Source: Hyalangium minutum (GTDB lineage: Bacteria; Myxococcota; Myxococcia; Myxococcales; Myxococcaceae). From it: a stretch of 64,000 nt of DNA. Shown here one piece after another: positions 1 through 64,000 of the stretch (the stretch's first letter is position 1; each line of letters starts with the position of its first letter). The position numbers and the translations under genes were made by a program. The notes under the pieces were generated by a model that was not told the DNA's origin, did not search any database, and saw only the letters and a program-made list of their open reading frames with translations. The stretch is taken from the NCBI RefSeq assembly GCF_000737315.1, contig NZ_JMCB01000012.1, positions 1 to 64,000 of the forward strand, given 5' to 3'.

Positions 1-1
1 G

Positions 2-340
2 GGCGCGGGCGGCGCCGGTGGCGCTGAGGGCGCGGGCGGTGGTGGCGGCGCCGGTGGCGCTGAGGCGGCCGGTGGCGGCCAGGGCGCGGGTGGCGCCGGT
101 GGCGCCGAGGGCGCGGCGGGTCCCCAGGGCGCCGAGGGCGCTCAGTCCGCTGCTCCCGCCGAGGAGGAGGAGGCCAAGGATCCCATCAGCAAGCTCATGG
201 AGACCCTGAAGAAGCTGGTGGAGCAGCTCCAGCAGCTCCAGCAGCAGCTGCAGGCCGGCCAGGGCAACCAGAACACCGGCATCGTTCCCCAGGGTGCCAC
301 CACCGGCACCAACACCGGCATCGTTCCCCCCAGCATCTAA
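2..340 (+). CDS. 3' end of a Gly/Ala-rich protein with an amphipathic Q/L helix (harpin-like), 5' truncated by the window edge
   Basis: Frame 2 is open from base 2 to TAA at 338-340 with GC3-rich codons: GAGGAGGAEGAGG...AEEEEAKDPISKLMETLKKLVEQLQQLQQQLQAGQGNQNTGIVPQGATTGTNTGIVPPSI*. It is missing from the ORF track (no start in window) and is followed by a terminator. Confidence 0.8.
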   Translation, partial: GAGGAGGAEGAGGGGGAGGAEAAGGGQGAGGAGGAEGAAGPQGAEGAQSAAPAEEEEAKDPISKLMETLKKLVEQLQQLQQQLQAGQGNQNTGIVPQGATTGTNTGIVPPSI

Positions 341-363
341 GTTCAGCTCTCGCTGAATTCACG

Positions 364-403
364 CGGCCCATCCACCTCACCGGTGGGTGGGCCGTTGTTC
401 TTT
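364..403 (+). terminator. Rho-independent terminator
   Basis: Stem CGGCCCATCCACC (364-376) / GGTGGGTGGGCCG (382-394), 5-nt loop, then TTGTTCTTT; 23 nt after the stop at 340. Confidence 0.8.
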
Positions 404-461
404 GGGGCGTAGGCGCACCGTCGCACCGCGAGAAGGCGAGCGCAGCAGGTGTGCGCGGGGC

Positions 462-779
462 TCAGCTGCGGATGTAGCTGCGCTTGATGAGGTCCAGCTC
501 GGCGGAGAGCTTCTTCATCTCCTCACTCTCCTGCAGCTCCAGCCCGCTCTGCTGAAGGATGGCGCCCAGCTGCGCTTTGAAGACATCCACCAGCACGCCG
601 GAAGCGCCGGCGAGCTCGGGCGGCAGGTTCTTGCCCAAGTCGCTCATCGCCTCCTTCACGGCGAGGGTGATCTGCTTCACCTGGGCCTCGAGCTGTGCGC
701 GAGGAATCCCCCCCGGAGCCTTGGCGGCGCGGTTCAGGTCTTCGAGCTTCTTGAGCAGGGTGTCGAGATCCTGTGCCAT
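462..779 (-). CDS. hypothetical helical protein (105 aa)
   Basis: ATG with upstream RBS-like sequence, high-GC codon bias, amphipathic helical sequence, no recognised domain. Confidence 0.75.
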   Translation of the reverse strand: MAQDLDTLLKKLEDLNRAAKAPGGIPRAQLEAQVKQITLAVKEAMSDLGKNLPPELAGASGVLVDVFKAQLGAILQQSGLELQESEEMKKLSAELDLIKRSYIRS

Positions 780-839
780 GTCGTCACGCCCGGGGAAGAG
801 AGGCTCCTTGTATAGCAGAACCCACCGCGCCCCCGCCGC

Positions 840-1349
840 TCAGCGGTTGCGCAGGGGGAGCACTTCCACCTTGAGCACGTAGCGGGCCTGCATGTCCGAG
901 GTGAACTCGATCAGGTGGTCCCCCACGCCGGTGAGGTCCGCCTCGCGGCTGAACTCGCCGAACTTCTCCGCCGAGTCCAGGGCCGTGCGGCCGCTGACCG
1001 CCTCGCGGGTGCGCGCCCGGCAGCCCTCCTCCTGGAATGTCACCACCGTCTCCTCGCCGGCGGCCACCACGTCCTCCAGGAAGAAGCGCACCCGCACGGT
1101 GGAGGCCTCCTGCAGCTGGACGATGAACTGCCCCTTCCCGGGCAGCCGGCCCTCCGTGTAGCTCTCCGCGCCCAGGATGCAGCCAGCCACCTTGCTGCAC
1201 ACCGGCCACTCCGCGTCACACACGTCCTTCGCCCGGCTGCCGATGAAGTCCGCGCGCCCACCACCGCAGCCCGTGCCCAACCCCAGGAACACGCACGCGA
1301 GCAGGACCACTTGGGTGCTTCTGGGGAACACTGTTACAAACCCGACCAT
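840..1349 (-). CDS. putative lipoprotein (start uncertain: 1361/1349/1331)
   Basis: Hydrophobic stretch VVLLACVFLGLGTG-C then GGG; four further Cys in the N-terminal part; beta-rich C-terminus. Confidence 0.75.
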   Translation of the reverse strand: MVGFVTVFPRSTQVVLLACVFLGLGTGCGGGRADFIGSRAKDVCDAEWPVCSKVAGCILGAESYTEGRLPGKGQFIVQLQEASTVRVRFFLEDVVAAGEETVVTFQEEGCRARTREAVSGRTALDSAEKFGEFSREADLTGVGDHLIEFTSDMQARYVLKVEVLPLRNR

Positions 1350-1378
1350 CTCAACCCTCACTCTGGGAGTGAACGACG

Positions 1379-1819
1379 ATGCGCCTGAAGACCTTGTGGT
1401 TCCCCATCATCCTCCTGGCCCTGGCGGGTTGTGGAGGGGAAGACGATGTTCCGCTGCAGAAGGGCCCCTTCCTTCAGCCCGACCGCATCAAGCTGCAGTT
1501 CGACACGGAGTTCGGCAGCGGTACGTACGTGGGAGCCTCCACCTTCAACACGCTGATGCTTGAGAACCGGGGCGACGAGACGCTGCAGATCACCTCGGTC
1601 ACCAAGTCGGGCCCGTCCGAGTTCATCGTCACGCTTCCCGAGGGGCTCACGGACAGCACGCCGGTGACCCTCGAGAGCCGCAAGCGCGCCTACGTCCAAG
1701 TCCAGTTCAAGCCGAGCCAGGCCAAGGCCTACACCGGCTCCATCACCATCAAGTCCAACTCCTCGACGGGGGCGGAGACGGTGGTGGAACTGGAGGGCAA
1801 GGGCATCCCCGCTCCGTAG
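1379..1819 (+). CDS. lipoprotein with ASH/choice-of-anchor-D type Ig-like domain
   Basis: Lipobox LALAG-C; pattern LMLENRGDETLQITSV...VQVQFKPSQAKAYTGSITIKSN is typical of ASPM-SPD-2-Hydin domains. Confidence 0.75.
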   Translation: MRLKTLWFPIILLALAGCGGEDDVPLQKGPFLQPDRIKLQFDTEFGSGTYVGASTFNTLMLENRGDETLQITSVTKSGPSEFIVTLPEGLTDSTPVTLESRKRAYVQVQFKPSQAKAYTGSITIKSNSSTGAETVVELEGKGIPAP

Positions 1820-1840
1820 TCCCACCGCGACTGCCCCGGC

Positions 1841-4129
1841 TCAGGGCTGCAGGGTGAACTTGCAGCCCGGGCCGCCATCCGGAAGCGGCGCGGGGCACTG
1901 ACGGCCGCCGCCGTCGGCGGAGTAGGTCTTCGGGTAGTCCGTATAGGCGGTGCGCACCGAGTAGTTCACGCGCTCGTAGGAAGTGCGCTCGGCGGCGGAC
2001 ACGTCCACACGCACGGTGCCGCCGCGGATGAAGCGCGGCTCGAAGCACGAGCAGGCGTAGGGCTGCACGGTGAACACGGTGGAGTTGCCGGCCACCTGCT
2101 TGGAGTAGAGCGGCTGCAGGCCGCTGAAGCTGCCGCTGGGCGTGTGCCAGGCGCGCAGCGGATCGGGCCGGTACGAGAGCGTCAGCGGCTGATTGCGGCT
2201 GCCCTTGGACACCGGCGTGCACCCGGAGCCTCCATCCCGGGGCGTCCCATCGCAGAACGTCAGGTCCAGCGCGAGCCCGTGCGGCAGCCCCCCGTCCGCC
2301 AGGTTCTGCACCGTCCACTGCAGCTCCCATGTCCGGTCGAGCGGCTCGGGGAGCCCATTGGGCAGGTTGAGGATGAAGCTGTCCGTGTCCGAAGGCACGG
2401 CGTCATAGTCGCGAGGCCCGCGCACGCCCTTGCCGGTGACGCGGTCATCGGGGAGGAGGCGGCCGTAGCCGTGGTTCAGCTGGCCGTTGAGCGCGGTGGC
2501 TGCGGCGGGCGGCGCGGGGAAGGTGGCACCGGAGGTGTCGTTCGCCAGCGTCGCCGTGGAGGGCTGCTCCACGCCACCGGAGTAGCGGGCGGTGTCATCC
2601 GCGTCATCCTGCCAGGACACCTGCAGGGTGTAGTCCTTGTCGTCCGCCCAGTTGTTCCCGTCGTCCTCGACGACGAAGTAGTAGCGCAGCGTGCCCGTGT
2701 GCGGCGGCACGAAGAGGGTGCCCTCGAAGTTGCTCAGGTTGGGGAAGTTCTGCGGCTCCTCCTCGCGCGAGGCCTGGAGGCACAGCGGCGGGCTGCCGTT
2801 GCACAGCGCCTCCACCAGCAGCTGCGCGGACGGCGCCTCCGAGTAGCCCTTGGGGCAGGCCGTCACGTCCGAGACGCAGGCCACCTTCCAGTCCGGCTCC
2901 CCCGCGCCCTTCGTCACCGGCGAGAGCACGCGCACCTGGCGATCCACCAGGCCCGGCAGCGGCGGGAAGCGGCCACCGCCCGAGCCCTGCGCCAGCCGGA
3001 AGTACAGCACCGAGGGCTGCGTCGTGGACGGCACATCCACGCCGTACCAGTCCACGTCCGACGCCGAGCCGATGCGGCCCGAGAAGCTGGTGGAGCTGCC
3101 CGGCCCGGAGCCGATGGTCCGCACCAGCGCGCGGCCGAGGGCGTCGTTGTCCCCGTTGATGTCCTGCGGGTCCTGCTCGTCCATCACGCGGACCTCGAGG
3201 TTGTAGCGCTGCCGCAGATCTCCCGGGATGGGGTTGGGATCGTTCGCGGGCTTGTAGCCCTTCACCACCACCGTCCAAGTCCCCGTCGCCTTCACCCGGC
3301 GCGCGGTGGCCAGGTCCGCGGCGACGAAGGCGTTGGCCACGCGGCCCTCGGCCTCGGCGGTGCTGTCCGGACGCACCAGCGTGTACGAGAGCCGGTAGGC
3401 GGGAGGCGGGTTCAGCTGCTCCGCGTAGAGCCGCACATAGGCCACCTTGCCAGTGGCCGCGGGGAAGGAGAACGTGTCCACGTCATCCGTAGTGGCCAGG
3501 TACCCGCTGGCGGTGGCTACCTGCACGGCGCCCTGCGCCTGGAGCGTGAGGGCCGTGGGCTGCGTATCGTTGGGCTCGTTGGTGTCGGGGTTCTCCAGCA
3601 CCTCCACCTTCACGAAGTACGGCGAGCGCGCGTCGAACTGGGGACGGCTCGGGATGGTGGGCTCGTCGGCCAGCAGCAGGAGGAGCCGCGCATTGGGCTC
3701 GGAGAACGGGAAGATGATCTCCACGGGCTTGGGCGCGCCCTGCTGGTGGTTGTCCACCTTGCGCGCCACCGAGGACTGGCCGTCCTCACGCAGCACGCCC
3801 ACCGCGAGGTTCACCGGGGTGCTCTGCGCAAGGTAGCCGGCCGTCACCCGCACCAGCGTGCGCGCATTGGCCGTGGCGGGGATGCGCACGCTGAACCAGT
3901 CTTTGTCCGACTCAGGGTGCTCCGCGTCCTGCGCGAAGGAGATGTAGTCCTCCCGCTGCTCGCCCAGCGTCAGCTCGCACTCGGGCTTGGAGAGCGCGTC
4001 CTCCCGGCTGTTGCACGGATCGGCGCGGACCTGCGTCCCCCCATCGGGTTCATCGGTGCCCCCATCTCCCGGGCAGGCAGTAAGGACGAGGAGGAGCGCG
4101 AGCGGCAGCAGGCGGGCGAGTTTGGACAT
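1841..4129 (-). CDS. mtsF: cell-cell cohesion lipoprotein MtsF-like (PPC-like beta-sandwich repeats)
   Basis: ATG at 4129 gives MSKLARLLPLALLLVLTA-C (lipobox); repeated DxDWF/DVDTF/DVDWY motifs of PPC-like domains; last gene of the mtsB-F run. Confidence 0.7.
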   Translation of the reverse strand: MSKLARLLPLALLLVLTACPGDGGTDEPDGGTQVRADPCNSREDALSKPECELTLGEQREDYISFAQDAEHPESDKDWFSVRIPATANARTLVRVTAGYLAQSTPVNLAVGVLREDGQSSVARKVDNHQQGAPKPVEIIFPFSEPNARLLLLLADEPTIPSRPQFDARSPYFVKVEVLENPDTNEPNDTQPTALTLQAQGAVQVATASGYLATTDDVDTFSFPAATGKVAYVRLYAEQLNPPPAYRLSYTLVRPDSTAEAEGRVANAFVAADLATARRVKATGTWTVVVKGYKPANDPNPIPGDLRQRYNLEVRVMDEQDPQDINGDNDALGRALVRTIGSGPGSSTSFSGRIGSASDVDWYGVDVPSTTQPSVLYFRLAQGSGGGRFPPLPGLVDRQVRVLSPVTKGAGEPDWKVACVSDVTACPKGYSEAPSAQLLVEALCNGSPPLCLQASREEEPQNFPNLSNFEGTLFVPPHTGTLRYYFVVEDDGNNWADDKDYTLQVSWQDDADDTARYSGGVEQPSTATLANDTSGATFPAPPAAATALNGQLNHGYGRLLPDDRVTGKGVRGPRDYDAVPSDTDSFILNLPNGLPEPLDRTWELQWTVQNLADGGLPHGLALDLTFCDGTPRDGGSGCTPVSKGSRNQPLTLSYRPDPLRAWHTPSGSFSGLQPLYSKQVAGNSTVFTVQPYACSCFEPRFIRGGTVRVDVSAAERTSYERVNYSVRTAYTDYPKTYSADGGGRQCPAPLPDGGPGCKFTLQP

Positions 4130-4139
4130 GGCAGTGGCT

Positions 4140-5927
4140 TCAGGGGTTCTGGGGTACATCCACGCGGCCGGGGCACGTCGACACGAAGTCCTCCGAGTTC
4201 ACGCGGATGACGCCGTCCACGGGGGACTTCACGCCCCCGATGGGGTAGCGCGCGGCGTTGTAGCGGTAGAAGCGGGTGATGGTGCGGGCGGTGGGATCGT
4301 CCGCGGGAATCATGGCCACGGAGAGCCAGAGATCGTTGTAGCCCGCGCCGCGCAGCACGACGGGGCCTCCGTCCGTGGGGCGGCCCACGGGCAGGCCCGC
4401 GTCCACGCCCGCGTCGCTCACCTCCAGCAGCGTGGGGGCCAGCAGCACGTTGTCCACGCGGAACGCGTAGCACTGGCGGCCGAACTCGTCCGGCGGCCCC
4501 ACGGCCACCATGGAGTAGCGGTAGCCGTCCACGGACAGGTGCGAGGTGTCCACCTCCACCGGGTGCGTGTGCAGGCGCAGCTCCGCGCGGCTGGTGAGCC
4601 CGTCATTGTCCGGGTCCTCGTCCAGGTCATTGCTGGAGCCCTGCGTGCCGCCACGCCACTCCACGCCGTCCGGCATGCCGTCGCGATCGCTGTCGACGAT
4701 CTTCGCGTTGGTGCCGATGAACTGCTCGTCGCAGTCCAGCACCCCGTCGCAGTCGTCGTCCACGCCGCGCAGGTTCGGCGGGCAGCCGGGGTCCAGGCCG
4801 CCACCGTCCGGAAACGCCACCTGGGTGGGGTTGAAGTCCACACCCTGGCGGCGGAACCGCACCTCCACGCCGTCGCTGAAGCCATCCCCATCCGTGTCCA
4901 CCATGTTGGGGTTGGTGCCCTCCTGGCGCTCCTCCTCGTCCGTCAGGCCGTCCCCATCCGTGTCCGCCACGCCCACGGGACTGCCCGGGGGCGCGCTGAA
5001 GTTGGAGGCGATCAGCTCCTTCACGATGAAGGCCCGGCGCACCTGGCCGAAGCTGAAGTCCAGGAAGTTGATGGGCTCGTTGTTGCGGAAGTCCCGGAAG
5101 TTGCCGCCGCCCAGCTGGGACATCTTCTCCAGCCGGTCCGCGTCCTGGTTGATGATGAGCAGCGGGCACCCGGCGTCCCCCGTCAAATCACAGATGGAGC
5201 TGACCGGCTGCGAGGGGTTGAAGACGTGCACGGTGTTCACGCGCACGTCCTCCACCAAATCCCTCAGCTGGCGGATGCGCACCACCGCGTCGCCGCGCAG
5301 CAGCTCGTCGTCCTGGTTGTTGGTGGGATGGCCGTCCGACAGGAAGATGACCGAGTAGCGCGCCTGGGCCAGGGCAGTCGCGCCGCCTGGTGCCGCCCGG
5401 CTCTTGGCGATGTCCGCGTTGATGAGCGAGTAGATGTCCGACAGCGGCTTGACGAAGTCCGTCGAGTCCCGGTTCGGCGCATTGTCGGGGTTGCGAAAGT
5501 TGAGCAGCGTGCGGATGAGGTTCTGCTTCTGGATGTCCGTGAGGCTGGCCACCTGCGCGAAGCCGTCCTGCCCGTTGGCGTCCTTGGTGAGGAACGCCGA
5601 GGTGCTGCCCGCGAAGAGCATCACCGAAATGGAGACCTCGGGGTCCGTGGGCAGGATGGAGAGGAGCTCGATGAGCGCGGTGGCGCGCGTACCGTCCGGA
5701 TCCGTCACGTTCATGGACTGGCTGGCGTCCAGGGCAACGACGATCTTGATCGGGCGCACCACCTCGTTGGTGCCCACCGTACAGAAGGTCCCCTCGAAGG
5801 CGACCGCGCGATCCACTGGCACCTGCTCGTCGCGCCGCTCGTCATAGAGGTAGGCATCCGAACACGCGGCGATGGCCGCCAGCGTCCCCACCACCGCCGC
5901 GATGAAGAAGACAGCCCTTCTCGTCAC
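4140..5927 (-). CDS. mtsE: VWA-domain lipoprotein with DTDGDG Ca-binding (TSP3-like) repeats, MtsE-like
   Basis: Lipobox AIAA-C; MIDAS motif DASQS; IFLSDG; many DTDGDG/DSDRDG repeats; 4-nt overlap with the upstream gene. Confidence 0.75.
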   Translation of the reverse strand: MTRRAVFFIAAVVGTLAAIAACSDAYLYDERRDEQVPVDRAVAFEGTFCTVGTNEVVRPIKIVVALDASQSMNVTDPDGTRATALIELLSILPTDPEVSISVMLFAGSTSAFLTKDANGQDGFAQVASLTDIQKQNLIRTLLNFRNPDNAPNRDSTDFVKPLSDIYSLINADIAKSRAAPGGATALAQARYSVIFLSDGHPTNNQDDELLRGDAVVRIRQLRDLVEDVRVNTVHVFNPSQPVSSICDLTGDAGCPLLIINQDADRLEKMSQLGGGNFRDFRNNEPINFLDFSFGQVRRAFIVKELIASNFSAPPGSPVGVADTDGDGLTDEEERQEGTNPNMVDTDGDGFSDGVEVRFRRQGVDFNPTQVAFPDGGGLDPGCPPNLRGVDDDCDGVLDCDEQFIGTNAKIVDSDRDGMPDGVEWRGGTQGSSNDLDEDPDNDGLTSRAELRLHTHPVEVDTSHLSVDGYRYSMVAVGPPDEFGRQCYAFRVDNVLLAPTLLEVSDAGVDAGLPVGRPTDGGPVVLRGAGYNDLWLSVAMIPADDPTARTITRFYRYNAARYPIGGVKSPVDGVIRVNSEDFVSTCPGRVDVPQNP

Positions 5928-7888
5928 GGCGCCGCCCCTGGCGCATCACCCACGCAGCGCGTCATGTACTCGCTCATTTCGTTGAGGGTGTCGGGTCTGC
6001 GGAAGTCGCCGTTCTCCAGGGCCAAATCCGGCCCCAGCGGGACGCGCACGCTGGGCGGCGCGTACTGCGCCCAGGCACACGCCGTCTTCCACACGCCGTA
6101 GTCCGTGGCCACCCCGCTCTCGGGAGCCTCCGCGAACCACACCTTGAAGAGGTTGTAACCCTGCTGCACGCCCGAGCGGTTGGGCGGCGTCACCATCTGC
6201 ATGTTGGAGATGGTGAAGTCGTAGCAGGTACTGCCGTTGGTCCGCTTCTCGGCGATCGACACCGAGTACTGGTAGCCGTAGCGCTCGTAGAAGGCCTCGT
6301 CCCGCTGCGTGGGGTCGCTGCCCGCGCGCAGCTCAGCCTCGTCCGGCAGGGAGTCCCCATCCGTGTCGATGCCCGACACGTTCGGCGTGAGCGGATCCAG
6401 CCCGTAGCGCACCTCCATCGCATCCGGCACGCCGTCACCGTCGCTGTCGATGAGGCCCGCGCGCGTCCGCACGTACGCCTCGGCGTACTGGGACAGACCG
6501 TCGCCATCCGTGTCGCGGCACACGCAGCCCGGCGTCAGCGGCGAGGCCGGATCGCACCCACGCGCGTCGAGATCATTCCCAGGCTTAAAGCCCTGGTCCG
6601 CCCGGCGCGCCTCGAAGCCGTCATCCAGGCAGTCTCCATCGCTGTCCGGAATGAAGGAGTTGGTCTGCAGCGTGAAGGTGTTGTCCAGGGTGTCCGGCAG
6701 CCCGTCGCCGTCCGTGTCCACCTCGCGCCCGCTCTGCCCGGGGACGGAGCTGAGCGACTCCACCATCAGCGTCTTGATGACGTTGCGCGAGGCGAACGAG
6801 GAGTAGTCCAGAGCGCCCAGGCCCATCTGGTTGATCTGCCCGGTGTCGTTGAACTCCTGGTACACGCCGTTGCCGATCTCCGCGAAGCGCTGCAGCAGCC
6901 ACGAGGCGATCTTCTTGGCCGCCTGCGGATACTCGCCCGGTGGGACGCCCGGGTAGGTGCCGTAGAGATCCTGGCAGATGGGGCCGCACAGCCGCACCGC
7001 CTCCTGGTTGAAGAGGAGCACCGTGTGCATGCGGATGTCGCCCACGTTGTACTGGTCCTTCAGCTCCATCAGCCGGCGCACGTAGCTGAAGAGCTGGTAG
7101 TTCTGGTTGCGATCCGTGCCGACCTCGAAGCCCTCGATGTTGTCCGGCGACTCTGGATCCAGCAGGTTGCAGAACTCCACCGCGCTCGAGGAGTCCGCCC
7201 ACGTCAGGTCCGGTGTGTCCGGCGTGGCATAGACGGAGAGGTTGTCGTTGGCCGAGCAGCGCGGGTACGGCGTTCCGTCCGTGAGGAACACCACCACGTA
7301 GCGGGTGCGCGGCAGTACCTCGGGGTTGGTCTGCGACAGCGTGGTGATGTCACTGGCGATGAGGCTGTAGGCGTAGCTGATGGCGCCCTGGTAGTCGGTG
7401 CCCTTGCCCAGCTGGCTCTGGAGACCGCTGATGTACGTGTCCAGCGTGCTGTCGGGCCGGGCGAAGCGGTTGCCGGTGGCGGCCGGAGGCCACACGTTCT
7501 TCACGTTGGTCTCGAACGGCACCACGGACAGCTGCACGTTGGGCTGATCGGCGAACTGATTGACCAGGCGGCGCATGGCGCGCACGCGCGCGGGCTCGGT
7601 GACGCCGGGGGGCACCACCACCGCCACCTGCTCGCAGAAGCCTGTGCCCTCCTGCGAGCCCGGCGGATCCGACACGCACATGCTGCCCGACTCGTCGATG
7701 ACGAGCACCACCTTCACCGGGAAGCCGGCGGGGTTGGCGGGCGCGGTGCAGACGCGCCCCTTGAGGGTGAGCCGGTCATCCAGGAGCGTCTGCTCCTGCA
7801 CGAGCGGCTCTACCAGCGTGTCGGTACATGCGACCACTGATGCGGCCAGGAGGCCCGCAGCCATCAGCATCCGGGGGTTCAGGTGCAT
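5924..7888 (-). CDS. mtsD: VWA-domain lipoprotein with DxDGDG repeats, MtsD-like
   Basis: Lipobox SVVA-C; MIDAS motif DESGS; VVFLTDG; DTDGDG/DSDGDG repeats; paralogous to neighbours. Confidence 0.78.
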   Translation of the reverse strand: MHLNPRMLMAAGLLAASVVACTDTLVEPLVQEQTLLDDRLTLKGRVCTAPANPAGFPVKVVLVIDESGSMCVSDPPGSQEGTGFCEQVAVVVPPGVTEPARVRAMRRLVNQFADQPNVQLSVVPFETNVKNVWPPAATGNRFARPDSTLDTYISGLQSQLGKGTDYQGAISYAYSLIASDITTLSQTNPEVLPRTRYVVVFLTDGTPYPRCSANDNLSVYATPDTPDLTWADSSSAVEFCNLLDPESPDNIEGFEVGTDRNQNYQLFSYVRRLMELKDQYNVGDIRMHTVLLFNQEAVRLCGPICQDLYGTYPGVPPGEYPQAAKKIASWLLQRFAEIGNGVYQEFNDTGQINQMGLGALDYSSFASRNVIKTLMVESLSSVPGQSGREVDTDGDGLPDTLDNTFTLQTNSFIPDSDGDCLDDGFEARRADQGFKPGNDLDARGCDPASPLTPGCVCRDTDGDGLSQYAEAYVRTRAGLIDSDGDGVPDAMEVRYGLDPLTPNVSGIDTDGDSLPDEAELRAGSDPTQRDEAFYERYGYQYSVSIAEKRTNGSTCYDFTISNMQMVTPPNRSGVQQGYNLFKVWFAEAPESGVATDYGVWKTACAWAQYAPPSVRVPLGPDLALENGDFRRPDTLNEMSEYMTRCVGDAPGAAP

Positions 7889-7924
7889 GGGAACGGGCCT
7901 CCTGTGCTGCGGATGGGGAACAGT

Positions 7925-9256
7925 CTACTCCGCGCGGCGGCGGCGCAGCAGCAGTCCGAGCAGCGCGGCGCCCAGCGCCATGCCACCCACCGGGCCCGGG
8001 AGCGCCGCGCAGCTGCTGGCGGTGCCGTTGCCCACGCTGAGCTTCAGGCTGGAGACGCTCTCACGCTGATCCGGGTACGCACGGTCCGAGAAGGCCAGCC
8101 GCGCCTGGACCTGGATGTCGTACTGGCCGTCCGCGTCCGCGGTGAAGGACGGCTCGGTCTTCGCCAGGTACTCGTACTGCCAGTGGCGGCTATAGGTCAC
8201 CGCGCCCGTCGGGTTCTCCACCACGGCCTTGGAGCCGGAGGGACGCGACTTCACCGTCCACGTGTACTCGATGGCCGCGCCGTTGCGGTTGGCGAACAGC
8301 GGCAGCTCCACCTTCTCGCCGGACTTCAGGCTCAGCTGGCCACCACCGGACACGGTGAAGGGCCCCTTCGGATCCAGGCAGTCATCCGGGGTGTTCTTGT
8401 CCACCACGACGCAGTACTTGGTGTCGCAGGCATCGCCCACGCCGTCACCGTCATCGTCCACCTGGTCGCGGTTGACCACGTACGGGCAGTTGTCCAGCAC
8501 CTTGCCATCAGCGTCCTTGTTCAGCACGCCGTCGTTGTCGATGTCCGCGTCACACACGTCACCCAGGCCGTCCAGGTCCTTGTCCGCCTGATTCGGGTTG
8601 GCGATGGAGGGGCAGTTGTCGCCGTTGTCGGAGACGTTGTCGCCGTCCTTGTCGATGCGGCACTGGCTGGCGTCCGCGGGCATGGCCTGATCCGCGTTGG
8701 GCAGGCGCGGGCAGTTGTCCTCGCCGTCCGCATGGCCGTCATTGTCGTCATCCAGATCGCACACGTCGCCCTGGGCGTCGCCGTCCAGGTTGCTCTGATC
8801 CTTGTTGGGGATGAGCGCGCAGTTGTCCTGGGCGTTGGGGATGGTGTCGTTGTCCGCGTCGGCGTCGCAGTCATCGCCGATGCCGTCGCCGTCCGCGTCG
8901 CGCTGCTGGAAGTTGGCCAGCGCCGAGCAGTTGTCGCAGACATCGCCCACGCCGTCGCCGTCGCCGTCGCCCTGCTCGCGGTTGGAGGCGAACGGGCAGT
9001 TGTCCTTGTCATCCGCCTTGCCGTCGCCGTCCGCGTCGTCGGTGTAGGCCAGCGTCACGCCGTCATCCGTGTACGACACCCACACGGAGCAACCGCAGCC
9101 GCAGCCACAGCCGCCGCCCTCCTCCTTGGGACGGCCGCAGCTGCTGCCGAGGCACTCCGGGTTATCGACCGCGTTGGTCTGCGCCTGGGCCGGCAAGGCG
9201 CTGAGAAGGAAGAGAGCCCCAAGGGCCAGAGAGGGAATGAAGCGGTTGCGTGTCAT
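7925..9256 (-). CDS. mtsC: thrombospondin type 3 repeat MYXO-CTERM surface protein, MtsC-like
   Basis: ATG at 9256 with AAGGAG RBS; Sec signal; many DxDGDGxGDxCD-NCP repeats; C-terminal SSCAALPG...LLGLLLRRRR sorting signal. Confidence 0.85.
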   Translation of the reverse strand: MTRNRFIPSLALGALFLLSALPAQAQTNAVDNPECLGSSCGRPKEEGGGCGCGCGCSVWVSYTDDGVTLAYTDDADGDGKADDKDNCPFASNREQGDGDGDGVGDVCDNCSALANFQQRDADGDGIGDDCDADADNDTIPNAQDNCALIPNKDQSNLDGDAQGDVCDLDDDNDGHADGEDNCPRLPNADQAMPADASQCRIDKDGDNVSDNGDNCPSIANPNQADKDLDGLGDVCDADIDNDGVLNKDADGKVLDNCPYVVNRDQVDDDGDGVGDACDTKYCVVVDKNTPDDCLDPKGPFTVSGGGQLSLKSGEKVELPLFANRNGAAIEYTWTVKSRPSGSKAVVENPTGAVTYSRHWQYEYLAKTEPSFTADADGQYDIQVQARLAFSDRAYPDQRESVSSLKLSVGNGTASSCAALPGPVGGMALGAALLGLLLRRRRAE

Positions 9257-9427
9257 GACAACTCCTTTCGACGCCGCACTCCTAGCAAGACCCGATCCGC
9301 TCACCACTGGACACTGTTCGTCTGAAAATTCAGGGATTTGCACAAAGCGCCCGAGGTGTGGAGCGGGGGGTGTGGGGGGGAGCCCCCAGTGGGAGCGTGG
9401 GGTCTACCCCCCACCGCGAGGAGTGGA

Positions 9428-11032
9428 TCAGGTCCCGAGGATGAAGTCGTTCGGGGTGAAGAGGAGGGTCTGGTTGGGCTCCTTGCCCTTCTCCTCGGAG
9501 TAGCGGAGGGACTCGATGAAGAGCGAGCCCACGCCGGCGCCCCGCGGATCATTGGCCCGGCCCACCTGCATATAGAGGTAGATGTCGTTGGTGCCCCGCG
9601 GAATGCTCACACCCGGGAAGAGCGGGTGGGGCCGCTCCAGGGTGGGCAACACGGTGATGTTCTCCGCGCGCACCTTGTAGCAGGCGCGCCCATCCGGAGT
9701 GGGCTCGATGGGCTCGAACGAGTAGCCGTAGCCGCGCTCGGCCTGGAAGGCCAGATCCGCGCTGAGCGGATCTCCTCGGATGATGGCCTCCTGGATGTTG
9801 GGGACGCCGTCGCGATCGGTGTCCAGCAGGTCCTCGGGGACGAGCGGGTTGGTGCGGCCGAAAGCCTCCACGAGATCTGGCAGCCCGTCCGCGTCCGAGT
9901 CGCCCATGCACGGGTCGGTGCCCAGCACGCGCTCCTCGCAGGTGTTGAGCCGGTCGCCATCCTCGTCCAGGGAGACATTGCACCCGTTGATGATGTCCAG
10001 GTTGCCCGGCTGAGGCTTGAGGCCCATGCGCAGCTCGATGCCGTCCATGAGCCCATCGCCGTCCGTGTCCGGCTGACGCGGATCCAGGCCCAGGGCGACC
10101 TCGTCGTCATCGGACACGCCGTCGGCGTCGCTGTCGGCGGAGATGATGCCGTCGCGCACCTGGACGTTGCGGTTGAAGGCGACGAAGCGCTTGAGCACGA
10201 GCGACGTCTGCAGCGAGGCGTAGTTGAGGGTGCCCAGCACGTCGCGCAGGCCCTGCGGGTCGGTCTCGATGGCCTCGGTGCCTCCGGCGTTGGCGATGGC
10301 AGCCACCTGATCGCGGGTGACGGGGTCGGCCACGTCGCGCACGTAGACGGGCTGCACCACCACCTCGCCGGCGCCGAACGACTGGACGAGGTTCTTCACC
10401 TCGCCGGTGACGGCCGTCAGCTCGCACACGCTGCAGGCCGCCGCGCCGGAGACGGGGGTGAGCGCGGAGCAGCGCGCGTCAATGCCCACGTTGAAGGCGG
10501 GGTTGTCGCAGCTGAGGTCCGCCTGGGTGATGACGAGCACGATGACGTAGCGGCTGCGGCCTACGGCGCCCCGGCAGGCCGTCTGCATGTCGCCGGAGAG
10601 GATGCTCTTGGAGAGGCGGAGCGCGGAGCGGATGCTCATGGGCCCCGACTCCTGGTAGCTGGCGTACCGGGGCAGCGCGGCCTGGAAGGTGGCGGCGTCC
10701 GCGAAGCTGCCCTGGAGGCCGGTGGCCACGGTGTGGAAGGCCACCAGGGAGAACTTGATGAAGGGGCCGGAGAAGCGGCTGCTGAGGGTGCCGAGCGCGT
10801 CGGTGGTGTAGCCCACCACCTCGCTCGGCACGCCCTGCCCTCCCGAGAGCGCGAAGACGACCTTCACGGGGAAGGCGTCACCGGTGGCCAGAGGGATGCA
10901 GACCTCGCCGGAGAAGTCCGCCCGGTCCTTGCCGCTGGGGCCCCGCCCATCCAATGCGTAGAGGCCCGCGTCAGAGCACGACACGAGCAGGAGCGAGACG
11001 AGGAGCCAGATCAGGTGAGAGGGGGAGCGCAT
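9428..11032 (-). CDS. mtsB: VWA-like lipoprotein with DxDGDG repeats, MtsB-like
   Basis: Lipobox LLVS-C; FPVKVVF lead-in as in mtsD; DADGVSD/DTDGDG repeats; MIDAS degenerate. Confidence 0.7.
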   Translation of the reverse strand: MRSPSHLIWLLVSLLLVSCSDAGLYALDGRGPSGKDRADFSGEVCIPLATGDAFPVKVVFALSGGQGVPSEVVGYTTDALGTLSSRFSGPFIKFSLVAFHTVATGLQGSFADAATFQAALPRYASYQESGPMSIRSALRLSKSILSGDMQTACRGAVGRSRYVIVLVITQADLSCDNPAFNVGIDARCSALTPVSGAAACSVCELTAVTGEVKNLVQSFGAGEVVVQPVYVRDVADPVTRDQVAAIANAGGTEAIETDPQGLRDVLGTLNYASLQTSLVLKRFVAFNRNVQVRDGIISADSDADGVSDDDEVALGLDPRQPDTDGDGLMDGIELRMGLKPQPGNLDIINGCNVSLDEDGDRLNTCEERVLGTDPCMGDSDADGLPDLVEAFGRTNPLVPEDLLDTDRDGVPNIQEAIIRGDPLSADLAFQAERGYGYSFEPIEPTPDGRACYKVRAENITVLPTLERPHPLFPGVSIPRGTNDIYLYMQVGRANDPRGAGVGSLFIESLRYSEEKGKEPNQTLLFTPNDFILGT

Positions 11033-11179
11033 CAACCCCCCATTGTAGAGCCCAGGCCCCGGGAGAGTTTCAAGCGCCTGCGCGGAGATCCGAGCGGATC
11101 CACGCTGGGGGTTCCGCTTCAGAGGAATCTTCCACCATACTCACGTCCGGGCTCTGTCCCCACCGAAAGGCACTTTCCG

Positions 11180-12790
11180 ATGCGCCCTGCCGTGCTCCGC
11201 TCTCCTCTCGCTCGCTTCGCAGGGACCTGGCTCCTGCTGGGCAGCCTCTCCGCCTCTGCCCAGCCGAAGGCCACCGAGGCGAAGGCCACCGAGGCGAAGG
11301 CCACCGAGCCCGGCACGCAGGTTCCCTCCTGGGCCTATCTCTTCGTGGCGACCGGGCCGATGGAGCGCGTGGAGGCAGCCTTCGCGGAGATGCGCATGCC
11401 GCTGCCCCAGGTGCTGAGCCGCGAGCACCTTGAGGAGGCTTTCCCCTTCATCGGCCCGGGAGGCATTCGCCCGGGAGGCTCGGTGGGCATGTTGATGGGC
11501 GCAGGGGATCCGGGCTCGACCGAGCCCTCTGGCATCCTTCTCTTCCCCGTCACGAAGGACGCCGCGCCGCTGAAGGGCTTCTCGGAGCTAGGAGGCCGGG
11601 TGCTCCCTGATGCGAGCGACACCGTCAAGATCAAGGGCACGTACTTCCGCCGCACGAAGGGCTTCCTGCTCACGGGCCCCAAGGGCGAGTACATCACCGA
11701 CGCGGATCCGCTGGGCTTGGAGGAGAACCTCACGGGCCCCGGCACGCTCGCTTCGGTGGACGTCGACCTGGAGCGCTGGCGGAAGACGGATCCCACCACT
11801 TTCTATCCGCTTCTCTCGGACAAGGAGCCCACCCCGGGCGACGAGGCCCGGCATGTCTACGCGCTCGGGCGGAGCCTGGGGACGCGCGTCTACGAGCGGC
11901 TGCTGAACCGCGTGCGCCTCTCGGTGCTGGACAACGGCACCTCGCTGCGCCTGCGCATGGGACTGGAGCCGCTCGCGCCGGGGGAGATCGCTCCGCTGCC
12001 CCGGCCCTCGTTCCCGGCCAGCATCATCGGCCGGCTCGACATCGCCTACTCCACTCCGGAGTCCTCGCAGTGGTTGCAGAGCATCACCGAGGAGTTCATG
12101 AACGCGGCGGAGAAGGATGGCCTGTTCGCCGAGGCGGAGAAGGCCAAGCTCAACGTGGAGCAAACGCGCTCGTTGATCAAGGAGGTGCTCGAGACCTTCT
12201 GTATCGCCGACGCCATCTCCCTTGCGGTGGAGCCGGTAAAGGGGGGCAAGCTCGTCTACCACCAGGTGAACCAGTACCGGGCGGCGGCGAACTTCACGGC
12301 CCGGCTGAGTGGCCTCCTCGAGAAGATCCACGAGCTCGACCGGCAGGGTGGCGGCCGCGGGTCGAGCATCGGGCTGACGACCTATAGTGCCGGTGGCGCA
12401 CGCATCAGCCGATTGACCTTCCCGGGCAAGAAGAGCCTCACGGTCGACTTCGTGGACTCGGGCACCACAGTGCGCCTCGTGGCCTCGGGAGATACCCAGC
12501 GCCGCGTGCCCGGGCTCCTCAAGCTCCCAGCCAGCGGGACGCTCACCTCGGGCTTCTCGGGCTCGTTCGATCCAAGCGCGGCCGTGGATGCGTACGTGGC
12601 CTCTGGGGGGAGCATGCCTTTGCCGCTGCGCACGCGCGTGGGGGTGCGAGGGCAGCAGGTCACCTGGACGACCCGCGCCGAGGGCGCCGCCGCGGTGGTG
12701 GACCTGGACATCCCCAAGCCGCTTGCTCAGGCCATCGTGCAGTTGGTGGGGAGCCGCGCCGTGGACCTGGAGGCCTCGGACCAGCCGTAG
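11180..12790 (+). CDS. hypothetical secreted protein (536 aa)
   Basis: Real start ATG 11180 (AAAGG upstream) inside the inflated 9338..12790 ORF; signal peptide MRPAVLRS...SASA-Q; no recognised domain. Confidence 0.75.
   Translation: MRPAVLRSPLARFAGTWLLLGSLSASAQPKATEAKATEAKATEPGTQVPSWAYLFVATGPMERVEAAFAEMRMPLPQVLSREHLEEAFPFIGPGGIRPGGSVGMLMGAGDPGSTEPSGILLFPVTKDAAPLKGFSELGGRVLPDASDTVKIKGTYFRRTKGFLLTGPKGEYITDADPLGLEENLTGPGTLASVDVDLERWRKTDPTTFYPLLSDKEPTPGDEARHVYALGRSLGTRVYERLLNRVRLSVLDNGTSLRLRMGLEPLAPGEIAPLPRPSFPASIIGRLDIAYSTPESSQWLQSITEEFMNAAEKDGLFAEAEKAKLNVEQTRSLIKEVLETFCIADAISLAVEPVKGGKLVYHQVNQYRAAANFTARLSGLLEKIHELDRQGGGRGSSIGLTTYSAGGARISRLTFPGKKSLTVDFVDSGTTVRLVASGDTQRRVPGLLKLPASGTLTSGFSGSFDPSAAVDAYVASGGSMPLPLRTRVGVRGQQVTWTTRAEGAAAVVDLDIPKPLAQAIVQLVGSRAVDLEASDQP
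11266..11308 (+). repeat. 15-bp tandem repeat x3 (KATEA)
   Basis: GAAGGCCACCGAGGC repeated at 11266, 11281 and 11296 (third copy partial). Confidence 0.9.
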
Positions 12791-12809
12791 TAGCGGACCG
12801 GCAGCACCG

Positions 12810-12846
12810 GATCCGGGAGAGGCCCGCCTGCGGCCACTCCCGGATC
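12810..12846. terminator. hairpin between convergent genes (likely bidirectional terminator)
   Basis: GATCCGGGAG (12810-12819) / CTCCCGGATC (12837-12846) perfect inverted repeat between stops at 12790 and 12860. Confidence 0.65.
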
Positions 12847-12859
12847 GCGGCGGACCGAA

Positions 12860-13075
12860 CTAGCCGATGTTCCGGATGACCGACATCCGGGTCTCGTGCA
12901 TCTGCTTCATGAGGTTGGTGATGAGCGTGACCAACTCACTCTCCTTCTGCATCTGCATCTGAGCCTTGAGTTTATCCTGCTGGTCCGGTGGCACGCCCTC
13001 CAGCTTCGCCTGATCATCTGCGGTCCACGCCTTTGCGTTCCTGGCAGCAGAAGAAATCACCGAATTGATGTCCAT
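12860..13075 (-). CDS. 71-aa helical-hairpin protein resembling T3SS needle/pilin subunits (SctF/EscF/YscF-like C-terminus)
   Basis: ATG 13075 with GGAGA RBS; MDINSVISSAARNAKAWTADDQAKLEGVPPDQQDKLKAQMQMQKESELVTLITNLMKQMHETRMSVIRNIG; helix-PP-helix with terminal N..K..HE...S(V/I)I.N motif. Confidence 0.6.
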   Translation of the reverse strand: MDINSVISSAARNAKAWTADDQAKLEGVPPDQQDKLKAQMQMQKESELVTLITNLMKQMHETRMSVIRNIG

Positions 13076-13099
13076 GCGTCTCTCCGTGGTGGGAAGTAC

Positions 13100-13148
13100 A
13101 AAGCCCCCGGAGTCTCTGGCCCAACGGGTCAGCACTCGCGGGGGCTTT
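13100..13148 (-). promoter_or_regulatory. long stem-loop 25 nt upstream of the needle-like gene
   Basis: AAAGCCCCCG (13100-13109) / CGGGGGCTTT (13139-13148), inner GAGT/ACTC and TGGCCC/GGGTCA pairings. Confidence 0.7.
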
Positions 13149-13180
13149 CAACTGATACGGAAGAACCGCAGTGAAATCGT

Positions 13181-13196
13181 TACCACTTGCGGCGTA
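13181..13196 (-). promoter_or_regulatory. copy 1 of 16-bp upstream motif (TACGCCGCAAGTGGTA)
   Basis: 105 nt upstream of ATG 13075; matches five other copies in the insertion. Confidence 0.5.
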
Positions 13197-13259
13197 TGAG
13201 TGGAGCCACGTCAACGCCAGACATGAAAGCCAGACATGGCCTCCATCGGCGCGCGTGTC

Positions 13260-13685
13260 TCACTCGCCCGCGCGCTTCTCGGGGGCTGCAGGCTGCGCGG
13301 AGGCAGCCCGGGTCTTCTCCAGCATGTAGCTCAGGCCCATGCTCTGCACGCGGTCATGCAGATAGTTCATGCACTCGGTGAGCAGCGGAGGCGGCGGGTT
13401 GAGGGCGTTCGGCTCCTGGGTGTAGCGCTGAAGCGCCCGATTAAAGTCCTCGGAGAGGCTCGCCTTGAAGGGCATCTCCGGCTGCATGGCCAGGAACACC
13501 TCGCGTACCGAGCTCAGCAGCTGCTGCAGCGGCCCCGTGGCGGAGGCGGCCTGAGATGTCAGCTCGGCGATCAGCCGCTGGCGCCGCTCGATCAGCTCGG
13601 GCGGCTCGGGCTTGAGGGCCATCAGCAGCGTCTTGACCTCTTGGGGCAGGTTGGCGGGAATGTCTTCGGGCTTGAACATGTACAT
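13260..13685 (-). CDS. hypothetical protein, paralogue of 15006..15470
   Basis: Near-ungapped alignment by eye: P.EVK..L..LKPEP, GPL, PF, F..AL.RY, PPP..L..C, VQ..GL. Confidence 0.85.
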   Translation of the reverse strand: MYMFKPEDIPANLPQEVKTLLMALKPEPPELIERRQRLIAELTSQAASATGPLQQLLSSVREVFLAMQPEMPFKASLSEDFNRALQRYTQEPNALNPPPPLLTECMNYLHDRVQSMGLSYMLEKTRAASAQPAAPEKRAGE

Positions 13686-13697
13686 GGTGGTATCTCC

Positions 13698-14984
13698 TCA
13701 GGCGAGTCCAAAGCCAAACATCTGCATCTGCCGCATCACCTCGAGCATCTGGAAGAACTGCCACGTCTGCTGCATGGCGGGCAGGGAGGCGGGCGTGGCC
13801 GGAGCGGGCGGAGGGCTGGCCGGAGCCTGCTGCGTCTGGCCCGGCGGACGGTAGCCATACGACGAGCTCATGTCGCCCGGCTTGTAGTTCGTGTTGAGCT
13901 GGCTGATGCCGTGCTTCTCCAGTTCCACCAGCTCGCCCTGCTGGGTGATGCCGTCGCCGTTGCGATCCTCCCAGATCTTCAGGCCCTTGAGCTCCTCGCC
14001 CTGCACCTTGCCGTCGCCATCCTTGTCGAAGTAGTGGGACAGCTTCTCGTAGCCGTTCTTGAACGTCTCCTTCCCGTTCAGATCGACGTGGCCGAACAGC
14101 TCCTTGCCGCTGGTGATCTTCCCATCCCCGTCCGTGTCCCAAACGAGCATGCCGTCGCCGCCCGTCTTCGGGTCCCAGGCCTTGGTCCACTCGTTCTCGT
14201 TCTTGTTGCCCCAGAAATACAGGAACTTGTTTTTGTTCGTGCCGTCCTGCTTGAGCTCGCTCACCAGCCGGCCATTGGCATCCCGGAACTCGGCACGCAT
14301 GCCATTGCTGAGCCCCAGTCCCATGTCCCCTCCATCCGCGTTCCAGCCCTTGCTGTTCTTCTTCTGCAGGGCCTGCAACTGTTCGGCGGTGAGTGTCTTC
14401 ACCAGCTTGCCGTTCTTGTCGAACACCTGGGCCTTCACTCCGGCGGGCAGTTCAGGCGCGCCGCCCCCTTTGGCCGGGCGTCGCATGAGGCTCTTGGTCT
14501 CCCACTGGCGATTCTGGGGATCCAGGTCGAAGCCCTTGACCGTCTTGCCCTCCAGCTTGCCGTTGCCCTTGATGTTGCTGCCGGTGATATCAGGCCGCCC
14601 GTTGCCGTTGAGGTCCAGGACGATGGGGGATTTCTGAGTCGTCTTCGTGCCGGACTTTGCATCGAAGAACACGTCCCACATCTTCCCCTTCTCCAAAGGC
14701 GAAGGCTGCGGGCAAGCCGGAGGCTGCGGCACGCAGTTCTGCCCCCACCCCGTCCCGCACATGCTCCCGAAGTTCTGGAGCAGGGAGATGGAGGAGAAGA
14801 GGCTGCCCAGCGTGTTGAGCGGGGCGCTCTGCGGATGGCAGCCGCAGGCATGGTTCAGGCTGTTGAGCGTCGAGGAGGAGAAGAACATGCCGCTGAAGGA
14901 GAAGCTGGCAAAGCCCATCCCTCGCATCGCCGACGAGCCTGAAGCGGTGGGAAACATCGGAAAGGAATTGGGTGCGATATTCAT
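13698..14984 (-). CDS. EF-hand-like Ca-binding protein without signal peptide; S/M/F/Q-rich termini
   Basis: SPIVLDLNGNG ... DGMLVWDTDGDGKITSGKELFG ... NGYEKL...DKDGDG...LKIWEDRNGDGITQQGEL, the Ca-binding block often seen in RTX-type exoproteins. Confidence 0.8.
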   Translation of the reverse strand: MNIAPNSFPMFPTASGSSAMRGMGFASFSFSGMFFSSSTLNSLNHACGCHPQSAPLNTLGSLFSSISLLQNFGSMCGTGWGQNCVPQPPACPQPSPLEKGKMWDVFFDAKSGTKTTQKSPIVLDLNGNGRPDITGSNIKGNGKLEGKTVKGFDLDPQNRQWETKSLMRRPAKGGGAPELPAGVKAQVFDKNGKLVKTLTAEQLQALQKKNSKGWNADGGDMGLGLSNGMRAEFRDANGRLVSELKQDGTNKNKFLYFWGNKNENEWTKAWDPKTGGDGMLVWDTDGDGKITSGKELFGHVDLNGKETFKNGYEKLSHYFDKDGDGKVQGEELKGLKIWEDRNGDGITQQGELVELEKHGISQLNTNYKPGDMSSSYGYRPPGQTQQAPASPPPAPATPASLPAMQQTWQFFQMLEVMRQMQMFGFGLA

Positions 14985-15005
14985 GAACGAGCGCCTTTCT
15001 CCGGG

Positions 15006-15470
15006 TCATCCCCGGGTGTTGCTGAGCCGGATACGAGTCTGCAGGTCCTGCTGTTGACGGGTTTCCTTCGGGGGGGCGGCGGGCTCGGAGGAGACCTCAT
15101 CCACGGCCTCCAGCAGCCCACCCAGGCCTCGGGCCTGCACGAGCTCGCGCAGGAAGATGAGGCAGTCGAGCAGCACCTCGGGCGGCGGCTGGGAAGCGGA
15201 GGGATCCTTCCGGTAGCGCTCGAGCGCTGCGGTGAACTCCCGGGCGAAGTGGGGCTGGAAAGGCGCCCCCGGCCTCGTGGATTGCAGCACCCTCCGCATG
15301 CACTCCAGCACCTCCCGGAGTGGCCCCGCCGAGGTCTGCACGTGCGCATCGAGCCCGGAGAGCAGCTGCTCGCGCACCTCGGCGGCGGCCTCGGGCTCTG
15401 GCTTGAGGTGGGCCAGAACGCGCTTCACCTCGTCTGGCACGCCTGCAAGGTCATCCTTGAGATCAGACAT
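15006..15470 (-). CDS. hypothetical protein, paralogue of 13260..13685
   Basis: Same shared motifs; tightly spaced in the operon (15 nt after the TPR gene). Confidence 0.85.
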   Translation of the reverse strand: MSDLKDDLAGVPDEVKRVLAHLKPEPEAAAEVREQLLSGLDAHVQTSAGPLREVLECMRRVLQSTRPGAPFQPHFAREFTAALERYRKDPSASQPPPEVLLDCLIFLRELVQARGLGGLLEAVDEVSSEPAAPPKETRQQQDLQTRIRLSNTRG

Positions 15471-15485
15471 GGCTGCACATGGCTC

Positions 15486-16031
15486 CTACTTGGCGGGGGA
15501 CTGCTGGGGCTCTTGGAGCTTCTGGACGATGGTGCTCAGCGCGATCGCCATGCCTCTGGCGCGTTGGCTGAAGCCCTGCTCGCCTTTCGGATCCAGCTCG
15601 GCGATGCGCTGGAGATCCCTCGCGGCCTCTTCGATCTTGCCCTCCTGCAGCAGCACCTCGGCGCGGTTGCACAGGGCTGCGAGGTCCCGCTCGTTGAGGG
15701 CCAGGGCGCGATCGTACTCTTCGCACGCGCGCCCCAGCTCCCCGCGGCGCTGATAGACAGAGCCCAGACCGGTGTGAAAACTGGCCTCATTAGGCGCGAG
15801 CGTGGTGAGGCCCTCGAAGATCTGCTGGGCGGCCTCAAGCTTGCCGGACTCGTAGAGGTGGCGGCCCTGCGAGGCGAGGCCGTAGAGTTCCTCATGGGTG
15901 AGCTCGTAGAGATCGGCAAGCATGAGATCTCCCTGAAGGAAGGCACGCATGCGCGCATTCAGTTCCGCGGAGGGCTCTGGAGGAGGTGGAGAGGCTGCGG
16001 GCTGACTGGGCGCGGGGGCCTTCTGGCTCAT
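15486..16031 (-). CDS. SycD/LcrH-like TPR chaperone (T3SS class II type)
   Basis: LTHEELYGLASQGRHLYESGKLEAAQQIFEGLTTLAPNEASFHTGLGSVYQ...A..EY..A; three TPRs, 181 aa, no signal peptide. Confidence 0.75.
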   Translation of the reverse strand: MSQKAPAPSQPAASPPPPEPSAELNARMRAFLQGDLMLADLYELTHEELYGLASQGRHLYESGKLEAAQQIFEGLTTLAPNEASFHTGLGSVYQRRGELGRACEEYDRALALNERDLAALCNRAEVLLQEGKIEEAARDLQRIAELDPKGEQGFSQRARGMAIALSTIVQKLQEPQQSPAK

Positions 16032-16060
16032 GGCAAGCTCCGAGATGAAGAGGAGGGGGA

Positions 16061-17407
16061 TCAGCCGCCGATCGGCCGGCTCCAGCGCATCTGCATCGCG
16101 TTGAGCTGCAGATCACGCAGGCTCATGTAGCGCTGGATCATCTGGTTGACCGACGCGAGCATGCGCTGGAGGGTGGACTGGAAGCCGCCGTTCAGACCCA
16201 CGCCGCACATGGCCGCGCCGCCCATGGGGCCGCAGAACGGGCTGCGAATGCCACCCATGTTGCTCAGCTGCGTCATCATGGGCAGGTAGGGCCGAGGCTG
16301 GCAGGCGGAGAACATGTTCTGGCATTGCTGCCAGTGATTGGACGTGGCTGCGTACTGGGACTGGAAGAGCGAGGCGGTGATGCCCACCATCTGGGTGGCA
16401 TACACGTTCCACGGCACCTGGATGGGGCGGCGGCCGAGCTGGCTGTTCTGGATGGCATTGCCGAGCTGATACGCCAGCGTCTTGTCATCCTTGCCCTTGC
16501 CGGCGCCGCTGAGCACCTCGCGGCCCCCTTGGCTCCAGGCGATTCCATCACCCGCGAGCTGGAACGACTGGCCATCCGCGTTAGTGGCATCGTGGGCGTA
16601 GCCGTTCTTCTGCACGTCCGAGAAGGTGGTGGTGAACTTCTGACGCGCCTCCTGCTGCTCCGTGACCCGGGCGGTCACCTGGCGTTGCTCGACCGTGCCC
16701 AGGTTCCTCCAAGGCGTCGCCGACAGTTGCTGCGAGCTGCTGCTCACCGTCTGCCACTCGGCGCTGGTGAGCTGGCTGTCGACGGACACGTGCTTGTTGC
16801 CGTTGTAGATGTCCACCTGGTTGATGTGGAGGTCCTTGCTGTCCCCCTTCTCTTGGATGGTGATCTTCGTACCGTCTGGCAGGTTGAAGGTGCCGGTGCC
16901 CTGGTAGCGCCACACGTCGCCATCCGACTCGCGCACTGCGGGATCCCTCGGGAGTTGGCGGCTCTCGGTGGTGACATTGTCGGAGGTGACAGTGCGGGTG
17001 GGCGGCTCGGCCTTGAGGTCCGTCCACTTGCCGTCCGGGTTTTGGATGCGAACCTTGCCGTCCGCGACGCTGACCTTGTAGCCACCGGGCGTGGTGACCG
17101 TACCCGCCTGCTTGTCCAGGTCGAGCTGCCCGGAGTTCTCGAAGTCCGGCATCGCGGCGTAGCCCACGACATTCGTCATCGAGAGCTGGGCTCCCATGGC
17201 GCCGTAGGCTTGGAAGCACCGGTTCAGCGAGTCCATCCCCCCGAAGCCCGCCTGCTGACTCCCCAGCAGGGACTGCACTTGGGATGACCACGAGAACATG
17301 GTCGAGAACTGCTCAAACGACTGCTGCAGCGACTGGGCTCCGCCTTGGGTGGGGAAAGACAGGCGAGAGGGAGGGACAAAGCCACCGTTCTGTAGGGGGA
17401 AGGTCAT
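16061..17407 (-). CDS. DUF1521/MIIA-domain protein, divergent copy (RDPA in place of GDPH)
   Basis: ATG 17407 with AAGGA RBS; VTTPGGYKV...PDGK...RDPAVRESDGDVW...TF.LPDGTKITI aligns with 20811..21956. Confidence 0.75.
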   Translation of the reverse strand: MTFPLQNGGFVPPSRLSFPTQGGAQSLQQSFEQFSTMFSWSSQVQSLLGSQQAGFGGMDSLNRCFQAYGAMGAQLSMTNVVGYAAMPDFENSGQLDLDKQAGTVTTPGGYKVSVADGKVRIQNPDGKWTDLKAEPPTRTVTSDNVTTESRQLPRDPAVRESDGDVWRYQGTGTFNLPDGTKITIQEKGDSKDLHINQVDIYNGNKHVSVDSQLTSAEWQTVSSSSQQLSATPWRNLGTVEQRQVTARVTEQQEARQKFTTTFSDVQKNGYAHDATNADGQSFQLAGDGIAWSQGGREVLSGAGKGKDDKTLAYQLGNAIQNSQLGRRPIQVPWNVYATQMVGITASLFQSQYAATSNHWQQCQNMFSACQPRPYLPMMTQLSNMGGIRSPFCGPMGGAAMCGVGLNGGFQSTLQRMLASVNQMIQRYMSLRDLQLNAMQMRWSRPIGG

Positions 17408-17535
17408 GGACGTGAATCCTTTTCTTGTGCCTCCTGGGAGAGACAGGCGGCACACGCGTGGATGGAACCTCGAGGAGAGCAAGCCCGGAGTCTGGAGAGG
17501 GATTGAGAACTACAGGAGACAGGCGGCGTGGGCTG

Positions 17536-17551
17536 TACCACTTCAGGCGGA
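17536..17551 (-). promoter_or_regulatory. copy 2 of 16-bp motif (TCCGCCTGAAGTGGTA-CAG)
   Basis: 128 nt upstream of ATG 17407. Confidence 0.5.
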
Positions 17552-17580
17552 TGAGATTGGCTGTGCCCCAGGGCGGCTGG

Positions 17581-20580
17581 CTATGGCGCGTCTGCCTCGT
17601 AGCGCGTGATGAACTCCACCCGACGGTTGGTGGCGCGTCCCTGCTCGGTCGCATTCGACTGCAGCGGCCGGTCCTCACCGAAGCTCCGGACGGACATGCG
17701 CGAGCGCGCCACGCCTTGACTCTCGAGATAGTCGCGCACCGCGCCTGCACGCCGCAGGGCGAGTTCACGGTTGTACGTGGCTGTGCCGATATCGTCCGTA
17801 TGGCCCTCGATAGAGACGGAGACGATCTCAGGGTGCTCGATGAGCACCTGAGCCACCTGATTCAGCAGCGGGAAGGACACGCTCTTGATGGTGGCCTTGT
17901 CATAGTCGAAATGGATCGTGTCCTTGATGGCAATCCTGCGCCGCTGGATCACCACCAACTGCCGATCCTTGGCGGGGCATCCCTGGTTCTCAGAGGGGCC
18001 AGGAATCTCACGGCAGTTGTCCAGGTGATCCCACACGGTGTCTCCATCCGTATCCTTGAGGGGGCACCCTGCCATCTCGACGATGCCGGCCTTATTGGGG
18101 CACTGATCCTTCTCATCCACCACCCCGTCCCCATCCGAATCGAGCACTGGGCACCCACGGCGAGAAGCAGGACCTGGCTCATCCGGGCACGCGTCGACCC
18201 GGTTGAGCACCCCATCCCTGTCACGATCTGGATCATCCATCTCTTGGGAGGCCTGCTCTTCCAGAGAGGGCTCCCGAGGACGGGCCACCTTCCCAAAAGA
18301 CATCCCGAGCAGAAGACGGAACCGCGGCGTCCCCGGCGCATTGCCCAGCCCCAGGCCCGTGAGTCCCTGCACCTCAAGCAGCTCTCCCACAGGGAGCCTG
18401 ACACCGCCGAGCAGTTCCAAGGAATAGCCCTCACGCTGCAGAGGCACTGAGCCGATGGCGGCCACCTCCCCCCCCAGCCCTTCCGCCGTGGTGGACAGTC
18501 CAGCGCCCAAGCGAAGCGCATGGCCCAACTCGTCTTGGATGTTGTCGTCGTTATTCAAGATGATGCGGGGCCGCAGCATGAAGCCCGCGTCGAGCGAGGC
18601 CCGCACCGCACCGAAGCGACGGCCCAGCATGAGGTTGGGAATGGCATGCAGTTCTCGGGCGAGCGCGGACGCGCTGCCCAGCCCTGGGCTCGCACTCAGC
18701 CCGGCTGAGAGATCCACGGAGTCCTTCCGATGCTCGGCCAGCAGGCTGAGCCGGGCTGTGAGCAGTGGAGTCCCTGGCGCCACACCTCCTTGGGGCGTTC
18801 CTACGCCTCGATCCGTCAGGTCATCACCCTGCTGAGAGAGCACCAGAGGCACCTGTGCCCCCAGTTCTACCCGGCCTCCCAGTCCCACAGCCCCGGAGAG
18901 AACCGCCGTGGCCCGATGGCGGACAACCACGCCCAGAAGCACTCCTTCCTCGTAGAGGATCAGCGGCTTGTTCTCATAATGCCCAGCGAGCGCCAGCCGG
19001 TAGCCACCCGCGGGGAGCAACTCGCCCGTGCCCAGCACCCATGAGCCCATGCCGCTCGGGTTCAACCTGAGGCGTTCCAGTTCGAACGCAGGGATGTCCG
19101 TGGACTGAGCGGAAGTGGGAACGCTTATCGCCAGAGCCCCCAGAATGACGATTCCTCCCCATCCTCTCAGCTTCACACGACCGAACCGCCGAGTTCCCTG
19201 TGGCATGCGCCGACGCCACAGCAGCATCAATGCCACCCACACAACGGGAGCTGCCGCCCCCCGTGTGGCGGCACTGCAGCCACCTCCCACCATGGCACGA
19301 TCTGGCAGTGCTCCACTGGGAGAGCGCACTGTGACGAGGACGGAGCAACTGGCTTGGTTGCCCGCAGCGTCCTTGGCCGTATACGTCACGGTCTTCGTCC
19401 CCACGGTCAAGCGGGGAGCCGAAGATTCAAACCCCGTGATTGCTGAGCAGGTATCCGTGGCCCAGTTCTGCGCAGGGGTTACGGTCGCCAAGCCATCGCT
19501 CTCTGCCTTAACCTCGATGGACTTAGGACAGTTGAGGGTTGGTGCCACGGTGTCCCGAACCTCAACGGTACGGGCGACGGGTGGAGCACTCTGTCCTTTG
19601 GAATCCTGCACGTCATAAGTGATCGTGTAGGGCTTTGGCACGGCAGTGTTCACGCGGCCGGTCGTCACGATCTTGTCCGTCAGATTGCCATCGCACGGAT
19701 CGTTGGCGGTGGCCCCTGGATCCACATACGCCGAGCCACACTCCACCATGGGTACGTTCGGAGCATTGGGGTCGTCCGGATCATTCAGGGTGATGGACGG
19801 AATCGTATGGTCCGTTACGGTCACATACGTGGCGCAGTAGTCGAAGAACTCACCTTGAGCGTTCATGCAGGTAAGGGTCACGTCCGTAATCTCGTCAATT
19901 TTCAGCAGACCCGTTGTCGAAGGACTTTGGGTGCATACAAGCGTCCCGCCCCCAGGCATCGTGGAACCGTTGTCGATACTCACGGTAGCGCCACAGCGTG
20001 TGGTGGCCTGCACTTCACAAGCCTGCTTGCAGTGGACTCCTGGCCCCTGCCCAGGGAGCGGGTACTGAGTTGAGCACAGAGGGAGTTCATCGTTCACTCC
20101 CAGCGGGCGGGAGGGAGTCGACGGTTCCAGCGCACGAGCGCAATTGAGTGCGAGGTAGCGCCCCGTCCGGCTGGGAGACTCACTCGCGCGCAAGATTTTC
20201 TCTGCCAAGGAGGGCTCTCGGCTGTTCGGATACCTCTCCTCGCCAGCAACGACAACGTTACCGTCGACAGCGGCTTCCCAGACGCCACGGGTGCGCTTCA
20301 CTGCCTGGAGACTGTCCGTACCAAGCTGGCACGCGTCGTCACCGATAATGAGGGCTCGGTAGCCACGAAACTGATCCGCGCTCATGGCGCTCCACTGGGC
20401 TGGCGTGACAGCGTGCACGTCCAGGCCGAGCTCTGACGCCATCTGCGCCTCTTGGCTGGGAGCATCACCACTCGCGCTTCCCTTGAGGAGCAAGACGGGG
20501 CGGCTGGCACGTGCAGGCGGCTCACAGGCGAGTGCTCCCCCCACCAGTAGAAGCACCACCGCCAGACTCTCGAGTCTCAT
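17581..20580 (-). CDS. surface protein: DUF5011/HYR Ig-like domains + internal MYXO-CTERM + OM beta-barrel + TSP3 repeats + OmpA C-terminal domain
   Basis: VECGSAYVDPGATANDPCDGNLT (DUF5011-like); GGGCS...LMLLWRRR mid-protein; barrel segment; DRDRDG/DSDGDG/DTDGD repeats; IEGHTDDIG...N.ELAL.RA..V...NRRVEF (OmpA). Confidence 0.88.
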   Translation of the reverse strand: MRLESLAVVLLLVGGALACEPPARASRPVLLLKGSASGDAPSQEAQMASELGLDVHAVTPAQWSAMSADQFRGYRALIIGDDACQLGTDSLQAVKRTRGVWEAAVDGNVVVAGEERYPNSREPSLAEKILRASESPSRTGRYLALNCARALEPSTPSRPLGVNDELPLCSTQYPLPGQGPGVHCKQACEVQATTRCGATVSIDNGSTMPGGGTLVCTQSPSTTGLLKIDEITDVTLTCMNAQGEFFDYCATYVTVTDHTIPSITLNDPDDPNAPNVPMVECGSAYVDPGATANDPCDGNLTDKIVTTGRVNTAVPKPYTITYDVQDSKGQSAPPVARTVEVRDTVAPTLNCPKSIEVKAESDGLATVTPAQNWATDTCSAITGFESSAPRLTVGTKTVTYTAKDAAGNQASCSVLVTVRSPSGALPDRAMVGGGCSAATRGAAAPVVWVALMLLWRRRMPQGTRRFGRVKLRGWGGIVILGALAISVPTSAQSTDIPAFELERLRLNPSGMGSWVLGTGELLPAGGYRLALAGHYENKPLILYEEGVLLGVVVRHRATAVLSGAVGLGGRVELGAQVPLVLSQQGDDLTDRGVGTPQGGVAPGTPLLTARLSLLAEHRKDSVDLSAGLSASPGLGSASALARELHAIPNLMLGRRFGAVRASLDAGFMLRPRIILNNDDNIQDELGHALRLGAGLSTTAEGLGGEVAAIGSVPLQREGYSLELLGGVRLPVGELLEVQGLTGLGLGNAPGTPRFRLLLGMSFGKVARPREPSLEEQASQEMDDPDRDRDGVLNRVDACPDEPGPASRRGCPVLDSDGDGVVDEKDQCPNKAGIVEMAGCPLKDTDGDTVWDHLDNCREIPGPSENQGCPAKDRQLVVIQRRRIAIKDTIHFDYDKATIKSVSFPLLNQVAQVLIEHPEIVSVSIEGHTDDIGTATYNRELALRRAGAVRDYLESQGVARSRMSVRSFGEDRPLQSNATEQGRATNRRVEFITRYEADAP

Positions 20581-20675
20581 GTCCCCAGACCTCTCTCAGG
20601 CCAAGCAAGCAACCCTGGCTCTCTTCATCGGGCCAGCAGCCCTGTCAGCGTGAGAGAGAAGACGGGGGGAAGCGA

Positions 20676-20691
20676 TACGGCGATGGTGGTA
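20676..20691 (+). promoter_or_regulatory. copy 3 of 16-bp motif (TACGGCGATGGTGGTA-CAG)
   Basis: 119 nt upstream of ATG 20811. Confidence 0.5.
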
Positions 20692-20810
20692 CAGATCAGA
20701 CTCCGCACCGTCCTTACGCTGTCCTCACGCAAAGGGTCTGCTGCCCCACCAAGGCCAGGCCCTGTGTGCTGCGAGCACCTCTCCCCGCTCGCACAAGAAA
20801 GGACACCACC

Positions 20811-21956
20811 ATGTCGTCAATCAACTCCATGGGCCCGGGTTTCATGTCGTTCCCGATGCAGACGGGCCTGCCCGCCGGGGCGAACAGGGGCCTGACCTCC
20901 GCCGAGGCCCAGATGGTGCGCGCCGCCAGCATGCAGGCGCAGGTCAATGTGAACATCAACCTGTTCATGAATGTCTTCCAGTCCATGGGGACGATTGGAG
21001 ACATCTGTGGCCCCCGGCCGCGTCCCTGTTTCCCCCAGCCCCCGATGCCCGCCAATCGCTGCCACCCCCAGGGGAGCCTGAAGTCCGACCCCTCCAGCGG
21101 CGTGGTCACCACCCCGGGCGGCTACAAGATCGAGCAACTCAAGCAGCACGACTGGAAGATCACCGGTCCGGACGGCAAGGAGACGAAGATCTGGGGCGAC
21201 CCGCACGTGGCCGAGGGTGACGGCGGCACGTGGGACTTCAAGCGTGACAGCACCTTCGTGCTGGGCGACGGCACCCGCATCAACGTCACCACCAAGCCCT
21301 ATGGCAACGGCATGACGGTGACTGGCGAGCTGGATATCATCTCCGGTAACGACCGCGTGAAGGTGACGGGCATCGACCAGGGCAAGGGCAATGTCGGCCA
21401 AGTCACCCACGACGGCTTCCAGCACGTCAACGACTTCGGTGGCAAGGACGTGTTCGTGATGGGCAAGGAGACCGATGACTGGTCCTTCCAGGGCAAGGAG
21501 ATCGTCGGCAGCAACAATGGCGGCGAGTCCTTCAAGCTGGGCAACGACCTTCCGGCCGGGGTGAAGCCCCATGGCTACATGCCTCGCTTTCCCTTCTTCG
21601 GGAATCCGGCCTTTCCAGGAGGTGTCGGCGCTCCGATGGCAGGCGGCCAGGGCATCCTGCCCGGTGAGCCTGCCCCGGGCATGCAGGGCAACCCGTTCGT
21701 GGATCAGATGCGCATGATGTTCCAGAGCCTGATGCAGCAGTTCCAGTCGATGATGCCGTTCTCGGACATGCTGTCGCAGCGCAACTTCGGCAACGACGCG
21801 CTGAACGCGCCGGGGCTCGGTGGCAACTGGATGAACCGCCGCCAGCAGCACCTGGGGAGCGGGTTCGACAGCATCGGCATGATGATGGGGCTGTTCGCGC
21901 AGATGAGCTCCATGAGCCACAGCGTGCAGTCGCTCCGCAACGGCTTCATCGCCTGA
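20811..21956 (+). CDS. DUF1521/MIIA (metal ion-inducible autocleavage) domain protein
   Basis: ATG 20811 with AAAGGA RBS; TKIWGDPHVAEGDGGTWDFKRDSTFVLGDGTRINV with canonical GDPH (21195-21206); no signal peptide. Confidence 0.85.
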   Translation: MSSINSMGPGFMSFPMQTGLPAGANRGLTSAEAQMVRAASMQAQVNVNINLFMNVFQSMGTIGDICGPRPRPCFPQPPMPANRCHPQGSLKSDPSSGVVTTPGGYKIEQLKQHDWKITGPDGKETKIWGDPHVAEGDGGTWDFKRDSTFVLGDGTRINVTTKPYGNGMTVTGELDIISGNDRVKVTGIDQGKGNVGQVTHDGFQHVNDFGGKDVFVMGKETDDWSFQGKEIVGSNNGGESFKLGNDLPAGVKPHGYMPRFPFFGNPAFPGGVGAPMAGGQGILPGEPAPGMQGNPFVDQMRMMFQSLMQQFQSMMPFSDMLSQRNFGNDALNAPGLGGNWMNRRQQHLGSGFDSIGMMMGLFAQMSSMSHSVQSLRNGFIA

Positions 21957-21978
21957 CACGAGACGGACAGGCACCTCC

Positions 21979-22500
21979 ATGAGCCAGACACCCCAGACCT
22001 CCAGCAACCCCACCGCCCCGAGCCAGGCCGAGCTGGCCCAGCGGCTCATCGCCGGCGACATCACCCCGGCGCAGTTCCTCGGCCTCTCGCAAGAGCAGTT
22101 GTACGTGATCGCCACGACGGCCCATCGCCTGCTGGCGCAAGGGCAGACGCAGCAAGCGCTCACGCTCTTCAAGGGACTGGTGGCGGCGTCCCCATACGAC
22201 AGCGTCTTCCATTGCAACCTGGCCGCCGCGTACGTCCAGGCCGAGCTCTACTCCGAGGCGATGGAGGAGTACTCGCGGGCGATTCAGCTCAACATCGCCA
22301 ACGTGGACGCGCTTGCCGGGCGCAGCGAGCTGCTGCTGCGCGAGGGCCGGGTCGCCGAGGCCTTGAATGATCTCCAGGCGGTGCTGCGGCTGGATCCGAA
22401 GGCCGAGCGGGAGACCACCCAGCGAGCCCGGACCACCCTGGTGCTGCTGAACAAGCTGGCGGACTCGGCCGAGACCGCCGAGCCCCCGAAGCAGCCCTGA
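21979..22500 (+). CDS. SycD/LcrH-like TPR chaperone, paralogue of 15486..16031
   Basis: LSQEQLYVIA...G...A..LFKGL....P.DSVFHCNLA...A..EY..AI.L...DPK.E...QRAR. Confidence 0.75.
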   Translation: MSQTPQTSSNPTAPSQAELAQRLIAGDITPAQFLGLSQEQLYVIATTAHRLLAQGQTQQALTLFKGLVAASPYDSVFHCNLAAAYVQAELYSEAMEEYSRAIQLNIANVDALAGRSELLLREGRVAEALNDLQAVLRLDPKAERETTQRARTTLVLLNKLADSAETAEPPKQP

Positions 22501-22522
22501 GCCTGAGTCTCGTTGCATCACG

Positions 22523-22558
22523 GCGCGCCGGCAGCCCTGCGAGGGGTTGCCGGCGCGC
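22523..22558. terminator. GC-rich hairpin between convergent genes
   Basis: GCGCGCCGGCAGCCC / GGGTTGCCGGCGCGC inverted repeat between stops at 22500 and 22560. Confidence 0.7.
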
Positions 22559-22559
22559 T

Positions 22560-24863
22560 CTACTTTCCGGCCGCGAAGTCGAATTGGAAAACCGTGGCCT
22601 CGCCCGGCGTGATGGTGACGGTGGTGATGAGGTGCTTGCCCAGCTCCTCGTTCTCGAGCCGCAGCCCGTGTGTGCCCTCATAGAGGGTGATGGGCTCAAG
22701 CGGAGTATGTCCCAATCGCTTGCCGTCAAGGATGACCGCCGCGGAGGGATGGATTCGCAGCTCCAAGGTCCCCTTGTTCACGGGGATGTGGAGCGCCCCA
22801 TTGTCGCCCGGAACCAGGACGAACGTGTGGCGCTTCGAGAAGCCCCTCACGGAGTCATACACCTCGACCTGGAGGGGCCCAGGAGGCTGGTTCCTCAGCG
22901 TTACCGGAGAGAGACCCACGAACTGGCCATTGACGCGGATCTGCGCGGGTGGCGAGCTGGAGAGCACGGCCGTTGCCAGCTGTGGCTGCTCGCGGGCGGG
23001 TTCGGAGACTGCAGGCGGCGCTGTAGGGGCCACCTCGATAAGCGGAGGGACGAGCTCTGGCTCGATCTCCCGCCTCGACAGTCCGGAGGTGCCGCCCCCA
23101 GCCTTCACCTTGGAGCGCCTGACCTGGGCCACGGGCTTCTGAACCTCCGCGTGTTCCTTCTGGCTCGGCTCGTCGGCATCCGCCTCCTGGGCCTGCGAGG
23201 CCGCTGGAGCGGGAGGCAACTCCTCGGAAGCACCTGAGGACTGGGGCTCCTCACCTCCTTGCGCGACCGCCTCCTCAGAAGACGGAGACGCATGAGGATT
23301 CTCCCGTGGCGCAGGAGGCTCAGCCTGGGGCACAGATTCCACGAAAGGCGAGGGACTCTCCTCGGACTCCTCGGAGGGCGCGGATGGGATGGCCACCATC
23401 CCAGGCGCCTCGGGTGACTCGCGGCGGGGCACTGGCGTGACGGAGCGCTCCTCTTCCTCTCGAGACAAGCGTGCGCGCCCCAGCAGCAGCGCGGCGCTCA
23501 CAGCAGCCACCAGGCTGCCCGCCAGAGCGGCCTTGAGGCGGCCACTCCCGATGCGACGTTGCTGGGACTTCACCTGGGACGTTGGAGCCAGCCCCACCTC
23601 GACGGAGTTCTCTGGGAGCTGTTCGGGGGCCGGATGCTCACCAGAAGTCATGGTGACAGGGAACTCCCCGCGAGGAGGCTCGCCCTTGCGATTCACCAGG
23701 AGAATGATGGAGCGATCCGTGGCCACGGAAGCGGGCTCCTGCGCCTCGGGCAGAGGCGGTACTGGGAGCGGCGGCGGCTGAGGCCGGGCCTTGGGAGATG
23801 ACGTACGCGTTGCCGGTGCTCGCGGCTTCGACATGGGTGGAGGCGTCGCCTTGGGCGAGGACTGAGGCGACGAACTCTTGCTCGACGAGGTGCCAGTGTC
23901 CGCGGGAAGAGGCCCCTGGCTGGCGGGCATCAGCCGGGCGACCAGAGCGGCCAGCTCTTCAGCACCCACGGGCTCCCCCGTGCTCAGGACGAAGCGCTCG
24001 AGGTCCGCGCGAAGCTGACGGCAGCTGGGGTAACGCTCCTCTCGGTTCTTGGCCAGACACCGCTGGACGATGCGCTCGAGCGCCTCGGGAGCGCCGGGCA
24101 GATACTCCGAGAGCCGCTTCATGGGCTTGTGGAGGATGGCCTCCATGATGTCCGCTTCGCCCTTGGCACTGAAGGGGCGACGGAAGGTGAGCAGCTCATA
24201 AAGCACCATGCCCAGCGCGAACACATCCACCCGCCGATCCAGGGGCCTGCCGCGCATCTGCTCGGGGGGCATGTACGGCAGCTTGCCTTTGACCATACCG
24301 GCCTTGGTGAGATGCGTCTGTCCTACGGCCTTGGCGATGCCGAAGTCCACCACCTTCACCGTGCCATTTCGGTCGATCAGGATGTTGTCGGGGCTGACGT
24401 CCCGGTGAACGAGCCCGAAGGGCTTCTGCGTCTCAGGGTCGACGAGCTCGTGGGCATGAGCCAGTCCCTCACAGGCTGAGGCGACCATCTTGGCGCACAG
24501 AGCGGGAGGGATCGACTGGCCCAGGGAGCCCGCCCTGCGCATGAGGGCGCGGAGATTGGGCCCGTCGATGAACTCCATGGCGATGTAGTAAGCGCCGTCG
24601 AACTCACCGAAGTCGAAGATCTGAACGACGTTGGGGTGGTTGATCCGGGCGACAAGCCGGGCTTCGCTCAGGAACATCTCCACGAACTGCTCGTCTCCTG
24701 CGAGATGGGGAAGAATGCGCTTGAGGACGAGCGTCTTGGAGAACCCCCGAGGCCCATCGGCACGCGCGAGGAAGACCTCGGCCATCCCGCCTGACGCGAG
24801 CTTCCGGATCAGTTGATACGAACGGCTGAGTTGCACACGGAACCCCGCGGGATGGCCAGACAT
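22560..24863 (-). CDS. membrane Ser/Thr protein kinase with C-terminal PEGA domains
   Basis: Start probably ATG 24863; LASGGMAEV, VLKRI, HRDVSPDN, DFGIAK, YMPPEQ; Pro-rich linker, TM helix, PEGA-like VRVNGQFVGLSP and VILDGKRLGHTP. Confidence 0.92.
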   Translation of the reverse strand: MSGHPAGFRVQLSRSYQLIRKLASGGMAEVFLARADGPRGFSKTLVLKRILPHLAGDEQFVEMFLSEARLVARINHPNVVQIFDFGEFDGAYYIAMEFIDGPNLRALMRRAGSLGQSIPPALCAKMVASACEGLAHAHELVDPETQKPFGLVHRDVSPDNILIDRNGTVKVVDFGIAKAVGQTHLTKAGMVKGKLPYMPPEQMRGRPLDRRVDVFALGMVLYELLTFRRPFSAKGEADIMEAILHKPMKRLSEYLPGAPEALERIVQRCLAKNREERYPSCRQLRADLERFVLSTGEPVGAEELAALVARLMPASQGPLPADTGTSSSKSSSPQSSPKATPPPMSKPRAPATRTSSPKARPQPPPLPVPPLPEAQEPASVATDRSIILLVNRKGEPPRGEFPVTMTSGEHPAPEQLPENSVEVGLAPTSQVKSQQRRIGSGRLKAALAGSLVAAVSAALLLGRARLSREEEERSVTPVPRRESPEAPGMVAIPSAPSEESEESPSPFVESVPQAEPPAPRENPHASPSSEEAVAQGGEEPQSSGASEELPPAPAASQAQEADADEPSQKEHAEVQKPVAQVRRSKVKAGGGTSGLSRREIEPELVPPLIEVAPTAPPAVSEPAREQPQLATAVLSSSPPAQIRVNGQFVGLSPVTLRNQPPGPLQVEVYDSVRGFSKRHTFVLVPGDNGALHIPVNKGTLELRIHPSAAVILDGKRLGHTPLEPITLYEGTHGLRLENEELGKHLITTVTITPGEATVFQFDFAAGK

Positions 24864-24902
24864 CCTAGTCACGCAGTTACAGCGGATGCTCCATCCACCG
24901 GG

Positions 24903-24918
24903 TACCACCAAGGAGGTA
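24903..24918 (-). promoter_or_regulatory. copy 4 of 16-bp motif (TACCTCCTTGGTGGTA)
   Basis: 39 nt upstream of ATG 24863; near-perfect palindrome. Confidence 0.55.
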
Positions 24919-24974
24919 CAGCTTCAGCCCATTTCCCTGCTTGAGAGCGATCGCCCAACGCTGCGCAACGTTAG

Positions 24975-26822
24975 CTACTGACACACTCCGGAAGTATTAC
25001 AGGAGAGCCCCGGAGCGCAGTCTGCAGAGGACACGCACCCCATATCTCGGGGGCAGTCTCCTGCCATTCCGCCAGACATCCCTTCAACCACAAACGAAAT
25101 GCTTCTCACCGACTCAACAATACGCTGATTCCCCAATGAAGTTTTCAGCAAATGCAAAAGCTTTACCTTCCGGTCATCCTCGGGGGCCTCAAAAGCCCGA
25201 ATATCAAGCAATTGCAGATCATTGAGTTCATTAATTTTGTCTTTGATAGCTGCCGCCACATCCTGCGCAGAATCACTCGCTCTTCTGACGATATATTTAG
25301 TGGTCTCTTGATCCTGATCCGTTCCATCAGAAGTAAACTCAAAGCTTATCGACCGAACACCGTCATCCAGAACGAAGGTTTCTCCATCCCTAAGTTCACT
25401 TCCGTTACAAGCTTGAATCGACCCATGAGCTTGAGTTGCGTCTATCGGCCTGGAACACGTTGAACTGCAGGTACCACATCGATCTGCGTTTCTATCATCA
25501 CATCGCTCATTGGCCGCAGTATTGACATATCCATCTCCACACCGTGAGATGTAACAATGCTTGGTACAAGTACGAGTTTCGCCACTCTCGCCACCCGTGT
25601 CACACTCTTCACCACGAACACTGTTCACGACTCTGTCACCGCAATAAGCTAACGTGCAATCGAGGTCACAATGAAGTGATTCCCCCATATCGTCACACTC
25701 TTCTTTTATCGCGACGTTCGTGGCTTCTGTAGCAGCTACCCCGTCACCACACCTAGCCCACACACAAGTAGTATTTAGGCATTCATTTTCGTTGATAGTA
25801 TCGCCGTCATCGCACTGTTCGCCAGGGTCTAACTGTCCATTACCACATTCGATTCCTGCAGTTTTGCAATCGGGACTGCATCCGTCACCACTGGTCGTGT
25901 TGCCGTCGTCACACTGCTCACCAACGCTGAAATCAGTATAGCCATTGCCGCAAGTCTCATTAGAGCGGCAGTTGGCACTACACCCATCTCCATCGAGTGT
26001 ATTACCGTTGTCGCACTTCTCGCCCTTCACAGCGTCAATGTATCCATTGCCACAGATTTCAGTAGAACGGCAATCCGCACTGCACCCATCGTCACTTTTG
26101 GTGTTGCCGTCGTCGCACGTCTCCCCTGTAGCAAGATCTTGGTAGCCATTGCCGCAGAATTCCGTCGAGCGGCAGTCCGCACTGCAACCATCGCCACTCT
26201 GGGTGTTGCTGTCATCGCACTTTTCTCCCGTGGCCACGTCCAAGTAACCATTGCCGCAAGATTCCGTCGAGCGGCAGTCCGCGCTGCACCCGTCTCCGCT
26301 CTCCGTGTTACCATCGTCGCACTTTTCACCTTTGGCCACGTCTTGGTAATCGTTGCCGCAGAACTCAGTCGATCTGCAATCCGCACTGCAGTTATCGCCG
26401 CTCTTTGTATTGCCATCGTCGCACTTTTCACCTTTGGCCACGTCCAAGTAACCATTGCCGCAGACCTCCATGGAGAGGCAGTCCGCGCTGCACGCATCGC
26501 CCGACTGCGTGTTCCTGTCGTCGCACACCTCGTGCGGGTCCTCAACGCCGTTGCCGCAAGTTTCGTCCGACGTGCAGGTGCTGTTGCAACCGTCGTTATC
26601 AATGACGTTACCATCATCACAAGCCTCTCCCTCCTGGATGAGGCCATCTCCACAAGGCGTCTCGATGCAGATGTCCTGGGTGACGGCACACCTCAAACCA
26701 GGACCGCAGATTAGCCCGGAAGGACACACCACGCTCTCAACCTCCATGCAGGACAGGAGAGGGCACACCATCAATGCGGCCATAAGCTGAAGGCCGTGGC
26801 GCCGGAAGTAGAAGTCACTCAT
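24975..26822 (-). CDS. Myxococcus cysteine-rich repeat (DUF4215-type) lipoprotein
   Basis: ATG 26822; lipobox-like PLLS-C; about 12 CGxG...CDDGN...C...C units; lower GC than flanks. Confidence 0.85.
   Translation of the reverse strand: MSDFYFRRHGLQLMAALMVCPLLSCMEVESVVCPSGLICGPGLRCAVTQDICIETPCGDGLIQEGEACDDGNVIDNDGCNSTCTSDETCGNGVEDPHEVCDDRNTQSGDACSADCLSMEVCGNGYLDVAKGEKCDDGNTKSGDNCSADCRSTEFCGNDYQDVAKGEKCDDGNTESGDGCSADCRSTESCGNGYLDVATGEKCDDSNTQSGDGCSADCRSTEFCGNGYQDLATGETCDDGNTKSDDGCSADCRSTEICGNGYIDAVKGEKCDNGNTLDGDGCSANCRSNETCGNGYTDFSVGEQCDDGNTTSGDGCSPDCKTAGIECGNGQLDPGEQCDDGDTINENECLNTTCVWARCGDGVAATEATNVAIKEECDDMGESLHCDLDCTLAYCGDRVVNSVRGEECDTGGESGETRTCTKHCYISRCGDGYVNTAANERCDDRNADRCGTCSSTCSRPIDATQAHGSIQACNGSELRDGETFVLDDGVRSISFEFTSDGTDQDQETTKYIVRRASDSAQDVAAAIKDKINELNDLQLLDIRAFEAPEDDRKVKLLHLLKTSLGNQRIVESVRSISFVVEGMSGGMAGDCPRDMGCVSSADCAPGLSCNTSGVCQ
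25845..26462 (-). repeat. 102-bp (34-aa) tandem repeat, about 6 well-conserved units
   Basis: CGNGYLDVAKGEKCDDGNTKSGDNCSADCRSTEF-type units; CCATTGCCGCA recurs with a 102-nt period. Confidence 0.85.
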
Positions 26823-26842
26823 ATTTCGTTTCCTCTGGGACC

Positions 26843-27862
26843 TCAAAAGCGGAACGTCACCAGCAACTCACGCCGGGCGGTGCCAATTTGCAGTGCAATA
26901 TGCGTATCTTGCTCGTACTCGTCCGGCGTCAGGCGATACGGCTCGGCCCGGTTGATGTACGCGAGCACCGCTCCCGTGACGATCAGCGCTCCACCTGCCA
27001 CGTATGTGCCCATCGCTACCTTCTGGAACTGGCGCCCCCGGTTGCGCAGGTCTTCGAATTCTGAAGACGGTACACAGCCCAGCAAGCCGCACTCAGTGGC
27101 CCTCGCATCGAAGCTGCGGAGATCATCGCGGCCCTGCAGGTGAAGCAATCCACCACCTGCGGCCAGGGCTACGCCTGCTCCCACCACGGCCCACGACTTC
27201 CACGGCGCCCAGATCCGCCGGTACCGCGTCAGCTCCCGGTCGTCATACAGGCCGTCGATGTTCAGCGTGAGCGTCTCGCCCTCCCTTGGATTGCGGACCC
27301 GCTCATTGGGAGGGTAACCCTTCTTGGCCGCCACGAAGACATGCGAGCCCGGCAGTGCCCACCCCTCATAGTGGCCCGGTGCTGTGAGCAGGGGCCGCCC
27401 GTCCATCGTCACGGACGCGCCTGAAACTTCGCAGGAGACCTCGACCCTGACGAGCTGCTTCTCGACGAACACCCTCAGGTTGCGGGCATGCTCCAGCATC
27501 TTCTGGTCGAGTGGAGCCTCCCCATAGCGCATAGCTGCTTCCAGGTGCTCCCGCAGCTCCAGCTTTAACCCCGTGTCCATCAGCGCCAGTGCGAGGTTGT
27601 AATGGATGGCGGGATGATCCCACTGCTCGAGCGCCTGGCGGTACAGCTCGGCGGCCCTCAAGAAGACCGCCTTCTCGTAGTAGCCGTTCCCTTCCTTGAA
27701 CAGCGCAGCGGCCGCAGCCTGACGCTCCTGGGAGACTCCCTTGACCCACGCGCGCTGAGCCCCTGCGTCCAGTTGCTGGTGCAGCGGTTGGGCCACAGCC
27801 AGCGGTGCCCACAGCCACAACACTGTGGACGCAATCCAAAGTGCTACTCCATTCCTTTTCAT
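26843..27862 (-). CDS. secreted TPR + PEGA domain protein
   Basis: Signal peptide; LFKEGN.YY...A...Y..A...HYNLAL (TPR); GASVTMDGR (PEGA); C-terminal hydrophobic segments. Confidence 0.85.
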   Translation of the reverse strand: MKRNGVALWIASTVLWLWAPLAVAQPLHQQLDAGAQRAWVKGVSQERQAAAAALFKEGNGYYEKAVFLRAAELYRQALEQWDHPAIHYNLALALMDTGLKLELREHLEAAMRYGEAPLDQKMLEHARNLRVFVEKQLVRVEVSCEVSGASVTMDGRPLLTAPGHYEGWALPGSHVFVAAKKGYPPNERVRNPREGETLTLNIDGLYDDRELTRYRRIWAPWKSWAVVGAGVALAAGGGLLHLQGRDDLRSFDARATECGLLGCVPSSEFEDLRNRGRQFQKVAMGTYVAGGALIVTGAVLAYINRAEPYRLTPDEYEQDTHIALQIGTARRELLVTFRF

Positions 27863-27872
27863 CCGCGTGCCT

Positions 27873-30884
<3,012 letters not shown>

Positions 30885-30960
30885 TGCGTGGGGCGAACCA
30901 GGCCTTCTGAATACAGACTCGGATGCTCAAACTTTTACATCGCGAGCCGAACGAAAGCTG

Positions 30961-30976
30961 TACCACCTTGGTGGTA
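30961..30976 (-). promoter_or_regulatory. copy 5 of 16-bp motif (TACCACCAAGGTGGTA-CAG), perfect 7-bp arms
   Basis: 76 nt upstream of ATG 30884. Confidence 0.55.
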
Positions 30977-30986
30977 GCCCACGCGC

Positions 30987-32828
30987 TCAAGGACAGACAG
31001 GAGTTACCTTGGGGCTGATGTCACACCCCCTGTTATTCGTAGCGCCGCAACTCGGATCAATTTGGCAACCGGCGTAGCCTCGAAGCACGATGACTCCCGC
31101 TCCACCTCCACCGCCTCCTGCCCCACCCTTGGCAACACCATCGATGCCTGGGGTTGCCGCAACTGCCTCAGCACCACCATTTCCACCTGCAGTCCCCCTC
31201 ACCCGACTATCCCCCCCTTTGGCAGAGATTGGTGCTGACTGGGAGCCATCTTCCCCATCCTCTCCCTGGTTGTTTCTCTCAGAATCCCCTCCCTCCCCCC
31301 CTGCCCCGCCGTTCGCGATAAGGCGAGCATCAAACGTAAGATTCAGTTGGCCTGCCTCTATGAGCAGTCCCCCTCCACTTCCTCCTCCCCCTCCACCCTC
31401 GGCATTCTCTCCTCCGTCCGAAGAGCCTTTGCCTCCCCGTCCACCACCGCCACTTACAGAGATCGAATTGTTCGCCGTGAGAGTACCTGCTACGGCCAGT
31501 TGAAGCGCTCCACCGCCCGCTCCGCCAATCCCTCCATTGGTCGAATTCGACGCGCTCCCTCCTGCACCTCCCTGACAACCACCGACCAAGGGCGAGAGCG
31601 CACTGCTGACCTTTGCGCCCGCAGTCCCTCCTCGTGCGCTGTTATCGAACTGACCTCCCTCTGCTCCTTGTTGCCCAAACGCTCCTCCGCCCCCTCCGCC
31701 ACCTACTCCTTGAGAAAAAGTGCCATCTCCTCCTTTTTGGAGACTGCACCCCAGACGATTGCCACCGGCCCCAGGAGTCTCGAAGTTCGCATCCGCCAGC
31801 AGAGCCCCCGACAGCGGGGCGTCCCCATACACCGCGAGAATCACAGGGCGGTTCCCCACCAGTTTGAGCACTCGACCTAACTCAATCGTCAGGCTCTTCA
31901 TGGCCAGTAAGGCGACCCCCTCATTCCCTTGAGGGGCTTGAGCCACTGGCATGGTCGGCGAACATCCCTGGGGAAACTTCCAACCGCCATTCGTTGAGTC
32001 GAAGATCACTGGATCCGATTGACTGCCACACGAGATACGAACATCCAAGCTTCGATCGCCAGCGGAGACAGCGTCTGGATCGAAATTGCTCGGAGGAAAC
32101 GGGAAGACGCTGCAGACCCCATCAGAACGGCACTTCCCCCCTGTTCCTGCTCCATTGCATGACTGCCCCGTCTTCGAGGAATCGGCGTCAACGGTACATT
32201 GCGCGCTCTCGGAGCAATTGATGACCTTTGAGATCTTGCATTCACCGGGTGACTCACAGGGGTTGAAGTCCTCGCCCTGGCACATTCCCGAAGCCGTGCA
32301 CCGATCATTTTTCGTGCACCAGTTGCCGTCGTTACAGCCGACCCCTGGATGAATGGTGGCGGTCGTGTCGTCGCAGTCTGTGCCCGCCACATCCTGGGTC
32401 TTCAGGACATATCCGTCGTGGTCATCGTCGCGGGCCTGAAGCGTGTCAGTGAACATCGCGAACTCCATTGGGGAAACCTCAATGGATTCTTGCCGAATGA
32501 GCCTCTCAATCTCGTTCCCGGAGCAGCGAGCTTCGTTGCCGGTCCCCTCTTCCTTCTCCAGGGAAGCCACCGCGATGGTCAGGACAGGTCCCCAATCTGG
32601 CTTAATGAACACGGCGGTCCTGACTTGCCGTTGCTCCTTGTGCTGAAACTTGCCGTTGGGGATATCCGTTTGCCCTACATGCCCCTTGTTATCCGAAACG
32701 ATGATGCGGAGACACACGGGCTCGTACGAGCCGTAATTCACGACAACCCGCACCGCGCCGTCAGCCGAAGCAGACTCACTGCAGGCCACTGCGGTGAAGC
32801 ACAGTCCCAACAACCAAAGATGACGCAT
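30987..32828 (-). CDS. lipoprotein with myxobacterial metal-binding motif, Cys-rich segment and Gly-rich C-terminus
   Basis: ATG 32828 MRHLWLLGLCFTAVA-C; DDDHDGY...DCDD...IHPG; CNDGNWCT.ND.C; long GGGGG/GGAGG tracts. Confidence 0.85.
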   Translation of the reverse strand: MRHLWLLGLCFTAVACSESASADGAVRVVVNYGSYEPVCLRIIVSDNKGHVGQTDIPNGKFQHKEQRQVRTAVFIKPDWGPVLTIAVASLEKEEGTGNEARCSGNEIERLIRQESIEVSPMEFAMFTDTLQARDDDHDGYVLKTQDVAGTDCDDTTATIHPGVGCNDGNWCTKNDRCTASGMCQGEDFNPCESPGECKISKVINCSESAQCTVDADSSKTGQSCNGAGTGGKCRSDGVCSVFPFPPSNFDPDAVSAGDRSLDVRISCGSQSDPVIFDSTNGGWKFPQGCSPTMPVAQAPQGNEGVALLAMKSLTIELGRVLKLVGNRPVILAVYGDAPLSGALLADANFETPGAGGNRLGCSLQKGGDGTFSQGVGGGGGGGAFGQQGAEGGQFDNSARGGTAGAKVSSALSPLVGGCQGGAGGSASNSTNGGIGGAGGGALQLAVAGTLTANNSISVSGGGGRGGKGSSDGGENAEGGGGGGSGGGLLIEAGQLNLTFDARLIANGGAGGEGGDSERNNQGEDGEDGSQSAPISAKGGDSRVRGTAGGNGGAEAVAATPGIDGVAKGGAGGGGGGAGVIVLRGYAGCQIDPSCGATNNRGCDISPKVTPVCP

Positions 32829-32893
32829 GGAGAGGAGCGCCTGAGGTGGAGTTGAACGCGCACCAGGGTAGGGCTCCCCTCCAAGCGAGGCTG

Positions 32894-32909
32894 TACCACC
32901 AAGGGAGGA
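32894..32909 (-). promoter_or_regulatory. copy 6 of 16-bp motif (TCCTCCCTTGGTGGTA-CAG)
   Basis: 65 nt upstream of ATG 32828, between divergent genes. Confidence 0.5.
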
Positions 32910-33098
32910 CCTGCCTCCAGCAAGAGGTTCCCAGCGCACCACCGGACGCCCTCAGGCCGTCCCCACGTGAGGTGTTGCACCGGCCACACTGGTCTCTCCT
33001 CCGTTCGGGATATCTCCCTCCCTCGAAGAAGCCTCGGCGATAGTGCCCCACGCAGGTTGGAACGTACTCAGCCTCACTCCCTGCGCCCGAGTTGACTC

Positions 33099-34109
33099 AT
33101 GCGCCCTACCTCTTTGTTGGCTGCCTCCCTGGTGCTGGTCCTTGCCACCGCTTGTGCGACGGCGACCGCCGCGAACAAGCCCGGGCTCGATCCCGAGCTG
33201 CATGGCTACGAGTACCCGTTTTCCACCCATGAGTTCGCCTTCGAGTCTCAGCGGCAGCAGCTCCGCATGGCCTACATGGACGAGCGCCCCGCAGACTGGA
33301 AGGGCCGCACCGTCCTACTCCTCCACGGCAAGAACTTCTCCGGCGCCTACTGGGAGCCCACCATGCGCGCCCTTCTCGCCCGCGGTTACCGCGTCGTCGT
33401 CCCCGACCAGATTGGCTTCGGCAAGTCGACCAAGCCCGCCGCCTACCAGTTCTCGTTCGCCCAGCTCGCGACGAATACCCGCGCGCTGCTCGGCTCCCTG
33501 GACCTGGAGCGGGTCACCGTGGTGGGTCACTCCATGGGTGGCATGCTCGCGGTGCGCTTCGCCCTCCTGCACCCGGAGCAGACCGAGAAGCTCGTGCTCG
33601 TGAACCCCATCGGCCTGGAGGACTACGGCGCGCTCGTCTCCTACCGCAGCATCGACGAGTGGTACCGGCAAGAGCTCGCCGCCACCCCCGAGAGCCTCCG
33701 CGAGTACCAGCGCCAGAGTTACTACGCCGGCGAGTGGAAGCCCGAGTATGAGCGCCTGCTCGCGATTCAAGCCGGGTGGACCCAGCACCCCGACTACTCC
33801 CGCGTGGCGTGGTGCTCGGCGCTCACCGCCGACATGATCTTCACCCAGCCCGTCGTCCACGATCTGCCACGGCTGCGTGTCCCCACCCTCCTCATCATCG
33901 GCCAGCGCGACCGGACCGCGCTCGGACGTCCCTGGGCCAAACCCGAGGTAGCAGCGACCATGGGTGACTACCCACAGCTCGGACGGCGCACCGCAGAGGC
34001 CATCCCCGGCGCGAAGCTCGTCGAGCTCCCCGGCGTCGGGCACCTGCCCCAGGTCGAGGCCTTCGATCGCTACATCGAAGCACTCGGCGGTTTCCTCGAC
34101 GCGGGGTGA
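33099..34109 (+). CDS. secreted alpha/beta-fold hydrolase
   Basis: Signal/lipobox; [20 protein letters not shown], nucleophile elbow GHSMGG, C-terminal GVGHLPQVE. Confidence 0.92.
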
Positions 34110-34158
34110 CCCACGCCCGAGCCTTGCCTCGCCTCACTCGCATTCCGACTGACGCGGC

Positions 34159-36471
34159 TCACAACGTGAGGAGGAATGCGAGCAGGTCGTCCCGCTCCTG
34201 GGGCGTGAGGGCCTGCGCGTTTCCGTGCTGGGGTCCCGAGTTCTCCAGCACCACGCGCAAGGGAAAGCGCGTGCCCACCACCAGCCGATCCCCCTTTACC
34301 TCGTAGCCCGCAGACGCGCTCGTGAGCAGCGGCCAGATGTCCCACGTGCCAACAAGCGCAGGCGGCGCCGCTCCCGGCACCAGTTCCTGCTGATCCGTAC
34401 GCAGGGGCAATGCGATGGGCGTCCCCACTTCCAAGTACTTGCCGCGCGTCGCCGGATCCTGGTCCAGCGTGTAGAGCGGCGCCGGGTGGCACACCGTACA
34501 CCCGCCCTTGCCTTCGAAGAGCGTCCGCCCCTCGGCGGGCCGACCCGTGTGTCCGTCTGGCAGAGCCAGCGTCTCCGGTGGCGCGCCATCCTCACCTCGG
34601 AACGGGTTGGGCAGCGTGGGCACCAAGGAAGTGAACAACGACAGCGCCTCTACCTCCACGTCCGTGAGCGCGGGGTTCTGGAACCGATTGCGGTTGCCCA
34701 CCGTCTTGATGGTCTCCGCAATGCTGTGTGTGCTCGCGGGCGTGAAGTACGGCGGCGTGTCCCGGCTGCCTCGCACTGTCGTCGAGCGGTAGATGCGCAT
34801 CGGCTTCGTCTTCTCGAAGAAGACCCCACCGGTATGGCCCTCCAGGTGGCATGCGTCGCAGCTCATCGCCGTGCGCCCCATGTCCGCGAAGTAGAGCACC
34901 TGCCCCAGCCGACGCTTGGCCTGCGTGCGCATCTCCGTCACCGGCAGCTGCTTCACCACCCGCGCCTGTCCCTTCCGCGCCTCCGCTACGTCCACCACCG
35001 CCACCGTTCCCGTGTGCCGGTTCAGCACGTAGAGCGTCCGCCCATCCGGCGCCAGCGCCAGCGAGCGCGGCCCCGAGTGCAGTTCCACCCCCGCCCGTCC
35101 TTCCTTGCCGTAGTCCTCGTCCGGGCGCGCCCGCGGCGTCTGCTCGGGCAATGGGATGGGCAGTTCCTGCAGCAACGCCTTGCGTGCCCCGTCCTCGCTC
35201 TCCACCAGCTTCCGCCCGTCCAGCACCCTCACCTGCCCCAACCCGATGTCCGCCGCGTAGAGCAGCCCCGAGGCCTCGTCCACCGCCAGCCCCTCCGTCA
35301 CTCCCGCCCCAAAGCCCCGGTGCCGCACCACCTCGCCGCGCTTCGGATCCAGCACCGCCACGCCCCCGTTGGGGCTCACCTCCATGCGCTCCGCGTTGGG
35401 CCCCACGTTCGGCCCCAGGCTCGCGATGAAAAGCCGCCCCAGCTTCTCGCTCGCCACCAGCCCTCGCGGCGCCTTGCCTCCCATCACCTGCTTGGAGAAC
35501 TTCTCCGTCCCTCCGCCCACGATGGGCACGCCTGGCATCGGCACCACCGTCGACACGAGCCCACCGTCCGCCTGCCGCAGCAGTTCCACCTGCCCCGTCT
35601 GCAGGCTCCCCACCGCCAGCAGATCCTTCCACCGCGTCAGCTCGCGCGGGTTCGGATCCACCGCCGCAGACCATCGCTCCTTCCCATCCGCCAGCGACAC
35701 CGCCCGCACCGTGTCTCGCACCTGCTCCGCGATGAACGCCACCTCGCCCCGCCCGTCCACCACCACCCCCGAGGCCCCCACCGGCGCCGGTAGCACTCGC
35801 GGCGCACTGCCGGGCGCATCCAGCGCATACAGCCTCAGCTCGGGGCTGAAGCGGTGCACCACCGCCAGCCACGCCCGGCCCTCCGTATCCTTATATGTAG
35901 TGATCGCGCTCGGCCCATCCGCAGCCGCCAGCGCCGTCACCTGGCCCGAGCTCACGTCGAGCGCGAACACCGTGTCCGTCGGCGGCGATGCGATGAACGC
36001 CGTGCGCCCATCCGGCGAGAGCGCCAACGCGAACAGGTCCGGAAACGCTCGGTCGTTCACCACATCCAGGCGCGCCTCGCCCTCTGGCCCGGGCCCTCCC
36101 GCAGCCGAGCTCAGCCGCACCTTCACGCTCGCCACCGGTAGCTCCGGCGGAAGCTCCACGTCCGCGGGCAGCCGCGCATACGCGTGCCGCGCATCCACCA
36201 CCTTCAGCGGAAGCTCGCGCGACACCGGCTCGCCCAGCGCGAGGCGCATCCCCGGCTCCAAGCCCTCGCCGTACACCGAGAGCGGCTCGGAGGTCTGGTT
36301 GCTCGTGAGACGCGGTCCGATCGACACCAGGCGCGCGGATCCGCGCCCAGGCTCCACAGCCTGGGCCACCTGCGCCGGTGCTGGCAGCTCGCGCGAGCGC
36401 ATGACGAAGACCGCCACGCCCGCCAAGCACAACACCAGCGCCGTTGTCACTGCCGCCCAGGAGCGTTTCAT
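34159..36471 (-). CDS. mtsA: MtsA-like protein: Ig/IPT-like domain + YVTN/YncE beta-propeller + two c-type haem motifs
   Basis: N-terminal TM anchor; LALSPDGRTAFIA / LALAPDGRTLYVLN propeller blades; CDACH (34846-34860) and CTVCH (34486-34500). Symbol rests on recalled annotation and synteny. Confidence 0.6.
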   Translation of the reverse strand: MKRSWAAVTTALVLCLAGVAVFVMRSRELPAPAQVAQAVEPGRGSARLVSIGPRLTSNQTSEPLSVYGEGLEPGMRLALGEPVSRELPLKVVDARHAYARLPADVELPPELPVASVKVRLSSAAGGPGPEGEARLDVVNDRAFPDLFALALSPDGRTAFIASPPTDTVFALDVSSGQVTALAAADGPSAITTYKDTEGRAWLAVVHRFSPELRLYALDAPGSAPRVLPAPVGASGVVVDGRGEVAFIAEQVRDTVRAVSLADGKERWSAAVDPNPRELTRWKDLLAVGSLQTGQVELLRQADGGLVSTVVPMPGVPIVGGGTEKFSKQVMGGKAPRGLVASEKLGRLFIASLGPNVGPNAERMEVSPNGGVAVLDPKRGEVVRHRGFGAGVTEGLAVDEASGLLYAADIGLGQVRVLDGRKLVESEDGARKALLQELPIPLPEQTPRARPDEDYGKEGRAGVELHSGPRSLALAPDGRTLYVLNRHTGTVAVVDVAEARKGQARVVKQLPVTEMRTQAKRRLGQVLYFADMGRTAMSCDACHLEGHTGGVFFEKTKPMRIYRSTTVRGSRDTPPYFTPASTHSIAETIKTVGNRNRFQNPALTDVEVEALSLFTSLVPTLPNPFRGEDGAPPETLALPDGHTGRPAEGRTLFEGKGGCTVCHPAPLYTLDQDPATRGKYLEVGTPIALPLRTDQQELVPGAAPPALVGTWDIWPLLTSASAGYEVKGDRLVVGTRFPLRVVLENSGPQHGNAQALTPQERDDLLAFLLTL

Positions 36472-36673
36472 GGATGTTGCAGCCCTCGGTTGTTGATCCG
36501 CACTCTACCTTTCCAGTCCTCCCACATCCCCTGCCTGAAAGGTCAGCACAGGTGGGGAATCCATCCCCCAACTGAGGGGGACTGCCCCCCACACTGCCTC
36601 TCGGCTCTCGACGGAACCGATGAAGGGCGTGCGTTGACAGAGCGGTACAAACATCGCTTAACCTGGAACTCTG

Positions 36674-37090
36674 ATGCGACGCCTCCTCTTCGTAGCTCTC
36701 GTCGCCAACCTCCTTGGCATGCTCCCTCTCCCGATCCTCAGCTCGGAGGCGTGGGCCCAGCGCTCGCGTGCGTCGAAGTCCGCTTCCAAGAGCAAGGCGG
36801 CCAAGAAGCCCACCGGCTCCAAGTCCATCCCCAAGTTCGAGTCCAAGGCGGAGCCCGCAGCCACCCTGGCGGATCCCGTCAGCGGTGAGTCCTCGGGCGC
36901 TGCCGCCTCGGCCTCTCCGCCCTCCCGAGGCCCCGCCCGCATCGACTTCGATGATCGGCTCATCCAGGGCCAGACGAACAAGTCCGGCGCGGTGTACCTG
37001 TACGATCGCAAGGAGCTCAAGACGCGGTCGATGATCAAGGAGCGCGACAGCTTCCGCTCCGAAACCCTCTCCACCGTCTACGACCAGTAG
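36674..37090 (+). CDS. GltF/CglF-like small periplasmic protein
   Basis: Signal peptide; C-terminal RIDFDDRLIQGQTNKSGAVYLYDRKELKTRSMIKERDSF resembles the GltF family motif. Confidence 0.7.
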   Translation: MRRLLFVALVANLLGMLPLPILSSEAWAQRSRASKSASKSKAAKKPTGSKSIPKFESKAEPAATLADPVSGESSGAAASASPPSRGPARIDFDDRLIQGQTNKSGAVYLYDRKELKTRSMIKERDSFRSETLSTVYDQ

Positions 37091-37118
37091 GGCTCGGCCC
37101 ACGAAAGGGAGTCTCCAC

Positions 37119-39482
37119 GTGAGCGCTCAGCCCTCCGTCCTTCAGGTCGTCATCCTCCGCGACGGGTTGCTCGTCGGCACGGAGGTGTTTGTCCCCGGCA
37201 CCTACGCCATCGGCTCGGATCCGTCGTCGGATCTGCTGCTGGATGATGCCTCCATCGAGCCGCGCCACGCGCTGCTGTACTTCCAGAATGGGCGCTCGGC
37301 CATTCAGGACGCGGGCTCCACGCAGGGCGTCTACGTGAACGGCCACCGCGTCTCCGCGTGCGAGATCCGCTCGGTGGATGAGGTGCTCTGCGGTCCCTTC
37401 GTGCTAAAGACGCGCGTGCTCTCGCAGAAGCCCGCCGAGAAGCCGCCCCCGTCTCCCGAAGTGGCCGCTCTGCTCGGAGCTCCGCAGCCTGCTCCCTCGC
37501 CCGCCCCCCAGCCCGCCGTCCGTCTGAGCCGCCCCGGAGTGCAGGCGACAATGCCCGCGCGCCCCTCCGTTTCGAACCTCCCCTCGGTGCAGCCGCAGCT
37601 GGCTCCCGAGCTGATGACCCACACCGTTCCCCTCACCCAGGGCCAGCAGAGCGCGCCGCGCGGCCCAGCGCCTCAGGCCGTCGTCCCGCTGCAGCAGCCG
37701 CCTCCCGCGGAGCACCGGGCCTCGCGCGGTGGCCCCGCCGTAGCCCACGCGCCCCGCCCCGCGCCGGTGCCGGTGCCCGTTCAGCCCCCGCAGGCCTCCG
37801 CGGTGCCCGCCAACACGGTGCCCTCCGCGCGCCGCCGCGCCACCCAGGATCTGCTGCCTGTGCAGGAGCAGTCTCCCTCCATCCAACTGGATGAGCTCTT
37901 CGGCGACAGCGAGCCTTCCTCCGAGCTCCCCGTCGAGCCTCCGCTGGAGCTGGAGCACGCGCCTCGCCCGCAGCCCGTCCAGGCTCCGGCCCGCGTCTCC
38001 GCCCCCGTTCAGGTTCCGGCCCGCGTCTCCGCCCCCGTCCGAATCCCCGTGCCCGCGCCCGAGCATGGCCATGGGCACTCCGCGGAGGTGCTGCCGGATC
38101 CGGCCCGCCCCACCCATGCCCCACAGGTGAGCCTCGGCAAGGGCACGGCCCAGCTCTACCTCGAGCTGTACTGGGGCGGCATCCGCCGCGAGGCGCGCCG
38201 CTTCTCTCCGGGCAAGGAGCCCCTCAAGGCCTCCGACGCCGAGAAGAACGCCATACCGCTGTGGGGCTTCGCGCTCCCAGAGGAGGGCTTCACGCTCGCC
38301 GAGGCCCTCAACGGCGCCTACCGACTCTACGTGCCCCCCGGTTCCGCCGTGGAGAAGGCCAACACCGGCGGCAAGTACACGCCCGTGCAGCTTACCGCGC
38401 TGGAGGCGGACGGCACCCGCCGCTTCATCACCCTGCGCGAGGGCACCGCCGCCCGCCTCACCCAGGGGCAGATGTCCCTGGTGGCCTACGCGGCGCCCAT
38501 GCCGGAGAAGGTCCGCGTCAACCCGCTGGCGGGTCTGCCCTGGCTGGCGCTGACCTGCTTCTTCCTCTTCGGCTCGGGCTTCGGCGCCTTCATCGCGCTG
38601 AGGCCCCAGTCGCCCGAGTCTCCGGACTTCCAGCAGAAGAACCTCCCTCCTGTCGCTCTGCGCCTGCTCTCGCCGGAACCGAAGAAGAAGGAGGAGGCCA
38701 AGAAGAAGCTCGCCGAGATCAAGGAGAAGGCCAAGCCGGAGAAGAAGGCCGAGAAGGCTCCAGAGAAGGTGGCCGAGACGCCCAAGCCCAAGGAGAAGGT
38801 GCCTCCTCCGCCCAAGGCCGCCACGCCGCCTCCGCCCGAGTCCAAGGCGCTCAAGGCCCTGGCCAAGCTGTCCGCCGCCGGCCCCGCGGCCAATGACGTG
38901 CTCGCCGCCGTGGACAAGCTGGGCAGCGGCCCGGGCAGCAAGAACGTGAAGACGTCCAACTACAAGCTGTCCGGCCTCATCGGAAAAGCGCCCATCGCCA
39001 ACGCAGGCTTGGGCACCTTTGGCCTGGGCGGCGGTGGAAAGGGCGGCGGCGCCACACTCGGCGCGGAGCTGCTGCGCGGCAAGGGCGGCGGCGGCATCGG
39101 CGCGCTGGGCGCAGGGGGCGTGGGCAAGGGGCAGGTGGGCGGCGTGGTGACGCGCGCCACCTCGCGCAGCGTCGCGGCCACCCAGGGCAGCATCGACCGC
39201 GAGGCCGTGGCCAAGGTCATCAACAGCCACCTCCAGGAAGTCTACGCCTGCTACGAGCGCGCCCTCCTCAAGGACACGGGGCTCGCCGGCAAGGTGGTGC
39301 TCGAGTGGACGATCGGCGGCTCGGGCAGCGTGGTGGCGGCCAAGACCAAGTCCTCCACCCTCCGGAACGGCGCTGTCGAGGCCTGTATCCTCAGCAACCT
39401 GAAGAAGTGGCAATTCCCCGCCCCCAAGGGCGGCGTCGTCATCATCAGCTATCCCTTCATCTTCAACTCGGTCGGTTACTGA
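37119..39482 (+). CDS. GltG-like protein: FHA domain, Pro-rich linker, TM, TonB-like (AgmX/PglI) C-terminal domain
   Basis: GTG start; IGSDP.SDL.LDD..I..RHA (FHA); IDREAVAKVINSH...CYERAL...GKVVLEWTI...CIL...KKWQFPAPKGGVVIISYPF. Confidence 0.85.
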   Translation: MSAQPSVLQVVILRDGLLVGTEVFVPGTYAIGSDPSSDLLLDDASIEPRHALLYFQNGRSAIQDAGSTQGVYVNGHRVSACEIRSVDEVLCGPFVLKTRVLSQKPAEKPPPSPEVAALLGAPQPAPSPAPQPAVRLSRPGVQATMPARPSVSNLPSVQPQLAPELMTHTVPLTQGQQSAPRGPAPQAVVPLQQPPPAEHRASRGGPAVAHAPRPAPVPVPVQPPQASAVPANTVPSARRRATQDLLPVQEQSPSIQLDELFGDSEPSSELPVEPPLELEHAPRPQPVQAPARVSAPVQVPARVSAPVRIPVPAPEHGHGHSAEVLPDPARPTHAPQVSLGKGTAQLYLELYWGGIRREARRFSPGKEPLKASDAEKNAIPLWGFALPEEGFTLAEALNGAYRLYVPPGSAVEKANTGGKYTPVQLTALEADGTRRFITLREGTAARLTQGQMSLVAYAAPMPEKVRVNPLAGLPWLALTCFFLFGSGFGAFIALRPQSPESPDFQQKNLPPVALRLLSPEPKKKEEAKKKLAEIKEKAKPEKKAEKAPEKVAETPKPKEKVPPPPKAATPPPPESKALKALAKLSAAGPAANDVLAAVDKLGSGPGSKNVKTSNYKLSGLIGKAPIANAGLGTFGLGGGGKGGGATLGAELLRGKGGGGIGALGAGGVGKGQVGGVVTRATSRSVAATQGSIDREAVAKVINSHLQEVYACYERALLKDTGLAGKVVLEWTIGGSGSVVAAKTKSSTLRNGAVEACILSNLKKWQFPAPKGGVVIISYPFIFNSVGY
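37979..38040 (+). repeat. 30-bp tandem duplication (PARVSAPVQV)
   Basis: CCGGCCCGCGTCTCCGCCCCCGT at 37986 and 38016. Confidence 0.85.
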
Positions 39483-39521
39483 CGCGGGATCCCCGCGTCT
39501 GGCCGCCTTCCCAACCGGACA

Positions 39522-40163
39522 GTGCCCATCGTGCGATACGCCCTGCTGCTCCTCCTGTTGGCCCCCGGCCTCGCGCTCGCGCAGGCCGAGGCGCTCGAGA
39601 ACCCCGGCACCACCTCCGCCGTGCAAGACCGCCTGTACCGGATGAACCACGAGCTGACGCTCGGCGTCGGCGTGCTGCCGGCGGACGCCTACTACAAGGG
39701 CTACTACGCGCAGGTCAGCTACACGTACCACTTCAGCGACAACTTCGCGTGGCAGGTGGGCCGAGGCGCCTACAGCTACAACGTGGAGACGGGCCTGCGC
39801 AGCCAGCTGGAGCGTGACTTCGGCGTGGCCCCCACCGCCACCGCCTTCGAGGACGAGGTGGAGTGGATGGTGGGCTCGGACCTCGTGTTCAGCCCCTTCT
39901 ACGGGAAGACGGCCATCCTCAACAGCAAGGTCATCCACTTCGAGGCCTTCCTGCTGGGCGGCGCCACCGTCTTCAAGCTCAACCGCGAGGGCGGCTTCCG
40001 TCCCGGCGCCAACCTGGGTCTGGGCATCCGCGTCTTCAAGAGTGACACCGTCTCCTTCCGGCTGGACGTGACCAACAACGTCGTCTTCGCCGGCGCCTCG
40101 CGCATCATCAACATCCCCACGATCCAGCTCGGCACCGCGCTCAACTTCGGCGCCACGGAATAA
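39522..40163 (+). CDS. outer-membrane beta-barrel protein, GltA/B/H-like
   Basis: Signal peptide; AVQDRLYR..HEL, alternating beta strands, FSPFYGK..ILNSKVIHF. Confidence 0.8.
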   Translation: MPIVRYALLLLLLAPGLALAQAEALENPGTTSAVQDRLYRMNHELTLGVGVLPADAYYKGYYAQVSYTYHFSDNFAWQVGRGAYSYNVETGLRSQLERDFGVAPTATAFEDEVEWMVGSDLVFSPFYGKTAILNSKVIHFEAFLLGGATVFKLNREGGFRPGANLGLGIRVFKSDTVSFRLDVTNNVVFAGASRIINIPTIQLGTALNFGATE

Positions 40164-40168
40164 CGCGG

Positions 40169-42010
40169 ATGCTTCCCTCACGACTCGCCGCGCTCTCCAG
40201 CGCCGCGCTCCTCCTCCTGCCTCTGGCCTCGCGAGGTGCGCCTTCCAAGGCTCCCGCCGCCAGCGCGCAGCCCGCTCCCGCTCAGCCCGCTGCTGCCACC
40301 CCTGGCGCGCCAGCTCCGGCCCCTGCGGCGGCTCCCGGAACGCCTCCCGCCACCCCGGCTCCGGCCAAGACCGACGCCGCCGCGCCCGCCGAGGGCCAGG
40401 CCGCCGCGCCCAAGGCCGAGGAGCCTCCTCCCCCGCCCGAGAAGGTGGACCCGAAGACTTTCGACGAGGCCTTGGCGGAGTACTTCCAGGGCCACTGTGA
40501 CGACACCGCGGAGGCCCAGGGCCGCCAGACGGTCGTCGTCAGCAAGGTGATCATCACCGCTCCGGCCACCGGAAGCGCCTCCGCGGACGCTGCAGGCGCC
40601 ACCATCGGAAAGGCCGTCGCCAAAGCCGTCAAGGCCGCCTCCAAGTCCGCAGAGGAGCTGAAGTCTGGCAACGCCCAGCCGTGCGGCAACAAGCACAGCG
40701 CACGCGCCGCGAGCATGCTCTACGCCTGGCTCGCCGCCACGCCGAAGACGGACGACAACTACGCCTGGGGGCAATACTTCCTGGCCCGCAGCCTGATCGA
40801 TCTGGGGCTCACCCATGCGGGCGCCGTGTACCTGGCCCGCATCGCCCGTGAGCGCACCAACCCCCAGGTACTGCCCCGCGCCCTGGAGGCGCTCAAGGAC
40901 CTGACGGACAGGCCGTACAACGAGGTCATGATCGACGAGCAGGTGTTCGCCGCCTTGGATCTCGGCTTCCTGGAAGAAGAGGCCGGGGCCTATGCCCACT
41001 ACCAGCAGGGTCTGGTGGATCTGCGCGTGGGCAACGAGCGCTGGGCCAACAACCACTTCGCCAAGCTCGAGGAGGGCAGCGCCGAGGCCAGCCGCGCGAA
41101 GTTCGCCCAGCTCGTCACCCGCCTCAAGACGGTGAAAGAGCCCTCGGAGGAGCTGATCAACGACTTCCTCACCCTCTCCACCGACGAGAAGCTCACGCGC
41201 GAGGCGCGCAACGAGGCGGCGCTCGCGGTGGCCCGCCTGCGCTACGAGCGCAAGGACTTCCAGGGCGCGCTCGTGGCCTACAACCAGGTGCTGCTGCCCG
41301 AGCTGGATCCGGGCCGCGCCACGCTCTACCTGGAGGAGGCGTGGACCCGGTACAAGCTGGGCGAGCTGCGCGCCGCCCTGGGCATCCTCACCACCCTGGA
41401 CGCACCCTCCTTCCGGGACGAGTTCCTCCCGGACAAGTACCTGCTGCGCGCCCTCATTTATCGGGACTTGTGCCACTACCTGCCCGCCAAGCGCGCCGCC
41501 AAGGAGCTGACGCGCCGCTTCGCCGACTCGCTGGATGCCATCGCCGAGCGCGATGACCTGACGCAGGACCTGCGCCTGCGCCGCGCCGCCGAGGCCCACG
41601 GGTCCACCCAGCGCGCCTCGCGCTTCAAGGGGCTGCTCGAGCTGGAGTCCGAGCGGCTCGGGCGCTGGGCCGGCAGCTTCGGCGACCGGCTCCAGTCGCA
41701 CCTCACCAAGGTCTACGCCCTGTCCCTGGGCGAGTCCGAGCGCGTCCACCAGGCCCGCCTGGCCGAGGCCGTGCGCCAGGAGGCCGACACGCTGCTGCGT
41801 GCCGCCGAGCAGGTCCGCCTCATGGAGTACGAGGTGGGCCTCAAGCTCTATGAGCGCGTGAAGAAGGGTTCGAAGAAAGTCGCCCCACGGGAGGAGGAGC
41901 TGCTCGGGCCTGACCAGGTCGCCTTCCGGTTCGAGGGCGAGTACTGGAACGACGAGCTGAAGTCCTACCGCGTCAGCATCGAGAGCCGTTGCATCGAGGA
42001 AACCCCATGA
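40169..42010 (+). CDS. GltC-like TPR protein
   Basis: Signal peptide, TPR helices, C-terminal FEGEYWNDELKSY...RC motif. Confidence 0.7.
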   Translation: MLPSRLAALSSAALLLLPLASRGAPSKAPAASAQPAPAQPAAATPGAPAPAPAAAPGTPPATPAPAKTDAAAPAEGQAAAPKAEEPPPPPEKVDPKTFDEALAEYFQGHCDDTAEAQGRQTVVVSKVIITAPATGSASADAAGATIGKAVAKAVKAASKSAEELKSGNAQPCGNKHSARAASMLYAWLAATPKTDDNYAWGQYFLARSLIDLGLTHAGAVYLARIARERTNPQVLPRALEALKDLTDRPYNEVMIDEQVFAALDLGFLEEEAGAYAHYQQGLVDLRVGNERWANNHFAKLEEGSAEASRAKFAQLVTRLKTVKEPSEELINDFLTLSTDEKLTREARNEAALAVARLRYERKDFQGALVAYNQVLLPELDPGRATLYLEEAWTRYKLGELRAALGILTTLDAPSFRDEFLPDKYLLRALIYRDLCHYLPAKRAAKELTRRFADSLDAIAERDDLTQDLRLRRAAEAHGSTQRASRFKGLLELESERLGRWAGSFGDRLQSHLTKVYALSLGESERVHQARLAEAVRQEADTLLRAAEQVRLMEYEVGLKLYERVKKGSKKVAPREEELLGPDQVAFRFEGEYWNDELKSYRVSIESRCIEETP

Positions 42011-45000
42011 CCGGGAAGTGGACCGGGATCATCGCCGCGGCGCTGCTCGCCGCGAGTTCCGCCGGGGCCCAGCGCCAGGACCGGAACTTCAACCCCATCG
42101 TCTCCAAAGCGAAAGAGCGCGAGGAGCTCATCGCCAAGCTCAAGCGCGACATCTTCAAGGTGGACCGCGCCATCGGCGAGACGGACAAGCTCATCTCCAA
42201 GAGCCGCAACGCGCCGTACCTGCCGGACCTGCAGTTCCGCCTGGCCGAGCTCTACGTGGAGAAGAGCCGCTACGTGTACTACCTGCAGGCCGAGCAGCGC
42301 CCCGAGGGGGCCTCGGGCGCCATCGTCTCGCCCGAGACGCGGCTGATGAAGAACAAGGCCGTGCAGCTCTACCTGCGCCTGCAGCGCGAGTACCCGGACT
42401 TCCACGACGGCGACAAGGTGATGTTCTACCTGGCGCACGAGCAGCGCGAGCTGGGCACCTTCGACGAGATGCTCAAGACGCTGGGCGACCTGACGCGCAA
42501 GTACCCCAGCAGCCCGCTGCGCCTGGAGGCCGAGCAGATCATCGGCGACTATCACTTCGACAAGGCGGACCTGGCGGAGGCGGAGAAGCACTACACCGCC
42601 ATCCTCGCGCAGCCGCCCTCGCCGGTGCATGACCTGGCCCGCTACAAGATGGGCTGGATCCGCGTGAACCAGGCCAAGCACGCCGAGGCCGTGGTCTTCT
42701 TCGAGGCCGCCGCCGCCAGCGAGCCCCTGCCGGGCGTGGACGCCAAGAAGGCGCTCAACGTGAAGCGCGAGGCCTTGTTGGACCTCGTCTACAGCTACAC
42801 CGAGGCCAAGCCGGCCAAGGGCGCCATCAACTACTTCGAGAAGCTGTCCGACAGCCGGGCCACCTTCGCGCTGGCGCTGGACAAGCTGGGCAACCGCTAC
42901 TTCATCAAGGCGCAGTACGAGTGGGCCATCCCCGCGCTGCGCAAGCTGATGGAGATCCAGTTCGACCCCGAGCTGGACCTGGAGCGCGGCCAGAAGCTCT
43001 ATGACGCGATCAAGGCCTCCAAGGGCAAGGTGATGCCAGAGCCGGCGGACCTGCGCTTCCTGGTGCGCGCCGGCGTGCAGGCCAAGACGGACCCCGAGCT
43101 GCCCGAGGCGGACCGCAAGAAGCAGCTCGCGGAGCTGGAGGAGATGGCACGCGACCTGGCTACGCAGCTGCACGTGGCCGCGCAGAAGAAGGACGACAGG
43201 CCCATGTATGTGACGGCTGCGTCCGCCTACAAGGAGTACCTCAGCCTCTTCCGCCCCGAGCAGTACGTGCGGCCCATCATGAAGAACCGTGCGGACGCGC
43301 TCTTCGAGGCGAGCGCCTTCCCGGACGCCGCGCGCCAGTTCGAGGAGCTGGCCCGCTACGAGGAGAAGGCCAAGCAGCGCGACGAGAAGGCCATCGACGC
43401 GGCCATGTACGGCGCCCTGCTGAGCCATTTCTCCACCGTGAAGCCGGAGGAGGCGGCCAGGCGCACCACCTTCGAGGTGGCGGATGCGCGCCAGGCCCTC
43501 AAAGTGCTCGGCGCCAACTACGTCACCCGCTTCCCCCAGAGCCCCAACCTGCTCGAGGTGAAGTTCAACATCGCCCGCGCCTACTACGAGGACGGCGAGT
43601 ACCCGAAGGCCGCCGAGCTCTTCACCGCCTTCGCCCTGGCCCACCCGCAGCACAAGGACGCCAGCGTCGCCGGTAACCTCGCGCTCGACAGCCTCCGCCA
43701 GCTCAACGACTTCAAGGGCATGGAGGAGACGGGCAAGAAGTTCCTCGGCACGCCGCTGCCCGCCAAGTTCCAGGACGACGTCCGGAAGATTCTGGCGCAG
43801 AGCAAGGCCGAGGCGCTGGACGAGCTGGCCCTCAAGAGCGCCGAGGAGACAGGCGACGTCATCCAGGGCCTGCTCAAGGTGGCTGACGAGAACAAGAACT
43901 CGGAGATCGGCGAGAAGGCCCTCTATGGCGCCTTCACCGCCGCGCGTGAGAAGCGCGACCTGATCCGCGCGCGCGAGCTGGCCAACAAGCTGTCCGCCGA
44001 CTACCCCAAGAGCCAGTACCTCTCGGACGTGCTGCTGACGCTGGGCCGCTACTCCGCCGAGGCCGGCTCCTTCACCGAGGCCGCCGACTGGTTCGAGAAG
44101 GTAGGCCAGAAGCTCGGCGCGGACGCGGTGGGCCTGGATGGCTACCTGTCCGCCGCGCGCCTGCGCCTGGCCATGGGTGACTACAAGGAGGCCTCTCGCA
44201 GCCTGGAGACGGCCGCCGAGGTGGCGGGGGCCCGCAAGGGCGAAGTGCTGGTGCTGCTGGCCGAGGCCCGCCTGAAACAGAAGGACTACGCCGCCGCCCG
44301 CCGCGCCGCCGAGAGCGCCCTGGCGCTGAACAAGACGAGCACCGGTGCCGCCGCCGTCATCGCCGAGGTGCAGGCCACCACCGCTCCGAACGACTCGCCC
44401 GAGAAGCTCATCGCCACCCTCACCACCGCGGTGCAGGGGCCGGATGGGCAGACGGAAGAAGCCGCCAAGGGCCTTTGGTTCCTCGGAGAGATTCTCTACC
44501 GCAGCTACAAGGCCCTGCCCGCCGACAAGGTCGAGGAGAAGGTATCCGCCCTGCAGAGCATGGAGGGCATCTACACGCAGGCCGCCTCGCTCGGCTACCC
44601 GGAGTGGGCCGTGGCCTCGCTGTGGAAGCTGGCCCTGTCGTATGAGCACCTCGCCAGCGTGGTGGACGCCACGCCCGCCCCCGCTGGAGCCTCGGCCGCC
44701 GAGGTGAAGGCCTTCCAGCAGGCGGTGAAGGAGCAAGTGGCTCCGCTGCGCCAGCGCGCGGACGAGGCCTTCAAGGTCTGCCTCGCTCGCGCCGAGCAGC
44801 TCGACGTGTTCAGCGCCGCCGTGGTGGGCTGCCGCAGCCGGAGCGACACGGCCGCGCTGCCCGTGCCCACCCCCGGCACGCCCACGCGCAGCCAGGCCCT
44901 CGAGGAGGTCCGCAAGAAAGCCGAGGCCACGCTCACCGCCGAGGCGCTCGAGGCCCTGGGCATGGCGTACCTGGAGAACAAGCAGTACGGCCTGGCCCAG

Positions 45001-45282
45001 CTCACCTTCGGCCGCGTCACCGAGCTGCAGGACACGCGCGCCGTCTCGCACAACGCGCTGGGCTGGGCACTGCTCAACCAGGGCGATGCGATGGGCGCTC
45101 ACGCCGCGTACGCCAAGGCGCTCGAGGCGGACCCCACGTACAGCAAGGCCCGCCTCAACGTCGCCGCCCTGCGCTGCCGCTTCGGCGATGTCGAGGGCGC
45201 CCGGCGCGAGCTGTCCGTGCTCAAGGATGTGAACTCGCTCGGCGGCACCGACGTGGACACGGGGTGGAAGGCGTGCAAGTGA
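42007..45282 (+). CDS. GltD/AgmU-like large TPR protein
   Basis: ATG 42007 overlaps the upstream stop (ATGA); signal peptide; PDLQFRLAELYVEK...YPDF...DKVMFYLAH; many TPRs. Confidence 0.8.
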   Translation: MTGKWTGIIAAALLAASSAGAQRQDRNFNPIVSKAKEREELIAKLKRDIFKVDRAIGETDKLISKSRNAPYLPDLQFRLAELYVEKSRYVYYLQAEQRPEGASGAIVSPETRLMKNKAVQLYLRLQREYPDFHDGDKVMFYLAHEQRELGTFDEMLKTLGDLTRKYPSSPLRLEAEQIIGDYHFDKADLAEAEKHYTAILAQPPSPVHDLARYKMGWIRVNQAKHAEAVVFFEAAAASEPLPGVDAKKALNVKREALLDLVYSYTEAKPAKGAINYFEKLSDSRATFALALDKLGNRYFIKAQYEWAIPALRKLMEIQFDPELDLERGQKLYDAIKASKGKVMPEPADLRFLVRAGVQAKTDPELPEADRKKQLAELEEMARDLATQLHVAAQKKDDRPMYVTAASAYKEYLSLFRPEQYVRPIMKNRADALFEASAFPDAARQFEELARYEEKAKQRDEKAIDAAMYGALLSHFSTVKPEEAARRTTFEVADARQALKVLGANYVTRFPQSPNLLEVKFNIARAYYEDGEYPKAAELFTAFALAHPQHKDASVAGNLALDSLRQLNDFKGMEETGKKFLGTPLPAKFQDDVRKILAQSKAEALDELALKSAEETGDVIQGLLKVADENKNSEIGEKALYGAFTAAREKRDLIRARELANKLSADYPKSQYLSDVLLTLGRYSAEAGSFTEAADWFEKVGQKLGADAVGLDGYLSAARLRLAMGDYKEASRSLETAAEVAGARKGEVLVLLAEARLKQKDYAAARRAAESALALNKTSTGAAAVIAEVQATTAPNDSPEKLIATLTTAVQGPDGQTEEAAKGLWFLGEILYRSYKALPADKVEEKVSALQSMEGIYTQAASLGYPEWAVASLWKLALSYEHLASVVDATPAPAGASAAEVKAFQQAVKEQVAPLRQRADEAFKVCLARAEQLDVFSAAVVGCRSRSDTAALPVPTPGTPTRSQALEEVRKKAEATLTAEALEALGMAYLENKQYGLAQLTFGRVTELQDTRAVSHNALGWALLNQGDAMGAHAAYAKALEADPTYSKARLNVAALRCRFGDVEGARRELSVLKDVNSLGGTDVDTGWKACK

Positions 45283-45836
45283 GCCCGCGCATACTGCCGG
45301 CCCTGCTCCTGGGGGGCCTGCTCACCGGGTGCGGCCAGGGTCCGCACCTGGAGGGCAGCGTCACCCCGCTGCTGGACCTGCGCTACGACATCGCCCGGGC
45401 GGCCGCCACCTCCGACGAAGTCTCCATCAGCTTCATCGATCAGCTGGAGCCTGCCCCAGGCGCAGAGCCCCTCCCCGAGGACAGCCCGCCCCCTGAGGGC
45501 ATCGTCTTCAAGGTGGCCGCGCGGCTCGACGACCTGCAGCTCACGCCGGGCGTGAAGATCGACCTGGCCGAGCTGATGGGCACCGAGCCGGACTCCGCCC
45601 AGCGCGGCGCGCTCAGCCGCAGCATGCCCGACGAGCCCTCGCGCGACTTCCCTCGCATGCTCCGGGGCGGGCTCACCGTCGACAAGGCCCTCGAAGGCTT
45701 CACCCCTTGCGCCAAGATCAAGGGCGACTTCCACGTCACCTTCGTCAACGGCACCGACGTCTACTCCGGCCGCACCGTGTTCGGCCACTTCCAGGCCACC
45801 GTTCCCAACGTGGACCCGAAAACGCCATGTTCATGA
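45279..45836 (+). CDS. putative lipoprotein
   Basis: GTG overlapping the upstream stop; lipobox LLTG-C. Confidence 0.8.
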   Translation: MSPRILPALLLGGLLTGCGQGPHLEGSVTPLLDLRYDIARAAATSDEVSISFIDQLEPAPGAEPLPEDSPPPEGIVFKVAARLDDLQLTPGVKIDLAELMGTEPDSAQRGALSRSMPDEPSRDFPRMLRGGLTVDKALEGFTPCAKIKGDFHVTFVNGTDVYSGRTVFGHFQATVPNVDPKTPCS

Positions 45837-46468
45837 AGCGCATCGTCCTGCTCACCCTGCCGCTGCTCGCCGCGTGTGGCTCGCGCTATGGCATGCGCCT
45901 GCCAGACGAGATGGAGAAGAATCTCCCGTACGAGACCCGCATCGAGCTGCTCGAGGCCGAGAATGCTCTCGCGCTCGCCTACGACAAGGTGGACGAGGCC
46001 AGCAGCGAGATTGTCCGCGCCCGCGACAACATCCGCCGCGCCCGCTCGCGCGCCCAGGCCGCCGAGTCCGAGCTGGATCGCGCCGAGGACACCGTGTCCA
46101 AAGAGGTGGCCCAGCTCACCATCGAGGAGGCCGAAGCCCGCGTGGAGTACCTGCGCTCCCGTCAGCGCCTGAACGTGGCCAAGCTGGAGGTGGAGGAGCT
46201 GGCCAAGCAGTGCGCCGTCGCCCGCTTCGAGCTGTCCCGAGTGACGGCCGCCCGCAAGGCCAAGGTGGCAGGCAGCGAGGGGCTGGACCCCAAGGAGTTC
46301 GAGTCCCAGGTGAGCGAGTGCGAGGCCGAGGTGAAGGAGGAGCGGGCGGGGCTCGGCGCCAACACCGCGGACGAGAAGGCGGCGCGCGAGGCGTGGGAGG
46401 CGAAGAAAGCGGCGCTGGCCAAGAAGACCTTTGACGCGCGAACCAGTCCTTACGTGGAGAACCTGTGA
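45833..46468 (+). CDS. coiled-coil lipoprotein
   Basis: ATGA overlap; MKRIVLLTLPLLAA-C; long A/E/R-rich heptad helix. Confidence 0.8.
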   Translation: MKRIVLLTLPLLAACGSRYGMRLPDEMEKNLPYETRIELLEAENALALAYDKVDEASSEIVRARDNIRRARSRAQAAESELDRAEDTVSKEVAQLTIEEAEARVEYLRSRQRLNVAKLEVEELAKQCAVARFELSRVTAARKAKVAGSEGLDPKEFESQVSECEAEVKEERAGLGANTADEKAAREAWEAKKAALAKKTFDARTSPYVENL

Positions 46469-48384
46469 TGATTCGAGCCGGCGTCCTCGTCCTCCAGCTC
46501 TTCACGGCGCAGACTCCGGCGCCGGCCACCTCTGCCCCGGAGGCTCCGGCCACCGAGGCCCAGGCGCTGCCACCGGATGTGGACGCGCTCTACAAGCTGG
46601 GCGTGGCGTTCCTCAACCAGGGCCAGCCGAAGAAGGCCGCTCCACCGCTGAAGAAGCTGCTGGAGAAGGCCCCCGAAGTCATCGCCGCCCGCGTGGCGCT
46701 GGCTCGGGCGCTGCGCCTGTCCGGCGACACGGAGGAGGCACGCACGCTGCTGGACGGCTCCATCGCCATGTATCCGGAGGAGTCCACGCTGCGGGCCGAG
46801 CGCGGCCTGCTGGCCCGGGTGCTGGAGGAGAATGACGTGGCCATCAGCCAGTACTCGGTGGCCGCCGAGCTGTCTCCGAAGGACGCGGAGCTGCAGTTCA
46901 ACCTGGGCGAGGCGCTCCAGCGCGCGGGCCGCACCGAGGACGCCCTCGCTGCCTACGAGGATGCGCTCAAGCTGGATCCGAAGCTCACGGTGGCTCGGGT
47001 GAACATGGCCAAGGCCCAGGCCGACAAGGGCCTGCTGGGCGAGGCCAAGGAGACGATGAAGGAAGCCATCCAGCTCGCGCCGAATGACGCCGAGGCTCAC
47101 TACAACCTGGGCGTGCTGCTGATGCGGGAGAACAACCTCCCCGAGGCCATGTCCAAGTACCAGGACGCGCTGAAGATCAACCCGAAGCACGCCCTGGCGC
47201 ACAACAACATGGGTGTGGTGTACGACGGGCTCGGCCAGCACCAGAAGGCCACCGAGGCTTTCAAGAAGGCCATCGCCGCGGACCCCAAGTACGCGGAGGC
47301 GCACTTCAACCTGGGCCTGGCGTACTTCTGGCTCGGCGAGCAGGTGCTGGCAACGAAGTCCTTCGAGAAGGCGCTCACGCTGGAGCCGCGGCGCTCCAGC
47401 GGCCCGTACACGCAGCTGGGCCACCTCTATCTGCAGCAGGGCAAGAAGGACCGCGCGGTGGAGGCCTTCAAGAAGGCCATCGAGGCCAGCGCCGAGGACG
47501 GCAAGAAGACCACCGAGGCCTACCAGGGCCTGGCCCGCGCGTACCTCGCGCAGGGCAAGGTGGACGACGCGGTGGCCACGCTAAAGAAGGTGGTGGATGA
47601 CTTCCCCAAGGACGCCAGCGCTCGCGAGGCCTACGGCGATGCGCTCAAGGCCAAGGGAGACCTGGACGGCGCCATCGCCCAGTACGAGGAGGGCGTGTCG
47701 CTCTCGCCGACGACGGAGCTGCGCCTGGCGCTGGCGAATGCGTATGCGCGCAAGCGCGTGGGCGCCAAGGCCCAGCCGCTCCTGGAGTCCATCCTCAAGG
47801 AAGAGCCCGGCCATCGCACCGCGAAGCTGGAGCTGGCGGACCTGTACCTCGCCATGGGCCGCTACGTGGAGGTGGAGGAGCTGCTCAAGGCGAAAGACGG
47901 CGACACCGCGGACTCGGGCGCGCTGGCGCGGCTGGGTATCATGCACTCGCGCCTCGGGCGCCCGGACAAGGCACTGGAGCTTCTGGAGCAGGCCGTGAAG
48001 CGCGACCCGGCACAGCTCGACGCCCGGGCGGAGCTGGGTCAGCTCTACCTGCGCGGCGGCGACACGGACAAGGCGGTGCGAGAGCTGGGGAACGTGCTGG
48101 CCATCGAGCCGCGCCACCCCATGGCACTGCTCTACACGGGCCAGGCGCTGTACCGGCTCGGCAAGGCGAAGGAGGCCGAGCAGTCCTTCCGCGCCGCGGC
48201 CCAGGTGGATCCGAACTTCGCCGAGCCGCACAACGCGCTCGGGCAGTTGCTCGAGGCCGCCAAGCGCACGGACGAGGCGAAGGCGGAGTACGCCAAGACC
48301 GTGGAGCTCCAGTCCAACCACGAGGACGCGAAGGCCGCCCTCAAGCGGCTGGGCGGAAACGTGGCGGCCTCGCCGAAGCCCTGA
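46465..48384 (+). CDS. secreted multi-TPR protein
   Basis: Many canonical TPRs (AEAHYNLG, ALAHNNMG, AEAHFNLG). Confidence 0.92.
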   Translation: MMIRAGVLVLQLFTAQTPAPATSAPEAPATEAQALPPDVDALYKLGVAFLNQGQPKKAAPPLKKLLEKAPEVIAARVALARALRLSGDTEEARTLLDGSIAMYPEESTLRAERGLLARVLEENDVAISQYSVAAELSPKDAELQFNLGEALQRAGRTEDALAAYEDALKLDPKLTVARVNMAKAQADKGLLGEAKETMKEAIQLAPNDAEAHYNLGVLLMRENNLPEAMSKYQDALKINPKHALAHNNMGVVYDGLGQHQKATEAFKKAIAADPKYAEAHFNLGLAYFWLGEQVLATKSFEKALTLEPRRSSGPYTQLGHLYLQQGKKDRAVEAFKKAIEASAEDGKKTTEAYQGLARAYLAQGKVDDAVATLKKVVDDFPKDASAREAYGDALKAKGDLDGAIAQYEEGVSLSPTTELRLALANAYARKRVGAKAQPLLESILKEEPGHRTAKLELADLYLAMGRYVEVEELLKAKDGDTADSGALARLGIMHSRLGRPDKALELLEQAVKRDPAQLDARAELGQLYLRGGDTDKAVRELGNVLAIEPRHPMALLYTGQALYRLGKAKEAEQSFRAAAQVDPNFAEPHNALGQLLEAAKRTDEAKAEYAKTVELQSNHEDAKAALKRLGGNVAASPKP

Positions 48385-48385
48385 G

Positions 48386-49237
48386 TTACGCGGGCCAGCC
48401 CAGCAGCACCGCCCCCGCCATCACCAGCACCGCCCCGGAGAGCTGACGCCGCCCAGGGCGCTCGCCCTGGAGCATCGCGAGCCCCAGGGCAAACGCGATG
48501 GACGTGTTGCGCAGCGTCAGCACCGCCCCCGCGCCTCCACCGGCGAGCGCCGTGAGCAGCAGCGCGAAGGACAGCGTGCTCACCGTCCCCGTCGCCAGCA
48601 TCAGCCACGGACTGAGCCGCACCTGCCGGAGCACCGCGGCCCGCTTCTCGCGGCTGGAATGCATGAACAGCAACATGGGCAGTGCCACCCCCAGCCCGAG
48701 CGCGAACAGCGCTGGAGGCTGAGCCCCCGTGCCGAGCGCCTGCTTATAGGACACGTGGTAGCCGGCAATGCACACCGCGCTCGCGGCCGCCCACACCACA
48801 CCGCGCGAGGACGGGCCCGAGGGCCGCACCAGCCCCGTCACCCCCAGCCCCGCCGACAGCACGAGCGCGCCCGCCACGGTGAGTGACGTGAGGGCCTCGC
48901 CCAGCCACAGCACGGACACCGGCCACACCAGCAGCAGCGCTCCGCCGCGCGCCACCGTGTACGCGAGTCCAAGAGGAGCGTTGCTCAGCGAACGCGCGAG
49001 CGAGAACAGGTACAGGCCTTCACACACGCCCGCGCTCAGCCCCCACAGCCACCCCGCCCGCGTGGGGAACGCCTCGCCGCGCAGCCCCAGCGCCCACAGC
49101 GCACCCAGCACCACGTCCACGGTGATGACGCCTACCACGCCCGCCTCGGGATCCTCGTGCCGCTTGAGCAGCGCGTTCCACAGCGCGTGAAAGAACGCGG
49201 ACAACAACACCAACATGAGGACGACAGGCTCCACCAC
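48386..49237 (-). CDS. EamA/DMT family transporter
   Basis: About 10 hydrophobic segments; LSAFFHALWNALLK, LAYTVARG, TLRNTSIAF; start approximate. Confidence 0.88.
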   Translation of the reverse strand: MVEPVVLMLVLLSAFFHALWNALLKRHEDPEAGVVGVITVDVVLGALWALGLRGEAFPTRAGWLWGLSAGVCEGLYLFSLARSLSNAPLGLAYTVARGGALLLVWPVSVLWLGEALTSLTVAGALVLSAGLGVTGLVRPSGPSSRGVVWAAASAVCIAGYHVSYKQALGTGAQPPALFALGLGVALPMLLFMHSSREKRAAVLRQVRLSPWLMLATGTVSTLSFALLLTALAGGGAGAVLTLRNTSIAFALGLAMLQGERPGRRQLSGAVLVMAGAVLLGWPA

Positions 49238-50431
49238 GGCTCCTCGCACAAACAGGGCCCTTCTATCCTCCTCCCCATTTCACGCCACGTGGGCAGCGAT
49301 TTGTTCCCGAGGGAGGCTTGCACGCCGCGCCTTCGAGGCACACCGTGCGAGGGGGGGACGGTGGGCGTTGGCGCCCCGGGCGGCTCGACACGTGAGCCCA
49401 GGACGTCAGGACAAAAAAGTCCGACCCGGTGCGTCGTGAAAAAGCGTCAGCGCGCGTGATTCCTCCGGGGAACCCCACGGGCGCTTCGGCTACACTGGGA
49501 TCCGGGAATACCGGACTAAGCAGGAAAATTATGCCCACGCCCGAAACTCACGGCCCCCGGCTGGATGTCCCAAACCTCGCGGTGCACGCGCTCTGGGGCG
49601 CGTGGTTCGCGGCAGTGCTGACGAACTGGGCCTCCTGGTCCGCGGGGGTCCGCCTGGGAGCCATGGGGTTGGGGTGGGCGGTGATGTTCTGGAACTACGC
49701 GGTGCTGCACAATCACATGCACGTGCCCATCGCGAAGCCACGGCTGCTCAAGTGGCTGGTGTCCCGCACGCTGGGGCTCGCGTGTGGCTTTGCGTACCGC
49801 GGCTATTACAGCCACCACTTCAACCACCATAAATACAACGACGGCCCGGGGGACTGGGGCCGTCCCCGGCCGGGCGAGGGCGCGCTGCACTACTGCGTAC
49901 GCTGGGCGCTCACGCCGTGGTTCTGGCCGTGGACGGTGGTGGGCGACGTGTGGAAGGCCTGCAAGACGCGCGGCCAGAAGCTGGAGCTGATGCTGGACTT
50001 CGCGGTGGTGGATGGGACGCTGCTGGCGCTGCTCGCGTGGCAGCCGTCGCTCGGAGCCTCCCTGTTCGCCATGCTCCTCGTAGGCCAGACGTGCATCCAC
50101 TACCTGAACCTCGCGGCGCACGTGGGCTCGGACTCCACGGACCGCAAGGCATTGGCGGTGACGTCCGCCTCGCCTTTCTACAACCGCTACTTCTTCAACG
50201 CGGGCTACCACCTGGCGCACCACCTGAAGCCGCAGACGCCATGGCGTGCCCTGCCCGCACTCACCGAGGAGCTCCTCCGCCAGGGGCAGCACCAACCCTC
50301 GCTCTTGGCGGAGCCCTCGCCCATTCACCCGTCGTGGATCTCCCGGGTGAGCGCTGTGCGCAAGGCCTTGAGCGCTACCGGGGACACCGACAAACCCTCC
50401 AGCCCGTCCTCTCCGGACCCAGGCGCCTCCG

Positions 50432-51636
<1,205 letters not shown>

Positions 51637-51640
<4 letters not shown>

Positions 51641-52851
51641 GGGGAGGCCCGGGGCGAAGCGGAGGCCGGAGCCACGGGCAGATCGATCACCATCCGCGTG
51701 CCGCGTCCGATGGACTCCTGGACGTGGATCTTCCCTCCCCAGGACTCGACGATCTGTTTGACGACCGGCAGCCCCAGCCCAGTCCCAGCGCCAACGGGCT
51801 TGGTCGTGAAGAAGGGCTCGAAGATGCGGGTGCGCAGCTCGGAGGGAATACCGGGGCCGTTGTCCCGCACCCAGGCCTCGAGCCGTCCCTCGGGACCGGC
51901 CTGGACACCGGCCTCGATGAACGGAGAAGGCGCGTCCACCACGGCGTCGGCGGCGTTGCTGATCAGGTTGAGGAACACCTGCTGGGCGTGCACGGGGTTT
52001 GCGCGGATGCGGCACGGCTGCTGCGGCAGGACGAGGACCACCTGCGCATGCCGGGTGCGGCCCGTGAGGCGCAGCATGTCGCGCACCTCCCGGAGCGTCT
52101 GGCACAGATCGGCTTCCTGGAGCTCCGCGCCCGTGGGACGCGCGATGCGCAGGATGGTGCGAGCCAGCTCGGTGAGGTGGTTCGACACGTGCGTGAGCGC
52201 CTCCCGGTTGGATTGGACATCCGCCCGCGCCTCCGCGCTGCCATCCCGAGGCGCGAACGGGGACTCGAGAGCGCTGCGCAGCACCTGGGCGATGTTGTTC
52301 AGCTCGTGGCTGACGCCCGCGGCGAAGGTGCCCAGCGTGGCCAGCCGATCCGCCTGCAGCACCTGCTGACGCAGCACGTCCACCGTGGCGAGCGCGCTAT
52401 CGCGCTGCGTGGCGAGCAGCTGGTAGTAGGCACGCACCTTGAGCAGGTTGCGGACCCGCGCCCGCAGCTCGGCGCCGTGCACCGGCTTGGGAAGGAAGTC
52501 GTCCGCGCCCGCCTCCAGCCCTCGGACGATGTCCTTGCGCGCATCCAGCGCGGTGACGAGCACGATGGGGATGGAGACCTCCTGCAGCAGCGCGCGCATG
52601 CGGCGGCAGACCTCGAAGCCATCCAGCCCCGGCATCATCACGTCCATCAGCACCAGGTCCGGGATCTCCTCCTCCACGGACGCCAGGGCCTCCTCGCCGC
52701 TCGCGGCGAAGCGCAGCCGGTATCTCAGGGGCGATAACAGGGCCGCCACCGTGCTGCGGCTCGCGGTGTCGTCATCGACAATCAGCACACACGCCGGAGC
52801 TCTCGGGGCGTCCTGAGCCGAGGGCTCCGCGGAGGAAACCGGGTCGGGCAT
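51637..52851 (-). CDS. hybrid response regulator-histidine kinase (REC-HisKA-HATPase)
   Basis: LIVDDD, PDLVLMDVMMPG, AGADDFLPKP; SHELNN; NLISNA; DNGPG; GTGLGL; ATGA overlap with the next gene. Confidence 0.93.
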
Positions 52852-53041
52852 TTTGTCTCGATGTTAACACTTCTAGGAGCAGCGCCGCCTGCAGGGTTGC
52901 ACTCCTCGGGAGTTCACGTCACCACATCCGGCGGCCCCGGAGGCGAATCCATGGAAACAGGCCGATACATGGAAAACAAGCTTTCCAGCAGCCCTCAAAT
53001 CTTTTGTAATAATCACGTTTTTCCTTCAAAGTAACTTTTTG

Positions 53042-54166
53042 ATGAGTGCACTCGAGCGACCCTGGGCCATCAATTGGGATGTGACGTACGCCTGCCCGCT
53101 GCGGTGTACCCACTGTTACTCCGAGTCCGGTCGGCGGGCTTCGCGTCAGCTGAGCCTGGAGGAGATGTACCGGGTAGCGGATGCGCTCATCGCGCTCAAG
53201 CCGCGGACGGTGCAGTTCAGCGGGGGCGAGCCGCTGCTCGTCAAAGGGCTCTTCCCGGTCGCCGAGCGAATCGCCCAGGCGGGCATCGCGGTCATCCTCT
53301 ATACGAGCGGTTGGCTGTTGGACGAGCGGATGGTGCCGGACATCCTGCGCGTCTTCTCTCAGGTGAACGTGAGCGTGGATGGGACGACGGCGAAGGTGCA
53401 CGACACGGTGCGCAGCAAGCCGGGCGCTTTCCAGCGGGCCATGAAGGCGCTCGGGCTGCTGAATGACGCGGTGCGCGAGCAGCGGCAGCGCGGTGAGCGG
53501 GGCCTGAACTTCGGGATCGATTGCGTGGTGGTGCGCAGCAACTTCCACCAGCTGGAGGAGTTCTGCACGGCGATTGCCCCCCGGTTCCCAGAGATGCGGT
53601 TCCTGACGATGGGCGCGGCGGTGCCTTCTGGGCTGGCCAATCGGCCGGGCTTCGCGGACCACGAGCTGCTGACAGATGATCAGCTGTGGCTGCTGGGCTC
53701 GCAGGGCTTCACACGCTACCTGCAGACGCTGGCCCCCTCTTCGGTGCGGGTCACCACCCTGGACGGGCTCGTCCTGCAGATGCACCCGGACCACATCGCC
53801 AGCGGCCGGGCCTTGCGCAGCCTGATGCACGTAGAGCCGGACGGGGCGGTGCGCGGCATGCCCATCTACGAGGGCACCGTCGGCAACCTCTTGGAGGAGC
53901 CTCCGCAGGTGCTGTGGGAGCGCGCGCTGGCGCGGCACCTGGACCCGTTCCTGGCGGAGACGCTGCGGCCGGTGCGGACCATGAAGGAGTGGGCGAAGGC
54001 GGCGCGCCGTATCGATCTGCACTACGGCTCGCCGCAGGACCGGGCCCGGATCTTCCTGCGGCAGAACTACCGCCCCCGTCCCAGCGAGCCGGGAGTCCTC
54101 GGCAAGCTGCGCCCGGGGCCGGCTCCTGGCTGGACCCCCAAGCCCACGCACGCGACCGCGCACTGA
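53042..54166 (+). CDS. radical SAM protein
   Basis: CPLRCTHC (CxxxCxxC), FSGGEP, VSVDG; C-terminal PDG.V...GNL.E..W remnant. Confidence 0.92.
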   Translation: MSALERPWAINWDVTYACPLRCTHCYSESGRRASRQLSLEEMYRVADALIALKPRTVQFSGGEPLLVKGLFPVAERIAQAGIAVILYTSGWLLDERMVPDILRVFSQVNVSVDGTTAKVHDTVRSKPGAFQRAMKALGLLNDAVREQRQRGERGLNFGIDCVVVRSNFHQLEEFCTAIAPRFPEMRFLTMGAAVPSGLANRPGFADHELLTDDQLWLLGSQGFTRYLQTLAPSSVRVTTLDGLVLQMHPDHIASGRALRSLMHVEPDGAVRGMPIYEGTVGNLLEEPPQVLWERALARHLDPFLAETLRPVRTMKEWAKAARRIDLHYGSPQDRARIFLRQNYRPRPSEPGVLGKLRPGPAPGWTPKPTHATAH

Positions 54167-54189
54167 GGGGCTGCCCTCCAGGGCGCTCG

Positions 54190-56355
54190 CTACTGCACGG
54201 GCAGGATGACGGTGACGTGGGTCCCCACGCCGGGCTGGCTCTCCACGCGCAGGTTGCCGCCCAGGCTGGTGACGATGGCGTGGCTCACGGACAGCCCCAT
54301 GCCCATGCTGTTGGCGCGCGTGGTGAAGAAGGGCTCGAAGAGGCGCGCCATCACCTCGGGCTTCATCCCCTCGCCGGTGTCCTGGATCTCCACCACCACC
54401 TCTCCCGCCGGACTGGTGCGGGTGGCCACGCGCAGCACGTTGCGCGCCGCGTCCCGATCGGACATGGCCTGCACGGCGTTGAGCATCAGGTTGAGGAACA
54501 CCTGCCCCAGCCGGGCCTCGTCCGCCTCCACCAGCGGCACGGGCTGGAAGTCCTTCTCCAGCCGGGCGCGGTGGCGCAGTTCGTTGCGCAGCGCCTGCAA
54601 GGCGTCCTCCAGCACCTGGTGCACGTTCACCCAGGCCCGGTGCGTGGGCGGCTCGCGCACCAGCAGGTGGAGATCATGAACGATGAGGCGCAGCCGCTCC
54701 GCGCCCTCCCGGGACTCGCCGAGCGCCTCGAGCACCTCGTCGAACTCGTCCAGCAGCTTGTCGTTCTTTTGGACGCGCAGCGCCTGCCGGAGCCGGGTGA
54801 TCTCCTCGCGCGCGAAGGAGAGGTTGGCCATCAGGTAGGCGAGCGGGTTGTTCATCTCGTGGCCCACGCGCGCGGCGAGCGAGCCCAGGGCGGCCATGCG
54901 GTCGGCGTGGAGCAGGCGCGTCTCCATCAGCTTGCGCGTGGTGACGTTCTTGGCAAACACGCGGATGACGCCCGCCTCCTGCAGCGAGGAGATCGCCAGC
55001 TCCCAGTGGTGGTGGGAGATCTCCACCACCAGGGGCCCCGTGGAGTCCTCGCCCTTCTTCAGCGCGGCGAGCGCGGCCGACACCAGCGGGTGGCGTGAGC
55101 CGAGCACCAGCAGATCCGGGAACGCGGTGTGCGCGGCCGGGTTCGCGTAGTGCAGCGCTCCATCCTGCCCGAGCTCCAGCATCGGCTCGGGATGAAGGAG
55201 TGGGAAGGAGGCCAGGCGATAGAGCTCCGTCTCCAAGGAGTGCTGCTCGGTGATGTCGCGCACCAGCAGGGCAGTGCCGGGCGAGGGCTGGCCGGGGGGC
55301 GCTGGCTGAGGGGTGGCCTCGGCGGCGTAGAGCCGCATCTGCCCGTCCACCTCGAGGCGGTACTCGGCGCGGCCGCCGATGCCGTGGTGCCGCGCGGCGC
55401 GGGCGAGCGCCTCCAGGGGTGCCCCTGCTTCAGGGGGCAGCACATCCGTCAGCGTCTGGCCCTCCTTGCCACGCACGTCCTGGCCGAAGACGAGCCCCGG
55501 AGAGGAGCACACGCTCAGGCTCTTCTCCTCGTGATCCAGCTCCACTGCGAGGTACTCGGCGCGCCGGATGGGCGAGGCGGGAAGCCGCTGGCCCTGGGCC
55601 TCGGGCGCCAGGGCGAAGCCGTCGATCTCGAACAGGCCGAGCAGCGGCGCCATGCCCCGGCCATCGGCGGTCATCGAGGTGAGGGCGGAGGCCATGGCGT
55701 CGGCATCCGCCTTGGACAGCCGGCGGGTGAGGATGATCCCATCCGAGAGGGTGGGCTCGGTGAAAGTGAAGGGCGTGAGCCGGTGCTCGGAGGCACCCAC
55801 GCGCTGGGCCAGCCCCGCGCGCACCGTCACTTCATCGGGGTGCGTGGTGAACAGGGAAGCGACCTCGGCCTGGCCCTTGAGGACGGCGAGCAGCGCGTTG
55901 CGGTAGCTGCCCACGAAGCGCTGCTCGGCGAAGAGCGTGTCGGGATTCAGCCCCTGGGACTCCAGGTGGCGCTTGGCCAGCAGGTAGCCGCCGGTGGACA
56001 GCGGAGCCACCCACGCGGCGCGAGTGCCCTGCAGCGTCTTCAACGTGACGGGCCGGTCCCACCGGCAGATGAGGGCGGCGTGGTACTGCCAGCGCCCGGA
56101 GCGCACGGCGCGCAGCACGGCGTGGGACTGGGGCTCGAAAGCATTGCACTGCTCGGCGGTGCCCCAGGCCATGTCCACGCGGCCTGCGGCCAGCTCCTGC
56201 TCCACCATCTCGTAGGTGCGCGCCAGCTCCACCACGATGGGGCGCCCGGCGCGCTGCGAGAGCAGCCGGCCGAAGAACTCCACCCGGACGTGCTCCCGGA
56301 TCTCTCCTATCGCGGGGTAGATGAGAAAGCGGATGGGGGCGCTCAGCGATGACAA
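54190..56355 (-). CDS. histidine kinase with N-terminal PhnD/phosphonate-binding-like domain and PAS-like domains
   Basis: LAAGRVDMAW...Y.A.LI...AAWV.PLSTGGYL...GSYRNALLAVLKGQAEVA; GHEMNNPLAY; NLMLNA; DTGEG; FEPFFTT; GMGLS. Confidence 0.88.
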   Translation of the reverse strand: MSSLSAPIRFLIYPAIGEIREHVRVEFFGRLLSQRAGRPIVVELARTYEMVEQELAAGRVDMAWGTAEQCNAFEPQSHAVLRAVRSGRWQYHAALICRWDRPVTLKTLQGTRAAWVAPLSTGGYLLAKRHLESQGLNPDTLFAEQRFVGSYRNALLAVLKGQAEVASLFTTHPDEVTVRAGLAQRVGASEHRLTPFTFTEPTLSDGIILTRRLSKADADAMASALTSMTADGRGMAPLLGLFEIDGFALAPEAQGQRLPASPIRRAEYLAVELDHEEKSLSVCSSPGLVFGQDVRGKEGQTLTDVLPPEAGAPLEALARAARHHGIGGRAEYRLEVDGQMRLYAAEATPQPAPPGQPSPGTALLVRDITEQHSLETELYRLASFPLLHPEPMLELGQDGALHYANPAAHTAFPDLLVLGSRHPLVSAALAALKKGEDSTGPLVVEISHHHWELAISSLQEAGVIRVFAKNVTTRKLMETRLLHADRMAALGSLAARVGHEMNNPLAYLMANLSFAREEITRLRQALRVQKNDKLLDEFDEVLEALGESREGAERLRLIVHDLHLLVREPPTHRAWVNVHQVLEDALQALRNELRHRARLEKDFQPVPLVEADEARLGQVFLNLMLNAVQAMSDRDAARNVLRVATRTSPAGEVVVEIQDTGEGMKPEVMARLFEPFFTTRANSMGMGLSVSHAIVTSLGGNLRVESQPGVGTHVTVILPVQ

Positions 56356-56583
56356 ACCGTTCTCCTACCCCACGGACACCAGCAGATTGCCAAGGATCGG
56401 AGCATGCCGAACGCTCCATCGCCACAACGCTGGATCTCCAATCCACGCGCGGCCTGGAGCCTTCACCTCCAGCGTAAAGTCTTGAGGCTGGTGGAGAAAT
56501 ACGGCGGCGCGTGCGGCGAACGGTCTCACTTTTCAAGAGGGATTCGCATGACTGGGGCGATGATCACCCAGCCGCTTGTGTGT

Positions 56584-57228
56584 TCAGTGGATCTTCGGGG
56601 GGCGAGGGCCCGCCTCGCGGGGCGCACGGGGCTTGGGCGTCACCATGCGGGCGATGCCGTAGAAGAGCTGGTCCTCGGTGTAGACCTTGCGCACGCGCAC
56701 GCGAGAGGCGCCAGGGATGTACGCGTGGCCGGGACGCTCCAGCCACTGCAGCACGCGCACCTCGCCGCGGTAGGCGAAGGCGGCCTTCAGCTCGCGGGGA
56801 CACACCTTGAGGTAGCGCCGCACGATGGGGCGCAGGCGCCGGGCGAAGTCGCGGCCGAGCACGTCATGCCGCCGCCCCGAGTGCAGCGTGCCGTCGAAGC
56901 GGCGCGAGCAGTGGAACAGCTCGTGGATGACCGTCTCGATACGGGCGCGGGCAGTGGAGCCCCGGAAGAAGAGGGGGCGCAGGGTGATGCAGTAGAGCAT
57001 CCGCCGGCCGCGGATGCGGACGATGGGCTTGCGGCGGCCGGTGCGGTCGATGCTCTTGCCCCCGCGGAAGCACAAGGGCTTCACGGTGCCTCGGGAGGTG
57101 CGGCGGGCTTCGCCAGCGACGACGAGGACGCGGCTGGCCTTCACGTGGCCGAACTCCGGCATCTGGGCGGCGATGTCGCGGATGAGGGCGCGGAGCGCCT
57201 TGTTGAAGTTGGGGCGGCGTGGGGCCAC
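56584..57228 (-). CDS. putative HExxH metallopeptidase, highly basic
   Basis: YCITLRPLFF...RIETVIHELFHC; probable GTG start at 57228. Confidence 0.7.
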   Translation of the reverse strand: MAPRRPNFNKALRALIRDIAAQMPEFGHVKASRVLVVAGEARRTSRGTVKPLCFRGGKSIDRTGRRKPIVRIRGRRMLYCITLRPLFFRGSTARARIETVIHELFHCSRRFDGTLHSGRRHDVLGRDFARRLRPIVRRYLKVCPRELKAAFAYRGEVRVLQWLERPGHAYIPGASRVRVRKVYTEDQLFYGIARMVTPKPRAPREAGPRPPKIH

Positions 57229-57294
57229 GAGTGGTGGACACTCTAGCGGAAAACCCCTTGGGAGCAGCCGGTGAGGTGCCCACAATGTTGTCCT

Positions 57295-58128
57295 GTGAAG
57301 CCCACTGCCCTTTCCCAGACCTTCGTCTCCGCGCTGGCCGCCCTGTGGCTCGGGTGTGCCTCGGCGCCTTCCAAGCCCTCCAGCCCGCCAACCCTGGCGC
57401 TCCAGGAAGCCACCGTGCCGTCGCAGAACCTCACGGAGGCCACGGTGAGCTACGCCGGCCAGGTGGTGAGCCCCGTGCCCGGGGTCCTGGAGAAAGCGGA
57501 TTATGAGCTCGTCTCCGAGGGGCAGGTGGTGAAGACGGGCTCGGCCGCGCTGAACGTGCCGCTGACGGCGAACCAGCCCACCGCTTTCTCCTTCCAGGAG
57601 CGCGCTCCGTACGTGCGCGGCCCGGAGGACCTGAAGGCGCTGAGCGACAAGGGTGGGACCATGCTGTTGGCCTTGCGCGGAACACTCACGGTGCGCTCGG
57701 GGCAGGACGTGCAGACGCTGCCGTTCGCCGCCTCGCGGGCGGTGCGCGTGCCGCGGCTGCCACAGGTGAGCATCGAGAGCCTGGACGCGGCGCGCTACTC
57801 GAACACGGAGGTGAACATGACCTTCCGTGTAGGCGTGAAGAACCCCAACCCCTTCCCGCTGCGGCTGGACCAGGTGAACTACACGCTGCGGGTGGGGGGC
57901 AAGCAGCTCGGCGAGGGTACGCTGGCGAAGGCGGACACGGTGGATGCATCCGCCACGGGCGTGTACCCGCTGGAGGCCTCGGTGACGTCCGAGACGTGGG
58001 GCCCGGACGTGAAGGCGCTCATCTCCAAGGGCGTGCTGCCCTACACGCTGCAGGGCGAGCTGGCGGGCCCTCTGTTGAAGGTGCCCTACTCGCTCGACGG
58101 GAACGTGAAGCTCAACGTCTCCAAGTAG
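57295..58128 (+). CDS. LEA type 2 (WHy) domain lipoprotein
   Basis: Lipobox LWLG-C; VKNPNPFPLRLDQVNYTLRVGGKQLGEG; start approximate. Confidence 0.85.
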   Translation: MKPTALSQTFVSALAALWLGCASAPSKPSSPPTLALQEATVPSQNLTEATVSYAGQVVSPVPGVLEKADYELVSEGQVVKTGSAALNVPLTANQPTAFSFQERAPYVRGPEDLKALSDKGGTMLLALRGTLTVRSGQDVQTLPFAASRAVRVPRLPQVSIESLDAARYSNTEVNMTFRVGVKNPNPFPLRLDQVNYTLRVGGKQLGEGTLAKADTVDASATGVYPLEASVTSETWGPDVKALISKGVLPYTLQGELAGPLLKVPYSLDGNVKLNVSK

Positions 58129-58154
58129 GGCCCGGCTCCCGGTAGGCTGTCGCC

Positions 58155-58868
58155 GTGCCGATCTACCTGCTCGATCCCGATGATCCGGAGGCCTTTCCTC
58201 CGCCCGAGAAGGCCCACCGCAGCGGTGTGGTCGCGGTGGGAGGGGATCTGCGGCCGGAGCGCCTGCTGGCGGCGTACTCGCGCGGCATCTTCCCCTGGCC
58301 GTCCGAGGGACAGCCGCTGATGTGGCACTCGCCGGATCCGCGCTTCGTGCTGGAGCCGGCCAAGCTCCACGTGGGCCGCAGCCTGCGCAAGACGCTCAAG
58401 GCGGGCACCTATGAGGTGCGCTACGACACGGCGTTCGCGGACGTCATTGCCGCGTGCTCGGAGGCGCCTCGGCCGGGGCAGAACGGCACGTGGATCACGG
58501 ACGACATGCGCGACGCGTACACCACGCTGCACCGGCTGGGCTTCGCGCACTCGATTGAGTCCTGGCAGGACGGCAAGCTGATGGGAGGCCTCTACGGGGT
58601 GTCGCTGGGCGCGGCCTTCTTTGGCGAGAGCATGTTCGCGCGAGGGCCGGATGCCTCGAAGGTGGCCTTCGTCACGGCGGTGGAGCGCTTCCACGAGTGG
58701 GGTTTCCACTTCGTGGACTGCCAGGTGGAGACCGAGCACCTGGCCCGGTTCGGCGCGGAGCACTGGCCTCGCCGCCGCTTCCTCACGGCGCTGGCTCGGG
58801 CGCTGGAGGAGCCCACCCGCCGCGGTCCGTGGACCGTCAGCCCCGCTCAGGGGGAGCCGGCCTCATAG
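58155..58868 (+). CDS. aat: leucyl/phenylalanyl-tRNA--protein transferase
   Basis: AVGGDL.PERLLAAYSRGIFPW, WHSPDPR, TWIT, AHSIE.W, GGLYGV.LG..FFGESMF, DASKVA, DCQ..T.HL. Confidence 0.96.
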   Translation: MPIYLLDPDDPEAFPPPEKAHRSGVVAVGGDLRPERLLAAYSRGIFPWPSEGQPLMWHSPDPRFVLEPAKLHVGRSLRKTLKAGTYEVRYDTAFADVIAACSEAPRPGQNGTWITDDMRDAYTTLHRLGFAHSIESWQDGKLMGGLYGVSLGAAFFGESMFARGPDASKVAFVTAVERFHEWGFHFVDCQVETEHLARFGAEHWPRRRFLTALARALEEPTRRGPWTVSPAQGEPAS

Positions 58869-59389
58869 AGGTAGATGCGGGTGCGGTACAGGTCCTCCAC
58901 CTGAAGGGTGCGCACGGGAGTCCATCCTCGGAGCGCGAAGGTGTGGCTGAGGATGGGGGTGCGAGGCGCCAGCTCCGCGAGCAGCTTGGGCGCGAGCTGC
59001 GCCATGGCACCAGGAAAGAGGTAGCAGACGACGAGCGACGCGCCCGAGAACGAGGCGCGGAAGAAGTCCTGCCGCCGCAGCTCGAGGTTGGGGCGTGGAG
59101 AGAGGCGCTGCCGCAACCAGCAAAAGGCCCAGGGCAGCGGGGACAGCTCGTAGGCGACCACCTTCGCGCGAGGGCAGCGGTCCGCGAGCGCGAAGGCCAG
59201 CGTCCCCCACCCCGCGCCGAGCTCGAGGATGGTGCCCTCCTGTTCGGGCTTCACCAGAGGCAGCAGCTGCCGGCGGACTGCACCCAGGGTGGGCATGGGG
59301 GAGATGCCGGTCCGAAGCGTGTAGACGACGATGGACAGCATCCCCCCGAGGAGGAGCGCCAGCAGGAGCAGAACGAGCGCCCCGGTCAC
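58847..59389 (-). CDS. class I SAM-dependent methyltransferase
   Basis: N-terminal TM; ISPMPT, LELGAGWG, YELSP, DFF, VVCYLFPGAM. Confidence 0.88.
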   Translation of the reverse strand: MTGALVLLLLALLLGGMLSIVVYTLRTGISPMPTLGAVRRQLLPLVKPEQEGTILELGAGWGTLAFALADRCPRAKVVAYELSPLPWAFCWLRQRLSPRPNLELRRQDFFRASFSGASLVVCYLFPGAMAQLAPKLLAELAPRTPILSHTFALRGWTPVRTLQVEDLYRTRIYLYEAGSP

Positions 59390-60192
59390 TTCGTGGGAGC
59401 TCCGCGCTTGCGCTTCCCAGGCTTCTCGGGAGTCTCGGGAGTCAAGCCCACGCCCGCGTCCACGGGCCCGGTGCCCGCATCGGGCGCAACCTCGGGCACG
59501 TCGAGCTGCACGCGGTCTTCCAAGGGGACGCGGCCCACGGACTGGCGGAACAGCTCCCAGAGCGCACGCCGATGGTTCTGAGGCGAGGCCTTCCCCTGGA
59601 GCACGAGCCCCGCGCCGCTGTAGCGGGCCTCCAGCCCCAGCTCCTTCAAGCCGGTATTGAGGAGGGAGAGCTGCTCCTGGAGCACGGGGAGCTCGAAGGT
59701 GAGGTCCAGCTCTCGTCCCAGCCAGGCATCCGTCTGGAAGAGGGCCAGGAGCGCCTTCCGGCAGGCCGAGTCCTTCACGGTGGCAACCAGCGAGCGCTCG
59801 GTGCCCTCGTTCACCTGGAGTCCGGGACAGGCCTTCTTCGCGGCGGCCAGCTGCTCGGGCGCAGTCTCAAGCGCTGCTCGGACGCCCTTCGCGGTCACGG
59901 CCAGGCGCCAGACGCCGAACTTGCCCTCGGCATAGAGCAGCAGGAGGGTGCGGCCGGGGCGCAGGCCGGTGACGAGCAGCTCATTGCTGCCCGGGAGCAC
60001 CTCCACGGTGGCGACCGAGGGGTCTTCCACCTCGATCCACTCGACGGCGGAGAGCTTATGAAACCGTTCAGTCCCGGTCTCCAGGGAGAAGACGAGGTCC
60101 ACCGGCCACGCGAGGGCGCTGGCGGGAAGAAGCAGGAGGGTGGCGAGCAGGACGGCTCCCCGCCCCGCCCAGAAGGACACAGGTGCGGCCAT
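59386..60192 (-). CDS. secreted protein with pilus-formation N-terminal (CpaC/RcpA-N-like) domain
   Basis: ATG 60192; signal peptide; VEDPSVATVEV...ELLVTGLRPGRTLLLLY; no secretin domain. Confidence 0.7.
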   Translation of the reverse strand: MAAPVSFWAGRGAVLLATLLLLPASALAWPVDLVFSLETGTERFHKLSAVEWIEVEDPSVATVEVLPGSNELLVTGLRPGRTLLLLYAEGKFGVWRLAVTAKGVRAALETAPEQLAAAKKACPGLQVNEGTERSLVATVKDSACRKALLALFQTDAWLGRELDLTFELPVLQEQLSLLNTGLKELGLEARYSGAGLVLQGKASPQNHRRALWELFRQSVGRVPLEDRVQLDVPEVAPDAGTGPVDAGVGLTPETPEKPGKRKRGAPTK

Positions 60193-60246
60193 CGGGCCTC
60201 CGCCAAAGTGGTGTGACCCCTTAGCACAGGTTAAGAAGGGGGCTCC

Positions 60247-61623
60247 ATGCCTACCTGGGCCCTGTGGGCCACCTGCTTGGCCCTCTGCTTCCTTCGTGCG
60301 CTCGTGGCTGCCGCCGAGTCCGCGCTCTATGGCACCTCTGACCTGCGCGCCCAGGAGCTGGCGGAGTCGAACGGCGCCTCGGGGAAGCGGGTGCTGCGCC
60401 ACAAGACCGAGCGCGAGGCCGCTGCCACGGCGCTGCGCCTGGGGAGCGTGCTCTCCGGCTTCCTGGCTGCGGCGATTGCCACCCTCACGCCGCTGCGGCT
60501 GCTGAACTTCACCGAACTGGTCGAAGGGGAGGATGGGTGGCTGCGGGTGGCCACGGTGACGGCGGGGGCGCTCTTCGTGGGCGTGCTGGCCAGCCTGATG
60601 GAAGTAACGATGCGCGGCCTGGCCAATGCGGGGCCGGATCGCTGGGCGCTGCGGCTGTCGTGGCTGGTGTCCGGGCTGGTGTTCCTCCTCTACCGGCCGA
60701 TGCGCGTGCTGTTGAGCGTGCTCAATCTGGTAGCAAAGACGTTCGGCCGCACGCTGCGCTTCGAGCCTCCGCCTCCGCCCCTGGAGGAGCTGGAGAAGCT
60801 GCTGGCCGCGCAGGCGGCGAACAACGAGGTGGACAAGAGCGCGCCGCAGCTCATTCGCTCCATCTTCGAGCTGTCCGACAAGCGCTGCCGGGACGTGATG
60901 GTGCCGCGCACGGACGTCATCACGGTGGACATCTCCACGCCGCCCACCGAGGTGCTGCGGCTGCTGGCGGAAGAGAACCACTCGCGCATCCCCGTGTACC
61001 GGGATGACGTGGACCACATCGTCGGGGTGCTGCACGCGAGAGATCTGATTCCGCTGCTCCAGCACCCGGAGCTGATCGTCTTGCAGGATGTGATTCGCCC
61101 GGCGAACTTCGTGCCGTGGATGAAGCCGATTGGCGACTTGCTGCGGGAGATGCAGAAGAAGCGCATCCACATGGCGATGGTGGTGGACGAGTACGGCGGC
61201 TTCATGGGGGTGGTGACGCTGGAGGACATCCTCCGGGAGATCGTCGGCGACATCGGCGACGAGTTCGAGGAGGTGGAGAAGCAGGTGGAGAAGCAGGCCG
61301 ACGGCACCTTCCTGGTGGACGCCTCCATGGAGGTGGAGCAGTTCACGCAGAGCTTCGGCTTCGAGCTGCCCGAGGGAGACTTCGACACGCTGGGCGGCTT
61401 CCTGTCGTCCTTGGCGGGCCACCTGCCGGACGTGGGCGAGCGCTTCACCTACGGCGGCTGGCAGTTCACCGTGGCGGCGAAGGAAGGCGCGCGTATCGAC
61501 CGAGTGCGCGTGGCCAAGCTCAAGCCATCGACGAATTCTCCCAAGGAGACCAAGGGAGACGGGCGCGCCGAAGCGGCCTCCGGAGACGGGCGCCCGGACG
61601 CGCCGCCTGCACCCAAGCCCTGA
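60247..61623 (+). CDS. hemolysin-family / CNNM-CBS-CorC protein
   Basis: AAAESAL, TM helices, RDVMVPRTD, HSRIPVY, AMVVDEYGG..GVVTLEDIL.EIVGDI.DE, DTLGGF. Confidence 0.92.
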   Translation: MPTWALWATCLALCFLRALVAAAESALYGTSDLRAQELAESNGASGKRVLRHKTEREAAATALRLGSVLSGFLAAAIATLTPLRLLNFTELVEGEDGWLRVATVTAGALFVGVLASLMEVTMRGLANAGPDRWALRLSWLVSGLVFLLYRPMRVLLSVLNLVAKTFGRTLRFEPPPPPLEELEKLLAAQAANNEVDKSAPQLIRSIFELSDKRCRDVMVPRTDVITVDISTPPTEVLRLLAEENHSRIPVYRDDVDHIVGVLHARDLIPLLQHPELIVLQDVIRPANFVPWMKPIGDLLREMQKKRIHMAMVVDEYGGFMGVVTLEDILREIVGDIGDEFEEVEKQVEKQADGTFLVDASMEVEQFTQSFGFELPEGDFDTLGGFLSSLAGHLPDVGERFTYGGWQFTVAAKEGARIDRVRVAKLKPSTNSPKETKGDGRAEAASGDGRPDAPPAPKP

Positions 61624-61630
61624 TCCAGTC

Positions 61631-62110
61631 TCACTCCAGCATCGGCTCGGGAGGTGGCAGCCAGGGCAGCTCCATCGTGCGCTCCACAAGGAACGTTGCC
61701 CGGCGCTCCGTCCGGGGCCCATAGCGCAGCAACACCCCACCGCTCAGCCGCACCTGATGGTGCAGATGGGACACGCCCCCCGCAGTCCCTTGGCTCACCA
61801 GCGGGAAGGACACCTCCAGCGCCCGTGGCACTCCATCCTCGCCCAGCCCCACCTCCACCTGCTGCAGCCCCACGGCCAGCCTCCGCCCGTCCACCGCCAG
61901 CTCGAAGTCCACGCCGGTGATCAACGCCAGGTCCGAGGTGGGATTGCGCACCTCGAGCTTCAGCGTGAGCAACCCCGAGCCATCCGGCGCAAAGCGCACA
62001 TCCAGCGCCTCCACCCGCACCGCTGTCTCATAGGCGTGGGGCTGCCAGGGCACCCCACGGCACCCGGCCACCAGCACCAAGCCCAGGGCCACCCCAAGGG
62101 CGCGCATCAT
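61631..62110 (-). CDS. LEA type 2-like lipoprotein
   Basis: ATGA overlap; lipobox LVAG-C; LEVRNPT...VDFELAVDG. Confidence 0.8.
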   Translation of the reverse strand: MMRALGVALGLVLVAGCRGVPWQPHAYETAVRVEALDVRFAPDGSGLLTLKLEVRNPTSDLALITGVDFELAVDGRRLAVGLQQVEVGLGEDGVPRALEVSFPLVSQGTAGGVSHLHHQVRLSGGVLLRYGPRTERRATFLVERTMELPWLPPPEPMLE

Positions 62111-63024
62111 CCTCCCAACAGGGGCCGCAGCGCCTCCACCGTGAGCGGCCACCCGGCGCGCTGCGCCAGGGTCTCGAGCGCCTTGATGAACTCCGCCGCC
62201 GTCTGGAACCGCTTCGCCCGGTCCGCGAAGAGCGCCTTGCGCACCAGCTGCACCGAGTAGTCCGGCAGCCCCAGGTTGAGCGAAGACAGCAGCGGCACCC
62301 GCGCGTCCCTCACCTTGAGCGCCAGCTCCGCCTCACCCGTCTCGCCATACAGCCGCCGGTTGGCGAACAGCTCCCAGAGGATGATGCCCACCGCGTACAG
62401 GTCCGTGCGCGTGTCCACCGGCTGCCCCAGCACCTGCTCCGGGCTCATGTACGCCATGGTGCCGCGCATCGCGCCCGCCTCGCCCTGCATCATCCCCTCT
62501 ACCTCGGCCACGCCGAAGTCCGTGAGCTTCACATCCCCCTGCACGCTCAGCAGGATGTTGTTGGGGTTCACGTCCCGGTGGATGATGTTCGCCCCGTTCT
62601 CCCCCACCTTCGCGCGGTGCAGGTAGTCCAGCGCCTTGAGCACGCACCAGGCGATGTAGCAGGAGGCCTCGGGCGGCATGGACGTACCCACCTGCCGCAG
62701 CAGCCCCTGCATGAACCCCAGGGTCCGGCCGCTCACCAGCTCCTGCACCATCAGGTAGTCCTGGCCCGCCTTGAACAGGCGGAAGGTGCGGACGATGTTC
62801 GGGTGGCGCAGGCGCACCGTGAGCTTCGCCTCATCCACGAAGGACTTCACGTACGCCGCATCCGCCCGGAACGAGGGATGCAGCCGCTTGAGCACCACCT
62901 CCTCGGGCTCTCCCGGGGAGCGCTGCGTCGTGGCCTTGGCGCGCGCTTGGTACACCTCGGCCATTCCGCCCACGGCGAGACGGCCGACGACTTCGTACCC
63001 TCCTAACTCCTGCGCTTCCGCCAC
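62107..63024 (-). CDS. cytoplasmic Ser/Thr protein kinase (kinase domain only)
   Basis: LAVGGMAEV, VVLKR, HRDVNPNN, DFGVA, YMSPEQ. Confidence 0.92.
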   Translation of the reverse strand: MAEAQELGGYEVVGRLAVGGMAEVYQARAKATTQRSPGEPEEVVLKRLHPSFRADAAYVKSFVDEAKLTVRLRHPNIVRTFRLFKAGQDYLMVQELVSGRTLGFMQGLLRQVGTSMPPEASCYIAWCVLKALDYLHRAKVGENGANIIHRDVNPNNILLSVQGDVKLTDFGVAEVEGMMQGEAGAMRGTMAYMSPEQVLGQPVDTRTDLYAVGIILWELFANRRLYGETGEAELALKVRDARVPLLSSLNLGLPDYSVQLVRKALFADRAKRFQTAAEFIKALETLAQRAGWPLTVEALRPLLGG

Positions 63025-63057
63025 GATGTGGAGCCTAACGTGCCTGCTCTCGCCCGA

Positions 63058-64000
63058 CTATTCCTTGAGCAGGGATGTGAAGAGACTTTCATACCGCCGT
63101 GCCGAGGACGTCCAGGAGAAATCCCGCTGCATGCCCCGGCGCCGGAACCCTTCCAGCCGGGATGGATCCGCGTAGAGCGCCTGCGCCCGCCGCATGGCCG
63201 CCAGCATCGCCGCCGGATGGAAGGCCTCGAAGAGGATGCCGTTGCCCTCCAGCCCTCCCTCCACCGTGTCCACCAGCCCTCCCGTGGCCCGGACGATGGG
63301 CACCGTTCCATACTTCAGAGAATACATCTGATTCAGCCCACACGGCTCGTACCGGCTGGGCATCAGGAAGAAGTCCGCCCCCGCCTCCACCAGGTGTGAG
63401 AACCCCTTGTGGAACCCGATGTAGACGCCCACCTGCTTTGGGAAGCGCGCCTGGAGCGCCCGCAGGCCCTCCTCGTACTGCCCCTCGCCGCTGCCAATCG
63501 CCACGAAGCGGATGTCCGACTGGAGCGCCACCGGCATCACCTCCAGCAGCAAGTCGATGCCCTTCTGGTACGCCAACCGGCTGACGATGCCGAACACCGG
63601 CGCATCCGTCTCCTCCAGCCCCGACTCCTTCAGCAGGGTCCGCTTGCAGGCCGCTTTCCCCGTCATCTCCTCCGGGGTGTAGCGCGCCGGGATCAGGGTG
63701 TCCTGGGCCGGATCCCACTCGTGCGTGTCGATGCCGTTGAGGATGCCCACCAGCCGCCCATGCTGCCGGCGCAGCAACCCTTCCAGGTTGCAGCCCGCCT
63801 CCGGCGTCTGGATCTCCTTGGCATAGGTGGGCGACACGGTGGTGATGGCGTCCGCGAACGTCAGGCCCGCCTTGAGGAAGTTCACCGTGTCGTAGAACTC
63901 GATACCGTCGTGGGCGTTGAACAAGTCCCACGGCAGCCCCAGCTCGCCCATGATGTCCTTCCTGAACTGCCCCTGGTAGGCCAGGTTGTGGATGGTCATC
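63058..64000 (-). CDS. glgA: glycogen synthase, 3' part (5' end beyond the window)
   Basis: TIHNLAYQG, NFLKAGL..ADAITTVSPTYA.EI, GILNGID, SRLAYQKG, FLMPSRYEPCGLNQMY..KYGT.PIVR.TGGL.DTV. Confidence 0.95.
   Translation of the reverse strand, partial: MTIHNLAYQGQFRKDIMGELGLPWDLFNAHDGIEFYDTVNFLKAGLTFADAITTVSPTYAKEIQTPEAGCNLEGLLRRQHGRLVGILNGIDTHEWDPAQDTLIPARYTPEEMTGKAACKRTLLKESGLEETDAPVFGIVSRLAYQKGIDLLLEVMPVALQSDIRFVAIGSGEGQYEEGLRALQARFPKQVGVYIGFHKGFSHLVEAGADFFLMPSRYEPCGLNQMYSLKYGTVPIVRATGGLVDTVEGGLEGNGILFEAFHPAAMLAAMRRAQALYADPSRLEGFRRRGMQRDFSWTSSARRYESLFTSLLKE

Follow-up and report, generated by a model that had tools for sequence, protein, structure and literature searches.

Does the type III secretion system of the myxobacteria, T3SS*, really work without a needle? 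From Abby and Rocha (2012) onwards it has been seen as a basal intermediate between flagellum and injectisome, needle-less and secretin-less (PMC3459982). Those authors described Myxo T3SSs without SctF, held that the needle subunit "should have been found" if it were there, and inferred its loss; for the ancestral system they considered a periplasmic SctF structure (PMC3459982). Reviews up to 2025 state that T3SS* has no needle homolog, and in current models the tips of the Kil pilus (a Tad pilus) stand in for the missing needle (PMC10433427, PMC10849154, PMC12075869, PMC12428579). No secretin has been reported for the system either (PMC3459982, PMC10433427), and its effectors are called unknown in the literature. 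Myxococcus xanthus needs the system to lyse its prey.

The question comes up again with a small gene in the first 64,000 nucleotides of a contig from Hyalangium minutum, the stretch called the window from here on. An original prediction, made from the letters alone, took the gene's 71-residue product for a stand-alone needle or filament subunit, or an inner-rod-like protein, and supposed that the host's T3SS might look needle-less only because its needle gene had been displaced.

The first matter is whether there is a gene at all. The open reading frame lies on the minus strand at 12860-13075, running from ATG 13075 to a TAG stop at 12860-12862, and its translation, MDINSVISSAARNAKAWTADDQAKLEGVPPDQQDKLKAQMQMQKESELVTLITNLMKQMHETRMSVIRNIG, agrees exactly with the protein described in the original prediction, with two helices joined at GVPPD. 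Its composition is coding-like (GC3 0.81 and GC2 0.33, in a window of 67 % GC), and a Shine-Dalgarno sequence, GGAGAG (13080-13085, minus strand), stands 4 nt from the ATG, or 6 nt counted from the GGAG core. It has eight close homologs of 70-72 aa with 55-73 % identity, one of them (58 %) from a Hyalangium sp. MAG. An exhaustive profile search, run over 1.84 billion cluster representatives, returns 175 relatives at E <= 1e-3, mostly of 70-77 aa, and the gene order around the 71-aa gene is kept in three other assemblies. Composition, ribosome-binding site, homologs near and far, and conserved surroundings together make this a real gene, beyond a chance open reading frame. Scans of 12700-13400 for a sigma-70 consensus promoter and for intrinsic terminators found none.

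Then there is the shape of the product. AlphaFold2, working from the alignment of close homologs, gives a model with a pLDDT of 84, in which helices occupy residues 3-15, 19-26, and 30-70 and the chain breaks at G27-V-P29, within the turn G27-VPPD31: a helix-turn-long-helix hairpin. As a single chain, then, the protein has the form of SctF, an alpha-helical hairpin of 70-90 aa with a proline-containing turn. The N-terminal arm (1-26) is variable in the clade and the C-terminal helix (30-70) nearly invariant; among the eight close homologs it is the last 30 residues that hardly change, while the N-terminal 25 vary. Most of the 175 relatives keep the same P-containing turn and have endings such as ...MSVIRNIG, ...MAIINNMR, and ...SVIQNM. 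A variable N-terminal arm joined to an invariant C-terminal helix is, so far as sequence can tell, the conservation pattern of a needle subunit.

Shape and pattern are not ancestry, and the databases give a faint answer when asked about the 71-aa protein by itself. T3SS_needle_F (PF09392) is the sole Pfam family matched at E <= 10, by residues 3-70 against 4-71 of the 71 positions of the model, with a score of 16.4 bits (E 0.01) that lies under the curated cut-off of 29.4; NCBIfam gives no match at E <= 1. Across the family the same answer recurs. Among Pfam families T3SS_needle_F alone recurs, in 4 of 9 homologs and in 8 of 42 family members (best E 2.1e-5), and the only NCBIfam models that recur among the 42 are SctF TIGR02105 (five members, best E 7.4e-4) and PRK15326 (two members). 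Three family profiles matched the PDB chain 7y6c_F, at E 1.9e-3, 2.6e-5, and 7.9e-5. For the family profile that gave the second of these values it was the sole significant chain, with MxiH aligned end to end at E 0.55. The chain, though filed under the name of a co-chaperone, comes from a structure of the EscE-EsaG-EsaH complex (PMC9426511) and represents EsaG, the needle protein of Edwardsiella, in its C-terminal half; the PDB relatives of the chain itself are BsaL, YscF, MxiH, and PscF. A Foldseek search of the PDB with the AlphaFold2 model found nothing below E 4, a result that says little, since a two-helix hairpin makes a poor query.

The comparison of alignment with alignment is clearer. 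The 42-sequence family was set by hhalign against 17 proteins named as needle subunits by their source (MxiH, BsaL, PrgI-type, Ysc-type, and EsaG-type), with a resulting probability of 91.7 % (E 7.9e-7, 58 columns). Columns 15-72 of the family lie on columns 25-85 of 85 of SctF, the two C-termini are flush, and the P-containing turn of the family falls on the PSNP/PSDP turn of SctF. The SctF alignment reversed gives 1.0 %, and 30 shuffles of its columns give at most 1.5 %. Taken subgroup by subgroup the match to SctF is moderate, 66.6 % for the clade of the window protein and 53.6 % and 49.2 % for two groups found in T3SS* clusters.

Could this be convergence, the chance resemblance of an unrelated small coiled coil with Q/M/K-rich amphipathic helices and no role in type III secretion? 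The matches of the 71-aa protein to curated models all fall below threshold, and short helical proteins do match spuriously, as ubiquitin does through GVPPDQQ: the polyubiquitin chains that a single-sequence search pulls from the PDB at E 4e-13 owe their scores to a short motif that repeats, G(I/V)PPDQQ, and were discarded. But the distance between 91.7 % and controls of 1.5 % or less, an alignment that runs end to end to flush C-termini, and the position of the family in at least six genera, between sctU and sctV as described below, leave convergence very improbable. Homology of the family to SctF, as judged by the profiles, is well supported but distant, and the distance explains why every member of the family is annotated as a hypothetical protein.

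The original prediction allowed for an inner-rod-like protein as well. SctI (PrgJ, MxiI, YscI) is a small exported helical protein whose C-terminal helix packs as it does in the needle, and the architecture of that helix is common to SctI and SctF. If the 71-aa protein were an adaptor of this type, it would sit on the SctRST gate in the periplasm, a few copies making up a single helical turn, and a structure so short would suit a machine that has no secretin. The SctI that Abby and Rocha reported in Myxo loci (PMC3459982) was not located in the parts of the clusters covered here, from sctL onwards. The profiles speak against it. Models of SctI (PF17001 and TIGR02497, from Pfam and NCBIfam) match none of the members in sets of 9, 42, and 18 that were scanned, and PDB searches with family profiles give needle proteins only, never the chains of PrgJ, MxiI, or YscI at E <= 10. 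Length and number point the same way, as 71-77 aa fits the needles EscF, SsaG, and EsaG and is shorter than the roughly 100 aa of SctI, and multi-copy arrays, with up to seven gene copies, argue for a high stoichiometry. I consider an inner-rod adaptor decidedly unlikely. The check by HMM and profile that accompanied the original prediction thus comes out for its needle half, on the strength of PF09392, EsaG, and hhalign with its controls, and against the inner-rod half.

Among known needles the family most resembles the SPI-2/LEE-type proteins EsaG (PDB 7Y6C chain F), SsaG, and EscF, which at 71-73 aa are of like length class and have the same sequence of helix, proline turn, and long C-terminal helix. 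EsaG, the best database match, ends in ...MSIISKIG, members of the family in ...MSVIRNIG or ...MSVIGKI. The resemblance goes only so far. Identity to the three is about 15-25 %, below the cut-offs of Pfam and NCBIfam; the turn reads VPPD, APAE, or SGPD in the family where the three have an N/D-P motif; and in contrast to them the family is multi-copy, lacks recognizable SctE/SctG genes, belongs to a host system without secretin, and, in the window copy, lies outside the cluster. The SPI-1-type needles MxiH, PrgI, and BsaL align with it from the turn to the very end of the C-terminal helix (...VIRNIG in the family, ...IIQNFR in the needles), and they too have a variable N-terminus and a conserved C-terminus, whereas the N-terminal arm of the family is about 13 residues shorter and the aligned residues are about 14 % identical.

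What company does the 71-aa gene keep? The original prediction placed it outside any T3SS structural operon, and there it was right: Pfam scans find no basal-body or export-gate genes in the 64-kb window, and tblastn with SctN, P, Q, R, S, T, U, and V and the FHA/SctD-like protein of Melittangium finds no match. One protein of the window, of 815 aa (37035-39482, plus strand), has an N-terminal FHA domain that matches the model of the Yop-YscD cytoplasmic domain at E 2.8e-13; since the Melittangium FHA/SctD-like protein shows no similarity to it by tblastn, it is probably, from its sequence, a generic FHA protein and not SctD.

The prediction that the gene stands alone fared worse, because the gene closes an operon of T3SS accessory genes, a run of six on the minus strand that encode, in order of transcription, a DUF1521 protein, a TPR protein, a 154-aa protein, an EF-hand protein, a 141-aa protein, and the 71-aa protein. 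The first is a 448-aa DUF1521 (NopE1-type MIIA) protein (16061-17407, probable start ATG 17407; PF07481, E 1.9e-5), whose autocleavage motif is degenerate, RDPAV. The second, a TPR protein of 181 aa (15486-16031), is of the SycD/LcrH type, the class II chaperones of T3SS. TIGR02552 matches it at E 3.8e-21 over positions 2-132 of 136, with a score under the cut-off, and its matches in the PDB, SycD (E 1e-9), AcrH, and PcrH, take in most of each chain. The 154-aa protein (15006-15470) is identified by synteny and as a paralog of the 141-aa protein, at 37 % identity. The EF-hand (calcium-binding) protein, of 428 aa with Q/M/F-rich termini (13698-14984), is recognized by sub-threshold EF-hand matches in Pfam and a weak match to XopAW; the window and its sister contig L004 both have its gene, which the Hyalangium version of the operon lacks. 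Last before the small gene, and separated from it by 184 nt, comes the 141-aa gene (13260-13685), by synteny its conserved upstream partner.

The 141-aa protein connects this locus to the secretion system itself. By BLASTP it is homologous (E 1e-17) to the product of Melittangium L006:9258-9860, the gene of about 200 aa that stands immediately in front of the small genes in T3SS* clusters, and this makes the window locus a duplicated satellite of a module of the cluster. AlphaFold2 gives it a helical core at 29-115 with a pLDDT of 64, from an alignment of only two sequences, and Foldseek finds no match to that model at E < 0.4. From synteny the protein is a candidate chaperone or adaptor.

Beyond the operon lie a 999-aa protein of the OmpA family with Ig-like, HYR, and TSP3 repeats (17581-20580, minus strand; by Pfam and synteny) and, transcribed divergently from the 448-aa DUF1521 operon, a second module on the plus strand. 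It consists of a 381-aa DUF1521 protein (20811-21956; Pfam E 4.2e-14) with an intact NopE1-type autocleavage motif, WGDPHV (GD'PH), and the 173-aa TPR chaperone paired with it (21979-22500), the counterpart of the TPR gene that follows DUF1521 in T3SS* clusters. GD'PH is the site at which the T3SS-secreted NopE1 family cleaves itself (PMC6506597). The 999-aa protein has a signal-peptide-like N-terminus and a C-terminal OmpA domain, separates the two modules of DUF1521 and chaperone in the window as in L001 and L004, and is possibly an envelope partner of the module.

On the other side of the 71-aa gene, directly beyond the gene convergent with it, five large genes occupy 1841-11035 on the minus strand, a run that is syntenic in L004. 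The one at 1841-4198 has no Pfam match; the other four carry TSP3 or bacterial TSP3 repeats, one of them together with VWA, and one is MtsD-like (cell-cell cohesion).

Is the 71-aa gene a needle gene that has strayed from its cluster? In T3SS* loci of related genomes, mapped by tblastn and hmmsearch, the order in most genomes is sctN, sctO-like, sctP-like, sctQ, fliO-like, sctR, sctS, sctT, sctU, and after sctU a 158-aa gene, a TPR gene, the gene of about 200 aa, one to seven copies of the small gene, DUF1521, and TPR, then, further on, TPR, sctV, and an FHA/SctD-like gene. Six genera have relatives of the 71-aa protein encoded at that place, between sctU and sctV, and these relatives are of 72-77 aa. 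Melittangium boletus has three copies, Cystobacter fuscus two, Hyalangium versicolor four, Pyxidicoccus fallax two, several Myxococcus species one or two, and Archangium gephyra, A. lansingense, and A. minus five to seven. Within an array the copies differ little or not at all and recur every 480-490 nt or thereabouts. In A. minus, Pyxidicoccus, and Myxococcus the pair of DUF1521 and TPR genes stands among the small-gene copies, not after them, and on a 5.2-kb Corallococcus contig (L025), without sctU or sctV, two copies flank such a pair. Since the family resides within the T3SS* clusters of related genomes, the 71-aa gene is an extra paralog, not a displaced sole needle gene, although the broader point of the original prediction, that the gene bears on the supposedly needle-less system, holds. 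I propose that the 71-aa protein is a divergent member of the SctF superfamily, a satellite paralog of a T3SS*-cluster family specific to Cystobacterineae, and judge this probable, with room left for doubt.

The family is present in the model organism as well. In complete genomes of M. xanthus (L036, L037) two identical copies of a 74-aa gene flank the DUF1521 and TPR pair. The sequence is that of UniProt Q1D9J3_MYXXD, which I take from its UniProt code to be a DK1622 protein, and of GenBank ABF86581.1 and ABF91074.1, which on my reading are the two copies in the DK1622 genome; the records call it "uncharacterized" or "hypothetical". In the literature searched I found no description of the small family, nor any mention of the two accessions or of neighbouring MXAN tags, and the only full text found to link Myxococc* with SctF was that of Abby and Rocha.

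The small gene has companions at both kinds of site: DUF1521, TPR chaperone, and partner gene are found with it in T3SS* clusters and at the satellite locus alike. In Melittangium, Cystobacter, Archangium, Pyxidicoccus, and Myxococcus (M. xanthus included) the stretch from sctU to sctV contains DUF1521 with a SycD/LcrH-like TPR, and NopE1-like DUF1521 genes outside the window lie at L006:11444-12541 and L036:8571-9737. The TPR proteins beside the small gene resemble SycD/LcrH and SctY, not SctG, and no SctE/SctG-type co-chaperone gene is recognizable near it. With NopE1 and NopE2 and their class II chaperone the operon partners share DUF1521, the GD'PH motif, and the pairing with a SycD/LcrH-like TPR. 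The rhizobial NopE proteins, however, are effectors of a complete, secretin-bearing T3SS, whereas in this predatory bacterium the pair accompanies a needle-like gene. NopE-like DUF1521 proteins, paired with class II chaperones, are candidate substrates of T3SS*. The idea that the DUF1521 and EF-hand proteins might themselves carry a needle-like helix at their C-termini was considered and rejected, as an hmmsearch with the family profile, over all six-frame open reading frames of the window and 32 loci, matched only the small genes.

An operon of chaperones and putative substrates, with no structural genes, might be thought an odd place for a needle subunit. Perhaps the protein derives from SctF and no longer polymerizes, serving now as a secreted regulator or plug, a substrate-specific adaptor, or a co-chaperone of the DUF1521 and EF-hand proteins. 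Helical hairpins of this size do act as T3SS co-chaperones, SctE/YscE (66 aa) being one (PMC9426511), and the host system has no secretin (PMC3459982) through which a needle might pass. Yet the model of SctE/YscE (PF08988) matches neither the window protein nor its clade at E <= 10, SctE models are absent from the Pfam and NCBIfam matches of the 42 family members, and such weak matches as there are all lead to SctF. Moreover, as many as seven identical copies in a cluster are more what one expects of a bulk structural subunit than of a regulator, and the invariant extreme C-terminus is the feature needed for needle packing. A protein that has given up polymerizing seems to me rather unlikely. 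The near-identical arrays, as sequence goes, would fit a highly expressed structural subunit, and it is the SctF-type subunit that I follow from here.

How might such a subunit work? The 71-aa gene would have been duplicated together with its upstream partner of about 140 aa, and it stands at the end of a module of NopE-like DUF1521 proteins and SycD/LcrH chaperones. In the cytoplasm a partner (the 141-aa protein or a TPR chaperone) would keep its product soluble. The product would be exported through the T3SS* gate by way of its unstructured, Ser/Ala-rich N-terminus, an early substrate of the needle-subunit type, functionally coupled to the NopE-like proteins. The invariant C-terminal helix would then pack it into a helical polymer, needle- or rod-like, either as its chief component or as a minor or variant one among the subunits that the cluster encodes, and the variable N-terminal arm would face outwards. 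No secretin is present in any locus seen and none has been reported, which leaves no obvious way to build a classical extracellular needle; with no secretin of its own, the system would have a polymer that is periplasmic or that passes through another conduit in the outer membrane. Given the gap of 184 nt and a site outside the T3SS cluster, family membership and neighbours are what link the window copy to type III secretion.

The sister contig, L004, is 94.1 % identical to the window over 18.3 kb. The most divergent stretch, 12890-13570, with 61-80 % DNA identity, takes in half of each of two genes, the 3' half for the 141-aa protein and the 5' half for the 71-aa protein, together with the spacer between them; despite the divergence of the coding sequence, the 37 nt upstream of the 71-aa ATG are identical in the two. 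This suggests diversifying selection, or replacement of alleles, acting on an exposed or specificity-determining part.

I would go one step further, tentatively, with a suggestion that I think somewhat more apt to be wrong than right: that the T3SS* of predatory Cystobacterineae is not needle-less but exports an SctF-type subunit that has been overlooked (in M. xanthus, Q1D9J3, of which the window protein is a paralog) and polymerizes it into a conduit, periplasmic or trans-envelope, and that satellite loci such as this one are interchangeable, prey-directed modules, each with a variant subunit, its partner, SycD-like chaperones, and NopE-like substrates activated by calcium. With a conserved, often amplified SctF-like gene in the clusters, SctF would have been retained, not lost, and the evolutionary scenario would change with it. 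So would the mechanistic model of how substrates leave T3SS*, and NopE-like DUF1521 proteins with class II chaperones would become concrete candidates for those substrates. A finding about one small family contradicts a statement repeatedly made about a model system, and M. xanthus is genetically tractable.

The family has outliers. Lone copies of the small gene lie, for example, beside a gene for a Ser/Thr-kinase-nSTAND1 NTPase in Pyxidicoccus and in a Hyalangium MAG (L009:10001-10219 and L035:1025-1243); the kinase-nSTAND1 gene of the window (27873-30926, minus strand) has no family member adjoining it. A distant relative is a family of proteins of about 100 aa (alignment A6; P0064, P0093, and others), which end in ...SN(V/I)EKSKHETQMAAIRNIR, have a conserved PEP motif near the N-terminus, and reach only 51 % against SctF by hhalign; two copies stand in tandem on the one contig found for it, a metagenome contig of 954 nt (L033). 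Finally, in six proteins of 190-490 aa (P0026, P0031, P0042, P0051, P0068, and P0079) the last 50 residues or so fit the profile of the small family, as in ...LLTNLMKMEHEARMSVIRNLS, which raises the possibility that they are tip- or adaptor-like and end in a helix of the needle type.
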